Shown here piece after piece: positions 1 through 64,000 of a stretch of 64,000 nt of DNA. The position numbers were made by a program, and so were the translations under genes. The notes beneath the pieces are model-generated. The model was not told the origin of the DNA. It did not search any database and saw nothing but the letters and a program-made list of their open reading frames with translations. This DNA is from a virus. The DNA lies in the IMG/VR virus record IMGVR_UViG_3300003886_000002; one strand, 5' to 3'. How positions within the stretch are numbered: the first letter of the stretch is position 1; the number at the start of each line of letters is the position of its first letter.

Positions 1-523
1 ACACATCCGTTGAAGAAACATGGACAGTTTCGTCCACATCTCCCGCAGTAGCGAAATATCCTGCGGCCCAACCCATCAGGTACTCAGGAGTCTCGTCTCC
101 TCTTGGGAAGGGTCTGACATCCGGCGATGTAGGTATAGGGCTATTAAGGGAACTACTGTGTCCATCGGGGCAACCGTATCCGTGTTGCACCCCAAGCGCG
201 TCTATCTGGTATGGGTTGTCCGCAAATGTGCTTGCCAGGAAGTCTCCTTGACCAAGTTCTGCGGTAACAACCTCTTCTCCATCTGTCGCATCTAGCGAAC
301 TATCTAGACGGAACCAGCGGTGCCCAGGGGTCGCCCACTCTGTCCGCTCTACCCCCATACGTGACATCGTGATCTTTAGGAGTCTCTGCTTCCCAAACGA
401 CTTGACGTCCGCGTTTACCCACTCCCCGCGGGTGGTTTGCAGCACTGCATGCCCTTCAATGGCAAGTTTATCAATCCTCTGTGTCCCGCTGTTAGTCACC
501 ACTTGAGTTTCTGGGGCAACACA
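1..523 (-). mobile_element. Second intein in the metallophosphoesterase (truncated by window edge)
   Basis: Starts CVAPETQVVTNSG immediately after GDLVEQ; block B ATPGHRW; degenerate LAGLIDADG-like YLMGWAAGYFATAG. Confidence 0.8.
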
Positions 524-2155
524 CTGCTCTACAAGGTCCCCCATACCAATAAGGTATAGGCAGCCGATATCAATGTTGATTCTTCGGAGATCTGCAACAT
601 AGTCTGCCACGCGGTCAAATGATGTCATAACCCGGTCAATTGTTCCCTTAACTCCATCCCCGTCACTATTATGTGTCACAACAAGGTCGTGTCCTGCAAG
701 GTATAGGCCACCTTCAACAGTGATGCACTGTGCGCTCACCATCCCTGCGGGCTCCACAGACCTAACCAACAGCGAACGGGACTGTCCACTATCCGATGTA
801 GTCAGCTGTGCGAGTTTCGGCTTCATCCTAAACACTTGGTGATCTTCACGATCCCCGTCCGGCATGAACTCCACACTATAGATAGGCTTCCCTGACGTAT
901 TGGGCAGTAGCCCTTGTACCTGTGAGCGTAATGTTTTCATCCCAAGGCTTGCCACTAGCCAATCCACAGCATCTACAATCTGGATATCGGCAGTGACTTT
1001 AACTATCCCGGATGATGTAACACTAGCCCCCACGTCAAGCAGCCCTTGTAGGAGCCTTAAACGCTGGGATACAGAACCAAGCAACAGATTGGGTGGGATC
1101 TGCCCAGGGGACAATAGCCCGGCAATATACAGATCATCTAACAACCCTTCTATAGCAATACCTACATATCCAATCTGAGGGACAGCATGGAATGTTGCCT
1201 GTGTCTCAAACAAGTTAGCCCAGTGGGCAGCATCACCTAATGGAACTACTATCTTGCCTGTATCTGCGTCCCCTCCACTGATCCACGCCCCCCATAGGTA
1301 TGGGTCAACCCCCATTTGGACAGAGTCAAGGAGCACGGGCTGTGGCAGACCAATACGGAAACCCTCACCTGCCTGATCAGGGGCGTCTTGGTCAATGAAT
1401 CTTCGTTGAATAATCTCCTGTGTTGTGTATACCAACTGTTGTTGCGGAGGTTGACCATCTGATGCTTTTCGTGAGTCCCACCCAAGCCAGCCATGCTGAC
1501 CAGAGGCAACCAACGAAACCCCATTGTCAAACCCAATACGGGAGCAAGGCTGTTCAGCAGAACCTGTTACAGACAGAACCCTGACAGGGTTGCCATTTAC
1601 TCCATACACACTGTCCCCTGCCCGGAGATGCCCATGCAGCACCCACCCTCCTGGGGTAAGAACCGGAGTGTCATCCGATAAAGCTTTACCTATCTGCCAA
1701 TCAGACAGGCACATGAGCAGGTCAACGGGTTCGTCAGGAATCAGGAGTGAACGTTTAGGTTTCTTGTGCCTCCCGATACCAACTAAAAGTTCTTTAATGT
1801 CAAGGCCATAGTATGCTGCTCGCAGCCTTATACGTGCCTTGTAGTAATAGAACCGTTCAATGCTCCCGGCCCCCATGTTGGCGTCCCATGCACGAAACTC
1901 TGGGTTGTAGTTTGGGTCTATCTCATATACTTCTGGGTCCAGATCCCATACATTCAGTAGATCTGTCCATTCAGCATTGCTAGGAGCCCCTGGGACTGTA
2001 CGGGGGCCTGTAGACAGAACCCCTGTTTGTCCTGTGAATTCGACCCCCGACTCCCATCCTTTAGGGTGGGTGCGCTCAACGCGTTGCGCCTCTGCTTGCC
2101 GCCGCTTCGTCCCCTGCACTACCTCAAGATTCTCGATGTCGTCGGATAAACCCAT
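1..2155 (-). CDS. Metallophosphoesterase (Mre11-like) interrupted by two inteins; 3' end outside window
   Basis: Hand translation from ATG 2155 (TGATG overlap with the upstream ORF) stays open to the window edge: MGLSDDIENL...LMCLSDWQIGK|intein|SDGDG...LYLIGMGDLVEQ|intein. SDWQ.GK and GDLVE match motifs I and II of actinophage metallophosphoesterases. Absent from the ORF track because there is no stop in the window. Confidence 0.85.
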   Translation of the reverse strand, partial: MGLSDDIENLEVVQGTKRRQAEAQRVERTHPKGWESGVEFTGQTGVLSTGPRTVPGAPSNAEWTDLLNVWDLDPEVYEIDPNYNPEFRAWDANMGAGSIERFYYYKARIRLRAAYYGLDIKELLVGIGRHKKPKRSLLIPDEPVDLLMCLSDWQIGKALSDDTPVLTPGGWVLHGHLRAGDSVYGVNGNPVRVLSVTGSAEQPCSRIGFDNGVSLVASGQHGWLGWDSRKASDGQPPQQQLVYTTQEIIQRRFIDQDAPDQAGEGFRIGLPQPVLLDSVQMGVDPYLWGAWISGGDADTGKIVVPLGDAAHWANLFETQATFHAVPQIGYVGIAIEGLLDDLYIAGLLSPGQIPPNLLLGSVSQRLRLLQGLLDVGASVTSSGIVKVTADIQIVDAVDWLVASLGMKTLRSQVQGLLPNTSGKPIYSVEFMPDGDREDHQVFRMKPKLAQLTTSDSGQSRSLLVRSVEPAGMVSAQCITVEGGLYLAGHDLVVTHNSDGDGVKGTIDRVMTSFDRVADYVADLRRINIDIGCLYLIGMGDLVEQCVAPETQVVTNSGTQRIDKLAIEGHAVLQTTRGEWVNADVKSFGKQRLLKITMSRMGVERTEWATPGHRWFRLDSSLDATDGEEVVTAELGQGDFLASTFADNPYQIDALGVQHGYGCPDGHSSSLNSPIPTSPDVRPFPRGDETPEYLMGWAAGYFATAGDVDETVHVSSTDV
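668..1684 (-). mobile_element. Class-3-type intein (339 aa) with degenerate LAGLIDADG domain
   Basis: Starts with Ala (ALSDDTPVLTPGGW); block B ASGQHGW; block F AQCITVEGG; ends VVTHN followed by Ser, giving the W/C/T triplet. Endonuclease motifs decayed to DPYLWGAWISGGD and LLQGLLDVGA. Confidence 0.88.
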
Positions 2156-2448
2156 CACTCCACCTGCGTCCATTGGCAACGGCAAACGCTACGACGATGC
2201 CTCTGTATCGAGCTGCTAACCACCCTGCTGGCTGCGTCCCTAAACAGGGACGGAAATGACTCATCGGATGCCCATACAGCAACCATTTCGGCTATGTGGG
2301 TTCCATAAATATGGGAGTCTAATAATTCCTTAAAGGCGGAACAGTCTTTATCAGACATCTGCTCCATGAGTGTGGCAACTCCGCATGATGGGCCTGAACT
2401 AGGCCGCCACCCTTTGCGAAAGTTTTGGATCTCGTCTGCCAGATTCAA
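2155..2448 (-). CDS. Small phage protein (RHRR..C.C C-terminus), translationally coupled to the phosphoesterase
   Basis: 97-aa ORF with GGGGG RBS; its stop overlaps the next ATG. Confidence 0.7.
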   Translation of the reverse strand: MNLADEIQNFRKGWRPSSGPSCGVATLMEQMSDKDCSAFKELLDSHIYGTHIAEMVAVWASDESFPSLFRDAASRVVSSSIQRHRRSVCRCQWTQVE

Positions 2449-2496
2449 GATAGCCCCCCTCGGCGTAGCTTCAAAGCATTGAGGGTGAAACCTAAA

Positions 2497-5400
2497 TCAT
2501 GTACCACAGCATGGGGGCTCTGCCTCATCTTGCACATCTGCAACCTCGGGGTTGATTGTCTCTACCCCATTATCGTTGCCGACGCGTCCCAAGATTGCAA
2601 AAAGACGTGACGCTGCACGTTCTGCACGGATAGGTCGCAGAGCCCCACGAAGCTCAACAATCTCTGCACGAAGCTCAGCCACGTCAGCCCCAAGTGATCC
2701 CACCTGGGGAAATGTGCGCTGCACCATACCTGCCGCGACAAGTGACCTCATTTCACCAGAACCTGAATCGTAGATACCCTGAGGGTTACGACCAGCAGAT
2801 GCAACCAAACTGTCTTGGACAATGAACCCTGAGAGGTTCACAGCCAACAGCCCAACCACCTCAAGGTTCTTCCTGATCCTACGCCAGTCAGGAGAGATAT
2901 CTGAGCCACGGAGCGCTTGCACCTGCTCCGGAGAAGCGCTAGGTCGAACCGCCCCAGCGGCAACAATTCCCCACGCATTCTCATACAGGTGAACGTCTGC
3001 TACAGCACACCCCGTATCTGCATAGTGCGCCTCAGCATCCGAAGCCAACAACCGCAGGTTGGGGTGAACCGTATCCATGTAGACAGGGCCACATAGCACC
3101 TGCTCGCCCTCATCAGTAACAACCCCGGGCTTATGGAATGCACTGAACCTGTTCTCTGTATGTGGGACACCCACACACTTATCGGAGAACCCGATATGGC
3201 AAGATCCCCACCGGGCAATCAACCCATAGCAGCGTCCATCTGCATATACCTGAAACTCCTCAGGCTCACCCATGTCGTCAAGTTCGAACCAAGAAGTAGG
3301 GGGATTCAAAGGAGGCGTCAAATTCTTGTTCCCTGCACTGGCGACAAGCGAATCAGGACTCACACGCTGCATGCGCTCTCCCTGCAAAGCGATAGGGACT
3401 GGTGATGTAAAGCGCCACACATCCCCACGCTCATACCCAGAGGCAACCAATGCTTCGTCATCAGATGCTATGTCTGCGTCAATCACGTGTACCTGTGCCT
3501 CTTGGAACGCTGGAAAAGGTGTAAGCGTGGCTCCCATGAGCCTGCCTTCTATGAGGACCTGTAGTATATCGTCATCAGAAAGCATCGCGTCAAGAGGGTC
3601 TACCTGACCGCCACTTGCGTCTTGGAACTCGATAGTTACCATGTCTATGTCTGCGGAAACTCCACGCATGGTACCTTCCGCTATGAGGCGGCGCGCTTCC
3701 TTCCCTTGCTCCCCAGAATCAAAGGAACCACGTCCTATGATCTCTTGGCCTACACGCTCAATCTCCTGTATAGACCCGGCGATAGCTGCACCATCGTGGC
3801 CCTCAGCGTTTACTGTCTGCAACATGAGGGGCAGTGGCAGCTTGCGCCACGTTAGGGTACCTTCGCTTATGAGGCGCCCATCACCAGAAACAACCCCTTC
3901 CACAATGAGTACCCCCTCCCATTCGAAGTCGCCGCTGACAACGTCCCCATCGATGATCGTATCGTCGCTAGACGTTGCGCTATCCCCATCTGTTCCATCT
4001 GGCTGAGAGTTCGGGCCGTCAACGATTTCATCGTCTCCTGCAAGCTCCTGTACGGAGTCGTCGCTCAACCCCAGTTCGGTTTCTAGTTCCTGTTGTTCCT
4101 GAGGGGTCAATGTTGACTGGCTCTGCTCAACCCATCGGTGAACAATTTCACCAATAAGTTCCCCGTCATTGAGTTCAGTAATATCGCGCTTGCCTGCAAG
4201 GTTCGCTACCTGTTCAAACCACTGAGCCCTCATGTCGCCTATAGCGCTTTCTACATCTGTGATGGGCTCGGCCTCACCTAGATCTGGGACGTTGACCCCT
4301 CCGTCGCGGAGGTGGCGGGCAAGGTGGTTAAAGACCCCTTGGTAATCGCTTGTTGGGATGGTGGAATCATCGATTACGGTAATGGCAGAATGGGCTGCCC
4401 ACATGACTGCTGCCCCAGGGTTGCCATCTTGGTCCACCACGTGGTGAATGAACTTGTATGCGGTCTTTGACCCGGCGGCTCTGTCCTCGTCTCGCCAAGC
4501 GAAGATACGTGCGTAGTAGCTTTGGTCTTCTCCCTGGCGGGTACGTTTCTTCGCCTCGTCACCGTTCCACCCTTCGAAGGTGGCAGGGTTGATCGTGGGG
4601 GTGCTATGGGATGCTAGTGGCCCAAACTCTGCCACTATTTCAGTGGCTGTTGTGTCAAAGTCTTCGTTGGGGTCTACAGGGTTGTTGATGTAGTAGAGAT
4701 CTACTAAGTCTGACATGTACCTATGGTCAGTAGGGTTAACAACTACCCCTTCTTCTACGGCCTGTGCGAGCAGTCCAGCATCTTGCAGCGACATCAGCTC
4801 AGGTGGTTCAAGGTCCGCATCGCTCAAATGGGATGCCAGGTGTTTGTAAACCCCTTCCCTGTCTCCACTCGGGATGGTTGTTCCCCCACGTGCCCCATTT
4901 AGGACACCGATGCCTGTAGACGCCGCGACTGTTGATGCATCCCCTGGGGTTCCGTCATCACCAACGAAGTGATGTATGAACCTGTAGGCGGCTTTCACAG
5001 TAGTGTCTGCCTCATCATCACGCCACGCGTAGATACGAGCGAAATAGTCCTCGTCGCTAGGGGACGTAACCTTCTTCTCGTTCTCCGGCCCATCCCAAGT
5101 GTCGACAGATGTAGGGGTGTCATGAGGGCTGATAGCAGCAAACGGTTCACTTCCGTCGTCCATCTCGTCTTCATCATCTGTCGTGTCTGTGCCCAAATCG
5201 GCAGCAATGCCACTCATGAATTCCAAGATGGCTGCCCACTGATCTTCCGTAACCGATGACGATTCTTCACCGTCAGGAGTATCCTCGCTTTCAACCAACT
5301 TATCCATAGCTTCCTGGGCGGACTCTACAGAATCGTGGCAGCTGATGACAGCCCCGGATTCTGGATCTACGAGTGCCACTGTTGATTCCCCATCGGTGCT

Positions 5401-6123
5401 CTCGACACAGTCAGCAGAGTCCTCAACAATGTCCAACCCCGCGGGGTCACCTACAAAGGTCTCCTGTGTACTACCTACTACGGTCTTTGCGGCCACGGTC
5501 AATTCCTCCTCAGTCGGCCCGGAAAGACCCACGTCAACGATTTCTGTACCCCAACGTAATGTGATGTTATCTAAATTCAATGGTAGACCAACTAGGTCCG
5601 CGCTGTCGGGAACTGGCCCATAGTTCAACGTAATATGTGGCTGGAAGTCGTGGTCTTGACGCACTGAGACGCCATTCTCGTTTAGCAGATGCACCAAATC
5701 GCTTCTGAACTCACCTAACCCAGGGGCATCTACCAACGCCAAAGTAATCCCATCAGTCCCGCTCTTCCCGAAAGATCCGATACCTGCTACTTCCCCATCG
5801 AAAGGGGAATAACGCTCTGCAACCCCAGCGATAACTGCCTCTACTGTTTCGCGATCCAACCCGTCACTGATAGCCCCCAGGGAAGCAAGAGTGACATGTA
5901 GAGATTCAGGCTGTTCCCCGCCTGACCGGGCCAACTCTTGTTTCTGGTCGTCTGTAGGCTCAACAGTAACGATGGCACTGTTGGAATGGTCAGCAAACGC
6001 CTGTGCGCGTTCCATCTTTGACGATAGAAGCACAAACAGGTTCTCAGGGAACTCCCCTACACTAACCAGCCCAGGGGTAGACACATCGGCAGAGCCACCG
6101 CTTATGGTAGTGATATCAGTCAT
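2497..6123 (-). CDS. Capsid maturation protease-like protein with N-terminal 2H phosphoesterase and a duplicated internal domain
   Basis: 1208 aa; HxT motifs LHVTLA and PHITLNY near the N-terminus; WEGVLIVEGVVSGDGR..LPLPL..GHDGA..RGVSAD..GATLTPFPAFQEA resembles actinophage head maturation proteases; lies directly downstream of the portal. Confidence 0.75.
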   Translation of the reverse strand: MTDITTISGGSADVSTPGLVSVGEFPENLFVLLSSKMERAQAFADHSNSAIVTVEPTDDQKQELARSGGEQPESLHVTLASLGAISDGLDRETVEAVIAGVAERYSPFDGEVAGIGSFGKSGTDGITLALVDAPGLGEFRSDLVHLLNENGVSVRQDHDFQPHITLNYGPVPDSADLVGLPLNLDNITLRWGTEIVDVGLSGPTEEELTVAAKTVVGSTQETFVGDPAGLDIVEDSADCVESTDGESTVALVDPESGAVISCHDSVESAQEAMDKLVESEDTPDGEESSSVTEDQWAAILEFMSGIAADLGTDTTDDEDEMDDGSEPFAAISPHDTPTSVDTWDGPENEKKVTSPSDEDYFARIYAWRDDEADTTVKAAYRFIHHFVGDDGTPGDASTVAASTGIGVLNGARGGTTIPSGDREGVYKHLASHLSDADLEPPELMSLQDAGLLAQAVEEGVVVNPTDHRYMSDLVDLYYINNPVDPNEDFDTTATEIVAEFGPLASHSTPTINPATFEGWNGDEAKKRTRQGEDQSYYARIFAWRDEDRAAGSKTAYKFIHHVVDQDGNPGAAVMWAAHSAITVIDDSTIPTSDYQGVFNHLARHLRDGGVNVPDLGEAEPITDVESAIGDMRAQWFEQVANLAGKRDITELNDGELIGEIVHRWVEQSQSTLTPQEQQELETELGLSDDSVQELAGDDEIVDGPNSQPDGTDGDSATSSDDTIIDGDVVSGDFEWEGVLIVEGVVSGDGRLISEGTLTWRKLPLPLMLQTVNAEGHDGAAIAGSIQEIERVGQEIIGRGSFDSGEQGKEARRLIAEGTMRGVSADIDMVTIEFQDASGGQVDPLDAMLSDDDILQVLIEGRLMGATLTPFPAFQEAQVHVIDADIASDDEALVASGYERGDVWRFTSPVPIALQGERMQRVSPDSLVASAGNKNLTPPLNPPTSWFELDDMGEPEEFQVYADGRCYGLIARWGSCHIGFSDKCVGVPHTENRFSAFHKPGVVTDEGEQVLCGPVYMDTVHPNLRLLASDAEAHYADTGCAVADVHLYENAWGIVAAGAVRPSASPEQVQALRGSDISPDWRRIRKNLEVVGLLAVNLSGFIVQDSLVASAGRNPQGIYDSGSGEMRSLVAAGMVQRTFPQVGSLGADVAELRAEIVELRGALRPIRAERAASRLFAILGRVGNDNGVETINPEVADVQDEAEPPCCGT

Positions 6124-9100
6124 TGTTCTGATAGGGGTCTACATCCACCTCATACGCCTTCTCTAATGATCCCACAACGAACCCTGTAGGAACACTCAAT
6201 CCGTTTACCCCTGTACGTATAGGCTTTATGAATGCTGTCGCCATATGGGCTGTAAGCACAACAGACAGGTACTGCGAAGCCGCTTTTGCACGCTCGTCCG
6301 CCATGAAAGGATTCTCACCCTTTACTATAAAGTATTCCCTGACCCAAGCTGTGACATCTACCTCAAGGTTGACCCATGCGTCACGCATGAGATCTTCCTT
6401 GTGAAGATTCATAACGCTGTAGTCATTCTCAGAGAGAACAGAAAGCATCTCATACTTATCGTGCTTGCGGATCTCATCCTTCACAGGCAGATCCGTCCCG
6501 TTCAGTCTAGATATGATTCGATTCGATGCGCGTTCAATAGCTCGTTTCAGCGCAGCATCAGCGGCAGTCTGCAAACGTTCCAGGAGAGCAGCCTCGCCTC
6601 CACCCCCTGGGATACTTGGTCCCCGCGCCTCAGGAACCTGCTGCCCTGTATCAGAATCTGGGATATCTACATCTGTCCCCCCGTCACCCGCCCTTGGCCC
6701 CTGGCCACGCTGACGCGCCTCATTACCCGGAGATGTCAAATCTTCAGGAGTGAAAATGTCCCCTAGATCTGGGTAAAGTTCTCCAATAACCCGTGTACCC
6801 CACAAGATGGGTTCTGAGAACATAAGCTTCTCAAGGGTGCGCCTCTTACGCTCCTCCTCATCAGGGGCATCTGAAACATCGAACCCGTTTGCACGCAGAT
6901 ACGACGCCTCTTTGATAGCTATACGGTCATATGCCCCACGGGCTGCCGGTCCCGTATCTGTACGAGACGTCAACAAGGTTGCATCAAAATTGAGCCTGTA
7001 ACGAGCCGCCTTCTCCTCAGTCATGCTCTCACATGTAATTAGCATCGGACGCAAATACGCAACCGTAAGAAACTCAGCTATCTTCTGACCCTTAGGAACA
7101 ATATGCTTATCAATGAAATCTGCGTCAATGTTGTAGGAGGTCTGCCCCGTATAGACAACCTTGCCGCTACGCCGGATCATCACGCTGTGATGCGGGGGAA
7201 CCGTCGGGCACCAGATCGTGCCCGTATACGATTCGACAGACATCTCCTTCCGCCCCAGGCCGAATGTCGTTTTCCGTGAAATCGACAGCATCGTGCCATT
7301 TTGCTTCGTCTCATAAATATGCGTGGACCGCCCAGAAAGGATGGCTGCCAACTCCAACGGAGCGAGACGATCGCGTTCGGACTGAGTGATGTGCATGGTC
7401 CCTGCGGAGAGAACTGTTCCATCAGCACGAACAGACACATCAATGAACAACTCAATCTGAGATGCCGTCAGGTCATGAATGAATCCCAAATCAAGAACCT
7501 TGCGTTCTGGGTCGGAAAAGAACGGAACCAGCAAGTCCGCTGCGGAAGCGTTCAAACGGAAATCGGTCATGTCGGGACGTTCTGGCCGAATTTGCTCAGC
7601 CCACGCAGGGTCACGCCTCCCTCCGGTCGGACGACCCACGTGACCATCCGTCAAATGCTCTTTGGCATTCCCTAACAAAAGTGTCAAGGAGTTACGAATC
7701 CGCTCGACATGGAAGGGGTTCACCTTATTCGACTGACATATCGATACCTGTGGGGACTGGTCACGATTTTTGAATCGAATGTTCCCTTCAGTCCAGAGCC
7801 ACGCAAGGACCTCGACTAATTCGTCGGACCACTTCATCTCCTTCGGGCGGTCCGATGAAGGGGCTGCCACAAGGAGCGAATCATTTGAGTTGAGTTCTTC
7901 ACTGGTGGTCCAGATACGGTCCTGACCGACCACACGGGATGTTGTGCGGCCATCCACGTCAGTCACATTTTCTCGGATCTTGTGAAGTGTCGGCCAACGG
8001 TGGTCCATCGTGGTCAACGACGAATGTCGGTCACCCTCTATAGAGAGCATCGGTAAATCAACCACGTCGGCTCGGTAAACGTCAGTCGATGGGCGCCACT
8101 CGGTTGCCCCTGTCTCATGGTTCAATGACAGCAGAATGTCCCCCACCTCAAATTCGTCTATCCCCTTCCAACCATCAGTGGTAAGAACCTCCGTCTTGTC
8201 GTCGCAACACCAATGGTTAAGCCCACCCTTTCCACCAATCACTTCTGGAGGGGCGTCCATACCTGTTGCAAGACGCTGTAGCGCCTCTTGACGCAGCGAC
8301 TGGTACAGGGTGTCTAATCCACGTGCAAGGTCTACCAAACCCATCAGGTCCTTAGCAGGCTTGCCGTCGATCATGGCAGGGCCACGCATAAGGAGCGGGA
8401 TCAGCGATGCGGCAGATGTACGGTCTTCGACCGGTGCTTTGATCTGGTCGATCCACTCTTCTGAGAACTCGTCAATTTCGTCAGTATCTGCCCCATCATT
8501 CTCCGTTTCGTCGAATGACCCGAATGAGAACTCGTCGGGAAGATAGTAGATTCCTGCGTTGAGACGACCCTTAGCAATTGCATCCACAACCTGGGTAAGT
8601 AAAACGATTTCACGACAGTTGTGAACCACGACCCCCTGTACAATGAAGTTGGCTGGTCCCGGCACCGTCAGGTCCCATACAGGGGCAACTCCGTCCGGTT
8701 CTACGGACTGCACCCGGGTGACTGCGAACCCGTCCCCGACAGCGCCTTCGTCAGCGGTGACGATGCAATGATCACCAGTGAGTTCCTGGACCTGCACCCA
8801 TTGAACGTCATCTGATGGAACTATTCCCCCGTCACCCACAACATGCTGGGTTGCCAGGATGCGGTGGTCTGCTGTAGCCCGTACAGTGTAGACGCCTGCC
8901 TGAACCTTCAACACGGGTTTGTCACCATTCGCTGTCACGGCAGACACAGGGGAGAGGACGGCGCGCCCACCATCCCACGCCCATACTTCGTCGCCAACAC
9001 TGACATCCTGAATCGCAACTAACCCTAAATCTGTGGAAACCAGTTCTCCTTCTGCTACACAGATGGGGAGCAAACGTTTAACCGCAGAATATGCTCTGTG

Positions 9101-9757
9101 ATAGAAGCGGGGGTCAGGCTGCCATAAGCGTGCTACGTAAGTTTCTTTCGGAAGGTCTACCCGCCCACCTGAGCCTGTCTCCCCGATACGCTGTATCTTG
9201 TTTCCGCTAGGCTTGAGTTCCTCTGTAGACAAGAACTCCCACACAATTCCTTCGTCTACACCTGTAAGCTCATTCTTTATTGGGGTGCCCACAAGGTAGG
9301 ATTCCCCTGCCGTGTACAAGTGTTCTGATGCACGTTTGATAAGTTCTTTCTTCCCCCCCTGCGGACCTACGAAGGCGTCCCATATGCTGTTAACCTTTTC
9401 ATCTGCCGTATCAACCCAGCCGAAATCATTGGCAAGGTCACGTTCTTGTGTCCGTATGACACACGACGATATTGCGTCTGATGTCAACTCAATCAGATAG
9501 CCCAGCTCGCCTATCACCTCTGCAAACCCATACGCGTCCCGCTGCCACGCCTCATTTGGGGTAAGGGGAATCGCAAGATCCCCAAGCTTGGTTAGGCGTC
9601 CCGGAGCAAAAATGGCAGACTGCCCCGGCTTGATGATTGCAAACTCTGCCCCTCGGCCCCGCATGGAACCGCTGCGGCGAAGTGGTCCTTGTCTCGGCAC
9701 GCGTGTAAACCTCTCCACATTCGTTACATCTAGAGCGTAGCCTACTCGGCGACGCAA
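6116..9757 (-). CDS. Portal protein with two inteins (about 709 aa after splicing)
   Basis: Extein motifs HLYTAGESYLVG, RLWQPDPRF...SAVK, RLATGMDAPPEV.G.GGLNHW|TSYNID resemble actinophage portals; sits upstream of the protease. Confidence 0.8.
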   Translation of the reverse strand: MRRRVGYALDVTNVERFTRVPRQGPLRRSGSMRGRGAEFAIIKPGQSAIFAPGRLTKLGDLAIPLTPNEAWQRDAYGFAEVIGELGYLIELTSDAISSCVIRTQERDLANDFGWVDTADEKVNSIWDAFVGPQGGKKELIKRASEHLYTAGESYLVGTPIKNELTGVDEGIVWEFLSTEELKPSGNKIQRIGETGSGGRVDLPKETYVARLWQPDPRFYHRAYSAVKRLLPICVAEGELVSTDLGLVAIQDVSVGDEVWAWDGGRAVLSPVSAVTANGDKPVLKVQAGVYTVRATADHRILATQHVVGDGGIVPSDDVQWVQVQELTGDHCIVTADEGAVGDGFAVTRVQSVEPDGVAPVWDLTVPGPANFIVQGVVVHNCREIVLLTQVVDAIAKGRLNAGIYYLPDEFSFGSFDETENDGADTDEIDEFSEEWIDQIKAPVEDRTSAASLIPLLMRGPAMIDGKPAKDLMGLVDLARGLDTLYQSLRQEALQRLATGMDAPPEVIGGKGGLNHWCCDDKTEVLTTDGWKGIDEFEVGDILLSLNHETGATEWRPSTDVYRADVVDLPMLSIEGDRHSSLTTMDHRWPTLHKIRENVTDVDGRTTSRVVGQDRIWTTSEELNSNDSLLVAAPSSDRPKEMKWSDELVEVLAWLWTEGNIRFKNRDQSPQVSICQSNKVNPFHVERIRNSLTLLLGNAKEHLTDGHVGRPTGGRRDPAWAEQIRPERPDMTDFRLNASAADLLVPFFSDPERKVLDLGFIHDLTASQIELFIDVSVRADGTVLSAGTMHITQSERDRLAPLELAAILSGRSTHIYETKQNGTMLSISRKTTFGLGRKEMSVESYTGTIWCPTVPPHHSVMIRRSGKVVYTGQTSYNIDADFIDKHIVPKGQKIAEFLTVAYLRPMLITCESMTEEKAARYRLNFDATLLTSRTDTGPAARGAYDRIAIKEASYLRANGFDVSDAPDEEERKRRTLEKLMFSEPILWGTRVIGELYPDLGDIFTPEDLTSPGNEARQRGQGPRAGDGGTDVDIPDSDTGQQVPEARGPSIPGGGGEAALLERLQTAADAALKRAIERASNRIISRLNGTDLPVKDEIRKHDKYEMLSVLSENDYSVMNLHKEDLMRDAWVNLEVDVTAWVREYFIVKGENPFMADERAKAASQYLSVVLTAHMATAFIKPIRTGVNGLSVPTGFVVGSLEKAYEVDVDPYQNND
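7142..8209 (-). mobile_element. Intein (356 aa) with LAGLIDADG-like domain, ending Gly-Gln
   Basis: CCDDKTEVLTTDGWK...LTTMDHRW...LAWLWTEG...VRADG...IWCPTVP...VVYTGQ|T. Confidence 0.88.
8618..9061 (-). mobile_element. Mini-intein (148 aa)
   Basis: CVAEGELVST...RATADHRI...VWDLTVPGPANFIVQGVVVHN|C; no endonuclease domain. Confidence 0.92.
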
Positions 9758-9807
9758 GTGTCACACCCAGGTGTTAGCATACCGAAGTTCACTAAGAAAG
9801 GGTTTCC

Positions 9808-10602
9808 ATGGCTATCGATGAACAATACGCCTCCCCCGGGTTGAGATGGGGGCTGCTACAGGACGATTATCCTGAGGCAACCAATGAGTACACTCTGATC
9901 ACAGCGGAGGGCATCCCGGGAGGACACCCGTTCGCAGGTCCGGACGATGAGTTCGTTCTATGCACCATCGCTTTCCCTCTCCCATGCCGCAAGGCTCCTG
10001 CCTATGGGTGGAAACCACTGTCAGAGGCACGCAACAGGGATGACGAATCGTACGCTGCCCTGAGGACCAAAGCGCTTGGGCGCGCCCTCAAGGACGCAGG
10101 GTACCCTGACAAGTTGCCGGATCTCAAGGCTTTAACATTTTGGCGGAAGCGTTCTGCTGAGATCGATGCTATGACTCTTGGGCACCCCCTAGAAATCGAC
10201 TCAACCAACGAGGTTGTGGCGGCACTTGATGCTGCGGCTGAGTCAACCCCTGATGCTGTCGGTCACGATGAGCGGGGGGACGTAGTGGACGCAACTGTAT
10301 CGCAGATCCAAGAAATAGTGGATGACCGTGAGAAGCACAGCCAGCAGGAATCTGTGCAAGTCAACAGCGACAGCACAGAGGGCGACAGTCCCGAGTTCGA
10401 TATCGGAGATGGACTAGACGAGAAGCGCGTAGAACTCATGGAGGTGATCGCAGGACTTGATCCAGACACGATAGCCCGCTTGAAAGGGTTCGTGTCCGAC
10501 AACGATCTAGTGGAAGACTTGTCTACGTGGGGGGCAGAGGAACTAGACAACCTTGAAGGTTGGCTGCTGTCCCCTGTGGCAAACTCTGATGACGGCAGGT
10601 AG
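9808..10602 (+). CDS. Hypothetical protein, possibly an ssDNA-annealing/recombination protein with acidic tail
   Basis: 264 aa; AGAAAGGG RBS; TKALGRALKDAG weakly resembles the Rad52/Sak-like motif; context with SSB and HIRAN. Confidence 0.55.
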   Translation: MAIDEQYASPGLRWGLLQDDYPEATNEYTLITAEGIPGGHPFAGPDDEFVLCTIAFPLPCRKAPAYGWKPLSEARNRDDESYAALRTKALGRALKDAGYPDKLPDLKALTFWRKRSAEIDAMTLGHPLEIDSTNEVVAALDAAAESTPDAVGHDERGDVVDATVSQIQEIVDDREKHSQQESVQVNSDSTEGDSPEFDIGDGLDEKRVELMEVIAGLDPDTIARLKGFVSDNDLVEDLSTWGAEELDNLEGWLLSPVANSDDGR

Positions 10603-10610
10603 GAGATCTC

Positions 10611-10976
10611 ATGGTTGACAAGTTCGAATCGAAAGTCGTTGGGGTCTCGTTTGCCCCGGGGTACCCCGACAACATTCACACACTAGAAAAAGTGGCAGGG
10701 CGCGCTTTCATCGAAGGGGGGGAAGGGGTGACTGCTACCTTGATTCGAAACCCCAATAACGAATTCGACGAAAATGCGATTGAGGTTCACGTCTCCGCAC
10801 TAGGGGATGACAGTATGATAGGGCACTTGCCACGCGACTTGTCATCGAAGATAGCGCCGATGATGGATAATGGTCTGGCATGGGACGCAACGATCAAGAA
10901 CGTGTATGTGAACCCTGACCACCCCGAACGCCCAGGTATTTCGATTCTGGTGCAACGAGGGGACACTCTGCTCTGA
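10611..10976 (+). CDS. Stand-alone HIRAN-domain protein
   Basis: VVGVSF...LIRNPNNEFDENAIEV...IGHLPRDLS..IAPMMD is the HIRAN signature; AGGAG RBS. Confidence 0.9.
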   Translation: MVDKFESKVVGVSFAPGYPDNIHTLEKVAGRAFIEGGEGVTATLIRNPNNEFDENAIEVHVSALGDDSMIGHLPRDLSSKIAPMMDNGLAWDATIKNVYVNPDHPERPGISILVQRGDTLL

Positions 10977-11046
10977 AGGCGAAGGAAGACACGAATAGCG
11001 CTGCGATGGCGTAGAGATGCACGAATAACGTGCAGGGAGCACTGCG

Positions 11047-11295
11047 ATGGCGAAGAAAAACACGAATAGGGTATGCATCGCAGTCTTGAAGGGTGGACCA
11101 CGTGACGCAGATAAATGTAGGGTTGTTTATCCACCTCCCCCCTATTTCCGTCTTGCGTTCCCTGAATGGTCAACCTACGTGCTGGAAGAGAAAACATCAG
11201 AAGCAGACGCCCATAGACTCGCTACATTCCTGTTTAGGTACACGGGACCGGAGCCCCCTTCGGAAGATCTGGTCAACCAAGTCAAAGGGTTCTGA
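11047..11295 (+). CDS. Hypothetical protein
   Basis: 82 aa, GGGAG RBS, co-oriented with neighbours. Confidence 0.6.
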   Translation: MAKKNTNRVCIAVLKGGPRDADKCRVVYPPPPYFRLAFPEWSTYVLEEKTSEADAHRLATFLFRYTGPEPPSEDLVNQVKGF

Positions 11296-11407
11296 CCGTC
11301 TGCTACGACCATCCGTGTATAAGGAACGACATGCGTCATGCCTATGTGGTAAGCATGTTAGCCACAACTTGTGTTGCGTAAGCAGCCTATAAGGAGAATC
11401 AACATCT

Positions 11408-11905
11408 ATGTCCTCACATGAGAATACGACAACGCTGACAGGGAACATCACCCGCGACCCAGAGATACTCTTCACCAATAGTGGCGCGGCTGTGTGTACC
11501 TTCGGTTTGGCAGTCAACCGTAGTTGGCGCAACAAAAAGACTAACGAATGGGAGGAGGCGACATCGTTCTTTGATGTGAAGGTCTGGAAGGATGTCGCCG
11601 AGAACGTAGCGAACTGTCTCCAAAAGGGGGACAGGGTCACACTTGTCGGGCGTATAGATCAAGAGACGTGGGAGGACAAGGACACAGGAGCTAACCGATC
11701 CAAGATCGTGCTCGTGGCAGATGAGGTTGCGGTATCGCTACGGTGGGCCACTGTGCAGATAGTGAAGAATCCGCGTGCGGGGGAAGGCAAGGGGCAGGGG
11801 GGGTTTGGGGACTCCAAAACTCAGGGTTCAGGCTCTCAGGGCTGGACACAAAAGGGTGGAAGCGGATTCGGCCAAGGCCAAGCATCTGACGGAGACCCGT
11901 TCTGA
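11408..11905 (+). CDS. ssb: Single-stranded DNA-binding protein
   Basis: GNITRDPE..FTNSGAAVCTFGLAVN...AENVANCLQKGDRV; Gly-rich tail ending DPF. Confidence 0.97.
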   Translation: MSSHENTTTLTGNITRDPEILFTNSGAAVCTFGLAVNRSWRNKKTNEWEEATSFFDVKVWKDVAENVANCLQKGDRVTLVGRIDQETWEDKDTGANRSKIVLVADEVAVSLRWATVQIVKNPRAGEGKGQGGFGDSKTQGSGSQGWTQKGGSGFGQGQASDGDPF

Positions 11906-11925
11906 TCGTCTGAGGAGATGGTACG

Positions 11926-12351
11926 TTGAAAAGAAGTTCCCCTATCCGTAGGGATACGGAGAAGTCCCGTGAATGGGCACGTAAGCGCACCCCGCTTCGT
12001 TCACGATCCGGGAAACGCAAGAAGTTCATGGCGGAGGTCCGTGTCCCCGCGATACGTAAACTTGTAGAAGCGGGATGTGGATGTGAGATTGGTCCGGTAC
12101 TGGCCAACGCAGGGATGTATGAAGCCTTGCATTGCCGGGGGGTGATCGAGGGTTTGCACGAACGCAGGAAACGATCTGCGGGGGGGTCGCTAATCAACGA
12201 AGCGAACTTGGTCCCATCCTGCAACTGGTGCAATGGGTTGATAGAGTCTGAACCAAACATGATACGTAGACTGACAGGGTCAATGTTTATCGTCTCAGAG
12301 GGGGATGACGAGTGGGACAACCTAGGGAAACGGAACGATGATTCCCTGTGA
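11926..12351 (+). CDS. HNH-like nuclease
   Basis: CE...C...LHERRKRSAGGS....NLVPSCNWCN. Confidence 0.7.
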   Translation: MKRSSPIRRDTEKSREWARKRTPLRSRSGKRKKFMAEVRVPAIRKLVEAGCGCEIGPVLANAGMYEALHCRGVIEGLHERRKRSAGGSLINEANLVPSCNWCNGLIESEPNMIRRLTGSMFIVSEGDDEWDNLGKRNDDSL

Positions 12352-12381
12352 GCCCCTTCGGGCTGCAAGGAGGGAACTGAT

Positions 12382-12708
12382 ATGAGTAGCACATTCGCCA
12401 TACAGGAAATAGCGATTGAACGTAAACGCATGTCCCAGGTTTCGGAATGGGATGATGAATGGGAAGACCAACAGAGGGTGCAGCAGTTGCTGCATGCTGC
12501 GTCTTGCTACCTGCGGGAACCACGCAACCGCCCGTCTATCCGATATAAGCCACCTGTGGATTGGCCATTCCGCAAAGACGTATGGGACCCACTAGTCTCC
12601 GCTACCCGCCCTGACACGGATGCACGGATAGTTGAGCTGGTGCGTGCCGCCGCGTTTATCTCTGCGGAGGTAGACCGCCTGAACCGCATCAGGAACTCGT
12701 CGCAATAG
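12382..12708 (+). CDS. Conserved phage hypothetical protein
   Basis: ERKR...AASCY...WPF...LVRAAAFISAEVDRL pattern; GGAGGG RBS. Confidence 0.7.
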   Translation: MSSTFAIQEIAIERKRMSQVSEWDDEWEDQQRVQQLLHAASCYLREPRNRPSIRYKPPVDWPFRKDVWDPLVSATRPDTDARIVELVRAAAFISAEVDRLNRIRNSSQ

Positions 12709-12732
12709 CGGCTACCAGGTATGGTGTCAGGC

Positions 12733-12885
12733 ATGGCTGACAGTGATGAAACTAAGTCGAAGCAGCGTTGCCCCGACTGCAAAGGAACGGGGCTTGTTGA
12801 CACAGAGATAGGAACTACTTGTTGTGACTGTCCCGTTGGTCGTATCAGGAAAGCAGCAGAGAGTGGCTTGGACTTCATGGACTGA
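12733..12885 (+). CDS. Small Zn-finger protein
   Basis: Hand translation MADSDETKSKQRCPDCKGTG...CCDCPVG; below the ORF-track size cut-off. Confidence 0.55.
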   Translation: MADSDETKSKQRCPDCKGTGLVDTEIGTTCCDCPVGRIRKAAESGLDFMD

Positions 12886-12897
12886 TGGGGTGCCCCT

Positions 12898-13734
12898 ATG
12901 AATGGGAAACTTCCTAAGTCGTTGTCTCCATCGTCTATCGACCTGTATCAACAATGTCCTCGGCGATTCTACTTTGAGAAAGTTGTCGGAGAGTATTCTC
13001 CGTCAGGCCCTGAGGCGCTCCTGGGGACTTTCGTGCACGCCATATTAGAAGAGCTGATGGGCAACCCCCCTGAGAAGCGGACACTTGATGTCGCTAGGGA
13101 ATGTGCCCGAAGGGTTTGGCCTAAGACTGAGAACCATGGGGATTTCAAACGGCTCACACTCGATGCTGAATCCATCAGGGTGTTCAAATGGGATGCATGG
13201 CGTTCAATAGAAACATATTTCACGATGGAAGACCTTGGTAAGGTTGAAGTAGTTGCGACAGAGCGGCGTGTTAAAGCCGAAGTTGCGGGCATCCCTATGT
13301 CAGGGATCGTTGACCGTCTTGACCTTGAAGGCGATGATCTGATCGTCGCAGATTACAAGAACGGGAAGGTTCCTGTCCCTAAGTATCGTGGCTCTAAATG
13401 GAGGCAACTGAATTACTACGCGAATCTCATTGAGGTTACTGAACATCAGCGCCCGTTAGAGGGCCGCCTCATTTTCACTGCTCACGGCCAAATCTTGACG
13501 ACCAAGTTCACAGACGAGTCAATGGAAGAGGCACGTACGGTCCTAACGGATACGTGGAACGGGATGCATGCCGACTTTGATCTTGATGAGTGGGAGCCTA
13601 AGCCTCAACCTCTTTGCGGTTGGTGTGATGGGATAGGCCAATGTCCTGAGGGGTTAGCGAACACAAGAATGACCTACAAGAAAGGGCGACTTAAGAAGAC
13701 TGCTCCCGCATATGAGGTTGTAGCAAACCTTTAG
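12898..13734 (+). CDS. RecB-family/Cas4-like PD-(D/E)XK exonuclease
   Basis: LSPSSIDLYQQCPRRF, GTFVH, GIVDRLD, DYKNG, QLNYY, CGWC...C. Confidence 0.92.
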   Translation: MNGKLPKSLSPSSIDLYQQCPRRFYFEKVVGEYSPSGPEALLGTFVHAILEELMGNPPEKRTLDVARECARRVWPKTENHGDFKRLTLDAESIRVFKWDAWRSIETYFTMEDLGKVEVVATERRVKAEVAGIPMSGIVDRLDLEGDDLIVADYKNGKVPVPKYRGSKWRQLNYYANLIEVTEHQRPLEGRLIFTAHGQILTTKFTDESMEEARTVLTDTWNGMHADFDLDEWEPKPQPLCGWCDGIGQCPEGLANTRMTYKKGRLKKTAPAYEVVANL

Positions 13735-14399
13735 GCTGTGTTGCGGGTGGCGTCGTAGGCTTCACGGACAGCTATCTGACGGTCGAATAAGTTCTCGAAA
13801 TCTCCTCCGCCGTCGGTGTATGCATGCAGGTATGCATCTATGGATGTGACGACTTTGTAGAACTCTGCCCAATCTTCGACACGCCGCCCGGGGTGGCTTG
13901 CGTTCCATGGTTGTGTGAACAGTACAGGCATGGTTTCTGCCCCCATATCTAAAAGGTTATAATTGTCTGGGGAGTCATCGAGGAATAGATCTGTAGGGAG
14001 TATCCCTTTGTCGGGGGAAATGACTGCCCCCTCTAGTGGGATGCTGTAATGGGCCAGCCACTTCAATGTCGCACAGCATACTTGTTTTTCTGCCCCTTTC
14101 ACTGAGCGTGATGTGACTGCAATGAGATGGTGTCCTTGGTCAGAGAGCCTATTGATTACATCAAGGGACCCGGGGACAGGTTCACCTTCGATGAACATGA
14201 ATCCTGCATTGATTGAGTCCCTGAGTTCTTTAGCAAATTCGGTGGAGGTCAAACCCCAGTCTTCGTAGAATTCCCATTTTACCGCCGGTGGGCATTGTTC
14301 TGTTCCCAAACAGCCCTGCTCGTCAACCATCCATTTGCGTAACGTAGCAACGAATGGGTACAGCACACCGTCGAGGTCTAAACCTATTTGTAGAGTCAT
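13731..14399 (-). CDS. 5'(3')-deoxyribonucleotidase (HAD, NT5C-like)
   Basis: DLDGVL, VTSR, K, LDDSP, QPWN motifs. Confidence 0.88.
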   Translation of the reverse strand: MTLQIGLDLDGVLYPFVATLRKWMVDEQGCLGTEQCPPAVKWEFYEDWGLTSTEFAKELRDSINAGFMFIEGEPVPGSLDVINRLSDQGHHLIAVTSRSVKGAEKQVCCATLKWLAHYSIPLEGAVISPDKGILPTDLFLDDSPDNYNLLDMGAETMPVLFTQPWNASHPGRRVEDWAEFYKVVTSIDAYLHAYTDGGGDFENLFDRQIAVREAYDATRNTA

Positions 14400-14512
14400 G
14401 CACCTAACCTATATCTAGAGTGCCCTTAGGATGCAACAATCTTGTAGGCTGGCGCCAGTAAAGGTAGCGGCCGCGGTGCGCCGACCGATAATCCATATGC
14501 AACACAACAGGA

Positions 14513-14842
14513 GTGTCCATGCAGAATCAGACAGAACCCATCGTGGGGAGTTCCCCTGACGGGGCGGCACTGAACGATCCAGATGAACTATGTGATGCTG
14601 CGCGTGTGCTGCGTGATGTGTCTGCCGGGTCCGCATCTGTACATGATTCCGATGTGTGGACTCAAGAGTTCTGGGAGGATCTCAGCGTTGCGGAGACTCA
14701 TGCCCAGGATGCCCTGGATGCCCTGTGGGAAGCGTCGTCTAGCGGTTCTGCATGTGCGTGTGGGGTTTGCATCACCCGTCTCGTCCTTGAGGTAGTGATG
14801 CCTGTGATCACGGGACACGTGGAGTCCGTCACAGGAAGCTAG
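14513..14842 (+). CDS. Hypothetical protein with CACGVC motif
   Basis: 109-aa ORF with AGGAG near the start. Confidence 0.55.
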   Translation: MSMQNQTEPIVGSSPDGAALNDPDELCDAARVLRDVSAGSASVHDSDVWTQEFWEDLSVAETHAQDALDALWEASSSGSACACGVCITRLVLEVVMPVITGHVESVTGS

Positions 14843-14897
14843 TGTCACCTCGACCTGTTAGTATCGCATTCAATCTGATTCTTGTAGAGGCAGGGCA

Positions 14898-16295
14898 ATG
14901 ACGGATTTCGTTCCACCGAGTGATATCGACGCTGAGAACTCGGTGCTCGGGGCTATGTTGCTGAGCAGCGACGCTATAGAACGCGTCCAACGGATTTTAA
15001 CCCCGGCAGATTTCTACGTCCCAAGTAATATCTGTATCTACGATGCGATTCTGCTGCTGTGGAATGATGGCAAAAAGGTGGATGCGGTAACGGTCGCAGA
15101 TGTGCTCAGATCAGATGGGACTTTGGACCGTATAGGTGGCTCAGCCGCATTGGTGTCACTGATGGCGTCTACCCCTGCTATCTCATCTGCTGGTCGTTAC
15201 GCTGAGATCATTGCGAATAAGTCAATGTACCGGCAGGCGATTCGTGTAGCGGGGGACATTCGTCAAACTGCTGTGAGCCAGTCTATGGACCCTTCTGCTT
15301 TGATCGACGAGGCTGTCAGGCAGTTGAAGGCTGCTCAGGTGAGTTTGGGGGACATGCCTTCTTCTGTATGGCGTATAGATGACTTCATAGATCAGCCTCC
15401 TGAGGATACCCCTGGGTGGATCATCAAGGATGTGATCCGGAAGGGGTGGCGGGTCATGTTGGTGGCGTCGGAGGGATCAGGGAAAACTGTTCTGTTTCGC
15501 CAAATTGCGATATGTACTGCGCAGGGGATACACCCGTTTCTGCATACCCCTATGCCCCCTAGACGCACGTTGATTGTTGACTGTGAGAATCCGCAGGATT
15601 CAATTGTGGATGTTTGCCATCCCATTAGGCAAGAGGCTATGCGCCGAGTGGGGGATGACTATGACGCCGATAGGGCGTGGCTGTGGTGGCAGCCGCAGGG
15701 GATCAACTTGCGGAACAGGTCAGATCGGATACGTTTGGAGACTGTGATCCAAAATGTGAACCCTGATTTGGTTGCTATCGGTCCTGTGTACAAGGTGTAC
15801 CAGGTTGCCGCCCACGAGAACGACGAGCTTGCCGCGAGGGAAGTGATGTCCACTCTCGACGATTTGAGGACACGTTACGGCTTTGGGCTGATGCTTGAGC
15901 ATCATGCCCCGAAGGGGACCGGGGGGAAGCGTGACATGATGCCTTACGGCACGTCGCTGTGGTTGCGGTGGCCAGAGTTGGGGATATCTATGGAACCTGT
16001 TGACGGCCCCGGGGGGGATATGACCCATATGAAGGTTGGGCGCTGGAGGGGTGACCGTCTGAGGAACGATTGGCCTATTGAACTTCACCATAGTGACATT
16101 TGGCCGTGGGAGGGGATTTATGAGACGGGAACCCATATGTCTACCCCATCACGAGCTACCCCCCAGGATTTCTCTGACCCTGCTGCATCTGAGCATGATT
16201 CTGCATCAACTGATGAGCAGATAAGGTTGCTTCAGAGCACAGTGGAGGATAACGGGGTGGTGCGGGGGTACGGTCCGCGGGATGAACCGTTCTAA
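14898..16295 (+). CDS. Replicative helicase: DnaB N-terminal domain plus RecA/AAA_25-type ATPase
   Basis: PPSDIDAENSVLGAML...DFY...VDAVTV (DnaB-N); Walker A ASEGSGKT; VDCEN; EHHAPK. Confidence 0.88.
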   Translation: MTDFVPPSDIDAENSVLGAMLLSSDAIERVQRILTPADFYVPSNICIYDAILLLWNDGKKVDAVTVADVLRSDGTLDRIGGSAALVSLMASTPAISSAGRYAEIIANKSMYRQAIRVAGDIRQTAVSQSMDPSALIDEAVRQLKAAQVSLGDMPSSVWRIDDFIDQPPEDTPGWIIKDVIRKGWRVMLVASEGSGKTVLFRQIAICTAQGIHPFLHTPMPPRRTLIVDCENPQDSIVDVCHPIRQEAMRRVGDDYDADRAWLWWQPQGINLRNRSDRIRLETVIQNVNPDLVAIGPVYKVYQVAAHENDELAAREVMSTLDDLRTRYGFGLMLEHHAPKGTGGKRDMMPYGTSLWLRWPELGISMEPVDGPGGDMTHMKVGRWRGDRLRNDWPIELHHSDIWPWEGIYETGTHMSTPSRATPQDFSDPAASEHDSASTDEQIRLLQSTVEDNGVVRGYGPRDEPF

Positions 16296-16316
16296 CACTT
16301 TAGGAGGTATTGGCTT

Positions 16317-16676
16317 ATGTCGTTCGACACGTTACATGGCGATTTGTTCAAGGTTCTGCTGTCGCGGTGGCAGGAGATCTGTGACGCACAGCAAGTTGAG
16401 GTGGAGTTCGTGTGCCGTCAAGCTGCCACAGAGATGAGTGCTGTTGTGATGCAACACTTCAATGAGACCCTGATGCGGCACATGGGGGATTTACGGCACC
16501 GTGACGAGGGGGTGGCGTATGAGAAGGCTGCTCGTTGGCGTGCAGAGCGGCGCTGCGCGGAAGCGTATTCGATCATTAGGGCTGCTGGGCGAACTCCGCC
16601 ACATCGTTGGGGGGAGTGGGAGCAGTCGGCAAGGGAGTGGCTGTCTACCCAGGAGTCGTCAGGTGTCTCGGGGTGA
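16317..16676 (+). CDS. Hypothetical protein
   Basis: 119 aa, AGGAGG RBS. Confidence 0.65.
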   Translation: MSFDTLHGDLFKVLLSRWQEICDAQQVEVEFVCRQAATEMSAVVMQHFNETLMRHMGDLRHRDEGVAYEKAARWRAERRCAEAYSIIRAAGRTPPHRWGEWEQSAREWLSTQESSGVSG

Positions 16677-16856
16677 TGTAGGTTCTTGCGGTTCTGCCGC
16701 GCACAGGTACGGGGGGGACACGACACGTGGGGTTGAGTCCTGTTGACATGTTTTCCACGGGCAGTTTCCGTCTCTGCGTTCACACACCACGGTGCGCCAT
16801 ACGTGTCCTTCACGGAACTCTAGTGCTATTTCGGCACCGCATATTGAGTCGGTCAC
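16659..16856 (-). CDS. Hypothetical Cys-rich protein
   Basis: 65 aa, coupled to the upstream ORF by a GTGA overlap. Confidence 0.45.
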   Translation of the reverse strand: MTDSICGAEIALEFREGHVWRTVVCERRDGNCPWKTCQQDSTPRVVSPPYLCAAEPQEPTSPRDT

Positions 16857-17077
16857 TGCTTGAGTCCTCCGACGAACGCGAGGTCTTGTTCCACGAGTTC
16901 CCGTATCCTGTCTATGGCTTTTGGGTCATCCTGGCTTTGCGTGACGCTTTCCTCTACTAGGTTGCGGCACAAACCTGTGACGGTGTTGCCTTCGATCCGG
17001 GACAGGAGTTCAAGGAACCGATACGTTTCGGTGTCGATGCGAAAGTTGACTTGCTTGGTCTTTGTAGTATCCATCAT
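16853..17077 (-). CDS. Ribbon-helix-helix-like DNA-binding protein
   Basis: KQVNFRIDTETYRFLELLSRIEGNTVTGLCRNLVEE; preceded by a class II promoter (GTGTCACCCCC...TAGGTT). Confidence 0.6.
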   Translation of the reverse strand: MMDTTKTKQVNFRIDTETYRFLELLSRIEGNTVTGLCRNLVEESVTQSQDDPKAIDRIRELVEQDLAFVGGLKQ

Positions 17078-17222
17078 GTTGCTAGAACCTACCATATGGG
17101 GGTGACACTCATCTTTTGGGTTGTGTGTTGCGGGGACGGAGATGCCTAAAGGCATCTAACAGTGCAGCAGGGAAGATCCTACACACATGTGGGGGGCTGC
17201 GCCAGGTGGGGCCGGGGTTCGG

Positions 17223-17546
17223 TTATTCCCACACCAGTTCCATGTGTTCGTAGGGGTCGTCGGGGTTAACCCCGTGTGCCGTGAATGTCATTCGAACATT
17301 CGTTTCTATGGCAGACGCTTCCGGTGCGTTGACTGTGCCACCTATGAGTCTTGTGATTGTTTCGTGGTGGGCTTCCAGGAGGTGGTGTGTCGTGTATGCC
17401 GCTATGAGAGGGTGGACGATGACCGTCTGGTTGGATGATAGGAAGTTTTCGATTTCCCAGGAACATCCTCTTTGCTGGCACGCGATGGTTACTGCGGCGG
17501 TGTCTCCCATCAGCAGCTGTGGCGATAGGCCCCCTGTCGATTTCAT
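17223..17546 (-). CDS. Hypothetical protein
   Basis: 107 aa, AGAGG RBS. Confidence 0.55.
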   Translation of the reverse strand: MKSTGGLSPQLLMGDTAAVTIACQQRGCSWEIENFLSSNQTVIVHPLIAAYTTHHLLEAHHETITRLIGGTVNAPEASAIETNVRMTFTAHGVNPDDPYEHMELVWE

Positions 17547-17610
17547 GGTCGAACCTCTTTTGGGTTTGGGTTGTAATGCAACTTCACTTTGCAGCCATTA
17601 CCATTGGGGT

Positions 17611-17823
17611 ATGGACTGTGTTTGCAGTGTAGTTGGACTTAAGGAGATTGCTGAGTTGCTTGGGGTGGCGGCACGTACCCCTCATACTTGGGCGCATCGC
17701 GGGGTCCTCCCTCCACCTGACCATAGCAGCATTAATGGATATCGTGCATGGGATCGCGCTACGATCATTGCTTGGGCAGCGGAAACTGACCGTTTACCTG
17801 ACTGTTTGCGCAAAGAGTTGTGA
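17611..17823 (+). CDS. AlpA/excisionase-like HTH protein
   Basis: VGLKEIAELLGV...W..RGVLPPPD....G..AWDRATIIAWA. Confidence 0.8.
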   Translation: MDCVCSVVGLKEIAELLGVAARTPHTWAHRGVLPPPDHSSINGYRAWDRATIIAWAAETDRLPDCLRKEL

Positions 17824-17870
17824 CCTAACATGTTTCCGTGTCCTGTAGGGTCAAATAGTTTCGTTGGGTA

Positions 17871-18290
17871 GTGGAAGGGAGTGTTGTGGATACACGTTTG
17901 GCTGTAGGGGCTTTAGAGTTGGTGGTGTTGATTGCTGCCAGCTACAGGGTTACGCGTTTCTTGGTTGAGGATTCACTGTTCGGGTTCGGTCCTTCGTCTG
18001 AGTCGCGTATGAGTGTGCGGGTGGATCGTTTCGCATATTTCGATGCTACCGACAGTGAGGTGTTGTCTGGGGATCGTCTAGACGGGGAGGGTCGCACTTG
18101 GGTCCGTGAGAAGATTGGCGATTTGCTGACATGCGTTTTCTGTCTAGGGTTTTGGGTGAGTGCCGCAGTGTATATGGCGTTTATTCTGGCTACAGGTTCC
18201 TGGGGGGCTGCTGATCCTGTGGTGCACGGCATCTCTGTGTTTGCTGTGGCGGGTGGTCAAGCGTTTCTGAATTCTCGTCTCAATGCCTAA
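17871..18290 (+). CDS. DUF1360-like membrane protein
   Basis: YRVTRFLVED...GDLLTCVFCLGFWVS. Confidence 0.8.
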   Translation: MEGSVVDTRLAVGALELVVLIAASYRVTRFLVEDSLFGFGPSSESRMSVRVDRFAYFDATDSEVLSGDRLDGEGRTWVREKIGDLLTCVFCLGFWVSAAVYMAFILATGSWGAADPVVHGISVFAVAGGQAFLNSRLNA

Positions 18291-18657
18291 ACGGTTGTCT
18301 GCGCAGGAGCGGGCCTACCGTTCTGTGTCTGAGAAGGACTTTCAGGGGCAGATCATTGACCTTGCTGTAATGTATGGTTGGGCGTGGTGCCATTTACAGG
18401 ATTCGCGTAAGATGGTGCGTAGAGGGGATACAACGTTTCTGGTTGGGGATGTGGGGGCGAAGGGGTGGCCTGATCTTGTTCTCGTTAGGGCACCGGAGGT
18501 CCTGTTTTGGGAGGTGAAGAAAGAGTTGGGGAAGACTACACCGGAGCAGGATGAGTGGCTGTTGCGGCTTTCAGAATGTGGTTTAGAGGCGCGGGTTGTG
18601 CGCCCTAGTGACTTTGACGATTATGTGTCTGTGCGTTTGAAGCGTCGAAAGTTTTGA
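18283..18657 (+). CDS. VRR-NUC domain nuclease
   Basis: SEKDFQ..IIDLA, GWPDLVL, FWEVK..GK.TPEQ.EW, VVRPSD. Confidence 0.9.
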   Translation: MPKRLSAQERAYRSVSEKDFQGQIIDLAVMYGWAWCHLQDSRKMVRRGDTTFLVGDVGAKGWPDLVLVRAPEVLFWEVKKELGKTTPEQDEWLLRLSECGLEARVVRPSDFDDYVSVRLKRRKF

Positions 18658-18808
18658 TGTTGGGAACCAGTTTTTGTGTCATGAATGCGCGTATCCCTTG
18701 GGCGAGCAGGTATGGGATTGTTTCTTGTGGGATGGTTACGGGTGTTTCGTTGTCGATGGCGAATGTGTAGTCACCGTTTGCGTCGGGTCCCTCTGTTTGG
18801 ATGTTCAT
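18605..18808 (-). CDS. Hypothetical protein
   Basis: 67 aa, ATGA-coupled to the methyltransferase. Confidence 0.5.
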   Translation of the reverse strand: MNIQTEGPDANGDYTFAIDNETPVTIPQETIPYLLAQGIRAFMTQKLVPNIKTFDASNAQTHNRQSH

Positions 18809-20211
18809 ATTTCTAGTTTATGCTGTAAAGGGAGTTGGGGGCGGGATCGTTTCTTGGTTCGGGGTCCGGGGTCGTGGGGGAGTTGTGGGACTGTGAGACC
18901 GTTTTGTCGAATGTATTCTTCTAAAGCTTCGACTCGTTGTTTGATTATGGTTACCCGATGCTCTTTCCACTGTCGCTGTTGAGCGTTTTGTGCATGTTTT
19001 TGGTAGTGCCCGGATTCTTCTGTACGCCATTTGGCTAGTTTGATGTAGTCTGTGGAGAGGTCTAGTCCTATTCCGTGTCGCCCTAGTGCGTTGGCTACCA
19101 TGATGGTTGTGCCTGTTCCTGCGAATGGGTCGAGGATGACTGCTGGGCGGGTTGGGGGCTGGTTGGGTTGCCCTGTGTGCCAGCAGTCGCATTGGGTGCC
19201 GACGTTGGTGGTTTCTGTTTGGTGTCCGAGTGTGGACCGTTTTGTGCCGCCTGTAACAGTTCCGCCTGTGGCGGCGACGCGTTCGTTTGCACGTTGCTCA
19301 CTGATGTCGTAGTTGACGTTGCTGCGGTCCTTTTGTACCAGGGGGCGTCGCCCTTCCCCGCAGGCGGTGCAGATCCCGCTTGGGGACCAGCCTTTGATGA
19401 TGCGGTGGGGGAGTTCTTGGGGGAACGCTGCGTAGTGGTCGACGCCTAAATGTTGGGGGACGTGTAGTGGTTGGCTGGCGATTGACCATACGGAGCCGGG
19501 AAGTTTGCCGAGAGGGTTGTGTGTCAGGTCGTGTTCGATGGCGATGCAGGGATTGGAGGTTTGGTGTGCTTGTGTTGCAGACGATTTTTGTGCTTGTGCC
19601 GGGGGTGACGTGTAGGGTTCACGGATTTCGTCTATGGCACTGTAGTATCGCCCCTCTTTTGTGAGGTGGAACCATTGTTCGTGGCTGCGTCGCACCCGGT
19701 CGGTGACAGGTTCGGGTAGACCGTTGCGTTTTCCCCACACTATTTCGGCTCGTAGAATCCATTGCTGCCCGTCGGGTGCGGCCGCGCCGTCGATGCATCC
19801 GATGGCGTATCGCCACGGGAGTCCCATGAGGGATTTGGGGCGCATGGGGGCGGTGATGTGTTGTGTGCGGGTTTGGTTTCTGTCACGGACCGATGGGGTT
19901 CCCACTAGAGTTGAGGAGCCGGTGCCGTTGTTGTTTGTTGCGTTGCTGCCTGCGTATTTGTCGCCCAAATTTATCCAAAGGTTGCCGGTTGGTTTGAGTA
20001 CCCGCCAGCATTCTGTGGTGACGGTCCATAGGGCTTGTAGGAACGCGTCCGGTGTTGCTTCTGAGCCGATCTGCCCGTCGTAGTGCTCTCCGCCGTCTGT
20101 GTAGGAACGTAAAGCGAAATACGGAGGCGATGTCACAATTAAGTCCACGGTGGCGTCGGCCAAAGGGATTTGGACTGCGTCGGCTTTCAAAAGTGACGTG
20201 GCGGCTGTCAT
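18805..20211 (-). CDS. DNA methyltransferase (N4-C/N6-A, beta-type motif order)
   Basis: TSPPY catalytic motif near the N-terminus; ILDPFAGTGTT SAM-binding motif near the C-terminus; Cys-rich insert. Confidence 0.93.
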   Translation of the reverse strand: MTAATSLLKADAVQIPLADATVDLIVTSPPYFALRSYTDGGEHYDGQIGSEATPDAFLQALWTVTTECWRVLKPTGNLWINLGDKYAGSNATNNNGTGSSTLVGTPSVRDRNQTRTQHITAPMRPKSLMGLPWRYAIGCIDGAAAPDGQQWILRAEIVWGKRNGLPEPVTDRVRRSHEQWFHLTKEGRYYSAIDEIREPYTSPPAQAQKSSATQAHQTSNPCIAIEHDLTHNPLGKLPGSVWSIASQPLHVPQHLGVDHYAAFPQELPHRIIKGWSPSGICTACGEGRRPLVQKDRSNVNYDISEQRANERVAATGGTVTGGTKRSTLGHQTETTNVGTQCDCWHTGQPNQPPTRPAVILDPFAGTGTTIMVANALGRHGIGLDLSTDYIKLAKWRTEESGHYQKHAQNAQQRQWKEHRVTIIKQRVEALEEYIRQNGLTVPQLPHDPGPRTKKRSRPQLPLQHKLEI

Positions 20212-20651
20212 GTTTGTTGTTTCTTGTGTTTGGCAGCATTTTTGAGACGGTTTTTTTGTACACGTTGTTTATGGCATTGTCTGCATTTGCGGGATGTGGT
20301 GCCGTTGGAGCGTTTATCTGTGTAGGCGTCATGGAGGCTGTGTCCGTGTTTGCAGTGTGTTTGCTGTGCTTTGCTGCCTCGTTGTATGTTTTCGCGGGTG
20401 GTGACGGCTTCCAAATGTCGGGGGTTGACGCATCTGGGGTTGCGGCACAGGTGGTCGATGGTGAGTTTGTCAGGTATGGGTCCTATGAACAGTTGGTAGG
20501 AGAGTCTGTGGGCGTACTGTTTTTTACCGTCAGGTCCTGTGGCGCGTCCGTACCCTGATTGGTTTGTGTATCCACCCCATTCCCAACAGTTGGGGCCTGT
20601 ACAGATTTTTGACATGAATTTCGTGACCCACGGCTGCCGTACCTCATCCAT
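20208..20651 (-). CDS. HNH endonuclease (HNH_3-like)
   Basis: CWEWGG...GYG...AHRLSY...DHLCRNPRCVNPRHLEAVT.REN; THCKHGH...CRQC. Confidence 0.93.
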   Translation of the reverse strand: MDEVRQPWVTKFMSKICTGPNCWEWGGYTNQSGYGRATGPDGKKQYAHRLSYQLFIGPIPDKLTIDHLCRNPRCVNPRHLEAVTTRENIQRGSKAQQTHCKHGHSLHDAYTDKRSNGTTSRKCRQCHKQRVQKNRLKNAAKHKKQQT

Positions 20652-20660
20652 AGGGGCAGT

Positions 20661-21291
20661 CTAACCGTTACCGTGCGGGTTGTCGAGTTTGCCCCACGTT
20701 TTACGTGCCCTGCGTTCCGCACGTGCAGCTGTGAAGGCCACGCCACCCGTGACCGTCCCCCACGGGGTCACCCCCCCGGGGGGGCGATCCTGTATGACCC
20801 ATGTGTATCGAAAAAACTTTTTGGAAGGATCGTGCACAATTCGGATACGGTATTGGATACCCATGGGGCTACCGGTACAGGGGGTTGACGTCAGGAAGAT
20901 CCGGGGCCACCTGTGCGACATACCCCCAGAGGGCGTCAACAAAATTTTCGTCACCAATCACAGACGGATCACCCCCGCAGGCGTTCACAATGATTTCCCC
21001 CAACCCCAAATCAGGGTACAGGTGTGCAGCCACATGCAACGCCGCAACGAAACGCCTGTACTGCCCGTCACTCACCACCACAACTCAACCACCCTCAACC
21101 CCACCATCCCCAGGTGCCCCCGCCTCAACAGGCGGCACCACCTCAACCATCCGATCAGCAACCTCCCCAGACAAATACTGCTCAAAAAGCAGGGCACGCC
21201 CAACAATCACCTGCGCAGACTCCCGATCAGCAGACTCAACCGCCAAAGCCAAACAAGTCCTACGCATCTCATTCGTAATCTTATAAGCCAT
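20661..21291 (-). CDS. Three small hypothetical ORFs (21085-21291, 20869-21081, 20661-20864)
   Basis: Tightly spaced co-oriented ORFs of 67-70 aa upstream of the HNH gene. Confidence 0.55.
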
Positions 21292-21294
21292 AAA

Positions 21295-21520
21295 CCCAAC
21301 CTACCCCAACCACAAACCCCAACACAACCAAACCACACCCGGCCCATACTATCACCACAAACGGCCGCCACACCCAACCCATACTATCACCACAAAACCC
21401 GGGACCCCACCCAACCCCCACCCGACCCCCACACCCCCGACACCAACACAAACCCACACCAACACATCAACACAAAACCCACAAAACCCACAAAACATGC
21501 AAAAACATGCAAAAACATGT
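21295..21520. repeat. C/A-rich low-complexity tract ending in AAAACATG x3 (10-bp period)
   Basis: Very few G or T on the + strand; caaaacatgc aaaaacatgc aaaaacatgt at 21491-21520. Confidence 0.8.
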
Positions 21521-21626
21521 CAACGCAGGTAGGGGGGTGTCAACAGCTGCTGTGTGTGGGTTTCGGTGCTCGGGAGCTGAACAATGCGTACGTGTGTTCG
21601 GTCTGGGTGGATGGTCGTTTTTGGTG

Positions 21627-21676
21627 CGAACGTTTGTTCGATGATCGAACGTTTGTTCGATGCGAACGTTTGTTCG
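21627..21676. promoter_or_regulatory. Three tandem LexA SOS boxes CGAAC-GTTT-GTTCG
   Basis: Exact copies at 21627, 21646 and 21663 match the Gram-positive/actinobacterial CGAAC-N4-GTTCG consensus. Confidence 0.8.
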
Positions 21677-21815
21677 GTTGTTGTTGGTCTATGTGGATGA
21701 TCCCGATATTGTTACGATCGTATGACGATATCGGATATTCGCTAGACAGATCGGCCGCCATGGGGGATGGTCGAGACGCGCCCCGCTCGGGGCGCCCGAT
21801 TCAGGAGATGACGAT

Positions 21816-22602
21816 ATGCGGAATCACTTGTGCGACGCGACGGGGGCTGAGCTGTGCGTAGTGTGCGGCGAGGACTTCGGCCTATGCAACGATCCCATGG
21901 ACAAGTGGGCTATCACCATCATGTGGGATCATTACGACGGGGATCATGCGCAGTGCCATCCCGCGGGTTGCGCGGTTGCTTCTACCCGGTTCTACAACTA
22001 AGGGGTGTAGCGATGCAGACTCTATCATCCACCATCGTCATCACGACAGACGATGATGGTCACCAAGAGCTACAGGTAGTAGTAGTGGGCGCTCTTGTGA
22101 GCGTCCGCTACTCCGCGCCGGGCGGCGTCCGCGGCCGCGGCGCGCACCACGAGAACGAGGGGAGCGTGGAGCGGGAGCCGGGGCGCGGGACATTCGTCTC
22201 GGCGATCGTGCGAGACCTGATAGACGCCGTGGGCAAGCACCGCGGACCTGCCATCAGGCTAGACGGCCAATGGAAGATTCGCGAGACGAACGTCCTGGCC
22301 GTGCGGCACCTAGACACCGGTGAGATCATCGGTCGTTGGCTCCCGTTGTGGCGCGCCGACGGGAGCCCATCCACCCAGCTCCGAGCTGTACTCGGACGCG
22401 ACAACAACAACAGGAGCGTGTGATAATGACCGATCTAGAGAGTGCGATCAGCGCGGGACGCGACGACGTTCACTTCTGCCCCGAGTGCCACAACTTCTAC
22501 GTGTTGGGAGGGGAGCCGTGCGCGTGCGATGCGCAAACAGTCACGTGGCCATGCGTAGACGCGCCGTGTTGTGGATGTTGCGGCGATGCTCTGACCATCT
22601 GA
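21816..22602 (+). CDS. Three small ORFs (21816-22001, 22013-22423, 22426-22602), two of them Cys-rich
   Basis: AGGAG/AGGGG RBSs; last ORF ends CVDAPCCGCC; followed by hairpin GTGGCGCCGCCA-GAGA-TGGTGGCGCCAC. Confidence 0.65.
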
Positions 22603-22885
22603 CAACGTACGATTGTGGCGCCGCCAGAGATGGTGGCGCCACTGTCGCGCTCGGCCACGCGTCCACGCGTCGTATGTGGCCGTCTAAGCGTTCGCGATAC
22701 GTAGTATGATGCACTACAGCGCAACGTACGTAGCGACGCGTTAGGCGGCCATACGGCGCACAATGGTGGCAAGATGAGACGCGGGGCACTAGCTGACGCG
22801 TGCCACATACGGCCATCGTTCACCTCGACCATGCAACGCGAACCGTCGACCCCGGGAGTACTGGAACATACGTTCGGTCTAGGTG

Positions 22886-22997
22886 GATGGTTGGGTCCGA
22901 TGGTCGACCTGGATGGTCGAGCCCGATGGTCGAGGTGGATGGTCGAGCCCAATGGTCCGGCTGGACGGTCCGGGTGGATGATCTAGATGGATGGTCT
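22886..22997. repeat. Tandem repeat, 13-bp period, 9 units, core GATGGTC
   Basis: Cores at 22886, 22899, 22912, 22925, 22938, 22951, 22964, 22977 and 22990. Confidence 0.85.
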
Positions 22998-23001
22998 ATA
23001 T

Positions 23002-23757
23002 GGGTTACTGCCTCATAGATATAGCAACATTGCATTATCCAGTTCCTTATAGGAAAAGTTGTGTCTAAACCATATATATATGACCGTGTGTCTCTATAGA
23101 GGTCACTGCCTCACATGGACGGTATGGTGCGCGGCAGAGGCATGCTACAGGTGGCGGCACCGTCACTGCCGTAGAGGTCACTGCCTCACGGGGGTGCACC
23201 GTGCCCGTGAGTAGGTATGTCTAGAGGGTTTCCCCTGGACACTTGACAGTAACGTATACGGTGCCACAAGACTCTTGTGGACTACACCGGTGGTGACCGT
23301 TGGGAGGGGTCACTGCCTCACGCGGGGTGCCGTGGGTTCGCGGCCGTAAGAATGCTTGCCGCCGAGGCCTGCCACTATAGAGGGGCCGTGTACCATCACC
23401 TGTCTCTAGGGGGGCTGCCTCACGTGGAGAGGTCACTGCCTCCGCGGGTGCCGTGCAACACTCTAGACGTTACAGTTCCATAGTGTCAGGTGGGTTAGAG
23501 CGGTACAGGGAACTCTACTGGATACGAAACTCGTGCTGCTCACTGTGCTGTAACGGTTGACACTGTAACACCTGTAGGGGTTGCAGGCTCCTGTAGGGGC
23601 CGCTCCATAAATACACTTTAGGGGTTGACTACCCCACCATGCCGCGCGATAATGGTGGTGACTACAGAAAGGACACTACCCATGAAGATGTTATGGAACG
23701 GGGGCTACAGCTACTCCATAGACCCCGCGTCACTAGACCCCGTGAGGTCACTGCCTC
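23002..23757. repeat. Dispersed 14-bp repeat GAGGTCACTGCCTC
   Basis: Exact at 23099, 23174, 23429 and 23744; variants at 23002, 23306 and about 23160. Confidence 0.85.
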
Positions 23758-23978
23758 AAGCGGTAGCCCTATGCGAGCACCGGGAGAACAACCGAGACGG
23801 CCACACCCCGTGCGTACAGTACGGGCACAACGCCCACGCCGCATGGGTCTACCAAGACCCAGACAACACCCTCACAGACAGTACCGACATGTACCCTGAT
23901 TACATCATTAGGGTAAAGGTGGTGACAGACAAGGCCGGGGAGCACCTCGGATACAGGTACCGGCCCGAGCCCGCCTAA
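23682..23978 (+). CDS. Hypothetical protein
   Basis: TTGACT-17-GATAAT promoter and AGAAAGGA RBS before ATG 23682. Confidence 0.7.
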   Translation: MKMLWNGGYSYSIDPASLDPVRSLPQAVALCEHRENNRDGHTPCVQYGHNAHAAWVYQDPDNTLTDSTDMYPDYIIRVKVVTDKAGEHLGYRYRPEPA

Positions 23979-24215
23979 CCCGCGTAACCCCCCGGGGCGC
24001 ATCCCGGGGGGCGGCACCCCACACGAGATATGCAACAAACGAAACCAAACAGTCCACACTGGATCACCACACCCTCAAGAGCTTCACTGGATCACCCACC
24101 CCATCCCCCATGGGACACGACTGGACGCGTCACCGTAGGGATGCACCCCGGGGGACTGTCACACCTACCCGATACCATGTAGTGACCGCTTACGACCCGA
24201 GAGGACACTACCCCT

Positions 24216-24446
24216 ATGCTCCCGTTCCCACCTACCCGCGGCACCCTCGCTATGGCGGCCGCCATACTAGCGGCCCGCGGCGGAGACATACCCTGTACGC
24301 AAGCGTGGCTACATGATCTAGCCGATACGCTGGAAGATAGGGCCATACTCCATAGCGCCGTAGGGGACATGACCACAGGGGACAGACAGGCGAACCTAGC
24401 TCACATAGCCCGAGTAGCCGCAATGTGGATACCCTCATTCAACTGA
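24216..24446 (+). CDS. Hypothetical protein
   Basis: 76 aa, GAGGA RBS. Confidence 0.55.
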   Translation: MLPFPPTRGTLAMAAAILAARGGDIPCTQAWLHDLADTLEDRAILHSAVGDMTTGDRQANLAHIARVAAMWIPSFN

Positions 24447-24503
24447 GCCGGAGACCTACAACATTCACCTAGGTGCTGCGCTCAACATTGCTCAGGAGCG
24501 ACA

Positions 24504-24549
24504 ACGACAAAAGGCCAGAGCTGCGGTAATAGCTCTGGCCTTTTGTCGT
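24504..24549 (+). terminator. Perfect 19-bp hairpin terminator
   Basis: ACGACAAAAGGCCAGAGCT-8nt-AGCTCTGGCCTTTTGTCGT. Confidence 0.85.
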
Positions 24550-24680
24550 GGGATGGGTTGCGGGCGCTTCAGGACTCGCGGCGGGCCTCAACCTGTCCAT
24601 ATGGGCCGCCGCGCGCGGAAGGGCCATTGTGCCTATGCACTCAACTTGACATGCTCGCGCGGGGCTGATACCTTAGCACT

Positions 24681-24805
24681 TGTCAGCAGGTGGGCGGGAA
24701 ACCGCAGCTTGTATCCACCCCGCACCGAGCGCACCATGTCATGTGGGTAAGTCGAGCACGAACGGCCACGGCACTACGGCACACGGAAGCGCCCACCTGC
24801 TGACA
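24681..24805 (+). ncRNA. Candidate structured ncRNA-1 (about 125 nt)
   Basis: TTGACA-17-TACCTT promoter directly upstream; 16-bp perfect terminal stem 24681-24696/24790-24805; no RBS-ORF. Confidence 0.65.
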
Positions 24806-24992
24806 CCTAAGCCCCCACCGAACGGGGAGCGCCCAGGCGTTCCAGTCCAGATGACCGGGACCGTCCGTTTAGATGGTCGAGCGCCGCCCGCTGCCGCTAG
24901 GTCGAGCCCCACCACGCGGCCCCTCAGGGGTGTACACGTGCCCGTACGCGAAGAAAGGGCGCTCCCCTGCGCCCCTCCCTCTCTGTTGAGCC

Positions 24993-25133
24993 TCAGCCCT
25001 CGCGGGCCTCTGTGATGGCTGCACGGCGAGTGCTGGCCTTGCGGGCCTTCGCCTCAGCCTTGCGGGCCTTGCTACCCCACTCGGTCATTCCGGGGGTGGC
25101 CTTGCGAACTGAGGTGCTCGTGGGACTCTGCAT
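24993..25133 (-). CDS. Small basic protein (46 aa)
   Basis: MQSPTSTSVRKATPGMTEWGSKARKAEAKARKASTRR...; AGGAG RBS behind a cassette promoter. Confidence 0.65.
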   Translation of the reverse strand: MQSPTSTSVRKATPGMTEWGSKARKAEAKARKASTRRAAITEAREG

Positions 25134-25154
25134 GATCGTTGCTCCTGATCGGTG

Positions 25155-25253
25155 GTTGCTGACAAGGGAAGTATCTCACACTATCGCGCGCCCGGCAAGG
25201 GTTTTGTTTACCAAACACGCGCTAACAACCGCGAGCGAACACGTGTTCCAGTC
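25155..25253 (-). promoter_or_regulatory. Class I cassette promoter repeat with overlapping ACTGGA/SOS box
   Basis: Near-identical to 27572-27670 and 29287-29378; reads GACTGGAAC-N4-GTTCG...TTG(A/C)C.-17-(-10)-GTCAGCAAC on the minus strand. Confidence 0.85.
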
Positions 25254-25447
25254 CCGGGGGTTGCGCGGCGGCGCCTCTAGTGGGGTGTATCACCTCTCCA
25301 TGCCCTGGCAGGGGCCTACGTGCTGCCACACGTGCACTACACCGGCCTAGTTGGTCGGCTGCGCTTGAGTTGATACACCCCTCTAGAGGCACCCCCGGGA
25401 GGGGCCTAGGTTTCTGTTGCCACCCCCTAGGCGGGGCCGAGTCTTAG

Positions 25448-25576
25448 TCAGTTGGAGTACTCTACGAGCACGGCGCCGCCGCGGGCCTCCACCCATTCTG
25501 CGGCTCTGTCCTCTGCCGCTGAGGTCTTGCGAACCTTGCGGGCCTTCTGTCGCTCTGTGAGCTGACGCTTAGTCAT
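25448..25576 (-). CDS. Small basic protein (42 aa)
   Basis: MTKRQLTERQKARKVRKT...; TACTAT-6-GTCAG start and AAGGGGG RBS. Confidence 0.6.
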   Translation of the reverse strand: MTKRQLTERQKARKVRKTSAAEDRAAEWVEARGGAVLVEYSN

Positions 25577-25832
25577 TCGTTCACCCCCTTGGGACTTGCT
25601 GACATGATGATAGTACCCTACTGGCATGTCGAAAGGCGCGCGAGGGTATTACGGTTGCGTTACAGCATAAATGGAACGAACGTTACATAAATGCTACGCA
25701 TCCAGTCCCGCCCGATGCTGCACGGTGCACCATTGGATCGTAATGAGTCGAACGGCCTATAGTTACGGCTTGCACTGCTAGCCGCTAGCCCCTATAGTGA
25801 TTCATGTCAGCAACCTACCCACAGGAGACCCC

Positions 25833-26273
25833 ATGTCCATAACGTTCGGATTCCACACGGAAGGCCCCCGCGCCTCCGAAACCTTCTGCAATCACACCTG
25901 TCCCATCCCCGGGGGGTGCGATGAGCAACAGCTCTACTTCTACTGTGACCACATGCATGAGGCCACAGAGGCATGCCACAAGTGCGCTCTACGCGTCAAC
26001 CTGTCCAACAGTAACGCAGAGATGGTGCTAGAGCGCCTCGGTATCCCTTTCGACTACTGCGGCACCGTCGCAGCAGACGACATGCTAGGCCGCGCACTAG
26101 TGGCAAACGTAGGGCGCGACGACACCGGCGCAGCCCCCACGGAGGACACCTACGGGCATGCGACCATAGTCGAGTGCGGTGTACCTGAGGGCTACTACGA
26201 GAACGTTATGGGGCGCCTAGTGGCACTAGCGACAGAGGCCAAGTTCAACAACTTTGACATAGGGTGGTCCTAG
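25833..26273 (+). CDS. Hypothetical Cys/His-rich protein
   Basis: TTGCAC-17-TATAGT-GTCAGCAAC promoter; AGGAG RBS. Confidence 0.75.
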   Translation: MSITFGFHTEGPRASETFCNHTCPIPGGCDEQQLYFYCDHMHEATEACHKCALRVNLSNSNAEMVLERLGIPFDYCGTVAADDMLGRALVANVGRDDTGAAPTEDTYGHATIVECGVPEGYYENVMGRLVALATEAKFNNFDIGWS

Positions 26274-26365
26274 CCACTGCGCAACAACTCGCAAGCGTAC
26301 AAGCACGCCGCGCACAGCACCACAGCGGCACAGCACCCCACGCCTTCCAGTCCTACCGGCGGCGC

Positions 26366-26842
26366 CTACCGTGCGATAGGTGGAAGTATCCTAGGGTCGA
26401 CCACCTGCAAGACAGGTAGCCCTATCTCCCGCCACATATCTACCACTTGTTGCCGGTCGTCAACAACGTAGCGGACATCATAGAACGGGGCTATCTGCTC
26501 ACGGTATATCTCTTCTTTCACCACCGAGTCTCTACGTTGGTCACCACCTTTACGCATGATGAGCACGTCAATAGGTAGGGCGTGCTTACGTAGCCACGCG
26601 GTCATCAATAAGCGGCGGTGAGTGTCCCCTACATGGTCTCCCGCCGCACGGCCGCTTGTCATTATGCGCACCACCCCGGGCCGGATAGAACGCAACAGAG
26701 CCGCCACTACAGGTACAGGGGCATCAAAGGGTAGAGCTGCGTTGTATTGCCGCCACGCGCTACCCGAGCGGTCAAGCGGCGCAATGTACGCGACACTAGC
26801 AAGAGTGCCATCACGATCGAAAATAACGGCAGGGGGTCTCAT
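26366..26842 (-). CDS. HAD phosphatase resembling the T4 PNK 3'-phosphatase domain
   Basis: IFDRDGTLA, TSGR, MRKGGDQRRDSVVKEE, DDRQQVVDMWREIGLPVLQV. Confidence 0.9.
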   Translation of the reverse strand: MRPPAVIFDRDGTLASVAYIAPLDRSGSAWRQYNAALPFDAPVPVVAALLRSIRPGVVRIMTSGRAAGDHVGDTHRRLLMTAWLRKHALPIDVLIMRKGGDQRRDSVVKEEIYREQIAPFYDVRYVVDDRQQVVDMWREIGLPVLQVVDPRILPPIAR

Positions 26843-27552
26843 TGGGCTAGCGTAGCGCTCAACCTGAGCCCATCACGAAAGATATGCAAACGCGTCAGAG
26901 CCGGAATGTCGGCCATTAGGTCAAGTGTACCTAACGTGTTGTGAACCATCATACGCTCGACCTCATCGCGTACACGTTCTGCACTCACTAGCCCCAGCAT
27001 GCGGGCCGCATCACGGCTGCATAGCGCATCCCAAGTATCGACCGTAGGCTCTAGGCCCTTGGTTATGCAGAAGCGCAACCCGCGTAGCACGCGTAGCCCG
27101 TCCTCTGCTATGCGCTCCGAAGGATTACCAACGAACCTGAGCACCCCGTTACGGAGGTCGTCTTGACCGCCGTGAGGGTCGATAAGGTCCCCCGTGAGAG
27201 GGTCGCGAGCCATAGCGTTCACGGTGAAATCTCGGCGTGCCAGATCATCGGCTAGCGTGCCGGGCTCCACAAAATCAGGGCGGCGACCGTCGCTACCGGC
27301 GGAATCTTTACGCGCCAGCACAAAATCTGCATCCCGAGTACGTTCCCGCAACACGTGCCCTTTCGGCACCCCTGCGCGGATAGTGACAAACTCAGGATGT
27401 TCCACGTGCAACACGAAACCCTCGGCGACAAGGTGTGAGCGCATGGCTTGGAACGAGGGAGCGATAACGGCAAAGTCGATATCCTTTGTAGGGATACCCA
27501 TGAGGTCATCGCGTACGCACCCCCCTACCTCAAACATTTTGATGTCTGCCAT
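26839..27552 (-). CDS. tRNA nucleotidyltransferase (class II CCA-adding enzyme), short form
   Basis: VGGCVRD, KDIDF, DLARRDFTVNAMA, EDGLRVLRGLRF, VSAERVRDE. Confidence 0.93.
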   Translation of the reverse strand: MADIKMFEVGGCVRDDLMGIPTKDIDFAVIAPSFQAMRSHLVAEGFVLHVEHPEFVTIRAGVPKGHVLRERTRDADFVLARKDSAGSDGRRPDFVEPGTLADDLARRDFTVNAMARDPLTGDLIDPHGGQDDLRNGVLRFVGNPSERIAEDGLRVLRGLRFCITKGLEPTVDTWDALCSRDAARMLGLVSAERVRDEVERMMVHNTLGTLDLMADIPALTRLHIFRDGLRLSATLAQ

Positions 27553-27571
27553 GATCCCCTCCGGGCCGTTG

Positions 27572-27670
27572 GTTGCTGACAGAAAAAGTATACAGCACTA
27601 TCGCGCGTCCGTCAAGGGTTTTGTTTACCAAACACGCGCTAACAGCCGCGAGCGAACACGTGTTCCAGTC
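27572..27670 (-). promoter_or_regulatory. Class I promoter repeat with SOS-like box upstream of the CCA/phosphatase operon
   Basis: TTGACG-17-TATACT-6-GTCAGCAAC; CGAACACGTGTTCC at 27653-27666. Confidence 0.85.
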
Positions 27671-27731
27671 GCCCCGGGGCGGTGTGGGCGCGGCTGTAGG
27701 GTGGGCCGTGAGGCCCGCCCCTACTGCTCTG

Positions 27732-27926
27732 TCAAGGCCCGAATATGTCGCTCGGGTCGTAGGTGAGGGCCTCGCCGCAGTGCTGGCACGTAGTAGCGAG
27801 AGTGTCCTTGTGGCCCTTGTAGTTGACGGCGGCGGCCTCGTCGTAGGTCTCCTTCTCGCAGTGGTAGCACTCGGCGGTAAATGCCACCTCGAAGGGGTAA
27901 TCATCTGTCGCGGGGTAAGCGGGCAT
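27732..27926 (-). CDS. Small Zn-ribbon protein
   Basis: CYHC...CQHC; AGGAGG RBS within a 55-bp repeat (27930-27984 identical to 28936-28990). Confidence 0.7.
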   Translation of the reverse strand: MPAYPATDDYPFEVAFTAECYHCEKETYDEAAAVNYKGHKDTLATTCQHCGEALTYDPSDIFGP

Positions 27927-28162
27927 CAAGACCTCCTGAGGTCTAGGGTTGCTGACAAGGAAAGTATCTCACACTATCGCGCGCCTGTCATGGGCCGAAA
28001 GACCCTACAGGGCACGGCCGAACGGCCCACATGTAAACGTTCCCGTCACCGCGGCGACGGGCATCCAGTCCAGGGGGGTTTAGATGGTTCATGTAGACGG
28101 TTCGCATGGCATTAGGCCGAATGGCCTATGGTGTTGTAGCTCCCCGTGTGAGATACTTTCCT

Positions 28163-28374
28163 TGTAGCAGAGATACACCTTGGCCTAGTGTGAACAGGCC
28201 CCCTCCCCAGGTAAGGGGCGCAGGGAAGCTGCGTAACGTACCCGGCGCCGTGGACCGACAGAACACGGACCGCCTAAGTCTGAGGCGGACAGAATCGGAC
28301 CCTTCCACCGGTTAGTGGCGCAGGGAAGCTGCGTAACGTGCCCGAGATGCCCCGGTGATCTGCACCGGGGCATC
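28163..28374 (+). ncRNA. Candidate ncRNA-2 with two 28-nt hairpin repeats 100 nt apart
   Basis: Class I -10 context GTGTGAGATACTTTCCTTG at 28146-28164; GGCGCAGGGAAGCTGCGTAACGT(A/G)CCCG at 28217 and 28317; terminal hairpin 28346-28374. Confidence 0.6.
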
Positions 28375-28419
28375 GTCGCGCCAACGGTAATGGCCTTCCA
28401 GTCTCCCGGGGGTGGGCGC

Positions 28420-28457
28420 GGCGGTAGGGTCAGACTGTATGGTCTGACCCTACCGCC
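28420..28457 (-). terminator. Perfect 16-bp hairpin terminator
   Basis: GGCGGTAGGGTCAGAC-TGTATG-GTCTGACCCTACCGCC, just past the stop at 28462. Confidence 0.85.
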
Positions 28458-28461
28458 ATCG

Positions 28462-28930
28462 CTAAAGGTTGTAGCGGTCCTCATCCTCCAGCCATGGGTT
28501 GCGGTGCTCGCGCCACGGGGTGCCGTACAGGTCTATCTCCTCATCCTTCCACGCGTCATACGCGTTATCGTCGTCAAAGACGATAGGGCGCCCGGTGGTG
28601 AGGCTCCTGTAGGTTTCGCTCACGGTTGCACCTCACATGCGGCTATGAACAGCTCGCGGTTGAATCGGCTACTGTCTGCTTCACAGAAGTCCGCGAGTAC
28701 GTGAGCCAGCTTTTCGGGACCGATACCCTGTCCAGGTATGCTGGCCACGATAGCGGCTAGCCTTTCGTAGTGCTTACGCGTCATGTCTTGACCTCCCGGT
28801 TGACTGCAACAAGTGCCTCGGCCTCTCGCCGGTCGATACGCAAATACTGTACCTTTGGATGGTGGTACATCTGCCCCCTCAACCGCTCCACAACACTTCG
28901 CACCGTCTCCCGTTGCCTCTCTATGTCCAT
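28462..28930 (-). CDS. Three coupled small ORFs (28781-28930, 28620-28784, 28462-28623)
   Basis: Hand translation; ATGA/GTGA overlaps; middle ORF MTRKHYERLA...SRFNRELFIAAC. Confidence 0.7.
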
Positions 28931-29054
28931 ATCTTGACCTCCTGAGGTCTAGGGTTGCTGACAAGGAAAGTATCTCACACTATCGCGCGCTTGGTAAGGG
29001 CCGAAAGACCCTATCGGGGGTGGCCCGGGGGTGAGCGATCCAGTACAGGTGTAC

Positions 29055-29288
29055 CGAATCGGGCCGGGCCATCGGGTCGCCTACCATCCCCGCATCGGTG
29101 CACCTCCGCGGTTACTCTCGGCTACCGTCTAGCCCGTTCTCCCCGTTCGCTCACCTACTTGGCACATCCATCCACTACCCTTCATTCAGGGATCGCCTAC
29201 CATTCCCAGGTAGGACGTGATCGTTAGCCGTCAGGGGTAGTTTCATATGGCGTGCTTGATGGCACCTCGGGGGTCCCGATTCGTTTAC
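29055..29288 (-). ncRNA. Candidate ncRNA-3 (about 230 nt)
   Basis: TTGACG-17-GAGGCT class I promoter; terminal stem CGAATCGGG/CCCGATTCG; two hairpins sharing the loop ATGGTAGGCGA. Confidence 0.65.
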
Positions 29289-29456
29289 AAGGAAAGCCTC
29301 TCACATTATCGCGCGGCCGTCAAGTGTTTTGTTTACCAAACACGCGCTAACCGCCGCGAGCGAACGTGTGTTCCAGTCACCGCAACTGTGGGGGCCTTCC
29401 AGTCCTTGTGGGTGACGCGCGTGTGAGGCCGACCGTTAGGTCGACCTCACTAGCGT

Positions 29457-29639
29457 CTAGATGTATCCCAGAAGCAGAAGCGGCGAACGGTGCCCATGCG
29501 GGCACCTACCGTCGGGCTCTACGATGCAGCCGTCGGCGGTCTCGGCCACGCCTTCCGACATGATCCCCTCAAGCTCAGAGAAGTCTAGGCCCTCCGCGTA
29601 CTCCACGTCGGCCCGAGCAATCTCGGTGGTATCGTGCAT
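29457..29639 (-). CDS. Small phage protein (DGC.VEPDG.CPHG..S.L motif)
   Basis: Own TTGACA-17-CAGACT promoter; GGAGG RBS. Confidence 0.75.
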   Translation of the reverse strand: MHDTTEIARADVEYAEGLDFSELEGIMSEGVAETADGCIVEPDGRCPHGHRSPLLLLGYI

Positions 29640-29876
29640 TCTCTCACCTCCCTAGAGTTGTGCTGACAAGACAAGTCTGCCAGATAGCGGCTAGCATGTC
29701 AAGCCTAAACGGTAGGCCGAAAGACCCTATCGGGCACGGCCGAACGACCCACGTACAAACGTTCGCCCCCGCCACGTCATCCAGTGCCATCTGGCAGAAC
29801 CGGGTTTTGGGTCTTGACTCACCCCCCATGACGCGCGACACTAGTAGGGATACATCACCTAACGAGAGGTCCGCCT

Positions 29877-30113
29877 ATGCGCACATGGAGACAGACATAC
29901 GCCATGGTAGCTCTACTCGCCCTAGTGGCCCTAGTGCTCACATGGAGAACGGGGTACGATGCCGGGAAAGGTAGCCACCCTACCGACATACCTGTAGAGC
30001 GAACCATTCCAAGCGAACCATCCTGTACCCTATATGAGGATGGCAGCACCTACTGTAACAGTAGCGGCGCCGATGGTTCGGCTTGCATCATACCCGAATG
30101 GGGGTGCCTATAG
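29877..30113 (+). CDS. Membrane-anchored Cys-rich protein, paralog of 34282-34500
   Basis: N-terminal TM helix; CTLYEDGS.YCNS...DGS.CII.EWGCL shared. Confidence 0.75.
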   Translation: MRTWRQTYAMVALLALVALVLTWRTGYDAGKGSHPTDIPVERTIPSEPSCTLYEDGSTYCNSSGADGSACIIPEWGCL

Positions 30114-30785
30114 ACCATCGGGTCCGACCATCCACCCGAACCATCGGACCCCGGGGGGTACTGGAACACGTGTTCGGTCGGATCGGACCATCGGGTCGGA
30201 CCGTCGGATCGGATGATCGGATTTGATGGTATAGGTGATTTGTGCTGATTAGAGACTCTGTATCTAATCATATGTTTGTACCTGATTATAGATACAGTAT
30301 CTAATGAGATCTAACGTATCTAACAAGGGGGGACGCGTCACATGGAAGCGCTAGAGCGGAGCGGCAGAGGCGTAGCCGCGTGTCCCAACGGTAGCGCGAA
30401 GGGCGTCCAAACTGTAGCGTGGCTACACGGTTACATGCCGCCCGGGTGCTGCCCTGCCACTAGGCAAAGCGTGTTAGATGCCCCTGGCCGCTATGTCTCA
30501 TATGTCATACGGTGCACGCTAGACATATGGCAGACGGCCCCTGTCCCCGCATGAAACTACCGACGGCACCCGTAGAGGCAACAAACCCAACCCTACCCTT
30601 GGGGACAGTGGCCGCCTAGAGCCACCTACAGAGGCCACCTGAGGGCACCCGCGGGCTACAGGGGACAGCAGCGACAGTAGCGGCAACGGTACAGGTGGGG
30701 GCGGCGTCACGGCAAAACAGACGTGTGCCCCGTAGGGTGCGCGGAGCATGCCACGCTACCCTACAGGGCACACACCACAGGGAGT

Positions 30786-31163
30786 CTACGTGAGATACTG
30801 TACCATGTTCTCCAGGTACTCCATCACATCACGGTCAGCGGTCCGGATCGTAGCCCCGTCGAACCAATCGGAGAAACGGTACGCCGCGGATGTCTCTGCG
30901 AGTTCCCACCCGTAGGTGCCGCGCTCGATCTCCACCTCCAGCTGATCGCCGGGGCCACCCGTGGACAGGAGCACCACCATAGTGGTATGTGTCTCTATCC
31001 CTAGAGCGTATTCGGCGATCCTATCAAGCGCGTCGTCGGAGGTTACGTCTTCCCCGTCGATCACGCCACCATCCTGATTGATGACGGCGTGCATATGGGC
31101 AAGGTCCTCTATACGGCTACGCAAGTGCCCTTCGATGCGGTCATCGCATGTAGGGTTGCTCAT
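30786..31163 (-). CDS. Acidic protein, paralog of 35109-35489
   Basis: MSNPTC.DR..GHL.SRI.DL...STGGPGDQLE shared; own promoter; AGGAG RBS. Confidence 0.8.
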   Translation of the reverse strand: MSNPTCDDRIEGHLRSRIEDLAHMHAVINQDGGVIDGEDVTSDDALDRIAEYALGIETHTTMVVLLSTGGPGDQLEVEIERGTYGWELAETSAAYRFSDWFDGATIRTADRDVMEYLENMVQYLT

Positions 31164-31366
31164 GCGTTCATCTCCTTTTCGTAGGTGATCTGCTGACACT
31201 CATACCCTCACACATGCGCGCGAAGATGTCAACCCCCGAAACGAAGAATCTTCCACACCCCAAAACCCATAGAACCACCCAGACTGGATCACCACACAGC
31301 ATCCGAAACGTGTGGGACTGGATACCCGATGTCGTAGCGGCCGCGGGGGCTGCTACGGTTACCGCG

Positions 31367-31585
31367 TTACTGTCCCGTGAGGGCAGTTTCGATATCGTCT
31401 GCTATAGCAGCGATCTCTTCTGCGGCGGTCTTGCGGGCCTGTCGGTGCCACCCTATGTCTTGTAGAGCGCAGTCCATGGGGGCTGTAGGTCGATCTGTGC
31501 GACGGTCGGCGTCCCTGATATCCCCTAGGCGCTCCGCTATGCCCTGTAGCGTGCTGAGCCTCCGCATGATTAGTTCCATGTCCAT
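31367..31585 (-). CDS. Hypothetical coiled-coil protein
   Basis: TTGACA-17-TAGAGT-GTCAG promoter; AGGGG RBS. Confidence 0.7.
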   Translation of the reverse strand: MDMELIMRRLSTLQGIAERLGDIRDADRRTDRPTAPMDCALQDIGWHRQARKTAAEEIAAIADDIETALTGQ

Positions 31586-31973
31586 GTCTTTCCCCTGTCG
31601 GTTGGCTTTTGCTGACAACAGAACTCTACCATCGGCGCGCGATGCTGTCAAGCAGATTTTGTAGACCCGAGGGACACGGGCGTCCAGTCACATGAGCCCG
31701 GGCTATCTGCCGCCGCGCCCGGCCGCTACCCCGCAGAGGTAGGCGGCAATCAAAGTAACCCACCATACGGCTAGCAGGGTGGTGGCTACCCCGCCGCTCA
31801 TGGTTCGTCCCCCATGCCTACCCGTAGTTGCACCGCTGGGGTCCGCCACGCCACAACCCCTTGGTGGTAGATGTCCGCGGCACGGTGCGCCGCGTGTATC
31901 CCGTCAGTACCGTTCACCGTGACGGTACGGCCGTCCTCTAGCTTCAGCTCATACGGCCACATAGCTCGCGCGC

Positions 31974-32766
31974 TCACAAGGCGCCCCGATATATAGCGTC
32001 AAACGCATGAGCCGTAGCGTCATCGCTAAGCGCCCCACCATCGGGCCGTACAGGGCCAGGGGACCTATCCGAATACGCATTAGGGCCGTGGCCGCTACGC
32101 ACAAAGCGATGATGCCGCGCACAACACTTGACGGCCGCCCCGATGGTGCGATGCAAAATGCAGCAGCGCCCGGTAACGGGGCCGTAGCAAGTCCAGCGAA
32201 CGTAAACGTTGTTTAGGGCGGTCATCGCCACCACCCCTCGGCTTCCCATTCCCACGGCTCAGCCTCGAACTCAATCACTTCACGTGCACGCCATTCTGCG
32301 CATCCTTGGTGGATCGTCGGGTCATCTACTGACGGCGGCCCGTAGCACTTGACGATGCTCACCGCGGCGTCGGCGTCTATCACGCCAGCCCACCTCGGAG
32401 CGGTCGGGTCGAGAGCTTCCTCACAGATGAGACATACCCCGTTCGCGACGGTCCGGGCGGCGTCCTCGAACTCACGCGTGAGCATGTCGGCGTCGTTGTT
32501 CGGGTCGATCATCGCGCACCCTCGAACAGTACGCGGCCATCATACACCTCAGGGGTGAGACCGGCATCAGCGCACCCCTCTAGGGCAACCGAACCTATGT
32601 CATCCCATATCTCGGCGCTGATAACGCGGGGCCGGATACCGTCGCCCATGAGAAGCACCGAATCGGTGATGTCCAAGACCTTCCCTGTAGCGGGGCAGAA
32701 AATCTCGCGCTGCACCGCGTAGCGGAGAATCTCGCGGTCCGCTATCTCTTGCATCGTATCGCTCAT
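31974..32766 (-). CDS. Three coupled small ORFs (32509-32766, 32222-32512, 31974-32225)
   Basis: ATGA overlaps; AGGAGG RBS behind a class I promoter. Confidence 0.7.
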
Positions 32767-32773
32767 GTCTCGC

Positions 32774-32864
32774 ACCTCCTGATAGATGTTTGCTGACAAA
32801 GAAAGTCTCTCACACTATCGCGCGGCCGTCAAGCGTTTTGTTTACCAAGCACACAGATAGATAC
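32774..32864 (-). repeat. 91-bp perfect direct repeat (promoter plus RBS), second copy 34115-34205
   Basis: Identical by base-by-base comparison. Confidence 0.9.
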
Positions 32865-32943
32865 TCCAGTCCCGGGGCGCCGACACGGGCCGGAGAGTGG
32901 ATGGGTCTCCGGCCCGCGGGGTCAGCGATCTGTACCCGGGGGG

Positions 32944-33366
32944 TTATGCGGCTAGCGCCTGCCGCACCTTCTCGTACTTGACGCGCTCGCCGTCACAGAA
33001 GGTCCAGGGCATAGCTACCCCGGCGACAAAGAATGCATCCCCCATGTAGTCGTACACCGTGACAGGGGCGCCGCCCTCGTCGCTCTGTGCAGATACCACG
33101 GTGCACCACGTGCCCGTATCATCCTCCGGGTGGGTACGGCAATCTCCCAGCGACGGGTTGTGGCGTAGGGCCGTCTGTGCCATCCTGTCTAGCAGGGGGA
33201 TGACAAGCGCCGCTACCCCTTCCGCCGTTTCCCTGTCGGGAAGGTACCCCGTGCTCGTCACGTACGGCGACCCTAGCATGATGTTGCCGAAGTCTAGAGA
33301 GTACCCCTCGGGGTGCTCCTCTTTACCTGCCCCTAGGGCGCCTATAGCGTCTATCACGTCTACCAT
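32944..33366 (-). CDS. Hypothetical protein
   Basis: TTGACA-17-GAGACT-GTCAGCAAC promoter; GAGGAG RBS. Confidence 0.7.
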   Translation of the reverse strand: MVDVIDAIGALGAGKEEHPEGYSLDFGNIMLGSPYVTSTGYLPDRETAEGVAALVIPLLDRMAQTALRHNPSLGDCRTHPEDDTGTWCTVVSAQSDEGGAPVTVYDYMGDAFFVAGVAMPWTFCDGERVKYEKVRQALAA

Positions 33367-33511
33367 CTCGTGCTCCTCTCGGTTGCTGACAAGGGAAGTC
33401 TCCCACGTCCGCGCGAGCATGTCAAGAGGTTTCTCAAATTCCCCCCCAACCCGAACGGGCATCCAGTCCTGTAGGGCCGGTGGGGATGATGGTCCATCCC
33501 CACCATGTGGG

Positions 33512-34108
33512 CTACATGTTCGAGAACACGTACACGGTGCCCGAGGCTACGTGAGTCCAGATGTCGCCGCCCATCTCCCACTCGCGGCCCATGCGCTCCC
33601 AATCCACGTAAGGGGCGAGCATGTCCGTATCGCTGGGGGTACCATGCATCCCGCAGTAGGTGTCATAGGTGTAGTCGCCCAACGAGTCCCACTCGCCGCG
33701 GTAGGCGTCACAGAACAGCTCAGACCACTCCACGGGGTCGTTTGCCTCGTCTTCGCACATACTGTGCCAAGCTGAGAATGCCACGGGGTCATGCTCCGAG
33801 AGGCACCCGGCGAGAGCCACGATAGTCGCTAGCGACTCATGCTCTCCGATACGGATAGAGGCGAACCCCTCATAGTCGTGGATCGCCCACTCTTCTGCAC
33901 CGGGGCGAGGGGAGAACTTGAGCATGCACTCTATGTCCTCCGCCAGATCATCCACGTCTGCCGGAATGTCAAGCCACTCGCCGTACATCTCCCCGTTGTT
34001 GTAGTCGCTCAGACTAGCGACATAGATACGTGGTATGCTGCAACCCCGGGAGTGGCCCGGTTCGGGTACCCCTCGTGGATTGCTGATGGTGGTCTGTAGG
34101 GTGCTCAC
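33512..34108 (-). CDS. ardA: Antirestriction protein ArdA
   Basis: RIYVASLSDYNNG.MYGEWLD, EEWAIHDYEGF, YVDWERMGRE; strongly acidic. Confidence 0.92.
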   Translation of the reverse strand: MSTLQTTISNPRGVPEPGHSRGCSIPRIYVASLSDYNNGEMYGEWLDIPADVDDLAEDIECMLKFSPRPGAEEWAIHDYEGFASIRIGEHESLATIVALAGCLSEHDPVAFSAWHSMCEDEANDPVEWSELFCDAYRGEWDSLGDYTYDTYCGMHGTPSDTDMLAPYVDWERMGREWEMGGDIWTHVASGTVYVFSNM

Positions 34109-34281
34109 TATTGAACCTCCTGATAGATGTTTGCTGACAAAGAAAGTCTCTCACACTATCGCGCGGCCGTCAAGCGTTTTGTTTACCAAGCACACAGATA
34201 GATACAAACATTTGGGCTTGACTTCTGCGATGAGACGCGCGAGACTTGATGTGTCAGATACAACTATTGCCGGAGGTACCT

Positions 34282-34500
34282 ATGAATCGTTGGGAAGCGC
34301 TATACGTCGTCGCCATAACGGTGGTGGCGACCGTACTCATATGGGCGTACACCGTGACCATACACATAGACCATGCAGAAGTGACGGATACGCCGCCGTG
34401 CACCCTATACGAGGATGGCAGCGTCTACTGTAACAGTCCAACCGGGAGCGTACCAGCCGATGGTTCAGGCTGCATCATCCAAGAATGGGGATGCCTATAG
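34282..34500 (+). CDS. Membrane-anchored Cys-rich protein, paralog of 29877-30113
   Basis: GGAGG RBS; TTGACT-17-GAGACT promoter; shared C-terminus. Confidence 0.75.
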   Translation: MNRWEALYVVAITVVATVLIWAYTVTIHIDHAEVTDTPPCTLYEDGSVYCNSPTGSVPADGSGCIIQEWGCL

Positions 34501-34701
34501 GGGTACCCCCCACCCCTATGGGCAGCACCGAACACACGTTCGCCCCTACTGGACACCGACAGGCCAGATATGGGCTGAATGCTCTTTGATACATATAGAT
34601 ACATCTGTTTCTAATAGAGAGTCCTGTATCTAATCGGGATCGTTGTATCTAAACCATGCCGCTACCCTATGGGGAATAACCCATACGGACTCACCGCCAG
34701 G

Positions 34702-34929
34702 TCACACGTCGGTAGCGCAACGCGGACACAGCCCCGTACGGGGGTCGAGCACAACGTCATCGTACTCCCCGCACATACCGCATTCCTCTGGGACACGGTT
34801 CAAACGCCCATAGTCCCCATAGGGATCATAAGAGTCCGATGGATCGGGTTCGCTAGGGTAGTCCCACCCGAGCGGCTCGCCCGCCTCGTTGCGGTACACC
34901 ACTGCACCTGCACCGGGAAACATGCTCAT
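34702..34929 (-). CDS. Small protein with C-terminal Zn finger
   Basis: NEAGEPLGWD...CGMC...CPRC; own promoter; AGGAGG RBS. Confidence 0.7.
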   Translation of the reverse strand: MSMFPGAGAVVYRNEAGEPLGWDYPSEPDPSDSYDPYGDYGRLNRVPEECGMCGEYDDVVLDPRTGLCPRCATDV

Positions 34930-35108
34930 GATTACCCCTCCTGTAGTTGACTATCTGACACTCACATCATCCCACGCCCGCGCGAACATGTCAAGCCCCA
35001 ACCCCCCAACCCCACAGCCCCCACTATGGCATCCAGTGAAACGTCTTGACGTAAAGGAGCCCTGACCCATACAGGCCAGGGCTCCGTCTGATGTGACCGT
35101 GGGGGAGG

Positions 35109-35489
35109 CTAGAACGGGAGGCGTCCCACCATGGACTGTAGATAGTCCATGACTGCATCGTCGTTGGTTCGACGTGTTGCCCCGTCCCCCCAATCCAGGA
35201 ATCGGTAGATGGCGCTGGTGTCGGCCAGCTCCCACCCGTGCCCGTCGTTGATGACTTCGATCTCTAGCTGATCGCCGGGGCCACCCGTGCTGATGGTGAC
35301 GATCAAGGTGGATCGGAGATCAACTGCTAAGGCGTAGTCCTCGATCATGTCGAGCACCTCATCGGAGGTCACCTCTTCCCCCTCGATGACGCCGCCATCT
35401 TCCCCTAGGGCCTCTTGCATCTGCTCAAGGTCCCGGATTCTGCTGGCCAAGTGACCTGCTACCCGATCTTCACATGTAGGGTTACTCAT
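35109..35489 (-). CDS. Acidic protein, paralog of 30786-31163
   Basis: Shared motifs as above; GAGGAGG RBS. Confidence 0.8.
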   Translation of the reverse strand: MSNPTCEDRVAGHLASRIRDLEQMQEALGEDGGVIEGEEVTSDEVLDMIEDYALAVDLRSTLIVTISTGGPGDQLEIEVINDGHGWELADTSAIYRFLDWGDGATRRTNDDAVMDYLQSMVGRLPF

Positions 35490-35796
35490 GCGTTCACCTC
35501 CTCTAGTGACTTGCTGATAAGGGAAGCGTCTCACACTATCGCGCGGCCGTCAAGGGGGATCTTTAGAATCTTCCAACAACAGAATATGTCGACACTCCAC
35601 CTACACGCTCGGGGAACCATGGTGCAGGCAGAACCATCGTGACTGGATGCCAACCCACCGGGACTGGATAACCTTTATGGTTGTTTGGGCTGTGGGGGTT
35701 GTGTTGGGTGGAGAATTTTGAGAAACCCCTTGACTGCCGCGCGAGCATGTGGTTTACTTTTGCTGTCAGCAACAACCCCACAGAAGGAGATGACCT

Positions 35797-36054
35797 ATGC
35801 AGACCCTCTCAACAATCCTATGCATCGCTCGACTTGCCCAAGTGCAGGAGTCCCTGGTAGACGCGTACTGCCAGATGGCGCACCTCGGGACAACGACCGG
35901 CACAGACATCCGTTACGACGAAATCGTGATGGCATCAGCAAGGTGCGGTGCAGACGTAACGGCCTCCCTCCGGGCTCTCCGGATGGACCCAATCGACAGG
36001 TGGGGCATCTCCGCTTCCGCATCCAAGAACATCAAACGGTACCCTTGGATGTGA
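35797..36054 (+). CDS. Hypothetical protein
   Basis: TTGACT-17-TTTACT-GTCAGCAAC promoter; AAGGAG RBS. Confidence 0.7.
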   Translation: MQTLSTILCIARLAQVQESLVDAYCQMAHLGTTTGTDIRYDEIVMASARCGADVTASLRALRMDPIDRWGISASASKNIKRYPWM

Positions 36055-36684
36055 CCATCGGGGTCGGGGCATGAACCCCCGGCCCCGCTCACATCCCTTT
36101 GCCGCCGCTACTGGAACACATCCGCCGGTTTTGCCGATTTTGTGTATATCTGTTGGATGTCTTTGATATAGGGCAACGCGTCTGATATAGAGCAACGCGT
36201 CTGATAGGGGATAACGCGTCTGATAGGGGATAGAGCGTTTGGGGTAGGGGGAAGTCTCTATGCGGGTGGCGCAGCATTCGTCTCTAAAATGACGAAGGCC
36301 CCCGGGCACGACAGACCGGGGACCTCGTCGCAACACGAAGGGGGGTTCGTGTGCTATGGCAGCACCCTAGCACACGGGGGTGACATCTATCTACAGGTCC
36401 TTGACGGCTACCCCCAGAGGTGTAGGATGAAAACAGATCAGGGTCCTATGAGCCCATGGGGTCTGACTGGGAAAGCAAGAACCCGCCCTGGAGTGGCTCT
36501 CCGGTAGGCGGGTTCTCGTGTCTCCAACCCCCACTCTCGTTACAGCATGGGGATCAATAACTATCACACCTGTAGGGCATAAAGGACCAACCCAATGCAC
36601 CCACTCAACGAAGCCTGTAGAAGGACAAACGATGCATACACATGCTAACACAAGGTACGCTAGCTGTGCAAAAGATATCACGCC

Positions 36685-37659
36685 ATGAGCGCTGAAGCGG
36701 TCGGCTGGGTCTACAAACACTCCCCGTATGACGGAGTGAACTTCGCAGTACACCTCGCTACAGCAGACTCGGCCAATGATCTACACGAATACGAGATATG
36801 GGCAAGACAGCAGTGGATCGCGGACAAGGCGCGGGTGTCACGCTCGGGGGTCAACAGGTTCATCAAGCAGGCTATAGATGATGGTCTCCTGCTTTTGATG
36901 GAAGACAACAGTCGTGCAGGGCATGCCAACAGGTACCGGCTTTTGATGCCTGATGATACCCCAAAGGCGTGGTCCCCATCCACAGATACTACCCCACGGG
37001 TAGGTGTCGCACCACGCTACACCCCCCCCAATAGTACCCCGTGCCTAGGTGTAGCACCACACGACAGGGGGTGTAGCACCACGCTACAGGGGGTGTCGCA
37101 CCACGCTACACATAACCCAAGAGAACCCAACAGTAACCCAACCAATACGTCGGCTCCGCCTCCTGCGACTCCTTCGGAGCCGCGCGTCTTTGATGATGAC
37201 GGACTGGAACAAGTTTTAGAATCAGGAAGCGCTGAGACTGGATCAAGCGTTGACCGCGATGACTGTGTGGACAGGTTTGATAAATCTGGGCGCGCGCGCG
37301 AAATGTGTGACATGCTGGCGCGCGCGATTGAAAGTGAACATGGGTTCACCCCTAAGGTGACCGACACCCAATGGGTGCGGCCCATGGACCTGCTGTTGCG
37401 GCGTGGGGCTACAGAGTGGGCTGACCCTAAACCTATTGACCGCGAGCGGGTGGAAATGATGATCGGGTATGTTTACACTTACGGGACCGAAGGGGACCGG
37501 TTCCGTTGGGCAGACCAAATCAAGTCCCCTATGGCCCTCAGACGCCATTGGGAGAAGCTTCGGGTGTGGGCTAACAGAGAACACCAGGCAAGGGCTAAGG
37601 GCGCAACACAGGGGTCAATCAGCGAAGCGTGGATGGTGAGGTCAGGGACAAGTGGGTAA
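36685..37659 (+). CDS. HTH replication initiator (replisome-organizer-like)
   Basis: MSAEAVGWV..HSP...VHLATADSAND...IADKARVSRSGVNR...NRYRL N-terminus; FRWADQIKSPMALRRHWEKL C-terminus; internal iterons. Confidence 0.82.
   Translation: MSAEAVGWVYKHSPYDGVNFAVHLATADSANDLHEYEIWARQQWIADKARVSRSGVNRFIKQAIDDGLLLLMEDNSRAGHANRYRLLMPDDTPKAWSPSTDTTPRVGVAPRYTPPNSTPCLGVAPHDRGCSTTLQGVSHHATHNPREPNSNPTNTSAPPPATPSEPRVFDDDGLEQVLESGSAETGSSVDRDDCVDRFDKSGRAREMCDMLARAIESEHGFTPKVTDTQWVRPMDLLLRRGATEWADPKPIDRERVEMMIGYVYTYGTEGDRFRWADQIKSPMALRRHWEKLRVWANREHQARAKGATQGSISEAWMVRSGTSG
37003..37111 (+). repeat. Iteron-like repeats GGTGT(A/C)GCACCAC...ACA x4 inside the initiator gene (putative origin)
   Basis: Copies at 37003, 37048, 37070 and 37092; 22-bp period for the last three. 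Confidence 0.8.
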
Positions 37660-37897
37660 CCCGAGTAGGAAAAACCGGCGCAGCAAACGTGCACGACGAA
37701 AGAAAAAGCAACACCGGACAGGTCACGGACAACCCCCTCCACCCGAACGTGTCATGCCCCCCGTGATGACGCCAGAGCAGATAGAGACTGCATTCGCCCC
37801 CCTCAGGAAGGCATTCGCCAATGCACGAAAACCAACACCAGAAACGTCCGATATGGAGACCAACGAAAGAGTTTCCGGTACACCCACAGAAAAGTAA
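37652..37897 (+). CDS. Small basic protein
   Basis: Overlaps the initiator stop; Arg/Lys-rich N-terminus. Confidence 0.55.
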   Translation: MGNPSRKNRRSKRARRKKKQHRTGHGQPPPPERVMPPVMTPEQIETAFAPLRKAFANARKPTPETSDMETNERVSGTPTEK

Positions 37898-38112
37898 CCC
37901 AGACATGAAACATGTCCCCACAAACGGATGGGCAGGACGACTCGGACAAATCACTGCGTTTACCGTAACTCTGGCCGTCGCACTGCTGTTGCTGGCCCCA
38001 CTGGTGTGGGGGCTCAGGCAAGCATGGGAATGGGCTCTCGGCTAGACAACACGAACCTTGATCCAGTCATGGGGACGGTAGATCACCCGGAGGCTATCTA
38101 CCGTCCCCCCGC

Positions 38113-38361
38113 TCATCGTGGCAGCGGCGCCCAGGAGCGTCCGTCCTCAGGGCTGTAGCCGAGAAAGGTGAGGTCAGCAGTGTTGCCGCTGAAGGTGGCG
38201 TGACCGTTCGTGAGCCCGTGGTAGGTGCACACGACCCCGACAGGCTCGTCAGGATCGTCAGGGTCATCCACTCCTGTGCCGACACCACCGCTGATGTGGG
38301 CGCCGGAAAGGATGATGCGCTGCCCCACACGGGGCAGGTTGCCGGGGATAAGTGGTCTCAT
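38113..38361 (-). CDS. Hypothetical protein
   Basis: TTGACA-16-TATAAT-GTCAG promoter; AAGGAG RBS. Confidence 0.7.
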   Translation of the reverse strand: MRPLIPGNLPRVGQRIILSGAHISGGVGTGVDDPDDPDEPVGVVCTYHGLTNGHATFSGNTADLTFLGYSPEDGRSWAPLPR

Positions 38362-38471
38362 GTGGTTCTCCTTTGGTTGGTTCTACCTGACAAATGCCAT
38401 TATACCCCTTGGGGGTGACATGTCAAGTGGGAAGTTTATCTAACCGCGCTGACCTGTCTAGTGCTGTCGGG

Positions 38472-39545
38472 CTAGGCGACACGACACGTCATGAGCAAAA
38501 CCTCGCGGTCCGTGCCGAACCAAGGCTTGAGCGCACCGGTTCCCACAATCGTCGGGCCGTCATGGTCCAACATGTCGGCGAGGAACCTGGGGTTGAATGC
38601 ACCTGGATCGTCGGCACCCGTAACCTGCACCGCGGGGCCGGTGAGGGTGGGTCCATCGGCTTCGCTCAGCGTCATGCGCCACACGTCGCCATATTGGACG
38701 ATCCGTACCGGTACGGCCTTCCCGACCTGCTTCGCAGAGTCCCGCAACCACGTAGCGGAACCCTCCGGGAACGTGACAGACGTTACCGGCTCAGTGTCGA
38801 GCAGACCCAACGCGGTGGCGTAGATGCCTTGGAAGTTCGGATAGCTGCCTTCGGTGAGGCGAACAGTCACAGTCCAACGCTTCGCGTTCACTGTGAGATG
38901 TGTGTCGTCGCGGTGTGCGTGCAACGGCTCACCGAACTTGGCGGCACACTGGCCGAGCAGCTTGAGTGCCGCGGCGGGCACCATCATCTCAGTCTCGGCC
39001 GTGTGGTCAATGTCGACACTGTGGCAGCGGAAACTGTCGTTGGCGGCAACCACCGAACCGGTCCACGCTACTGTGCAGAGGATGGGTCGCGACTTGTCAG
39101 TCGAGACGGCCCACGCCACGTTGCCCATGGCATCCAATACGCTGAGTGGCACCGGCTCATATTCGGCCGCTTCACTCAGGAGCGGCCAGTCGGACGCTGG
39201 GAGTGTGCGCATCGTCACAACCCCGTTGCGGCCGACGATCGTCGCATCCTCCAGACCAGACGCGCTGAGCGCGACTGTCTGCGGTGCACGCTTGGTCGGC
39301 TTCGCACCTTTCGCCGCGTCGCGAAGCAACTTGGCTGGCAGAACCATCGCCGGGCACGGCTCGGCACCCAACAGGATGACGACTGTTGTTGCCAGGTCCG
39401 TCGCGGCGAGCTTGGTCCCGTCAAAGCAGACGTGGCGCGTCGTGATACTCGCGTCGTTGTTGGCGACGCGGCAACAGATCGTCGCCGCGTCCCGCAGCGT
39501 CGCGGCGTCCACGACGGTTGTAGTGGGTGTTTCGGTCATGCTCAT
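38472..39545 (-). CDS. DNA polymerase III beta-clamp-like protein
   Basis: AATDL, SRPILCTV, RLTEGSYPNF, FNPRFLADML, VLLMTCRV are typical DnaN segments. Confidence 0.82.
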   Translation of the reverse strand: MSMTETPTTTVVDAATLRDAATICCRVANNDASITTRHVCFDGTKLAATDLATTVVILLGAEPCPAMVLPAKLLRDAAKGAKPTKRAPQTVALSASGLEDATIVGRNGVVTMRTLPASDWPLLSEAAEYEPVPLSVLDAMGNVAWAVSTDKSRPILCTVAWTGSVVAANDSFRCHSVDIDHTAETEMMVPAAALKLLGQCAAKFGEPLHAHRDDTHLTVNAKRWTVTVRLTEGSYPNFQGIYATALGLLDTEPVTSVTFPEGSATWLRDSAKQVGKAVPVRIVQYGDVWRMTLSEADGPTLTGPAVQVTGADDPGAFNPRFLADMLDHDGPTIVGTGALKPWFGTDREVLLMTCRVA

Positions 39546-39627
39546 CAGTCTCTCTTCCTGTAGTGAGTGCCCTAGCCGCATCGCGGGTGCGGTGACCGGC
39601 GGTCCGGTCTAGGGCGATCGGGTCAGG

Positions 39628-40546
39628 TCAGTCCCACTCGACCCACACTTTGACGGTCTCGTCATCCTGCGCCGCCCACCATGAGCCGGTCGCGACGGCG
39701 CCCCCCTCAGTGATCGGGATGATGCCGCCGGGGGCACGGCCGGACGCAACGCACTGCTCGGGTGTCGCTGTCCCTAAGGTCGCTGCCCACTCGGGGAGGT
39801 CCTCGTCGGTATAGGCGAGACGGAGAACCCCGGTGCGCGGCACCTCGGCGATCACGTCGCCGTCGGGGGTGACGGCACGCAGCGCTATCACCGTGTCATC
39901 TGGGTAGCCGATCAACAGCGCGGCGAGGGAAGCGAACCACGCCTCGCGGGGGAGAGCGTCTGCGATGTCGGCGGTGGACGGCTGCCACCAGTCACGGTCC
40001 GTGCATTCCTCGACATACGCGGTGATCTCCATGCTCTCATCTCTCTCTGTAGACAGTGCCCTAGCCGCATCGCGGGTGCGGTGGCCAGCAGACTGGCTCT
40101 AGGGCGTTTCGCTCGGGTCAGTCCCACTCGACCCACACTGTGACGGTCTCACAGTTCTGCTCGGTCCACGAGCCCTCGTCGGCGACGCCACCATCCTCGG
40201 TGACGGAAATCAGACCACCGGGGGCGGCGGCTGACGCTTCGCACTGCTCGCGGGTGGCGTGGCCGAGATCGGCGGCCCACTCCGGCAGGTCCTCTGAGTC
40301 ATCGGAGACGTTGAGGGCGCCGCTGCGCTGCACCTCGGCGATCACGTAACCCTCGGGGGTGACGGCTCGGGCGGCGGTCACAGTGTCGTCTGGGCAGTCG
40401 CGGAGTTCGTCTCTGAGAACGGTTCCCCACACGTTGGGGTGGTAGGCGCTTGCGGTGCGAGTGGCCTCCCACTCTCCGCCGCTGCACAGATGCACGCGAG
40501 CGGATACAGCGTTCTCCGCGGTTCGGACAGAATCGTTGGTACCCAT
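39628..40546 (-). CDS. Tandem paralogous ORFs (40118-40546, 39628-40032)
   Basis: Shared PDDTV.A.RAVTP.G.VIAEV.R.G.L...EDLPEWAA.LG.AT.EQC.AS..APGG...ETV.VWVEWD. Confidence 0.8.
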
Positions 40547-40761
40547 AGATGCTTCCCCTTTTGTTGACTACCTGACAGATATCACTATACACCCTGGGGG
40601 TGACACGTCAAGTGAAAAGTTTCGCTAGACATGTCACCCCTATCTGCTATAGTGCAGCACGTCGGAACAACCCGACCACGAGCAACCGGAAAGACAGGTG
40701 AGGTCACAGTCGTCGGGGGGCCACAACCCCCCGCACCTCACCCCCGAGAAAGGAACCCACG

Positions 40762-41153
40762 ATGATCGCCGCACCCCACCCACTCGAAGCGTCCAACAGG
40801 ACCACAAAGGCCCGCAGATTCGTCGCATTCCTAGACGAACACGCAGGAGCACACGTGAGCGCCGCCACCCTCGAACAGCTCACCACAGCCCAATGGGTCC
40901 ACATCACAACCAAGATGAGTGAAGCGACAGGGCACGACGAAAACATCCCATCCCCCGCCACCATCGCCGCCATCATCGCCTACACCCGTGCACGCGAAGA
41001 CATGGCAGCAACCTACCTGGCAGACCCATTCGAGGGCCTGACATGATAAAACGCTACATCACGTGCCCCGAATGCGGACGCAAGTTCGACCTACTCGATG
41101 AGACCGACACACAAGAATGGCACTACGGCCACGACTGCGAGTCACAGGGATGA
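40762..41153 (+). CDS. Two small ORFs (40762-41046; 41043-41153 with CPEC...HDC)
   Basis: Class II promoter; AAAGGA RBS; ATGA coupling. Confidence 0.65.
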
Positions 41154-41204
41154 GCGAAAGCCTCCCTCTAGCTCATCCAGTCTCCCCCGCCCGGGGGCGG
41201 GCCG

Positions 41205-41396
41205 TTACCACTCGACGCGACCCCGGCAGGCTCGTTTAGATGTGCGGGCTTTGGTCTTGTTGTCGAGGGTTCGGGCTGCCCCGCGGTACATCTGTGGGGT
41301 TCCACCGGAGGCGTAGTGTTCTTCGCGCTGGCGGCCACGTACGTTGGCGAGGTCCGCTTGGTTCGACTGTCTATGGGTTTTGCGCTTCTTTGCCAT
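41205..41396 (-). CDS. Small basic protein
   Basis: TTGACA-17-TAGGGT-GTCAG promoter; AAGGAG RBS. Confidence 0.7.
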   Translation of the reverse strand: MAKKRKTHRQSNQADLANVRGRQREEHYASGGTPQMYRGAARTLDNKTKARTSKRACRGRVEW

Positions 41397-41539
41397 GGGG
41401 TCGCTCCTTTCGGTGGACTGGCTGACAGGGCAACCCTATATGCTAAGGGCTAGCGTGTCAAGAGATATTTCCCCTTGACGTGTCATCCCCAGGGTGTATA
41501 GTGATATCTGTCAGGTAGATCCAACCAAAGGAGCACAAC

Positions 41540-42066
41540 ATGACCTATCAAGAGGGCGATGTGATCGCATACCGCACCTTCGGCAACGGACCGCCACGTC
41601 TAGTGGAGGTCGAGTCGAAGGAAGAGGACGTGAAGAACGGGCGCCCCGGGTTCAGCGGCACCTGCATAGCGGGTGGAGCTGATGCTGGCATGTCCGTCTG
41701 GGGTTACGACCACCAGATCACCCGCGTTGTACGCAGATGAGCACCACCACCCAGGAGATGGTCCTAGACAGGATCGAGGCGCTGCTGAAAGACCAGCGCT
41801 ACGATCTCATCAACAACTCCGAATACGGCAACACCGGGAGGCTACAGGCAGTCAGGCCCGGGGCGCTTGGATCGGACGTATCTGTCTCCTACGACTTCGA
41901 AAACGGTTACTGCTGGTTCAGACGCATCTACGGAAAAGATGTGTCATGCGAGGCAGTCGATCAGAACACCACATCAATGGTCCACTACACCGATGCAGAA
42001 CTGCTGACATGCGTCTACAACGTTGCGGCATACCTCATCCGCGGAGACGACAAGGAGTCAACATGA
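41540..42066 (+). CDS. Two small ORFs (41540-41740, 41737-42066)
   Basis: TTGACG-16-TATAGT-GTCAG promoter; ATGA coupling. Confidence 0.7.
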
Positions 42067-42638
42067 CTGATGCAACGCAAGACCTCATGGACGCACTCGG
42101 GGGCGACGAGGTCACAGGACCCATCGCAGACCCCGACTCATCCACAATCGACACCGTAACCGAATGGGTCGCGCAGGTGATCCGACTCGATGAACGCGAA
42201 GCGGAATACGCGGCCGCCCACAAGGCTGCCGTGTCAAGACTGACTGCCCGAAAGACCGACAGGCTGGTAACCATAGATCAGCAGCGCGGTTACCTCATGG
42301 ACGCCATAGAGACGTTCCACCGCGCCCGCCTCGCACAAGACCCCGAGGCCTTCACGATCCACACCCCAGCAGGGGTGCTGAAGTCCACGAAGAAGCAGGA
42401 TCAGTGGATCGTGGACGACGACCAGGAGTTCACGAAGTGGTGTGTCACGAACCTGTCAGAAGCGGTCACGTTCCCAGACCCGACAGTCAACAAGGCCGCC
42501 GCCAAAAAGGCACTCAAGGTTGCAGCTGAACGGTTCAGCGATCAGCGTGTAATCGTAAACGGGGAATCTGTCCCCGGGCTCAGTTTCATCAAGGCAGACA
42601 AGGTGAAGGACCGAAACTTTCGGGTTGTCCCCGAATGA
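42063..42638 (+). CDS. Gam-like host-nuclease inhibitor
   Basis: Long helical segment then TIHTPAGVLKSTK...W..DD...W...VNKAAAKK...GESVPGL, a Mu Gam-family pattern; AAGGAG RBS. Confidence 0.75.
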   Translation: MTDATQDLMDALGGDEVTGPIADPDSSTIDTVTEWVAQVIRLDEREAEYAAAHKAAVSRLTARKTDRLVTIDQQRGYLMDAIETFHRARLAQDPEAFTIHTPAGVLKSTKKQDQWIVDDDQEFTKWCVTNLSEAVTFPDPTVNKAAAKKALKVAAERFSDQRVIVNGESVPGLSFIKADKVKDRNFRVVPE

Positions 42639-42892
42639 GCATTGATGTGACAGAATCCCCGACTTATGCCCGGACGATAGAGTTCCGCACAGAAGATGGG
42701 GCCGGGGCAGACTCAAAGGTGCTGCGGGAAGCAGCAGATTGGCTCGACGCAGGGAATGCAGCAGCAGGAAACATCTACGACGTGTGGATCGTAGAGGGGC
42801 TATCCATCTCAGCGCCCCAAGGGGTGTTGACGCTGCAACTGTTCATCTTGCCTGTCGCCCAAGGTCAATCTACTCACGACGCAGAAGGCTGA
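42635..42892 (+). CDS. Hypothetical protein
   Basis: ATGA-coupled 85-aa ORF. Confidence 0.6.
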   Translation: MSIDVTESPTYARTIEFRTEDGAGADSKVLREAADWLDAGNAAAGNIYDVWIVEGLSISAPQGVLTLQLFILPVAQGQSTHDAEG

Positions 42893-43800
42893 ACAGTCTC
42901 GCGTCTCTGCTGTACGATCCAACCTTTGTTCGCTTTCGCGACAGCACGAGCATCTTTCAGTACCCTAAACTTCTGTTCTACGCTGCCCGCCTCTTGCGCA
43001 GGAGGCACCGCGTAGAAGTAGATACGGGTAGGTGTCCCCATGGTGATAGGCCCTTTCTCCGATGCGGCACGAACGGCGGCACGTTTCTTGCATCCACATC
43101 CCATAGCCCCCATCGTATATCACCACAGCGACCCAGACACGTTGTGTCGATCCTGCAAGTCACGAACAGAGTCAGGGTGACACAACTCCGCAACGTACAG
43201 ATTGTGTGCGGGGCGACGCAACGTCACATCTCTTCCATCATCATCAACCCCATACACCCAACACGTCCGGTTGTAGCCACCAACACCCGTCACAGATTCA
43301 GACCCATCGCTCTGCAACCTGACTACTGTAACCCAACCCCCCTTGGAGCCATCCAGTCGTCGGAGCAGGTTGTCCAGGTATCTGTCTTGGGGGCGTAGGT
43401 GGCCGAGCATGGAGTAACCGTCGGCCTCTGCGTTGTGCAGGATGGTGCTCGGGTCGTTGTCCATGGGGGGATGCTACTGTGTCATCGCTTCGATGGTTTC
43501 GGATGCCCCGGGGGTCATGGTGAGGTCCCATTCGTCGGGGTCGAGGGCTTTCCATTCGTCACCCCATACGCTCAGGGGGTGTGATCCGAGTCGGATGGCG
43601 GCTTTGTCTGCGGCGTTCCATGTGATCTGTCCACCGCCTGCTCGCCACCGCTTGACGGTGCGGTAGGCCACTCCGATCATATTGGAGAACACCCGGTCGT
43701 TGAATGTTCCTTCGGCTTTGCCGCCGCTGAAGCGTTCCTCGCAGGATGATAGATGGAAGGCGTATTCCTCTAGGGGTTCCATCGGGAGTGTCTGTGCCAT
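42874..43800 (-). CDS. Three ORFs: HTH protein 43474-43800, then 43120-43464 and 42874-43113 (MGCGCKK start)
   Basis: First ORF has GVAYRTVKRWR HTH; TTGACA-17-GAGACT-GTCAG promoter. Confidence 0.65.
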
Positions 43801-43954
43801 GTCGTTCTCCTTCGGTTGTGACTATCTGACAAGTGCAGTCTCGCGCATCGGGGGCTGGGTGTCAAGAGGGAATCTTAGAAGTCTCCACTCGACACGTCAC
43901 CCCTATCTGCTATCATCTAGCATATCAGCAGGTCGACAACCAAAGGGGAACAAC

Positions 43955-44572
43955 ATGGAACCACTCGCTACAGAGCAACACGACGCAGGAGTCACGGTCG
44001 AAGTCCACTACGACCAAGACTCCTGGGACCCACGCGGGTGGGACAACATCGGCACAATGGTCTGTTGGCACCGCCACGCAGACCTAGGCGACGAGACAAT
44101 CAACACAGGTGACTACGCGGACGCACAAGACATGCTGCGCCAAGTCACAGGGGACGACGACCCGATCATCCTGCCCCTATGGCTCTACGAGCACTCAGGC
44201 ATGACCATGAGGGCCGGAGATGCCAACCCCTTCCATGACCCATGGGATTCAGGCCAAGTCGGATTCATCTACTGCACACGCCAGGACGCCAAGACAGAGT
44301 ACGGCGACACCCAGGACAGCGCAGAGCGTGCCATCGCCTACATGACCGCAGAAGTTCAGGCATACGACTCATGGCTACGCGGCGACGTATACGGATGGGT
44401 CGCACAAGGCCCCGACGACACCTACGAGTCATGCTGGGGATACGTCGGATGCTACGATGAGTGCCTCACAGAAGGTCGCGACGCAGCACAAGCGATGGTA
44501 GACGACATCGCATCCGCCACTGCGGCAGCATGGCTCGAATCTCACTTCACAATGTTCGCAGCACCACTCTGA
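43955..44572 (+). CDS. Conserved acidic hypothetical protein
   Basis: DPRGWDNIGTMVCWHR..DLGD, LYEHSG, WDSGQVGFIY, YDSWLRGDVYG, SCWGY; class II promoter. Confidence 0.8.
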   Translation: MEPLATEQHDAGVTVEVHYDQDSWDPRGWDNIGTMVCWHRHADLGDETINTGDYADAQDMLRQVTGDDDPIILPLWLYEHSGMTMRAGDANPFHDPWDSGQVGFIYCTRQDAKTEYGDTQDSAERAIAYMTAEVQAYDSWLRGDVYGWVAQGPDDTYESCWGYVGCYDECLTEGRDAAQAMVDDIASATAAAWLESHFTMFAAPL

Positions 44573-44815
44573 TTACGGACCCGAACCTTCGCATACGTCT
44601 CCCACACCTTCACCACACGGTGCCTACAGGTGCAAGACCCAGCACGCTCTATCACCCCTAGACGCACCTGCGCATCCACAGCAGCCCCATACGGGACCTT
44701 GTCCTGCCGCCCATCAGGAGCGTTACCCATCGCAAGGTGATAGTCACATTCGACCCCATACCCCAACGGTGCGCCCCTACCCCTCGAAGGGTCAGTCGTG
44801 TACCCGTACGGCATC

Positions 44816-45031
44816 TCAACCCACCGTAGCCATCGTGCCAACAAAAACGCGTGTGACCGCCACACTGTGCAGCGTCAGAGCCATCTCCTCAGCCGCATCA
44901 GGACTGAACCCAAGCTCCACAGCATCAACAAGATACTTGTGGCACATATTTATAATCGCGTCCAGAACCAGCTCCGCTGTCTGATCCAGTCCTAGTATCT
45001 GCGTCAGGTTGATTGTGTATTCTTGTTCCAT
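44816..45031 (-). CDS. Hypothetical protein, probably leaderless
   Basis: TGTCATCCCC...TACAAT lies 8 nt before the ATG. Confidence 0.55.
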   Translation of the reverse strand: MEQEYTINLTQILGLDQTAELVLDAIINMCHKYLVDAVELGFSPDAAEEMALTLHSVAVTRVFVGTMATVG

Positions 45032-45100
45032 GGGTGACTATTGTATCGTTGGGGGATGACACCTGGCTCCTAGAGATGTCACGACTGTCTGTTAGAGTGC

Positions 45101-45537
45101 ATGACGATGAGCGACAAAAGGGACATCACATACCTGTACCCCGTAGATGAGGACACGACTTTAGAGGTGGGGGACAGCTTCGGGTTGAGGGGGGAACGCG
45201 GTTCACGTTACAACTACATTCGCACCGTACACACCAGTGACTCGGAATGGGTAGATTGTTACGGGGGGGCGCGTGGACGTGGACAGTTTCGCTCCGTGTT
45301 CCCTGACCGCATCATCAAGGTGAGGAAGAAAGCTGAGTGATTGGTAAACGGTTGTCATGTACGCGACACGGCGACAGGACATGCCCAAGGTGCCATAGGG
45401 CATGTACCCACCTGATCGTCCCCTACTACGTGTCGGCCTGGGGGGACGAGGGTCTCTGCGGTAAATGCTGTGAGGATGCCTGTGCATGGTTCGACAGACT
45501 AGGGTGGCCTGACCCTGTAGGGGGTGGGGGTAGGTGA
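45101..45537 (+). CDS. Two small ORFs (45101-45340, 45337-45537)
   Basis: GTGA coupling; first ORF has a WVDCYGG..G..QFRSVFPDRI pattern. Confidence 0.6.
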
Positions 45538-45579
45538 CCCACCGCGCCTTTCATGTCTCCCCTTTACGAGAGGGTTGCT

Positions 45580-45945
45580 CTACAGTAGCCCTCCTGTGTT
45601 GTGAACCCACCGTTCGATCTCCCGCACTGAGGCACGAGTCGGCGGGGCAGCATGTCGCATCGAAGTACAATCAGGGCAATACTCGTCGCCATTCTTCCCC
45701 TGCACCATATGCGAGTTATCACAGGTGTCGCACTCCCCCACCATCGCGTTCCCCACGATGGTGCGGCTGGCGCTTTCGATCGCTTGCGACAGGCTCCTGA
45801 CTAGGGTGTGCGCGTCTGGGACAGACATGACTCCCAAGTCGATCCGGTTACTCTCACCAGACCCGACAGGCGAAAGCGATGCTTCGACTCTGATTAGATG
45901 ATGCGCCGCTGTGACACAAATCGTGACTATCTCCTTGTCGTTCAT
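45580..45945 (-). CDS. Hypothetical protein with CxxC...CPDC
   Basis: ATGA-coupled to the upstream LbH protein. Confidence 0.65.
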   Translation of the reverse strand: MNDKEIVTICVTAAHHLIRVEASLSPVGSGESNRIDLGVMSVPDAHTLVRSLSQAIESASRTIVGNAMVGECDTCDNSHMVQGKNGDEYCPDCTSMRHAAPPTRASVREIERWVHNTGGLL

Positions 45946-46910
45946 ATCGTTTCTCCTGCCGCGATGTCCCCGGTCACATGTGCGTCACCGAGCACCCGGG
46001 CGTCGCCGTGCACCCAAGCACTACTGAACACCCGAGCGTTGCCGGACACCCGGGCGCCACCGTACACCAGCGCGTTGTCGTACACCTGAGCGTTGCCGGA
46101 CACCTGAGCGTTGCCGAACACCTTGGCGTTTCCGTGCACCGCAGCGTCGCCAAACACCCGGGCATCACCGTACACCCGAGCGTTGCCGAACACCTGAGCG
46201 TTGCCGAACACCCAAGTATCACCGAGCACCCGGGCGTCGCCGTGCACCCAAGCACTACTGAACACCCAAGCGTTGCCAAACACCTGAGCGTCAGGGCCGA
46301 TTGCCGCAGTGCCAGCCACTGTGGCGCTGTCCGCGACCCACCCACCCTCAGACTCATCAGGGTTGACGTGACGGCGCGCCGCCACCGGACCTTCACCGAA
46401 GTCATGCATGACAACGTTTCGATATGTGGATGCCCGCAGCTGTGCTAGACATCCCTGTAGAACCCCGGCCATCTCCGCGATCGACGCGTATGCATTTCGC
46501 ATCTTCTTTACGTCGCCTCCGGCTACAAGCTCATCTACAAGTTCGCTCACCACATCTGGAGATACGATCATACGGATTGCTTCCGCTGTCTCGTCTGTGG
46601 CGAACCATGCTGTCTCGCCGTCCACAAGGGGCCGTTCTCGACTGAATGCCGCTACCGCTGTGCGTATGTTGCCTACGGTTATGTCACTCGGCCCGATAGG
46701 GGTTGAATCGTGGTCATACGGCATCCACCCGTCCGTGCATCCGGCGAACGGTGCGAGTGCTGCCTGTAGACATTCGATCTTTGTAGCTGCGTCACGGAGC
46801 AGCGCTGCGTTTGCCCGCAGATCCAGAGCGCTAGTGCCTACGGCCGTTCTGGCCTGTGTGATTATCCCGTGGGCCTTGAGGTGTAGCCGTTCGATCAGGT
46901 TGTCGTTCAT
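45942..46910 (-). CDS. Protein with C-terminal left-handed beta-helix hexapeptide repeats
   Basis: HDFGEGPV..RHVNPD.SEGGWVAD followed by (G N/D A Q/R/W V F/Y/H)n repeats. Confidence 0.85.
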   Translation of the reverse strand: MNDNLIERLHLKAHGIITQARTAVGTSALDLRANAALLRDAATKIECLQAALAPFAGCTDGWMPYDHDSTPIGPSDITVGNIRTAVAAFSRERPLVDGETAWFATDETAEAIRMIVSPDVVSELVDELVAGGDVKKMRNAYASIAEMAGVLQGCLAQLRASTYRNVVMHDFGEGPVAARRHVNPDESEGGWVADSATVAGTAAIGPDAQVFGNAWVFSSAWVHGDARVLGDTWVFGNAQVFGNARVYGDARVFGDAAVHGNAKVFGNAQVSGNAQVYDNALVYGGARVSGNARVFSSAWVHGDARVLGDAHVTGDIAAGETI

Positions 46911-47042
46911 GGGGTCTCCTTAGGTAGGGGATTCTCAACAGAGAGGATACTAGCAGGTGGGGGTGACAGCACATCGGCTTCTTCCTGTCACCCCCACCTG
47001 CTATAGTCCCCCCCGTCAGGTAGTCAACTAAAGGAGCAGACG

Positions 47043-47600
47043 ATGAACAAAGTCATCGGATTCTACGGATCGAAAGGTGGACAGGGGTGCACAGTCACCG
47101 CGTGTGCCTATGCGCTGTCAGCATCCCTAGACGCCCCCACACTTCTGGTAGACGCGTCAGACAACGGGGACGTGTTACACGTCCTAGGGCTATCAGACTC
47201 CCAGGAACAGACAGAGGTTACTGAGTCCCTCATCTACGCAGAAGGGCTCTCTGCCCTGACAGACCCACAGTACCGCACTCACGAGTCCATCGTTGTAGAC
47301 TTTGGGACCACTGCAATCCCTGAGAACTTCCCCGGTGACCTGATGCTAGTGATCCGACCGTGCTACCTGGCAGTACGCAGAAGCGCAGAATCGGCGACTG
47401 TCCCAACAGGAGTCATCGTCCTTGACGAACAGGGTCGAGCACTGACACCAGCAGATGTCGCTAAAGTTCTAGAGACCCCAGCGTGCACGGTCATCAAGAC
47501 AGACCCCGCAGTGGCACGCGCCGTAGACGCGGGCGTGTTCGCTACCCGAGTCCCAAAGTCCCTACAGGGGCTACGCCAAGCGATGGCAGGCAACGGATGA
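47043..47600 (+). CDS. MinD/ParA-like (Ssd/CpaE-type) P-loop protein
   Basis: Deviant Walker A GSKGGQGCT; LLVDAS; VVDFG; DPAVARAVDAG. Confidence 0.75.
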   Translation: MNKVIGFYGSKGGQGCTVTACAYALSASLDAPTLLVDASDNGDVLHVLGLSDSQEQTEVTESLIYAEGLSALTDPQYRTHESIVVDFGTTAIPENFPGDLMLVIRPCYLAVRRSAESATVPTGVIVLDEQGRALTPADVAKVLETPACTVIKTDPAVARAVDAGVFATRVPKSLQGLRQAMAGNG

Positions 47601-47821
47601 AAGCCAGGACAGTCGCGACAGTCACCACAATCGGCTACCTGCATTGCATGGACTGCACTCTCGACACAGATGAGCTGTGCGGCACCTACGACATGCACAA
47701 CTGCGTGCTGGAAGATGTAACATGCGACAGGTGTGGACGCGGATACCAACCCATCCTTGGCGACGGCCTCAAATCATGGGACATCCACCCCGGCGACTCC
47801 ACAGAACGCATGGTCTCGTGA
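47597..47821 (+). CDS. Small Cys-rich protein
   Basis: ATGA-coupled; CMDC...CDRC. Confidence 0.6.
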   Translation: MKARTVATVTTIGYLHCMDCTLDTDELCGTYDMHNCVLEDVTCDRCGRGYQPILGDGLKSWDIHPGDSTERMVS

Positions 47822-48420
47822 CTCAACCCATGCACAACAACGAGCAGTACCACCGCGGGGCGTGCCCCGTCCCAACCCCACAGGAACGAACACACGTTCG
47901 ACACCTAATCGCCCACATGCGAACCATCCTACAGAACCATCCACAACCCACCGACCCCGACAAGGCCACTGGATAACAGGCGCCTCATGGGGTTCAGGTG
48001 ATGGTATTGTGCCTGATATGGAACATTGTGTCTGATAGGTAACATTGTTCCTAATAGGAAACAATGGGTCTAACGGGGGGGGATTCTCTATGGCGTGTCT
48101 GATGCAGGTGGTTCGTTGGGTAGCCACATGGCCCCATCGTCCACGAGTCCGTAGATGACGTCGTCGTATTCGCCGAGGTCTGCGCGGCGGCAGAGGTCTT
48201 CCCAATCCCAATCGGTTGTTGTCTGTTGCGTTTCCTGTGTGTTGCTCATTGGGGATGCTCTCCTGTGTGGGTGCAGGTGTACGCGGGGCAGTGTATCGCC
48301 CCTAGGGGGTCATGCGGCATGGTGGCGGCATGTGGTCGGAGGGGATGGGGCTGTGCGGTAGTGTCCTGCCCGTGGGGGTTCCCGGATGTGTCACGCCGAG
48401 TCCCGATACCCCCAGGGGGT

Positions 48421-48986
48421 TTAGGCGGTATCGGTCCACCCTGCCACCTCATAGTTGGGGTCGCGGTTCATTATGCGTTCGTACAGTAACCCCATGATTT
48501 CTAGGCGTGCCTGTTGGATTCTCTTTCTGTCTCCGCTGGCTAACGCATCGTTCCATGTGCGGCGACTATCGTCCCTGATACCGTCATGTGTGTATCTCAT
48601 AGGGTTCCCCTCCAATAGGTGTGTCCCCCGTAGGTGACTTCCGTGTATTCTTCCCGAAGTGATGCTGCTGCCGCATCCCAATTTATGTGACATACGGGCC
48701 AGAACCCTGGGTTGTCTATCGCCTCTAGGTCTACCGCGAGTGTGCGTGCGTACCGCGTGAAGTGGCAGTCGTGCACTAGGGTTGGTTCCATGTAGGCGGC
48801 GCTTTCCAGGTCTCCACCCAGCTCCCCCACGACCAGCGCCACGATGGCTGCGTATAGACGAATTTCGTCGGAGGTGAGGGATGGGGCCTTCGAGTCAACG
48901 GCACGGGCAAACAGGTCTCGGCGTGCCTCCAACACGTCCCGTAGGTCGATCATGTCCTGGCCGGGAGTGCAATCGTTATACGCCAT
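48421..48986 (-). CDS. Two ORFs (48597-48986, 48421-48600)
   Basis: Class II promoter; AGGAGG RBS; first ORF ends INWDAAA..L...Y..V..GG.TYW. Confidence 0.65.
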
Positions 48987-49115
48987 GGGGGGAACACCTC
49001 CTGTTGTGAGCTAACTGACGTGTACAACTATACCAGATAGCGATGACACGCAAAGGGTTGGGGCCGTGACTGGATCACAACACGTGTGAGGGTGCCGTGG
49101 GGGGTTGGGGTGTGG

Positions 49116-49643
49116 TCAGTTCTCCAAGGGGTTTAGTCCGCAGGGGCAGTGCAGCGGGTTGCCTTCTAGGTCTACGAGCATCTGCTCTGTCATGGATGGA
49201 GTGCCGTCGAGGGTTCCACGCTTACGCTTGAGGTACACGGACCATGCGGTGCGACATGCTTCCCCGCGGCAGTCGTAGTTGGAGTAGGTGCTGGCTTTGC
49301 CGCACGCGGGGGTTGTTTCTTTGTCGTGGAATCGTTGCACACGTCGCTGTTTGGCGTCGCGTACGGATTCTTGGTGGGCTTCGATGGCTTCCTCTGTACG
49401 TACACCGCGCCGGTACCCTGCGTTTGTGTCGTCTGGGGTGCGTGCGAGTCGAGGGTTGTAGCCTGACGTGACCCCTGCCCGTCGTGCCCATCGTTGTATG
49501 GTGCGTCGGGTTACTCCTGACGCGATGGACGCGGGGGTGGCTCCGTGGTCTGCGAATATCTGTAGGATTTCGCGGTACCATCCGTCTGTGCGGTAGTCGG
49601 ATTTGACTTCCGGGACATCTATGATTTCTCTGTACGGGTGCAT
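49116..49643 (-). CDS. HTH DNA-binding protein with Cys-rich C-terminus
   Basis: IASGVTRRTIQRWARRAG; CG..STYSNYDCR.EACR.AW; AGGAGG RBS. Confidence 0.7.
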   Translation of the reverse strand: MHPYREIIDVPEVKSDYRTDGWYREILQIFADHGATPASIASGVTRRTIQRWARRAGVTSGYNPRLARTPDDTNAGYRRGVRTEEAIEAHQESVRDAKQRRVQRFHDKETTPACGKASTYSNYDCRGEACRTAWSVYLKRKRGTLDGTPSMTEQMLVDLEGNPLHCPCGLNPLEN

Positions 49644-49685
49644 GGTGGCCTCCTATGGGAGTTTGATCGGATAGGGAACTTGTCC

Positions 49686-50253
49686 CTATAGGGTTAGGGC
49701 TTCTGCTGCTGCGCGGAGGTTCCCCAAGGTGATGGCACAGTCGTTGAATGCCCACACACGAGAGTTGTCTGGTCTGAGATTGAGGACAGGCTCGGAAGTG
49801 AACGCAGCGAACGGCGCGAGAGCGGCCTCCAACTGTTCGTTGCGTTGCTGTATGTCCTGTACTTGTGCCCGCAGTTCGTGAATCCTTGCGGCTTGGACAT
49901 TAGCTGTGTATTGGAGTTCGCTAACTTCCTTTATGAGGGGCGCGCAGACTTGTGCGGCGCAACCCAGGTAGTGCCCTGGCTGTGATCCGCATTCTGGACA
50001 TGGTCCGTCCACTGTGGATTCTTCTTGTGTCGTCTGTTCACTGTTCATGTCACCACCCCACGGGTTCCGTTAGGGCTGCGATGCTTGCTGTCGAGAAACC
50101 GTTGTCGATGATCTCTTGCCCCATTTCTGCGATGTCTGTGTTGTTCATCTGCCCGGAGTCCATGAGGGAGACTGTTTGGGCAGGGACATCTGCTATGGCT
50201 AGGTTGTCGATGTCTCCGTAGGTTCCGGTTGCTGTGTCGATCCAGATTTTCAT
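49686..50253 (-). CDS. Two ORFs (50050-50253; 49686-50048 with LEAALAPFA module)
   Basis: Class II-like promoter; AAGGAG RBS. Confidence 0.65.
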
Positions 50254-50431
50254 GTGGTTCTCCTTTGGTTGTAGACCTGCTGACATGTCTGATGGTAGCA
50301 CATAGGGGTGTCACCATCAGGCTTCGGGTGGACGCACCGCAACCCGCCCGGCGTATACGCAGCACACTCGGTCTGCGCCCTTCCGGTCACGGTGTAGGGA
50401 CCCTTGGCGGGTGTAGTCACATGGCTCTGCC

Positions 50432-51490
50432 CTACCACTTTCCTTCGTTACGCCATGAGGGGAAGAACCCCTCAACAGGTCCACACACCCGATCGTCACC
50501 GTACACCCGGGCGTCACCGTACACTCCGGCGTCACCGAACACCTGGGCGGTGCCGGACACCCAAGCGCTGTCGAGCACCTGGGCGTTCCCAAACACCCGG
50601 GCATCGTCAAGCACCTGGGCGTCACCGCCTATTTGTGCGCTCTCGTACACCCGGGCGTCACCGGACACCCGGGCGTCACCGGACACCCGAGCGTTGCCGT
50701 ACACCCGAACATGATCAAACACCTGGGCGTTGTCGAACACCCGAGCGTCACCGAACACCCGAGCGTTACCGTACACCTGAGCGTCGCCAGACACCCGGGC
50801 GTCACCGGACACCCGAGCGTTGCCGTACACCCGAACATGATCAAACACCTGGGCGTTGTACCCGATATGTGCAGTAGCCGCCACCCAAGCAGTATCCGCC
50901 ACCCAACCACCCTCGGGGCCGTCAGGGGTGACGTGACGGTGGGCCGCCACCGGACCTTCACCGAAATCGTGCATCTGTGGTGCCGATTCGACATCACCGT
51001 CCCCGTACACTTCTGGCGTGACATGCTGGAAGAAGATCGTGAGAACGTCCCGGCTGTGGTCGTCGCCGTCGTCGTACATGGTGGTGGTGACTTCTTGCAC
51101 GATGTCGGGGTCAATCGGGATGATCCCCACGACCTGCTCGGCGTAGCCGCCGTAGCTGACAGAAATGTAGTCCTGGTGCCCATTCCATATGTAGGAGAAC
51201 AGGTTCTCGCGGTCGTAGTAGGCCAGATGGGCACAACCGTCGCGGTTCTGTACTGCCTCCTGGGCTACGTCAGGATGAAGGATGTGGATGTGTCGTGGAG
51301 CCACGAATCCTTCGGTGCAGATGCAGCTGGGCACCTCAACTCCTGTGCGACTGTTGACGTACGCACCGATACTTGTGACTATCTCCACAATGCGCTCACC
51401 GTTGCTGTCCGGCTTCTCAACAACAACGGTCCTGTCGCTTGTAACCCCTGTGGCAGAGACTCGGGCATCATCACTGTTGATTGTTCGCAT
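50432..51490 (-). CDS. Protein with C-terminal LbH hexapeptide repeats (second copy of the module)
   Basis: Same HDFGEGPVAAHRHV.PDG.EGGWVAD module; TTGACG-16-TAGTGT-GTCAG promoter. Confidence 0.85.
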   Translation of the reverse strand: MRTINSDDARVSATGVTSDRTVVVEKPDSNGERIVEIVTSIGAYVNSRTGVEVPSCICTEGFVAPRHIHILHPDVAQEAVQNRDGCAHLAYYDRENLFSYIWNGHQDYISVSYGGYAEQVVGIIPIDPDIVQEVTTTMYDDGDDHSRDVLTIFFQHVTPEVYGDGDVESAPQMHDFGEGPVAAHRHVTPDGPEGGWVADTAWVAATAHIGYNAQVFDHVRVYGNARVSGDARVSGDAQVYGNARVFGDARVFDNAQVFDHVRVYGNARVSGDARVSGDARVYESAQIGGDAQVLDDARVFGNAQVLDSAWVSGTAQVFGDAGVYGDARVYGDDRVCGPVEGFFPSWRNEGKW

Positions 51491-51758
51491 ATGGGGGCTC
51501 CTTCACTAGTGGCGGCTGACAACGAGAACACTACCACATGGGGGTGACACGTCAAATGCGTGGTGCACAATAACGCACGTCGTACACAAAAACGCACCAC
51601 GCAAAGCCCCACCGCGCTACTGCATCCAGTGCCTTGTGTGGGGAACGCCGAAACCCGCCCCCATCGTTGGAGAGCGGGTTTCGACTGGCAGTTCCAACTG
51701 TCAGCGAGTCACCTGAGGGTGCCACGCACCGACACCCTATCAGGTGGGGGTGACGGCG

Positions 51759-51932
51759 CTAGTGGATCTTCTGTGACCCGGGGCGCCTCACCCCTGCATG
51801 TGATGCCCCGCCTGCATCGTCGTATGCTTTGCGGCGTGCTTCGAGGCGCATGTCGGACTTGCGCTTGTTCTTGCCGGGTCGCTTCTTCTCCTTCATCTTT
51901 ACTGTGCCGTCTGGAACGTTTTCTTCAGCCAC
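51759..51932 (-). CDS. Small basic protein (57 aa)
   Basis: Hand translation MAEENVPDGTVKMKEKKRPGKNKRK...RRPGSQKIH; AAGGAG RBS. Confidence 0.6.
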   Translation of the reverse strand: MAEENVPDGTVKMKEKKRPGKNKRKSDMRLEARRKAYDDAGGASHAGVRRPGSQKIH

Positions 51933-52009
51933 GTTGGACTCCTTCCATAGGGGGGCTAGGTGATAGCCCCCGGGGGTGGCGCGGGGACCGTAGCCCCCGC
52001 GCCTTGGAT

Positions 52010-53179
52010 TCAGGCATCCACCAGAGAACAGGTGAAGTCTAGGGCGTCAAGCGCAACAGACTCCATCTCCTGCGCCCGATCAGGGTCAGGGACCACCTGA
52101 GCGAACGACGTGATGGCATGCAGCACTCCGCCTGATGTCACGTCCCCGCCTTTGATGAAGTGCCCCAGGATACCTTCGCTCTCTTCCTGTGTGAAAGAGA
52201 ACTGCTTCGACACCTTCTCGATGACCTTGGTGGGCTCCGGGACCGGGCACTGTGCCTTCTGCTCGATCTCTTCGATCTTGGCAGTCATGTACCCGATGTC
52301 CAGGAACGTGGTAACGGCGTCAGCCGTCTGTGCCTTCACCAGATCCACGTTGGCCCGCTTGGTCTCCTCAGACCAACGGATCACGCCTTCATCCATGCGG
52401 GAGCCAAGGTGAACCTTGCGCAGCGCATCCTTGGTCATGGTCATCCCGTTCTTGCATACGAGAACGGTGATGACCGGGGTGATGGTGAACGCTCCCCCAC
52501 CGGTCTCAGAGTTCCCGATGTCCAAACCTGCGAACACTACGGGGTTGTCTGCTCCCGTTTCACCGGTGAACGGTGAACGGTAGTTGCGCAGCAGTGTTGG
52601 GGCCAGTGCGTTGATCCCGGGGGCTGAGATGCGCACTCGCATGCGACGCTCGGTGAGGTCGCACGTGGTGATGTCCACTTCGATGCCCGCGTCCCTGACT
52701 CCTGACAGGACTGCGAGGAGCACGTCGTAGTTGTCGATCACGTTGAAGCGGTCAGACAGGAATGCTCGGGCGATGCCGACGGAATCGGTGTCTGTCTTGA
52801 ATCCGCGGACAAACCATGACTTGTTGGACTTCGCGAGCCACGTGTTGACGTTGCAGTCCAGGAGGTCTGTGATGGTGGGGTCTGGACCGTCCATGTCGTC
52901 GCCACCCCTGTAGTTGCGCATCTTGCGCAGGTACTTGCGGGGGATGTCGAGTCGGAGTCCGAGTCCGTCATCGAAGATGCTGGTGGGGCGCAGGACCGTT
53001 TCGGTGCGGGTCACCCCGTCCTCTGTGATGATGGCGTCGGCGCCTTGCACGATCAGGTTGCCGTCGCGGAAGGCGAGGTTCCCGGAGTGGGCGACCACGT
53101 CGAAACGTGAATCTGCCTGCTCCTTGAGGGTGGCGGCGAGATCCGGGAGGGTCGCGTTGCGGAGGGTTGTGTTGAGCAT
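52010..53179 (-). CDS. DUF932-like protein
   Basis: RAFLSDRF..IDNYD, GLDIGNSETGGG, LVCKNGMT, HLGS, AITSFAQ; AAAGGA RBS. Confidence 0.78.
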   Translation of the reverse strand: MLNTTLRNATLPDLAATLKEQADSRFDVVAHSGNLAFRDGNLIVQGADAIITEDGVTRTETVLRPTSIFDDGLGLRLDIPRKYLRKMRNYRGGDDMDGPDPTITDLLDCNVNTWLAKSNKSWFVRGFKTDTDSVGIARAFLSDRFNVIDNYDVLLAVLSGVRDAGIEVDITTCDLTERRMRVRISAPGINALAPTLLRNYRSPFTGETGADNPVVFAGLDIGNSETGGGAFTITPVITVLVCKNGMTMTKDALRKVHLGSRMDEGVIRWSEETKRANVDLVKAQTADAVTTFLDIGYMTAKIEEIEQKAQCPVPEPTKVIEKVSKQFSFTQEESEGILGHFIKGGDVTSGGVLHAITSFAQVVPDPDRAQEMESVALDALDFTCSLVDA

Positions 53180-53332
53180 GTTGGTTCCTTTCGGTTGTGG
53201 ACTATCTGACAGGGGTACTGTATCACACGGGCATGACATTTCCATTCCCCACATTTACTACCGTCGTATACTATCAGGGGGGTGGGGGTGGGTTACAATG
53301 TCCCACGTGACGAATCGGCTAGCATCGCCCCC

Positions 53333-55222
53333 ATGGCGAAAGACAACATCATCCCAGACCTACAGGCCCTCGCGAAACCCATCTCGGATCTTCGCTTGGC
53401 TACACAGAATCCGCGGCGCGGCGACGTGGAAGCGATCGCCCGCTCCCTCGCAGAGTTCGGTCAACACAAACCTCTTGTTGCTACGCGCGACGGTGAAGTC
53501 ATCATCGGGAACCACACCCTCAAGGCCGCGTTGTCTTTGGGATGGGAAGAAATCGCTGTCGCCTACACAGACGACGACTCCACGACAGCCAAAGCACGCC
53601 TGCTGGCAGACAACAAAATATCTGAACGCGGTCGTACAGACAACGCTGAGGTTGCTGCACTCCTGGCTGAAATCGTACAAGACTCCAATGACCTCCTGGC
53701 AGCTACCGGCTACCAAGACGGTGAAGTGGAGGCGCTGCTACGACTCACCCAACCCGCCACCCCCACGGTCCAAAACGACGAACCTGACCCGATACGTACA
53801 AACGAACCATCCGGTATCACCATGCCACCACGCGCCGCAACCCCCGGGGTGGACCGAACAAACGTTCCCCCACGGGGCGAAGGTGATCCAGTGCGGCGGA
53901 TCGAGGCGGATGGTTCAACCCGCACCATCGGAGTGGACGGTCCTGGTGGGACAGTCGGGATAGACGATTCGTCTACAATCGTTGATTCACAAGATGCCCT
54001 TGATAATGATGACGCGTCTAATCATATAGATGCCCTTGATATAGAGAACGTGTCTAATACACATGGTGTGTCTAATAGGAGACGTGTGTCTGATAGGGGC
54101 GACGCGTCTAAAGACGTGCGACGGGACTCGATCCCTGCGCAATGCCAACTGTACCTGGGGGACTGCCGTGACGTAATGGAAAACGTTTTGGAGGACGACT
54201 GTATCGACGCGATCATCACGGACCCTGGGGGGCAGGACGGTAAAGACGTTGACGGGTGGTGGCGTAAAGTCCCGGGGGTGGGGTTTTGGGGTGACGTGTT
54301 GCGTGTAGCGAAACCTGGGGCGCACATGTGTGTGTTCGCTGGGCGCCGCACTTGGCATCGTGTCGCCATTTGCGCGGAAGACGCCGGGTGGGAGTTGCGT
54401 GACACTGTCATGTGGGTGTACGGGAAGGGGATGCCGATGTCTTTAGATATCGGTCAGGCGGTGGATCGGAAGTTGGGTGGGGACGGCGCCCCATATTTTC
54501 GTGAAGTGGGGTCCATGACTGATGAGCAGCGGGCCGCGTATGTGCAGGGTGGGTCGAATCCGTTTTACGGGTATGGGACAGAGTTGCGTCCGTCGTGGGA
54601 ACCAATTTTGTTGTTTCGTAAACCTGTGGAAGGTACAATCGCGGAGAATGTGGCGGCGTATGGGACGGGGGCGCTCAATATTGATGCGACACGTGTCGGC
54701 GGGGAGGAGCGTGACGCTATCGCCACTTGGGTCCCTGAGGGGCAGGGGGAGGCTCATGGTCACGGGTTGGATAAGAAGCAGTTGACCGTGGGGGTTACGA
54801 CGTTGGGGCGTTGGCCTGCGGACGCAGTGTTTGAGGATGGTGGGGTGGGGGGGGCGGCTGATGTGTTGGATGGGCAGTCGGGGCGTTCTCATGCGAGCAG
54901 ATTTTTTTATTGTCCGAAAGTGTCGAAGCGGGAAAGGGATGAGGGGTTGGCTCCGGGGGTGAATGATTGCAAGGGGGTTAAGCCGGTTGCGTTGATTGAG
55001 TGGCTGGTGTCTCTTATCACCCCTGGGGTCGTTGGGACTGGATCATCTGATGGTGGTGCTGTGGGGGCTGGGACTGGATGCGGTGTGGTGTTGGACCCGT
55101 TCTGTGGGACTGGATCTACCGGTGTGGTGGTGTCGGGGTTGGGGTTTGGGTTTGTGGGTATTGATTGTGATGCCCATGTTTTGAATGATGTTGCTGCGGT
55201 GAGGTTGGGTTTGCGGGAGTAG
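53333..55222 (+). CDS. ParB/Srx-domain protein fused to a DNA-methyltransferase-like domain
   Basis: NPRRGDVEAIARSLAEFGQ.KP...IGNHT...LADN at the N-terminus; GDCRDV..IITDPGG...VLDPFCGTGSTG at the C-terminus. Confidence 0.85.
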   Translation: MAKDNIIPDLQALAKPISDLRLATQNPRRGDVEAIARSLAEFGQHKPLVATRDGEVIIGNHTLKAALSLGWEEIAVAYTDDDSTTAKARLLADNKISERGRTDNAEVAALLAEIVQDSNDLLAATGYQDGEVEALLRLTQPATPTVQNDEPDPIRTNEPSGITMPPRAATPGVDRTNVPPRGEGDPVRRIEADGSTRTIGVDGPGGTVGIDDSSTIVDSQDALDNDDASNHIDALDIENVSNTHGVSNRRRVSDRGDASKDVRRDSIPAQCQLYLGDCRDVMENVLEDDCIDAIITDPGGQDGKDVDGWWRKVPGVGFWGDVLRVAKPGAHMCVFAGRRTWHRVAICAEDAGWELRDTVMWVYGKGMPMSLDIGQAVDRKLGGDGAPYFREVGSMTDEQRAAYVQGGSNPFYGYGTELRPSWEPILLFRKPVEGTIAENVAAYGTGALNIDATRVGGEERDAIATWVPEGQGEAHGHGLDKKQLTVGVTTLGRWPADAVFEDGGVGGAADVLDGQSGRSHASRFFYCPKVSKRERDEGLAPGVNDCKGVKPVALIEWLVSLITPGVVGTGSSDGGAVGAGTGCGVVLDPFCGTGSTGVVVSGLGFGFVGIDCDAHVLNDVAAVRLGLRE

Positions 55223-55324
55223 ACCCCCCTGGGTGCTAGCTGTCGCGAACACCGGGGCGGAAAAGGCGGTTACCCGCCCGTGGGGGAATGTGACTTTCCC
55301 CAGGTCACAGACCGCAAACTATAT

Positions 55325-55885
55325 CAAGCAGACCCCTCGGGGGACACCAAACCACCAAACCAACCCCCCAAACGACCCAAACCACCCAACCAAACACGAA
55401 CCCCACCAGGCAACAACCCACCAAACAAATGCCCAGAAACCACCCCCCACAACCCAAACAACACCACCCGACCCCACCCAACCCCCAAAACACCCCGAAA
55501 AACCTCAGACAACGACGCCCTCCCCCCCCTAATCAACCACCAATCCACAACCCCCACATACACCCCCAACCCAACCCAACCCCAAACACCCCCACGCCTA
55601 CCCACCACCCACCAACCCCATCACAACCCCCACCAACACCCGATGAGCCTCCAACAACACCCCAACCCGCTCCTCCAACTCCACAACACGAGCATCCAGT
55701 CCCCCACAACAACCACACAACCCGCCACAAACCCCAACATCACCCATAACCCCAGCATACACCACCCCCCACCACCCCACCCGACCCCAAACGACACCAA
55801 ACAACACCAAACCACACCAAACAACCAACCCAAACCCCAGACCAAAACCACCCCAAACCCCACAAACCCCAGATAAACACAAACG
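55325..55885. repeat. C/A-rich low-complexity tract flanked by G/T-rich DNA
   Basis: About 560 bp with few G or T on the + strand; may hide a small minus-strand ORF (55598-55747). Confidence 0.8.
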
Positions 55886-56337
55886 ATAGCTGGTGTTTGC
55901 CTGGTTTTGTGGGGTTTTGGGTCTTTTTTTTGTTTGTGGAGCCTGTTTTGGTTGCCACAGGGGGTATGGTTGGGGTATTGTTGTTTGTTTGTGCTGGTGG
56001 GGGGGTGTTTTTGTGTCCCCCGACCCCTGTGACGTTACCTACCACAGTGACACCCCCCAAAGGGTTCTGCCCCTATAGGGGAAACCGTGTGTCCATGTGA
56101 CCTCAGGAGACATGTGACGCATGTGTCTAGATGGGTGTGGAAGTGTCGACGGGTGTCGTGTCTGGTCGTCTCCCCCTCCCCGGGCCGATAGTACCCCATG
56201 GGGGTGCCACGTGTGGCGGCTGGTGGACCCCCACTCCCCCGCCCGGACAACGTTACAGCAGCCGTACGTCAACGGGTGTCACCCCCTGCCGCTACAATAC
56301 CCCACCACAACAAGACACAACCCGGACGGACAACCCA

Positions 56338-57243
56338 ATGAACTCAACCCCCCAACACATATGGCGCCTCGTGTACAAAGAAACAGGAGCCCCCTCCAGC
56401 TGCTGCACCACTCTAGAAGACGCACAGGACAGACTCGCAGTAGACTCCCGCCCACACCTATTCACAATACGACGCTGGGACATCAACACCCAACAGTGGG
56501 TAGACGCACCCAAACGTTCATGGGAGTTAACGGACCACGATTCCCCATCCCCCACCCGCCACGATAATACCCCAGGTGATGAACAAATCATGATTTGTGT
56601 CACCCACGACATCGACCTGCACATCACAACCCCTGACCCCCCACCCCCCGAAACGTGCGGCGAAACAACAGAACCCACAGAAAAACTGGCCGAAGAAACA
56701 CTAACCCAAATGGAAACCGACGCCCGAATGTGGGCAGACGAATACATGGCACAATTCCCAAACGCCACCCCTGACATCAGGTCACTAACGGCCTGGTTCA
56801 CCAACACTATCGAAGCCACACGTACAGCAGACCAAGCATGCAACAACAGGAGCACCCCACCTGTACACGACTTCGGTGAAGGACAGGTGCATGCCCACCG
56901 CCACATCAACCCCGGTGGGACCGAGGGCGGTTGGGTCGCGGACACCGCGAATGTGGCCGACACAGCGACAATCGGCCCCAACGCCCAAATATCTGACAAC
57001 GCCCGGGTATTCGACCACGCACAGGTGCTGGGTGACGCTCAAGTGTACTGCAACGCTCAGGTGTACAACAACGCTACGGTAGACGGCAGCGCTTGGGTGT
57101 CCGGCAACGCCCGGGTGTTTGGAGACGCTCGGGTGTACGACAGTGCTGTGGTGTACGGAAACGCACAAGTGTTCGGCGACGCCCGGATATGCAAGAATGC
57201 ACATGTAATCGGTAACGTCGCGACAGGAGAAACCACAACATGA
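56338..57243 (+). CDS. Protein with C-terminal LbH hexapeptide repeats (third copy of the module)
   Basis: HDFGEGQVHAHRHINPGGTEGGWVAD; GTGTCACCCCC...TACAAT promoter at 56276. Confidence 0.8.
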   Translation: MNSTPQHIWRLVYKETGAPSSCCTTLEDAQDRLAVDSRPHLFTIRRWDINTQQWVDAPKRSWELTDHDSPSPTRHDNTPGDEQIMICVTHDIDLHITTPDPPPPETCGETTEPTEKLAEETLTQMETDARMWADEYMAQFPNATPDIRSLTAWFTNTIEATRTADQACNNRSTPPVHDFGEGQVHAHRHINPGGTEGGWVADTANVADTATIGPNAQISDNARVFDHAQVLGDAQVYCNAQVYNNATVDGSAWVSGNARVFGDARVYDSAVVYGNAQVFGDARICKNAHVIGNVATGETTT

Positions 57244-58019
57244 CAGACAACCCCAGATCCGCCGTCACAGACAAACTGCGGTTAGGAGCAGAAGCGTGGC
57301 GGACAAACCACAACATTGCATCACACAACATCGACACACTACTCGACAGCGCCGCCAACGAAATCGAGCAGTTACAGGCAGCACTCGCCCCGTTTGCTGC
57401 GTTGGTGGACATATGCAAGGACCACGATGCTGACGTCGAAATCGGTCCGACCGAATGGGATACGAGATGCACTGTTGGCGATGTCAGGGCTGCACAGTCG
57501 ATCATCGCGGGAGGCAACGACATGAGCAACGACGTGAGTATCGATGAGGTGTGGTGTGTGGTGAACATGGCAACAGGGCAGCGGCGGACTGCCCCGATGA
57601 CCGTCGCTAACGCTCGGCAATGGCTGCGGAGTCAGACAGCGACCGTAGACCCCGCTGGCGATTGGTCGGTGGCCCGCTGGGACACCGCCGCGCACAAGTG
57701 GACCGAGCCCGAACCGGAGCCCGAGCCGACCCCGTATCCGTGGCAGGTGTTGGCCCAAAAGGGCTGTCTCCTTTTGGAATGCGCCACTAAGGCAGACGCG
57801 GTTGCGGAGGTCAGGCGGCTGGACATTGACCGGCCTAGTACCGCACCGCACCGTGTCTGTCACCTCGTGGAGCACACGCCGGGCAAGACGGCCGTGTTCC
57901 TCGATGACAACGATGTGGCCCTTTGGGTCGATCACTTTACCTACCCCGGGGCCGCTATACAGCGGCGTCTTGTCGGGGCGTGCCGTGCTGCACTCGACCA
58001 GGATGATGCAGCAACATGA
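57240..58019 (+). CDS. Apparent two-module fusion ORF (internal RBS plus ATG at 57522)
   Basis: LQAALAPFA module followed by an EPEPEP module paralogous to 58016-58507. Confidence 0.7.
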   Translation: MTDNPRSAVTDKLRLGAEAWRTNHNIASHNIDTLLDSAANEIEQLQAALAPFAALVDICKDHDADVEIGPTEWDTRCTVGDVRAAQSIIAGGNDMSNDVSIDEVWCVVNMATGQRRTAPMTVANARQWLRSQTATVDPAGDWSVARWDTAAHKWTEPEPEPEPTPYPWQVLAQKGCLLLECATKADAVAEVRRLDIDRPSTAPHRVCHLVEHTPGKTAVFLDDNDVALWVDHFTYPGAAIQRRLVGACRAALDQDDAAT

Positions 58020-58686
58020 ATGCAGACGAAACTATTGAGAATGCTCGGATGTGGGCGGCTGTTGACTGGCAGACAGGAGTAACGGAATTTTGGGGTCGTT
58101 CTCTCACTAGGGTACGACAGTGGATCATCGGTCGTGGAGGACGCGACGACTTGCGTGTCGCCCGTTGGGTGGACGGCCAGTGGATCGAACCCGAGCCGGA
58201 ACCCGAGCCGGAGCCGATCCGGTATCCGTGGCTGCTCGTGGATCGCCGCGGCGTCCAGGTGGGAACAGCGTGGGAGATGGAGACATTCGCCAGGCCCGTG
58301 ATCGAGAGTTGGGACAGCCTGCACCCCGCCAACGCACCTCATCGGCTCGCTCGGATCATGGAGCACACGCCGGGCACGATAGTCGTGTCCCTCAGTGACG
58401 AGGACGTGGCTCTCTGGGCCAATCACCGTCCGGACTATCCCGGAACCGCAATACACCGCCTGACGACAGCGTGCCGAGATGCATTTGACGAGGAGGCAAC
58501 GACATGAGCGCTATTAGGTCGTGGACGATCCTATGTGATGGGTGCGACGCCGCTGATGATCTGTCGCTCGGATGGGGTACAGCGCAAGGCAAGCGGGAAT
58601 GGCTCAAGAATAGTGGGTGGTCGGTCAATCGGCCAGGAGGTCATGACTTGTGCCCGAACTGCAATGACGAAGGGGTGACGACATGA
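58016..58686 (+). CDS. Two coupled ORFs (58016-58507; 58504-58686 with CDGC...GW...DLCPNC)
   Basis: ATGA overlaps. Confidence 0.75.
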
Positions 58687-58964
58687 GTATCACTGTCAGA
58701 GTCCCCACCACCCTCCGCACCCTCACCGCCGGTGAACCAGAGGTCAGCGTCGATGGCACGACCGTCGCCGAGGTGCTAGCCGCCCTGGATGCGGCGCACC
58801 CAGGCTTCACCGACAAGCTCTTCGACGATGACTGCAAGCTGCATCGCTTCGTCAACGTCTTCGTCGATGATGACGATGTGCGCTTCCAGCAGGGCCTCGA
58901 CACACCTGTGCCCGATGGTGAGACGCTGTCGATCATTCCCGCGGTGGTAGGAGGCACGACATGA
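58683..58964 (+). CDS. MoaD/ThiS/CysO-family ubiquitin-like sulfur carrier with GG-TT C-terminus
   Basis: VRVPTTLRTLT.G..EV.V.GTTVAEVL..LDA.HPG...LHRFVNVFV...DVRF..GLDT.V.DG..LSIIPAVVGG. Confidence 0.93.
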   Translation: MSITVRVPTTLRTLTAGEPEVSVDGTTVAEVLAALDAAHPGFTDKLFDDDCKLHRFVNVFVDDDDVRFQQGLDTPVPDGETLSIIPAVVGGTT

Positions 58965-61161
58965 GCACTGTAGAAGAAATGTACGGGCCGCAGCATGACG
59001 CTGTTGAGACGCTGATCACACGCGTGGCGGCTCTAACTGCTGACGAAACAAAACGACTAGATGCAACCATAGCTCTAGCCTGGGATACAGCGTGGTACAC
59101 GGCATGGGCTGTCGCTGTAAGAACAACATTGGCCGTAGCCGTAAAGCACAACCGCCACATAGGCATGAACACAGCAGTAGATGCAACTCGGGGCGTAGCC
59201 GTAGATGCTGTCCGGGCATTGATTGTTCGGGATCTCATCACCCCTGACGGGGTTACGCAAGCCCACTACGATTTGCTCACCGGGCCGTGGGCAACCGTGA
59301 TTGGCAAAGTTCATCCCGACGATGAGGCGACAACGTGAGTAACCCTGGGTACGACCGGCTGTGGCGTCCGATGGCCGCTAAGCAGGGCTGCGCCTGTATA
59401 GACGATCGGAAGCCGTGCCCGTACCACGAAGGCTTCGCCCACGCAGCGGAGAAGGCGGAGGCCGAGATCGAACGGCTACGGGCGCTCATAGTGAAGGGTG
59501 CTGACCTGCTCAGCGATGCCCGCTGTGACTTACACGACCCAGCACTCAAGCGGTCGTGGGCAGCGCAGCGCCGTGAGTTCCGCAGGAGCGCAGGAGGTGG
59601 CGACGATGAGTGAACGCACGGAGATGGGTGGTATGGCTCACGCTGACCTACTGACTAATGCAGAACACGAACTGCTTGGGCTGCTCGGATCGTGTTGGAA
59701 CCGCTACGCAGCGATCCTTCGCACCGCTGGTGGCGACGTACAGGGCGACGCTGCTGAGTTCGCATCCCACATCCACGACTTACAGAACGCCGTCATGGCG
59801 CAAGCGGCGGCGCGCGCCTACCCGGACCGCTACCGGTTGGCCGGTTCCACCTTCGCTGCCGCACTCGCAGAAGGTGGCGACGATGAGTGACACACGTGAT
59901 GCCGGTATGGAGCCCCTTGTGTGGGACATCGGAGTCCCGGAAGATGTGCCCCGTGAGATCCAGGCGATGACCGCGATCCACAACGTCTTGTTTCGCCGCC
60001 TGCTCACCAACGAGGAACGGGACAGGGTATTAACATGGGTCGCTGCTTTAGGGGACACGCCGTGACGAGTGACAAGTGTGTCAGATGCGACCTCCCTGTT
60101 GCCACCCAGGATGATTACGACACCATCGCAGAAGGTGGTGGTGATTGGCTGTGCTGGTCAAAGTTCGGGGTTGTCTGTGAGCCAGTGGATTGGCGGGCAC
60201 GGGCCTTGAACGCTGAAGTAACACTCGCACGACTACGGGTTGCGTGTGCCCCATCCCCAAACATGGCATCTACTGCACAGTCTGCATCCGGCATCACCTA
60301 CCAAGAGGACACCCCATGAGTTTCGACACCCATCTCCCTCTCGTCGCATGGATCAGAGTCGTCGCGATCGCGACAGGTCACAGTGAGGACGCGTTGGCGG
60401 CAGTCGCCAACGCGTTCTCAGCGTCACGTCGTGTACGCACCGAATATCACGAAGCTGTGCGGTGGGCACGTCAAGCCGATTACATGCTGGACATCGACGG
60501 TATGGGCATTGAGACGTGGCGTGTCGTTTCGTCTCAGGCGGCAAGCATGGCCGGTGACCATTTGGCAGCAGAGCTACGGGAGGTGACGACATGAACGACG
60601 AGTGTGGAACGTGTAAAGGTGCCGAGTGGGTGTGTGAACAGCATCCAACCCAACCGTGGTCGGGTATGAGCGTGGATACAGCGGCATGCCCGGAAGGATG
60701 TATCGGACCGAGGATGCATTGTGTCTGCAAAACGCAACATGATGCTCACGCCCAAAATACCGCTGATGAACATGAGCGGATGAGGTTCGCTGCGTGGGCC
60801 CGCGGGCGAGGATCGTGGCGTGGCTCCGATTGAGAGTCCATCGCAAACTACATCGAAGGAGATTGTGACGGTGAGTGACAAAACAATAATATGTAGGGGG
60901 AATAATGAAGCGCAGGAGCGACGCATGGAGTACGAGCGCGGTATCGCTGATGAGCGGGCACGATGGGAAAAGATCCTCGACGATGTGCGATTCGGGTATG
61001 TGGAGGCACAGTACACGATGTCCCCCCCGGGGGAAATCGATCCTTATGAATCGGGTGCTATCACAGCATGTGAAGAGATTTGCACCGCATACACAGACCT
61101 GTATGGGGATACCACGAGTCATGTTGCAGGTGCCAACACGACGGTACCCGAATCGTCGTGA
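58961..61161 (+). CDS. Chain of coupled small hypothetical ORFs (58961-59338, 59335-59613, 59606-59890, 59883-60065, 60062-60319, 60316-60594, 60591-60833, 60820-61161)
   Basis: Overlapping stop/start junctions, mostly with GGAGG-type RBS. Confidence 0.7.
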
Positions 61162-61342
61162 TCCCAGTATTGAACGGAGGCAACTACGATGAGTGACATC
61201 CACAAGGGTATTTCACAGACAGGATCGGACATCTGTGTCTGCGGCGCGACCATGGGTGACCCGATCCACGACATGGACGACGGGATCAGCGACCCCGGTA
61301 TGACTGTCGACGAGATCCGAGCCGACCCCGCAGGTGGCGACG

Positions 61343-63966
61343 ATGCCTAGCATAGTGGTCCCCAAGTGGCCGATGGTGACAGTCCTATTCTGTGATCGCT
61401 TCCCGGACGAACCCGCCTATCGCCACGCCCGCAAAGGCGACGTGATCGTGATGCCGTGCCCCGACTGCCAGCCCGGCGACACCGGATGCGAAACGTGCGG
61501 TGTCCCGACAGACACCGAATACGGGGAAGTGCTGATCAGCGCTGGCACGATCAGGGTGCGACTCACCAAGGACCCGGAGCGTGGCAAGAGGTTGGACTCG
61601 GCAGGCAACTTCCGTGACGGCTGGCGCATCGAATGGGACAACGCAGGTGGCATCTACGGTCCGGAGACTGAACAAGTTGAAGCGCTTATTGCCCGCGCCG
61701 CCACCATCACAGAAGACCAAGTGAAGCAAATGAATGCTGTTAGACACGCAACTGAATGCGGGGTATGGGATGCTGCCTGGGATGCTGCCTGGGATGCTGC
61801 AAGGTGCACAACTAGAGAAGTAGCCTGGGGGAAAGCCTGGGATGCCTCTGGGGATGCAGCAACAATGCTTGTTGTACGTGACTTGATCGGTCAACATGGG
61901 TTCACACAAACCCATTACGACACGCTTGTTAGGCCGTGGGCGACAGTGGTTGGCAAAGTTCACCCCGACGACAGGGAGGCAACGACATGAGTATCATGTT
62001 CGTTTCCCCGTCTGATCATCCGGGACCGTTTCCGGGAGCCACGTGCGATGAGTGTATTGACGGTGATCACACCCCTTGCATCAGCAGGGCAGGCATCGAG
62101 CTGATTGAGCCGCATCCCCGGGGCAGCGGCACGTGGTGGCGTCACTGTGACTGTGCAGAATTAGGACACCCCTATCAGGAGGGCGCAACATGAGTGGCAG
62201 GGCAGAACAGACACAGACAGGAAAAATCGGAAGGCTACAAAGCGAACTTGATTTTCACTTGGCACGCATTGCAGCTAAAACAGACCGTGACATGGACCGC
62301 TGCTGGGGCATGTCATCTGACGCGTTGCTACTATTTGCGTCTGGTGGCCCGGAAGTCCCACTACGGAGATACCCGTTTGATGCAGCCGATCTAAATGCGT
62401 GTGTACGCATGTGGGTAATGGCCCCCCTGCATTTGCGTACAAAAATGGATAACACGTTAGACAAAATGGTTCACAAGGTCGCTGGACGATACCCGGATGC
62501 TGCTGTAGCGGCAAAAACCATCATTGACACATCTAGGGGTGAAATCGCTAGAGGTGACACGCCAAGTCCATTCGACTATGACGGCACGTTCGTAGATGTC
62601 GGTCCGGCGCTCTTCGACAGGATTGGGGAGTTGCGTGAAGAATGTGACAGGTACACGGTGTTGCTTGACGAAATCGGGTGGATTTGCACGGAAGTGGCTG
62701 CGTCGATCACGGAAGCCACACAGGGACCTGCAACATGAACGGTACACATAAGGCTCCTAACAGGAAGGGTGTGAGACACGAGTTCGGATGCTTTCATGAT
62801 GAACCAGGCGTTACAGTTTGTACGTGCAAGCCGATCATCTGCCCTGACCCACGGTCGGAATACGAGCTACGCCGGGAACGGCGTAGTCGGATACGACGAC
62901 AAGACCAGATACGACGACAGAACAGGGGTTTTCGATGGACGAGGTGACGACGTTGGCGAGCCGAGTTCATGTCAAGATCGCCGGTGTCGACGATGAGTGA
63001 ACGCGACTGGCTCAACCGCGTCCTGATCGTGGACAGCGACAGCGCTGTGCCCGTCTACCACCGTCATGCAGAGTGGCGCTTATACGACTGGCAGAATCGG
63101 ATCACGCGGACCCTGTGTGGGCGACAAGTCGCGCACACACAGGCCGTTAGTATCCCGGAGCGGCACGCTGCGGGGTTTGCCCGGCCGTGCCGGTCGTGTT
63201 GCAGCGATCGGGATGAGACGAACCCCGGAGGTAGCGACGATGAGTGACTGTGTTTCGTGCGCTGCGAAGGACCAGCAGATCGCAGAACTGTCTGAGGAGC
63301 TAGAAGCAACCGGCTGCAAGTACCACGACATGCACGCGCTAGCAATGTGGGCGTGGCACTACGGGTGGAACGAGGGAGCAGACGCGACCCGTGCAGCGAT
63401 GGTTGAGGCAGTGATGTTATTACGCGTCCCGGTGCGGAGTGCGAGTGTGGATGATCGCCCGGACCTTGTGTCTGTGGTCGAGGAGAAGATCCATGAGTAC
63501 CACTGGCAGGGTGAGGCGGATTACATGAGTGAGTCGAAGCGTCGCGGACGGGCACTGTTCGCACTCGAAGCGATCGCAGGAGGTGGCGACGATGCCTAGC
63601 GCAGTGGTCCCCGAGCAGCCGATGGTGTCGTGCGCCGCTCCCCCAGGATACGACTGCGATCATGACGCACCACAAGAGTGCCGCCCTGCATGCAAGGGCG
63701 ACGTGTGCGAGGTGCCGTGCGACGAGTGCGGCGGCACCGGAGGGGAGGGATGGTCATTCCCCGATGGCACCTTCTACGCATTGCGCTGCCCGCCATGTAG
63801 CGGCATGGGCACGGTCCTGCGCACCCTCACCGCCGACCCGATGGAGGTGCGACGCTGCACCGACCCCACTGCCCTCGACAGGTGGTCCCATGGTGGCGTA
63901 CTGCCCCCTGGCGACCTTGATGGCTGGCTCATCGAGTGGGACGCAGGAGGCAACGACGATGAGTGA
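61343..63966 (+). CDS. Chain of small hypothetical ORFs (61343-61990, 61987-62193, 62190-62738, 62735-62947, 62992-63247, 63240-63599, 63592-63966)
   Basis: Mostly overlapping junctions; 61343 shares its N-part with 63592 and its C-part with 58961. Confidence 0.7.
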
Positions 63967-64000
63967 CATCCTGACAGCGATGATTGCAGACGCCTTGCTG

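Follow-up and report, generated by a model that had tools for sequence, protein, structure and literature searches.

What is made from the promoter at 24646, a copy of a promoter that this phage places before many of its small genes, when no gene of its own follows? The DNA analysed here (64,000 nucleotides, referred to as the window) comes from a large phage, of which it covers 64 kb, and its G+C content is 52-64%. A Pfam scan of 124 open reading frames (ORFs) of the window detected a DnaB helicase, SSB, a PD-(D/E)XK nuclease, DNA methylases and ArdA, as well as a PNKP-type phosphatase, a CCA-adding enzyme and a capsid-protease/MuF fusion with a LigT-like domain. The nearest proteins found by tblastn belong to phages of Actinobacteria, with only 31-52% identity; the source is an uncultured phage of the actinobacterial type. 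The fusion protein (2497-6123, minus strand) has 1208 residues; its C-terminal third is similar to actinophage capsid maturation protease/MuF proteins, and its N-terminus carries the LigT-like 2H phosphoesterase domain. Another feature of the window is a DNA repeat with an 18-nt period, present within two leftward genes (45930-46373 and 50405-50956) whose products are YdcK-type beta-solenoid proteins; a third protein of this type is encoded at 56131-57243.

The region that precedes the predicted transcript contains the following elements:

24504-24549, both strands: bidirectional intrinsic terminator; its perfect stem of 19 bp encloses a loop of 8 nt, and the hairpin is flanked by an A-run on the left and a T-run on the right
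24646-24651, plus strand: -35 hexamer TTGACA of a promoter family member
24666-24674, plus strand: extended -10 element, TGa-TACCTT, 17 nt past the -35
24681-24686, plus strand: TGTCAG box, conserved in the promoter family, six nt past the -10

The strong upstream terminator reported in the initial annotation was recovered as the hairpin at 24504-24549, whose stability on the minus strand is -32.9 kcal/mol and which closes a rightward gene block. Likewise, the promoter was correctly read as TTGACA-17-TACCTT followed by GTCAG; the -10 hexamer occupies 24669-24674 and is preceded by a TG at 24666-24667. Approximately 22 copies of this promoter are distributed between 24646 and 53211 on both strands of the window, each ending in the conserved TGTCAG box. 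The pattern TTGAC-N30-36-GTCAG occurs 19 times in the window against 1.2 expected, and TTGTCAGC occurs 11 times against 2.1 expected; a 12-nt match, TGTATCCACCCC, at 20567 falls within an ORF of the minus strand and is no more than expected by chance. When the family is defined by TTGAC(A/G), a spacer of 16-17 nt, a -10 of the form nAnnnT, and the TGTCAG box 5-6 nt later, the sequence at 24646-24686 is a member, and both its -35 and its box are perfect. Its -10 and box are separated by 6 nt, i.e., one base more than the 5 nt seen in the other copies with a 17-nt spacer. Two subfamilies can be distinguished by their spacers, one containing CGCGCG and the other TGTCACCCCC. These data support the view that 24646-24674 is a genuine copy of the repeated, host-type (sigma-A-like) promoter of this phage, from which transcription is very likely. 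Since the box is located 6-8 nt past the -10, where transcription should start, the start is predicted from this spacing at T24681 or, more likely, at G24682. Given that the TGTCAG(CA) box lies at the predicted start in all cassettes, the cassette mRNAs would share their first 6-8 bases.

The statement that no ribosome-binding site and ORF follow this promoter was examined against the whole family. A loose scan (at least four of six -35 positions, a -10 of the form nAnnnT, and at most one mismatch in the box) gave 31 matches, and in 22 of them a Shine-Dalgarno sequence and a start codon are found 13-22 nt after the box. The copy with its box at 24681 has none, in agreement with the initial reading. 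It is one of nine matches without a gene, and the sole one among these that combines a perfect -35 with a perfect box; the other eight are imperfect in a hexamer or in the box, and several of them are located within or next to ORFs that are not part of the cassette region. Every other good copy is followed, within 13-22 nt, by a Shine-Dalgarno sequence with its start codon. The promoter-cassette system of this phage is very regular and provides its own internal contrast, with about 21 promoters that have genes and one that does not.

Open frames are present in the region, and a small protein could in principle be encoded by a 111-aa ORF (24680-25015), a 37-aa ORF (24690-24803) or a 20-aa ORF (24740-24802). 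Nevertheless, the eight ORFs tested across 24553-25024 on both strands all have negative codon scores (-0.04 to -0.23 bits per codon), as compared with a mean of +0.25 for the 33 training genes and +0.19 and +0.21 for two small neighbouring genes. These frames also lack a Shine-Dalgarno site, as well as Pfam matches and homologues; in particular, the 111-aa ORF gave no Pfam match and no homologue in a large protein collection. This ORF would start at the TTG of the box that is common to every cassette leader, and the other leaders continue from this point to a separate gene led by its own Shine-Dalgarno sequence. A protein product is therefore extremely unlikely, and the non-coding reading of the 24681 transcript is well supported.

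The most prominent feature of the predicted transcript is that its beginning is complementary to a sequence located 109 nucleotides downstream. Its parts are:

24681-24696, plus strand: 5' arm of the closing helix, TGTCAGCAGGTGGGCG, with pair probabilities of ~1.0 for the 11 central pairs
24697-24789, plus strand: interior of 93 nt, C/A-rich (T 12%) and poorly structured
24707-24718 / 24743-24757, plus strand: weak inner stem within the 93-nt interior
24790-24805, plus strand: CGCCCACCTGCTGACA, the 3' arm of this helix, with CC-U after it

The perfect pairing of the first 16 nt with 24790-24805 that had been proposed was verified: the two arms are complementary at 16 of 16 positions by Watson-Crick pairs, with no G-U pair and 93 nt between them. 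The helix is also kept in the fold of a 310-nt context. It is not a random occurrence, since perfect 16-mer inverted repeats with arms 20-300 nt apart exist in three places of the window and in none of 40 dinucleotide shuffles; the other two places are divergent promoter pairs, i.e., duplicated promoter sequence. The repeat ends sharply at 16 bp, and local alignment of its flanks revealed no further similarity either outward (p 0.83) or inward (p 0.93), and the idea that the promoter was duplicated in inverted form over a longer stretch was rejected. Because the outer edge of the helix falls on the base at which the transcript is predicted to begin, a role at the RNA level is favoured; this position fits such a role better than a blind duplication of DNA would, and it is the best single argument that the sequence offers. 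If transcription begins at G24682, A-C-C followed by U (24805-24808) remains as a 3' overhang of the helix. This overhang resembles the acceptor end of a tRNA minus the final A, which may be a coincidence.

Folding of the 125-nt RNA gave -52.4 kcal/mol with a z-score of -2.30 for the plus strand; however, the complementary strand folds better (z -3.57). The strand cannot be assigned from folding for this reason, and the choice of the plus strand rests on the promoter. An inner stem had been described in the initial annotation, and its two pairings, GCUUG/CGAGC and UAUCCAC/GUGGGUA, do appear in the minimum-energy fold; their pairing probabilities, in contrast, are just 0.65 and 0.20. A folded interior was not borne out either, since the 93-nt loop taken by itself on the plus strand folds worse than 198 of 200 shuffled sequences (z +2.21). 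On the minus strand the interior is no better than its shuffles (z +0.40). The loop was also compared by a duplex search with the 61-nt translation-start regions of the window ORFs, and no convincing target was detected in them; the best duplex reached -66.7 kcal/mol, while for shuffled loops the mean was -59.9 and the lowest value -67.8 kcal/mol.

The main competing explanation is that the locus is an empty cassette: the promoter would have been left over from recombination among near-identical copies, its transcript would be a by-product devoid of function, and the inverted repeat would be a young accident. The first 18 nt of the promoter, CTTGACATGCTCGCGCGG, are identical (18/18) to those of the promoter at 33409-33426 and nearly so (18/19) to 34977-34995, and the remainder is unique; since the left half is shared with other copies and the right half is not, the promoter may be a chimera. 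A precedent for this kind of event is found in T4-type phages, in which PeSL motifs were reported to mediate the shuffling of promoter/stem-loop cassettes (PMC2839356, PMC4122927). The system described in these reports is similar to the one found here in having many small early genes behind near-identical promoters with terminators between them, an architecture that favours shuffling and could leave units without a gene. It differs in that PeSL, as described there, is a terminator plus promoter motif of Gram-negative myoviruses, and in that it accounts for a cassette system, not for an RNA product. In favour of this explanation, the other two 16-mer inverted repeats of the window are duplicated promoter sequence, the interior is unstructured, and the helix is perfect and without G-U pairs, as would result from a recent event in the DNA, although the absence of G-U pairs fits a young or DNA-level repeat and an RNA helix equally well. 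On the other hand, the repeat includes 8 nt (GGTGGGCG) that no other copy of the promoter carries, and it does not run into the promoter sequence but has its first base precisely where transcription is predicted to start. No promoter accompanies the 3' arm, given that none was seen by eye on the minus strand in 24806-24850, and an accidental perfect repeat of 16 bp is not expected by chance, as none appeared in the 40 shuffles. Taking both sides together, we consider a leftover promoter with an accidental repeat unlikely, albeit worth keeping in mind.

The same repeat could act as DNA, with its two inverted 16-bp copies, one of them over the start site, bound by a protein as a paired operator with looping, or forming a cruciform. 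The perfect Watson-Crick complementarity is compatible with this role, as is the fact that both strands fold equally well by the helix; furthermore, the left arm overlaps the TGTCAG box common to all the promoters, and the motif AGCAGGTGGG is also found as a pair in inverted orientation at 46952/46993, where two promoters diverge. Nevertheless, AGCAGGTGGG is not enriched in the window (7 matches versus 6.6 expected), the distance of 109 bp from centre to centre corresponds to ~10.4 helical turns, which places the two sites out of phase, and no candidate for the binding protein was identified. A role as a DNA site is accordingly regarded as distinctly improbable.

The 3' end of the transcript has to be considered together with the sequence that follows the helix, where the elements are:

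24806-24956, plus strand: non-coding tail with a weak hairpin at 24836-24865, then the U-poor tail CGUUUAGAU
24957-24974, both strands: hairpin GGGCGC-6-GCGCCC, with a UUUCUUC tail on the minus strand and a C/U-mixed tail on the plus strand
24993-25133, minus strand: convergent gene for a 46-aa basic protein, with a positive codon score and a family promoter at 25159-25198

No intrinsic terminator was found 3' of the helix on the plus strand; the hairpins at 24836-24865 and 24957-24974 are the only ones present, and both lack a U-run. The second of these hairpins, with its U-tail on the minus strand, is the terminator of the leftward 46-aa gene, and on the plus strand it would be a weak stop at best. 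The tail also contains an 11-bp long-range repeat (24824-24834 / 24957-24967). A discrete size of 125 nt was part of the initial description of this RNA, but this length is unsupported because no terminator follows the helix; the product could be ~125 nt if it is trimmed to the helix, ~190 nt, ~295 nt, or a longer antisense RNA.

A longer product raises the possibility that rightward transcription lowers the expression of the 46-aa gene, either by antisense pairing or by collision of polymerases, in which case the 5' helix would be just a stabiliser. The two units are convergent and ~480 bp apart, no strong plus-strand terminator lies between them, and the hairpin at 24957-24974 has no U-run on the plus strand. 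However, this hairpin may still halt part of the plus-strand transcripts, such a role has no need of a 3' arm placed to match exactly 16 nt, and a counter-promoter of this kind is seen in no other cassette of the window. Regulation of the convergent gene thus seems rather unlikely to be the function of this unit.

The neighbourhood on this side shows other repeated elements. A family of 112-nt repeats, 67-87% identical, is found at 25142-25253, 27559-27670, 29267-29378, 32776-32887 and 34117-34228, and each repeat comprises a leftward promoter together with the ~60 nt upstream of it, which are conserved. An inverted repeat of 31 nt (25266-25296 / 25367-25397), 87% complementary and with its arms 70 nt apart, is situated where two leftward cassettes are separated by 250 nt of non-coding DNA, and is possibly another structured element. 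Two leftward genes encode small and very basic proteins, the one of 46 aa at 24993-25133 and another of 42-59 aa at 25448-25627. Their Lys/Arg/Ala-rich tails are alike (ARKA..RKAS..RRAA..EAREG versus ARKV.RKTSAAEDRAAEWVEARGG), and from this similarity the two proteins are probably paralogues.

On the other side of the RNA, six copies of GGTCACTGCCTC are present on the same strand between 23003 and 23757, five of them exact and one with 1 mismatch. Five copies are within a gene-poor stretch of 0.9 kb right after the replication genes, and the sixth (23746) is within the next gene; this stretch may be an origin or a control region. Arrays of a unit with a 13-nt period (GATGGTC plus 6 variable bases) were detected at 22876-23005 and at 30113-30221, in opposite orientation, ~7 kb apart and both in non-coding DNA. 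These arrays look like protein-binding iterons, and a lone GATGGTC at 24872 is not significant by itself. Given this setting, a promoter-driven non-coding RNA beside a repeat-rich region could be a replication primer, i.e., the RNA of an origin. Two repeat families are contained in 0.9 kb of non-coding DNA located 1-2 kb upstream, with replication genes just before it, and a precedent exists in the cluster A mycobacteriophages that carry parABS, for which RNA-based prophage origins, with a non-coding RNA for prophage replication, have been reported (PMC7157519). Nevertheless, the cases described in that report adjoin parABS, which is absent here; a C-rich RNA disfavours a persistent RNA-DNA hybrid, and three small genes and the strong terminator separate the RNA from the repeat region. 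A primer function is for these reasons very unlikely.

The family to which this RNA might belong was not recognised in the initial annotation, and comparison with Rfam agrees with this. At the gathering score no match was obtained in the whole window; at E values up to 10, the region 24400-25200 gave nine chance-level matches, none of them relevant, and the best low-scoring one (ar35, 28 bits versus a cut-off of 45 bits) falls on the upstream terminator, off the RNA. ARAGORN predicted 0 tRNA or tmRNA genes in the window, which discards these two identities. A retron msr-msd was also rejected; the RNA does have an inverted repeat, but none of the 124 ORFs contains a reverse-transcriptase domain. 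Likewise, a bacterial sRNA bounded by a terminator does not apply, given that there is no intrinsic terminator at the 3' end.

Two structural analogies had been put forward, an RNA polymerase decoy and a Y-RNA-like RNA, and neither was upheld as an identity by the searches, which gave no Rfam match to 6S or Y RNA, no Y RNA motif and no Ro60 gene. The 6S RNA has ~150-200 nt and consists of a central bubble and a terminal stem, and 6S and Ms1 are decoys that bind RNA polymerase. The RNA described here is similar to them in that a helix closes it while its central region is open, and a decoy of this kind would be of plausible use to a phage that switches transcription programmes. It is, in contrast, much shorter (~125 nt), and has no terminal stem-loop opposite a defined bubble; identity with 6S RNA was rejected, as none of the Rfam 6S models matched at E values up to 10 and the interior has no stable terminal stem.

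The Y RNA and YrlA families are small RNAs whose 5' and 3' ends are paired in a long helix around a looser interior, and some of their members are encoded by mycobacteriophages, as reported by Chen et al. 2014 (PMC4201824). The likeness extends to the genes nearby, which here are of the RNA-repair type (the PNKP-like phosphatase and the CCA-adding enzyme, 26366-27552). A regular-expression search of 24681-24990 for the Y RNA motifs taken from that report, GNCGAAN0-1G and GGUCCGA, gave no match. The tRNA-like T-arm and D-arm of YrlA are absent, with no T-loop motif and no ARAGORN match, and no TROVE/Ro60 gene was found by Pfam among the 124 window ORFs. With no motif, T- or D-arm, Rfam match or TROVE gene in the 64-kb window, identity with Y RNA or YrlA was rejected.

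Relatives of the RNA were searched for by several approaches. No match was obtained by blastn (distant mode) in 50,697 phage records, including to the right-end region of the cluster A phages L5 and D29. The exact 16-mer is present at 17 loci of IMG/VR, none of them alike beyond 16-19 nt, and the stem pattern with a free interior gave there a single, unrelated coding match. The promoter pattern yielded 11 single matches in IMG/VR and 91 in GTDB contigs, which is the chance level. The neighbourhoods of 80 relatives of the CCA enzyme in IMG/VR showed no similarity and no promoter motif, and two flanking proteins and DnaB have no relatives in the same collection. Among 401 genomes of Actinomycetes, nine GC-rich matches of 22-48 nt were found, all outside the RNA, one of them in the unpublished genome G009. 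Finally, metagenome loci reached through the CCA enzyme (3 of 64 parts; best match 54% identical) include none that resembles the RNA region.

From the evidence above, the best single explanation, which we favour tentatively and with somewhat less than even confidence, is that the promoter at 24646 produces a stable and functional early non-coding RNA closed by a stem. The transcript would begin at ~24681-24682, and its first 16 bases would pair with 24790-24805 to close the C/A-rich loop of 93 nt. Since this helix would bury the 5' end, conferring resistance to RNases that depend on it, and would halt 3' exonucleases, the RNA would be likely to accumulate early as a stable species whose length is ~125 nt or a little more. 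In such an RNA, the working part would be the open loop, which would act as a decoy or sponge, probably by binding a factor of the host or of the phage.

A further elaboration takes into account that the genes for the CCA-adding enzyme and the PNKP-type phosphatase lie 2 kb from the RNA. In this conjecture, which is bold and rather doubtful, the helix of 15-16 bp would seal the ends, the A-CC tail would mimic a tRNA acceptor, and the RNA would act together with the two phage enzymes, while the 93-nt loop, under selection to stay single-stranded, would titrate an RNA-binding defence or repair factor of the host, or RNA polymerase. The two genes form one leftward cassette (26366-27552, minus strand), in a 64-kb window without a tRNA gene.

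The closest working analogy for a stable early RNA of this kind is provided by the mycobacteriophages L5, D29 and StarStuff, in which abundant and stable small non-coding RNAs are produced straight from the early promoter Pleft (PMC5712189); both are cases of an early host-type promoter of an actinophage whose immediate product has no ORF. According to that report, a transcript of ~500 nt, which mostly ends at a defined region, is processed to species of 100-400 nt, and these RNAs, whose function is unknown, are toxic for the host (PMC5712189). The Pleft RNAs are located at the genome end and were demonstrated by RNA-seq and Northern blots (PMC5712189), whereas the candidate described here is predicted from sequence alone and is defined by a 16-bp helix that joins the 5' end to a downstream segment; the two have no sequence similarity by blastn.

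Phage non-coding RNAs transcribed from early promoters are already known from L5 and D29, and the functions of almost all of them are unknown. The main value of the present RNA is that of a catalogued candidate, a single-sequence prediction in an uncultured phage. Nevertheless, it is a clean case, with one promoter, one helix, an open loop and no gene, and it would make an easy construct for tests of stability, toxicity and partners in a model actinobacterium.

Follow-up and report, generated by a model that had tools for sequence, protein, structure and literature searches.

A predicted small RNA with two near-identical units in a putative actinophage genome, and its possible role as a bivalent decoy

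The IMG/VR virus record IMGVR_UViG_3300003886_000002, from a large uncultured phage, contains, at positions 28146–28374 of a 64-kb stretch (the window, which is the whole of the DNA analysed here), a cassette in which a 28-nt repeat occurs twice behind a promoter-like sequence. This locus raises the question of whether the cassette is a gene for a non-coding RNA and, if it is, what such an RNA would do. A first-pass annotation had read it as a plus-strand RNA that binds a protein, with CsrA, Cas6 or a ToxN-type nuclease as the partner; a protein-binding, plus-strand non-coding RNA remains the best reading, but the three named partners are unsupported.

The genes of the window and the features of the cassette are listed in Table 1. 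The host is likely an actinobacterium of the Acidimicrobiia, because Microthrixaceae, Acidimicrobiales and Acidimicrobiia are among the taxa of the best SSB matches (61–65% identity) and the best cultured-phage matches are phages infecting actinobacteria. The closest relative of the CCA-adding enzyme has 60% identity, and contigs whose SSB is about 70% identical are among the relatives of the phage. The phage promoter motif has no match in IMG/VR, and a close relative of the phage was therefore not found. Between 25 and 36 kb the genome forms a row of modules, mostly on the minus strand, each consisting of a repeated promoter (a TTGACG-like −35, 17 bp, and a GATACT- or TATACT-like −10), a ribosome site and a small gene. 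From 25.1 to 35.8 kb, small genes of unknown function follow promoter modules of one family with at least nine members, and the CCA-adding enzyme, the polynucleotide kinase phosphatase (PNKP) domain and ArdA are encoded among them. This is a host-takeover region, and these three genes around the cassette are of counter-defence or host-takeover types.

Elsewhere in the window, two minus-strand genes (2497–6123 and 6116–9757) encode portal-like proteins of 1,200 residues each, the first with an N-terminal 2H phosphoesterase (LigT-like) domain and the second with a weak intein match. Small genes are duplicated at 30786–31199 and 35109–35534 (proteins 57% identical) and at 39608–39910 and 40098–40400 (71–74% DNA identity). 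A further promoter-like repeat family, with GGGGGTGACA between the boxes, is spread over 38358–51558.

Table 1. Features of the cassette and its surroundings (positions in the window).
Feature	Position	Strand	Remarks
Portal proteins, DnaB, SSB, methyltransferases	64-kb window		Large-phage gene content
PNKP domain	26366–26842		Near the cassette
CCA-adding enzyme	26839–27552		Near the cassette
Near-palindromic operator-like site TAGGCC-GAAT-GGCCTA	28113–28128		Ends at the expected start of the −35
Promoter core: extended −10 (TG 28149–28150, GATACT 28152–28157), predicted +1 G 28164	28146–28165	+	Exact promoter-core copy
Predicted small RNA, about 211–215 nt	28164–28378	+	Ribosome site and start codon absent after +1
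Hairpin GGCCT...AGGCC	28182–28200	+	Ahead of unit 1; pair probability 0.96–1.0
Repeat unit 1 (53 nt)	28192–28244	+	C-rich tract, hairpin, invariant core 28217–28239, tail ACCCG
Unit 1 hairpin CCCC-AGGTAA-GGGG	28205–28218	+	Adjoins the 28-nt repeat
Spacer hairpin CCGCCT...AGGCGG	28270–28288	+	Pair probability about 0.85
Repeat unit 2 (53 nt)	28292–28344	+	Hairpin, invariant core 28317–28339, tail GCCCG
Unit 2 hairpin CCAC-CGGTTA-GTGG	28305–28318	+	C-G to A-U compensatory change relative to unit 1
12-bp terminal hairpin without U tract	28346–28374	+	Likely 3′ end; z −4.7 on plus, −5.8 on minus
16-bp hairpin closing convergent minus-strand operon (small ORFs 28462–28930)	28420–28457		Possibly a two-way terminator
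Neighbouring non-coding RNA	29279–29061	−	After promoter 29329–29286
ArdA	33512–34108		Same region as the cassette

The cassette is intergenic and begins with a copied promoter core. Its 20 nt are an exact inverted copy of the gene promoters at 27955–27974 and 28961–28980, in agreement with the −10 context that had been noticed on the plus strand, and the predicted +1 at 28164 is placed by alignment with them. The match breaks off abruptly at 28146, and the sequence at the −35 position (TGGTGT) is poor, as had also been noticed. A consensus promoter scan does not list the site, and its −10 begins with G. The accompanying suspicion that the promoter may be dead is lessened, though not removed, by the TG of the extended −10. 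In mycobacteria a TG-extended −10 can mask the −35, and the +1 G six bases past the −10 matches the strong promoter described in the same source (PMC1616969); by analogy, the extended −10 may offset the poor −35 of the cassette. The ORFs that overlap 28164–28378 have no Pfam match.

The operator-like site upstream is one of six copies of GG(C/T)C(A/G/T)TTCGGCC, a pattern derived from these same six sites; all are located between 28004 and 29749 and all are upstream of promoter copies. Because all six read on the minus strand, the copy at 28113–28128 may instead serve the divergent promoter at 27997. Two pairs of copies are 23 bp apart, beside promoters with a poor −35, and the six are candidate activator sites. 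A candidate operator is the octamer GACTGGAA, which occurs seven times on the minus strand in 24847–29404 and once on the plus strand at 37202; most copies fall in the interval from a gene end to the promoter that follows.

The strongest argument for the cassette as an RNA gene is a conserved neighbour behind the same promoter family. Among eight promoter copies checked, six have a ribosome site and start codon after them. The remaining two lead to the cassette and to a neighbouring non-coding RNA, and both of these start with GTA rather than GTC. The neighbour matches 202 cultured-phage records, 201 of them Mycobacterium and about 200 of them from cluster C mycobacteriophages, and it is also conserved in seven IMG/VR stretches, with a core of GAAAC-N-CCCTGACGGCTAACGA and CCCTGAAYGAAGG. 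It is intergenic in phages Issimir and Dandelion, a profile built from five relatives recovers it in the window at E 1.7e-27, and the window copy has no Rfam match at E≤5. The promoter family thus does precede a conserved non-coding RNA, and the cassette is likely to be a small RNA gene because the two of eight promoters that lack a ribosome site lead to it and to this conserved RNA. The two RNAs are unrelated by profile, the duplex between them is no better than shuffles (88 of 100 as good), and the cassette RNA was not found in the phages carrying the neighbour, several of which are fragments.

The duplication itself is plain. The 28-nt repeat, GGCGCAGGGAAGCTGCGTAACGT(A/G)CCCG, is at 28217–28244 and 28317–28344, and its copies are separated by 72 nt and start exactly 100 nt apart, as first described; nothing was found that gives this spacing a meaning. 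Even with three mismatches allowed, the exact 23-nt core has only two matches in the window, and none of 100 shuffles yields one. The longest exact repeat in 1000 shuffles of 28146–28374 is 11 nt, compared with the actual 23, and the repeat is far beyond chance. The repeated unit is really 53 nt long, with 44 of 53 positions identical (83%) and eight of the nine differences within the first 25 positions, and the two units are separated by 47 unrelated bases. Widening the repeat to a domain of 80–95 nt is not significant (p 0.08–0.33), and nor is the sequence likeness between the hairpin ahead of unit 1 and the spacer hairpin that it resembles (p 0.08–0.33). With nine substitutions placed at random, a compensatory pair in the short hairpin arises in about 3% of 20,000 trials; an unchanged run of 23 nt is similarly rare (about 3% of 100,000 random-substitution trials). 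The compensatory pair and the unchanged core are thus modest indications that selection has acted on an RNA. Reshuffled module repeats are abundant in the region.

These two signs (p about 0.03 each) bear on the reading that no functional plus-strand RNA exists, and that the cassette is either a local duplication behind a promoter fragment lacking a −35, or an element between two gene modules that serves as the 3′ trailer of a minus-strand transcript or acts at the DNA level. The abundance of reshuffled module repeats and the stop of the promoter match at 28146 favour it, as do the lack of a homologue in the collections searched and the z of −0.5 for the body of the RNA. Against it, besides the signs of selection, are the exact 20-nt promoter core with its TG and a layout like that of the conserved neighbour RNA, and we consider it rather unlikely.

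Folding is less informative than the duplication. Only the terminal hairpin, which was correctly reported as the 12-bp end of the cassette, folds better than shuffles. The RNA had been described as multi-hairpin, and several hairpins are indeed predicted, but the body without the terminal hairpin folds at shuffle level (z −0.53, 27 of 100 shuffles as good) and neither strand beats shuffles. Similarly, the sequence of the CGCAG/CTGCG stem assigned to the repeat is present, but its probability in the full-length ensemble is only 0.09–0.22. In that ensemble, which is pseudoknot-free, the probability of the first hairpin is 0.8 in unit 1 compared with 0.02 in unit 2. In an alternative fold the C-rich tract is paired to AGGG, the CGC bulge to GCG and the GGU loop to the final RCC; all 14 of these pairs are kept in both units. 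A four-helix model (CCYU/AGGG, CCMC/GKGG, GGU/RCC and CGC/GCG) has 28 of 28 cells paired, compared with 35–54% when slid, and the changes between units are one compensatory and two wobble; it was picked after the fact, its helices are 3–4 bp, and with two rows the shuffle control cannot discriminate (250 of 500). One-sided changes between the units fit helices on either strand. Since no homologue was found, the evidence of covariation comes from two paralogous copies and from models selected afterwards.

Four short helices intact in both units, together with purine-rich invariant linkers, would also suit an undescribed class of tandem aptamer or ribozyme, in which double-pseudoknot units bind a small molecule or cut themselves. 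This is quite improbable. Apart from the length and post hoc choice of the helices, there is no Rfam match and no downstream gene to regulate, and descriptors for HDV-like, hammerhead, twister and pistol cores find nothing in the cassette. A loose hairpin-ribozyme pattern has one plus-strand match, without the loop-B core.

A scan for U-tract terminators does not list the terminal hairpin. The 3′ edge of the predicted RNA meets a module-boundary repeat at 28375–28403, beyond which the 16-bp hairpin is possibly a two-way terminator. This hairpin and another at 27697–27732 are long, G+C-rich, have GTAG...CTAC feet and no U tract, and are located at gene ends; the GTGA loop and a G-U pair of the latter favour the plus strand, though the genes are on the minus strand.

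The cassette RNA belongs to no family tested, and is uncatalogued in Rfam 15, in the literature as searched for phage CsrA sponges and in four of the nine supplementary files of a viral structured-RNA catalogue (PMC10690425), from which the cores of both the cassette and its neighbour are absent. Rfam 15 has no match at the gathering threshold in the whole window; near the cassette it gives eight matches at E≤10, mostly to terminal hairpins and with a best E of 0.75, and no family at E<1 over the repeats. ARAGORN predicts no tRNA or tmRNA gene in the window. Cultured-phage records contain no match for the cassette or either unit, the spacer matches 19 such records at E 2–5, all within genes, and plasmids have no cassette match. 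Searches of IMG/VR with repeat patterns return either nothing or one and the same single match, and a loose pattern returns 25 matches with the stems kept in none and only one at E≤0.05, in which the pairs are broken. The one match in metagenomes is identical in sequence to the single IMG/VR match. This nearest look-alike is a single match, sits where a 112-codon ORF ends and likewise has CCAGGTA upstream; it was judged to be chance and rejected as a homologue.

A covariance model (R1) run on 48 phage records matches none of five, none of five and one of 38, the one being the same look-alike; the set of 38 was drawn from the first 81 loci, all of which were covered by nhmmer. At a per-genome threshold of E≤0.05, R1 matches 4 of 151 host-type genomes in one sample and 2 of 150 in the other, which is below the roughly seven expected by chance, and the whole unit is kept in none. 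BLAST against 401 genomes gives no match to the cassette and eight weak matches, all outside it. Pfam finds none of the partner domains CsrA, Cas6, ToxN or Nop in 50 and 70 ORFs (partly overlapping sets) from the 64-kb window of the 158-kb contig. From its sequence, the cassette RNA is probably a real orphan phage small RNA.

The first proposed partner was CsrA/RsmA, whose site motif, CANGGANG, is matched twice in the cassette RNA. CsrA is a dimer with two sites (PMC4005645), it is present in some actinobacteria, and CANGGA has three sites in the RNA (p 0.0015, or 0.025 with one unit removed). As a sponge, the RNA would also resemble CsrB, RsmZ and RsmX, which are small RNAs with repeated ANGGA hairpins and a terminal hairpin for which titration of a dimeric protein is proposed (PMC4005645). 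However, CANGGANG occurs 49 times in the window, and GGA is not enriched in the cassette RNA (6 observed, 5.1 expected, p 0.40). The register that RsmE binds best, and the high-affinity form, places ANGGAX in a hexaloop on top of a stem (PMC4005645). In the cassette this register is predicted at −0.9 kcal/mol compared with −9.6 kcal/mol for a 6-bp register that pairs its first A, a cost of 8.7 kcal/mol, and the G's of the GGA motif are mostly paired (modelled probability of being unpaired 0.13–0.23 in the full-length RNA). RsmZ differs in having eight GGA motifs in 127 nt in ANGGAX loops on stems (PMC4005645), whereas in the cassette GGA is at chance level, the A and N of the motif are predicted to be paired, and what recurs is a unit of 53 nt that extends beyond the loop. 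Whether the host has csrA had been posed as a check, and the answer is divided: 39 of 201 Actinomycetota genomes carry the gene, as do only 37 of 151 from the likely host order, that around the best SSB match. For actinobacterial CsrA, control by FliW rather than by small RNAs is what PMC4682653 proposes, and no precedent for a phage-encoded CsrA sponge was found in a literature search. The CsrA reading is kept because CANGGA is above chance, but it is very unlikely.

Cas6 was the second partner, acting on an RNA anti-CRISPR or mini-array whose repeats would be cut by the host enzyme. Rfam holds CRISPR repeat families, and none of them is found over the repeats at E<1. An 18-mer of the repeat has seven lone matches in the genome collection, none in a CRISPR array, and a 27-mer with three mismatches allowed has none in 401 Actinomycetota genomes. 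The comparison with CRISPR repeats that the first-pass annotation had proposed thus turned up nothing alike in Rfam, the genome collection or host-type genomes. The repeat is 28 nt, hairpin-bearing, intergenic and just 3′ of a promoter, as are solitary repeat units, which are likewise phage-encoded small RNA decoys (PMC10651486). But RNA anti-CRISPRs are defined there by likeness to CRISPR repeats, and the cassette has two long units (53 nt, with gaps of 47–72 nt) rather than one repeat, which makes the crRNA mimic highly improbable.

The third suggestion, an antitoxin mimic that neutralises a ToxN-like nuclease, fares no better. CptI antitoxin repeats are longer than 34–36 nt, toward 45 nt. 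Repeated, possibly pseudoknotted units directed against a host protein have a phage precedent in pseudo-ToxI of phage TE, alongside type III antitoxins (PMC5086642, PMC3475682), and short helices compatible with a pseudoknot are found in both units, although these are two sequences only. Repeats of ToxIN-family antitoxins are tandem and 34–36 nt, and the toxins cut A-rich sites (PMC5086642). The cassette instead has a longer unit, its units are split by unrelated bases and form no head-to-tail array, and AAA, AAAU and AAAA are all absent from 28164–28374, leaving no A-rich cleavage site. We give this reading very little probability.

An RNA that silences host mRNAs by pairing at their ribosome sites, through a seed in two copies (either the C-rich tract or the tail UAACGU(A/G)CCCG), is improbable. 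C-rich seeds occur in Gram-positive small RNAs, and the C-rich tract of each unit can pair with purine-rich ribosome sites. This tract is, however, the part that differs between the units and is also able to pair internally; perfect matches elsewhere in the window reach 13 nt at most, which is at chance level, and none of nine tests for an antisense to 16S or 23S rRNA is below p 0.19. Unit 2 (28312–28339) resembles the 16S rRNA sequence AGTGGCG...GGG...GTAAC near position 79, with p 0.005 in one of 18 tests. This likeness is not significant after correction and is missing in unit 1, and rRNA mimicry was rejected.

The reading that we favour is a bivalent decoy for a host protein, to which we give a probability of about 0.4. 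The cassette would be the gene of a phage non-coding RNA of roughly 210 nt, transcribed from 28164 by the host RNA polymerase and presumably early. Each of its two near-identical units would display an identical binding site, so that the RNA could sequester a putative dimeric RNA-binding protein of the host. Each unit may fold as two hairpins in a row or as a compact double pseudoknot, both of which fit both copies. The decoy is the simplest reading because there are two invariant 23-nt cores, no downstream gene, and counter-defence genes around. For a sponge, two sites is a small number. A protein of defence or regulation is a likelier partner than CsrA, Cas6 or a ToxN-type nuclease.

A bolder version of the model is a long shot: double-pseudoknot units in a tandem RNA that would be the first of a new class of phage counter-defence RNAs, a bivalent decoy or aptamer against a defence protein or immune signal of the Acidimicrobiia, with a second actinophage RNA next to it that is widely conserved and uncatalogued.

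The general reading as a phage non-coding RNA has parallels in actinophages WC1, D29 and L5, whose intergenic regions include highly transcribed RNAs of unknown function (PMC10986025). As described there, these are, like the predicted cassette RNA, non-coding actinophage transcripts, one of them in the early arm. They differ in having been seen by RNA-seq, whereas the cassette is known from its sequence and has no sequence match to cultured phages.

As an orphan of a single genome, the cassette carries moderate weight, and experiments would start more easily from the neighbour RNA, which cultured mycobacteriophages carry. The cassette adjoins anti-restriction and tRNA-repair genes. The phage RNA decoys considered here copy a host RNA, either a CRISPR repeat or an antitoxin; the cassette RNA would act like them, yet it copies neither of these models. 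If the decoy reading is true, it points to another host protein that phages neutralise with RNA.

Follow-up and report, generated by a model that had tools for sequence, protein, structure and literature searches.

A gene for a folded phage RNA of about 230 nt, with a palindromic loop predicted to pair two molecules

The dimerisation initiation site of HIV-1 is a GC-rich palindrome in a hairpin loop with flanking unpaired purines, and variants of this site keep their self-complementarity (e.g., GCGCGC and GUGCAC). The packaging (or prohead) RNA of phage phi29, pRNA, is confined to phi29-like phages; it has two differing interacting loops and forms rings on the portal. ARRPOF, a family of Rfam, is found on Fusobacterium plasmids. 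In a review, the ROOL (RF03087) and GOLLD (RF02032) RNAs are described as self-associating through kissing loops (see also PMC12286853), with full-length molecules of 550–833 nt, and the ARRPOF RNA as a 255-nt homodimer held together in part by a kissing loop. ROOL and GOLLD assemble into cages of 6 to 14 subunits, and the function of neither is known.

The locus described here lies in a stretch of 64,000 nucleotides (IMG/VR virus record IMGVR_UViG_3300003886_000002; hereafter "the window"), which is a piece of a phage genome of 57% G+C that encodes portal, MuF-like, DnaB and SSB proteins as well as methylases. A megablast search with 20 kb of it gave no match to cultured phages, and it is without a close relative among 50,697 phage records. 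A part of the window flagged in a preliminary description is a real gene for a folded RNA of ∼230 nt, which belongs to an uncatalogued family of many phages. Closest to it in kind are ROOL and GOLLD, which are ornate phage RNAs that self-associate, and the ARRPOF dimer. Like ROOL and GOLLD, it is carried by phages, has many covarying helices and strongly conserved junctions, and lacks a linked protein; unlike them, it is much smaller, has no regular tRNA neighbourhood, was not found in a sample of 150 further genomes from the bacterial phylum to which its one MAG belongs, and shows no covariance-model match to either. Moreover, it contains only one self-complementary element, from which a dimer rather than a cage is predicted. 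ARRPOF is similar in size and likewise a homodimer (predicted in the present case) but is not phage-borne, and neither an Rfam match nor any sequence likeness was seen. With phi29 prohead RNA, which the review also covers, it shares the phage origin, a long helix formed by the two ends and a loop–loop linking domain; however, its single loop is self-complementary, no Rfam match was obtained, and packaging genes are not its regular neighbours. In comparison with the HIV-1 site, where a loop of 9 nt in the RNA genome of a virus holds a palindrome of 6 nt, the palindrome here has 8 nt, sits in a loop of 14 nt and is part of a small RNA of a DNA phage. With its predicted dimer, the RNA would be a small newcomer among the natural RNAs that self-assemble, a group recognised not long ago.

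The structured RNA corresponds to positions 29055–29283 of the minus strand (229 nt, from P1 to P1) and reads from CGAAUCGGG to CCCGAUUCG. Its fold is a three-way junction, in which the stalk P1 is joined by one arm consisting of P2-P3-P4-P5-P6 and another consisting of P7-P8-P9. All helices from P1 to P9 form in the window and covary across the family. The parts of the RNA, and two further features discussed below (the copies of an 11-mer and a short ORF), are:

29275..29283, minus strand: P1, 5′ strand, CGAAUCGGG, pairs with 29055–29063; 91.9% paired, the inner six pairs all change on both sides
29055..29063, minus strand: P1, 3′ strand, CCCGAUUCG, pairs with 29275–29283
29268..29272, minus strand: P2, 5′ strand, CCCCG, pairs with CGGGG at 29141–29145; 62.4% paired in the register used
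29258..29263, minus strand: P3, 5′ strand, GCCAUC, pairs with GGUG(A)GC at 29149–29155, with a conserved bulged A; 89.9% paired
29247..29255, minus strand: P4, 5′ strand, GCACGCCAU, pairs with AUGG(A)UGUGC at 29162–29171
29235..29241, minus strand: P5, 5′ strand, ACUACCC, pairs with GGGUAGU at 29174–29180; 95.4% paired
29218..29234, minus strand: internal loop P5/P6, 5′ side, CUGACGGCUAACGAUCA, nearly invariant (alignments A3 and A4)
29181..29193, minus strand: internal loop P5/P6, 3′ side, AUCCCUGAAUGAA, nearly invariant
29194..29217, minus strand: P6 hairpin, CG(U)CCUACC, loop UGGGAAU, GGUAGGCG, variable in length; 92.3% paired, seven of eight pairs change on both sides
29132..29136, minus strand: P7, 5′ strand, CGGGC, pairs with GCCCG at 29065–29069; 84.8% paired, five of five pairs change on both sides
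29120..29126, minus strand: P8, 5′ strand, GGUAGCC, pairs with GGCGACC at 29075–29081, with one A.G mismatch; 68.5% paired, seven of seven pairs change on both sides
29112..29119, minus strand: purine-rich internal loop P8/P9, 5′ side GAGAGUAA, 3′ side GGAUGGUA at 29082–29089; conserved in the alignments
29108..29111, minus strand: P9, 5′ strand, CCGC, pairs with GCGG at 29090–29093; 95.2% paired, four of four pairs change on both sides
29094..29107, minus strand: P9 terminal loop, GGAG-GUGCAC-CGAU, 14 nt, with the 8-nt palindrome GGUGCACC at 29097–29104
29193..29203, minus strand: first copy of AUGGUAGGCGA, made up of two loop bases, the P6 3′ strand and one base of the P5/P6 loop
29077..29087, minus strand: second copy of AUGGUAGGCGA, made up of the end of J9/8 (AUGGUA) and then five bases of the P8 3′ strand
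29175..29246, minus strand: ORF of 23 codons, present but judged not to be a gene

A covariance model, termed R1, was built with 16 seed sequences including that of the window (223 positions, 57 pairs); its structure was written by hand from the fold of the window and a comparison by eye. In the alignment made with this model (45 distinct rows), which was fitted to R1 and thus leans towards it, 84.4% of 2,209 cells pair, compared with 57.9% when shuffled and 34–40% with slid partners. Changes on both sides were observed for 50 of the 57 pairs, and none of 500 shuffles reached the observed value on any of five measures. A model-free MAFFT alignment of 16 sequences gave 80.5% paired cells (62.9% shuffled, 32–43% slid) and changes on both sides in 47 of 60 pairs. 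When mutual information was scanned blind to structure, the annotated pairs ranked at the top, and no further long-range partner emerged. G-U and U-G cells (151) outnumber A-C and C-A cells (58); therefore, the minus strand is the one read as RNA. A stretch of 251 nt around the RNA folds at −102.1 kcal/mol, compared with a mean of −86.9 kcal/mol for 200 dinucleotide shuffles, none of which was as stable (z = −2.87), and its fold includes the closing helix and both long-range helices of the preliminary description. These helices, that is, CGAAUCGGG with CCCGAUUCG, GCACGCCAU with AUGG(A)UGUGC, and ACUACCC with GGGUAGU, are real and covary. Covariation among homologues, which had been suggested as a check, is strong over the whole fold and supports what that description had put forward: a promoter-driven, closed and structured ncRNA under selection for its fold. 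New RNA classes of bacteria or phages with so much conserved structure are rare.

Individual helices differ in how clearly they are defined. The register of P2 is ambiguous by one base; Watson–Crick covariation is found one base off (column pairs 10/309 and 11/308), and the helix is better drawn shifted. One pair of P3 is AU 19 times and GC 18 times. P4 corresponds to helices 4 and 5 of R1 (82.3% and 77.6% paired, respectively), with eight of nine pairs changing on both sides, and in P5, five of seven pairs do so while the remaining two are invariant. For P8, covariation can be followed by eye, from GGU/ACC in the window to GAC/GUC and GCA/UGC in two other members (L048 and L051). This covariation is incompatible with a local sarcin–ricin hairpin, which is why a likeness of CGAGAGUAACC..GGAG to the sarcin–ricin loop of 23S rRNA, considered by eye, was dropped. 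Within the conserved P8/P9 internal loop, non-canonical pairing may occur. P1 comprises 9 bp in the window (perhaps 13) but ∼25–35 bp in most relatives, with a sequence that differs from phage to phage; such long stalks may serve to excise the RNA from longer transcripts.

Using R1 in cmsearch, the window matched over model positions 1–223 (bases 29058–29280, end to end) with 244.1 bits and an E-value of 1.4e-48, partly by construction because it is one of the 16 seeds; members outside the seed gave full-length matches of 55.7 to 163 bits. A 69-nt core, 80% identical, was found by blastn in 196 Mycobacterium phage records of ∼154–157 kb, which we take to be Cluster C. The blastn match sits in a stretch of ∼360 nt; the Issimir record has no annotation in this stretch, and in Asterius it is overlain by two small hypothetical ORFs. 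Scans with exact words added IMG/VR contigs, 40 metagenome loci and two loci in species-representative genomes. One of the latter is a MAG contig with an RNA core identical to that of an IMG/VR contig (L009); the other, from a Prevotella MAG, is a chance hit. After removal of duplicates, 41 distinct sequences remained, and R1 gave 46 matches in 39 of these sources. The other two (L023 and L032) lack an R1 match and every other conserved block and were rejected as chance hits of the search pattern. Among 151 bacterial genomes of one phylum, with 15 candidates scored per genome, R1 found the RNA in only one, namely, the MAG that has its RNA core in common with L009.

None of the families of Rfam 15 matched at gathering scores over the whole window, nor did any match positions 28700–29700 at E-values up to 10, or the RNA at six other loci at E-values up to 1. 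The Infernal/Rfam comparison proposed in the preliminary description has thus been carried out, and it left the RNA without a covariance-model match to ROOL, GOLLD, OLE, raiA, HEARO or any other family of Rfam 15. Full-text literature searches brought up no published description of the family. The family to which the RNA genuinely belongs is unpublished and uncatalogued, and it lies outside ROOL, GOLLD and ARRPOF. In the version from the ∼155-kb Mycobacterium phages it is ∼410 nt long, owing to an insertion of ∼115 nt in P6 and another between the arms, with a P1 of ∼26 bp and a z-score of −4.71 for the fold. It goes unannotated in nearly 200 cultured and genetically tractable mycobacteriophages, whose laboratory host is harmless, so that its function is directly testable. 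For genome annotation, the RNA accounts for a persistent "gap" in the carrier genomes, where the small ORFs that have been called are probably not genuine. Two related contigs (L033 and L036) each contain a second, divergent paralogue; a 14-nt word from this paralogue gave 120 loci, and none of the 100 scanned with R1 was real.

The terminal loop of P9 typically has 14 nt, that is, GGA, then G-NNNNNN-C, then GAU or GAA. In the window, the palindrome sits in this same context (GGAG-GUGCAC-CGAU). A perfect palindrome of at least 8 nt is present in 32 of 40 rows and one of at least 6 nt in 36 of 40; in 1,000 shuffles of the loops, on average 7.2 of 40 (at most 16) contained a palindrome of at least 6 nt. 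In the four remaining rows, the palindrome has at most 4 nt or is absent from the aligned loop, some of these being alignment failures in members with insertions. About ten different palindromes occur, including GGUGCACC, GUGGCCAC, GUGCGCAC, GCGGCCGC, GCUGCAGC, GUCCGGAC and GUUGCAAC. When written as pairs, 97.0% of 133 palindrome cells are complementary (66.3% when shuffled), with 32 double changes compared with 8.7. As the two central bases are adjacent and unable to pair with each other within one loop, the pairing has to be between molecules. Two otherwise nearly identical members, L011 and L018, have GUGGCCAC and GUCCGGAC, respectively. Of the contigs with paralogues, L033 has GCGGCCGC in both copies and L036 has GUGCGCAC in both, and such a concerted change is what pairing between the copies predicts. 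The energy calculated for the self-duplex is −17.3 kcal/mol in the window, −12 to −20 kcal/mol for eight palindromes of 8 nt, and −9.5 and −8.1 kcal/mol for two of 6 nt. The P9 palindrome GGUGCACC is thus predicted to be a kissing-loop dimerisation site, at which an intermolecular duplex would form and yield a symmetric homodimer; where a phage carries two paralogues, the covariation suggests that a heterodimer would arise as well. A palindrome that covaries in this way is an unusually clean natural signature of RNA–RNA dimerisation.

The surroundings of the RNA indicate how it would be transcribed. A promoter-like word, GCGCGATARTGTGAGA, occurs seven times in the window, where 0.87 copies would be expected by chance, always on the minus strand and between positions 25174 and 35544. 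The features flanking the RNA are:

29299..29314, minus strand: core of the promoter repeat, GCGCGATAATGTGAGA, with TAATGT at 29308–29303 and TTGACG at 29323–29318, just upstream of the RNA
29331..29341, minus strand: inverted repeat GTTTGGTAAAC, upstream of the promoter repeat; present at four of the seven promoter copies if a one-base variant is allowed
28998..29026, minus strand: hairpin rich in G+C and lacking a U-tract, in the stretch from the RNA to the next promoter copy; candidate terminator
28973..28988, minus strand: next copy of the promoter repeat, ahead of a 49-codon ORF (28781–28930) with an AGGAGG RBS

When the copies are aligned, six of the seven are followed at ∼40 nt by the RBS and start codon of small genes, while the seventh, at 29299–29314, leads directly into P1; the full promoter repeat noticed earlier ahead of the RNA is present, as one of seven copies. 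No classical promoter was called in a scan for the sigma-70 consensus. Transcription would start at the repeated promoter, a few bases ahead of P1. The inverted repeat GTTTGGTAAAC, probably what the preliminary description had called an "SOS-like box," looks like an operator and is a putative protein-binding site. Downstream, the segment 28988–29056 folds at −23.5 kcal/mol (z = −1.57), and a simple terminator scan made no call at the hairpin at 28998–29026, where transcription may nevertheless end. A similar hairpin is found ahead of the promoter copy at 27982. Because the next promoter copy (28973–28988) drives the 49-codon ORF, the RNA is separated from the downstream gene. With a promoter-repeat copy of its own on one side, and the hairpin and the next copy setting off the next small gene on the other, the RNA thus constitutes its own transcription unit.

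The best candidate for a functional site, judging from its conservation, is the P5/P6 internal loop (29218–29234 with 29181–29193). In its consensus, CUGACGGCUAACGAYCA stands opposite AYCCCUGAAYGAA, both nearly invariant, although this apparent invariance is partly circular because the scans by which the collection was assembled required those two words. In one bacterial MAG (G006), no complement of the invariant loop above background was found, the sole exact match being the RNA gene itself; with one or two mismatches there were 13 forward and 12 reverse matches, compared with 8 and 7 for the control. Neither did the neighbouring genes offer a partner. They vary by locus (portal, tail tube, DNA polymerase A, endolysin, ArdC-like), and no protein family accompanying the RNA was identified among the crudely called ORFs scanned against Pfam (29 of the window and 105 of the 205 around 36 loci) and PHROGs (21 of the window). 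An all-versus-all blastp of 2,993 ORFs at an E-value of 1e-5, a threshold that misses distant relatives, yielded no family common to the window and all five whole contigs. Synteny with the loci that have the most similar RNAs is limited to a few scattered small genes. Inverted repeats such as flank the msr-msd RNA of a retron are present in the form of P1, but no reverse-transcriptase domain was found among the scanned neighbours.

Neither a linked protein or tRNA nor a complement in a host turned up, so that the function can be inferred only; as nothing points to a partner, the assignment as a scaffold or decoy is a guess, made by elimination and analogy. We favour, with somewhat better than even confidence, a stand-alone ncRNA gene of ∼230 nt of an uncatalogued phage family, whose product is predicted to pair with a second molecule of its kind via the palindromic loop and, as a dimer, is likely a trans-acting scaffold or decoy during infection. 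The invariant loops of such a dimer would bind a host or phage factor, a choice reached by elimination and to be taken as a guess, with a ribozyme as the main rival. A more far-reaching version, which we hold to be rather unlikely, would make the family a new class of machine consisting of RNA only, at work in virulent phages whose hosts are rich in G+C: a fast-evolving "address" palindrome would let the RNAs of each phage pair with none but their own kind, the invariant loops of the dimer would be catalytic or serve host takeover without a dedicated protein, and a heterodimer of two paralogues would have two different heads.

A ribozyme, either self-processing or acting in trans, would have the P5/P6 internal loop as its active site and the dimer as its active form. 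Some 30 nearly invariant unpaired bases held in a covarying scaffold are consistent with this, such conservation being typical of catalytic or ligand-binding cores, and so is the failure to find a protein partner; furthermore, the review gives the dimeric, group-II-derived HYER ribozymes as dimerising by palindromic pairing. However, none of the ribozyme families in Rfam matches, inspection by eye revealed no conserved context of a cleavage site, and the invariance of the loop is inflated by the search patterns. Catalysis appears distinctly unlikely. Less probable again is a role as a component of a larger assembly made of RNA alone, or as an RNA associated with the virion, be it a small relative in kind of the ROOL or GOLLD cages or a packaging RNA that resembles phi29 pRNA and uses the long P1 stalk as a handle. 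The RNA is indeed phage-borne, ornate and equipped with a self-complementary loop, in one contig (L012) it lies just downstream of the portal gene, and ROOL, GOLLD and phi29 prohead RNA are, according to the review, oligomers built on kissing loops. But with a single self-complementary element, dimers are expected and not rings or cages; the P6 loops are non-palindromic by eye, and the mutual-information scan gave no second long-range partner. As to packaging, a gene for this process adjoins the RNA in just one of 18 loci scanned, and the carrier phages examined have ordinary portal genes.

That the RNA is a cis-acting leader or riboswitch controlling the downstream gene is very improbable. 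A small gene on the same strand does follow, and the highly conserved core is reminiscent of aptamers, but the hairpin and a full second promoter-repeat copy intervene before the next start codon is reached, the genes found downstream vary among loci, P1 encloses the RNA in its entirety so that no expression platform is left, and no riboswitch family matches. Still more improbable is the model of the preliminary description, namely, a monomer serving as a bivalent decoy or guide, in which two different stems display one and the same 11-nt loop. The 11-mer AUGGUAGGCGA does occur twice (29203–29193 and 29087–29077), for which the chance in ∼230 nt is ∼0.006 by our own estimate assuming uniform base composition, but its copies are helix strands and junctions and not two hairpin loops. 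The two hairpins proposed for it pair in 52.9% of cells of the MAFFT alignment of 16 sequences (A4), no better than shuffles (49.9%) or slid partners (at most 49.6%), and they compete with the covarying P6, P8 and P9. Nor is the repeat conserved: among 33 members, a repeated word of at least nine bases at the two sites is found in the window only, and that of other members has at most seven bases, mostly three to five. The conservation of GGCGA (5 of the 11 bases) has a structural reason of its own at each of the two sites, and the other six bases match in the window only. No family-wide tendency of the P6 5′ strand to pair with the second site instead was seen, the energy being −8.0 kcal/mol both within and between members, whereas the true P6 partner gave −9.8 kcal/mol within and −6.2 kcal/mol between members. 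Thus, while the structured ncRNA stands, the argument from the same loop on different stems is not supported; guide-like complementarity was not found either, and a two-headed RNA is plausible by way of the palindromic P9 loop pairing two molecules instead of the twin 11-mers. Least probable of all is that the locus is a gene for a small protein or acts as DNA, be it as an origin, as a site for protein binding or as a mobile element bounded by terminal inverted repeats. A long P1 does resemble terminal inverted repeats, but its arms vary around a conserved core, which is the opposite of a transposon, and the excess of G-U over A-C cells (151 against 58) points to one strand being read as RNA. 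Likewise, the 23-codon ORF exists, but an ATG is present at its column in a minority of the homologues, many of which lack any start codon at that place, and its frame, shifted by insertions and deletions in P6, is lost across this helix. Relative to this ORF, the second conserved block (29181–29193) is read in all three frames among the homologues. With start and frame unconserved while the RNA structure covaries, the short ORF is not the point of the locus, as had been supposed from the start.

With regard to tRNA-related genes, ARAGORN detected neither a tRNA nor a tmRNA in the window, and there is no consistent tRNA neighbour at the other loci. Genes for a CCA-adding-like enzyme and a PNKP phosphatase are located 1.5–2.7 kb downstream of the RNA in the window, an arrangement not repeated elsewhere. 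In one contig, a near-threshold tmRNA lies ∼400 nt downstream of the RNA.

The promoter-like unit, present in seven copies on the minus strand between window positions 25174 and 35544, consists of TTGACG, 9 nt, TAGTGT and then GAGA..CTTTCCTTGTCAGCAA, followed by an RBS and a start codon; its copies drive a run of small genes. Because the spacing departs from that of a classical sigma-70 promoter, phage-specific or otherwise unusual recognition of the unit is possible. Four of the seven copies carry, on their 5′ side, an inverted repeat that looks like an operator, namely the copy next to the RNA and the promoter copies at 25189, 32823 and 34164:

Window 29331-29341: G(T/C)TTGGTAAAC, the inverted repeat preceding the promoter-like copy of the RNA.

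Between 1.5 and 2.7 kb downstream of the RNA, the window encodes an RNA-repair-like gene pair:

Window 26366-27552, minus strand: a PolyA_pol-head (CCA-adding-like) nucleotidyltransferase gene next to one encoding a PNKP-type phosphatase.

Other stable RNAs accompany the RNA in one contig recovered in the homologue searches (L008):

L008 589-917 (G004 37060-37385), minus strand: phage tmRNA plus a near-threshold tRNA, just downstream of the RNA.

The tmRNA scored 46.7 bits in Rfam, compared with a gathering score of 47, and was also called by ARAGORN. Together with the RNA and the near-threshold tRNA, it forms a small cluster of stable-RNA genes in that contig. Two further loci contain a second version of the RNA itself:

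L033 2650-2867 and L036 2110-2328, minus strand: divergent RNA paralogue beside the first copy.

The divergent paralogue lacks the invariant CUGACGGCUAACGA word and folds as the first copy does, its palindrome being identical to that of the neighbouring copy.

In cultured Mycobacterium phages of ∼155 kb, an RNA of ∼410 nt occupies an annotation "gap," and the annotated ORFs that it overlaps are probably spurious:

Issimir (L001), about 1481-1886: ∼410-nt RNA overlapping the start of hypothetical gene 66.
Asterius (L002), features 66 and 67: ∼410-nt RNA overlapping hypothetical genes 66 and 67.

Beyond the 196 records of such phages, Mycobacterium phage Phabba (H41/H42) may be a further cultured carrier, as positions 2979-3042 gave a weak blastn match (E 0.06) to the 5′ part of the RNA at locus L006.

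Elsewhere in the window, the following proteins are encoded:

Window 6116-9757, minus strand: portal protein, 1213 aa (PHROG portal, E 1.6e-69).
Window 2497-6123, minus strand: 1208-aa protein whose N-terminus carries a 2H/LigT phosphoesterase domain.
Window 45942-46910, 50432-51490 and 56131-57243: three YdcK beta-solenoid repeat proteins.

The portal protein probably contains an intein; it matched intein/Hint domains, but under the Pfam cut-offs. In the 1208-aa protein, the 2H/LigT domain is fused to a region matching the PHROG families of portal protein, head maturation protease and virion structural protein.
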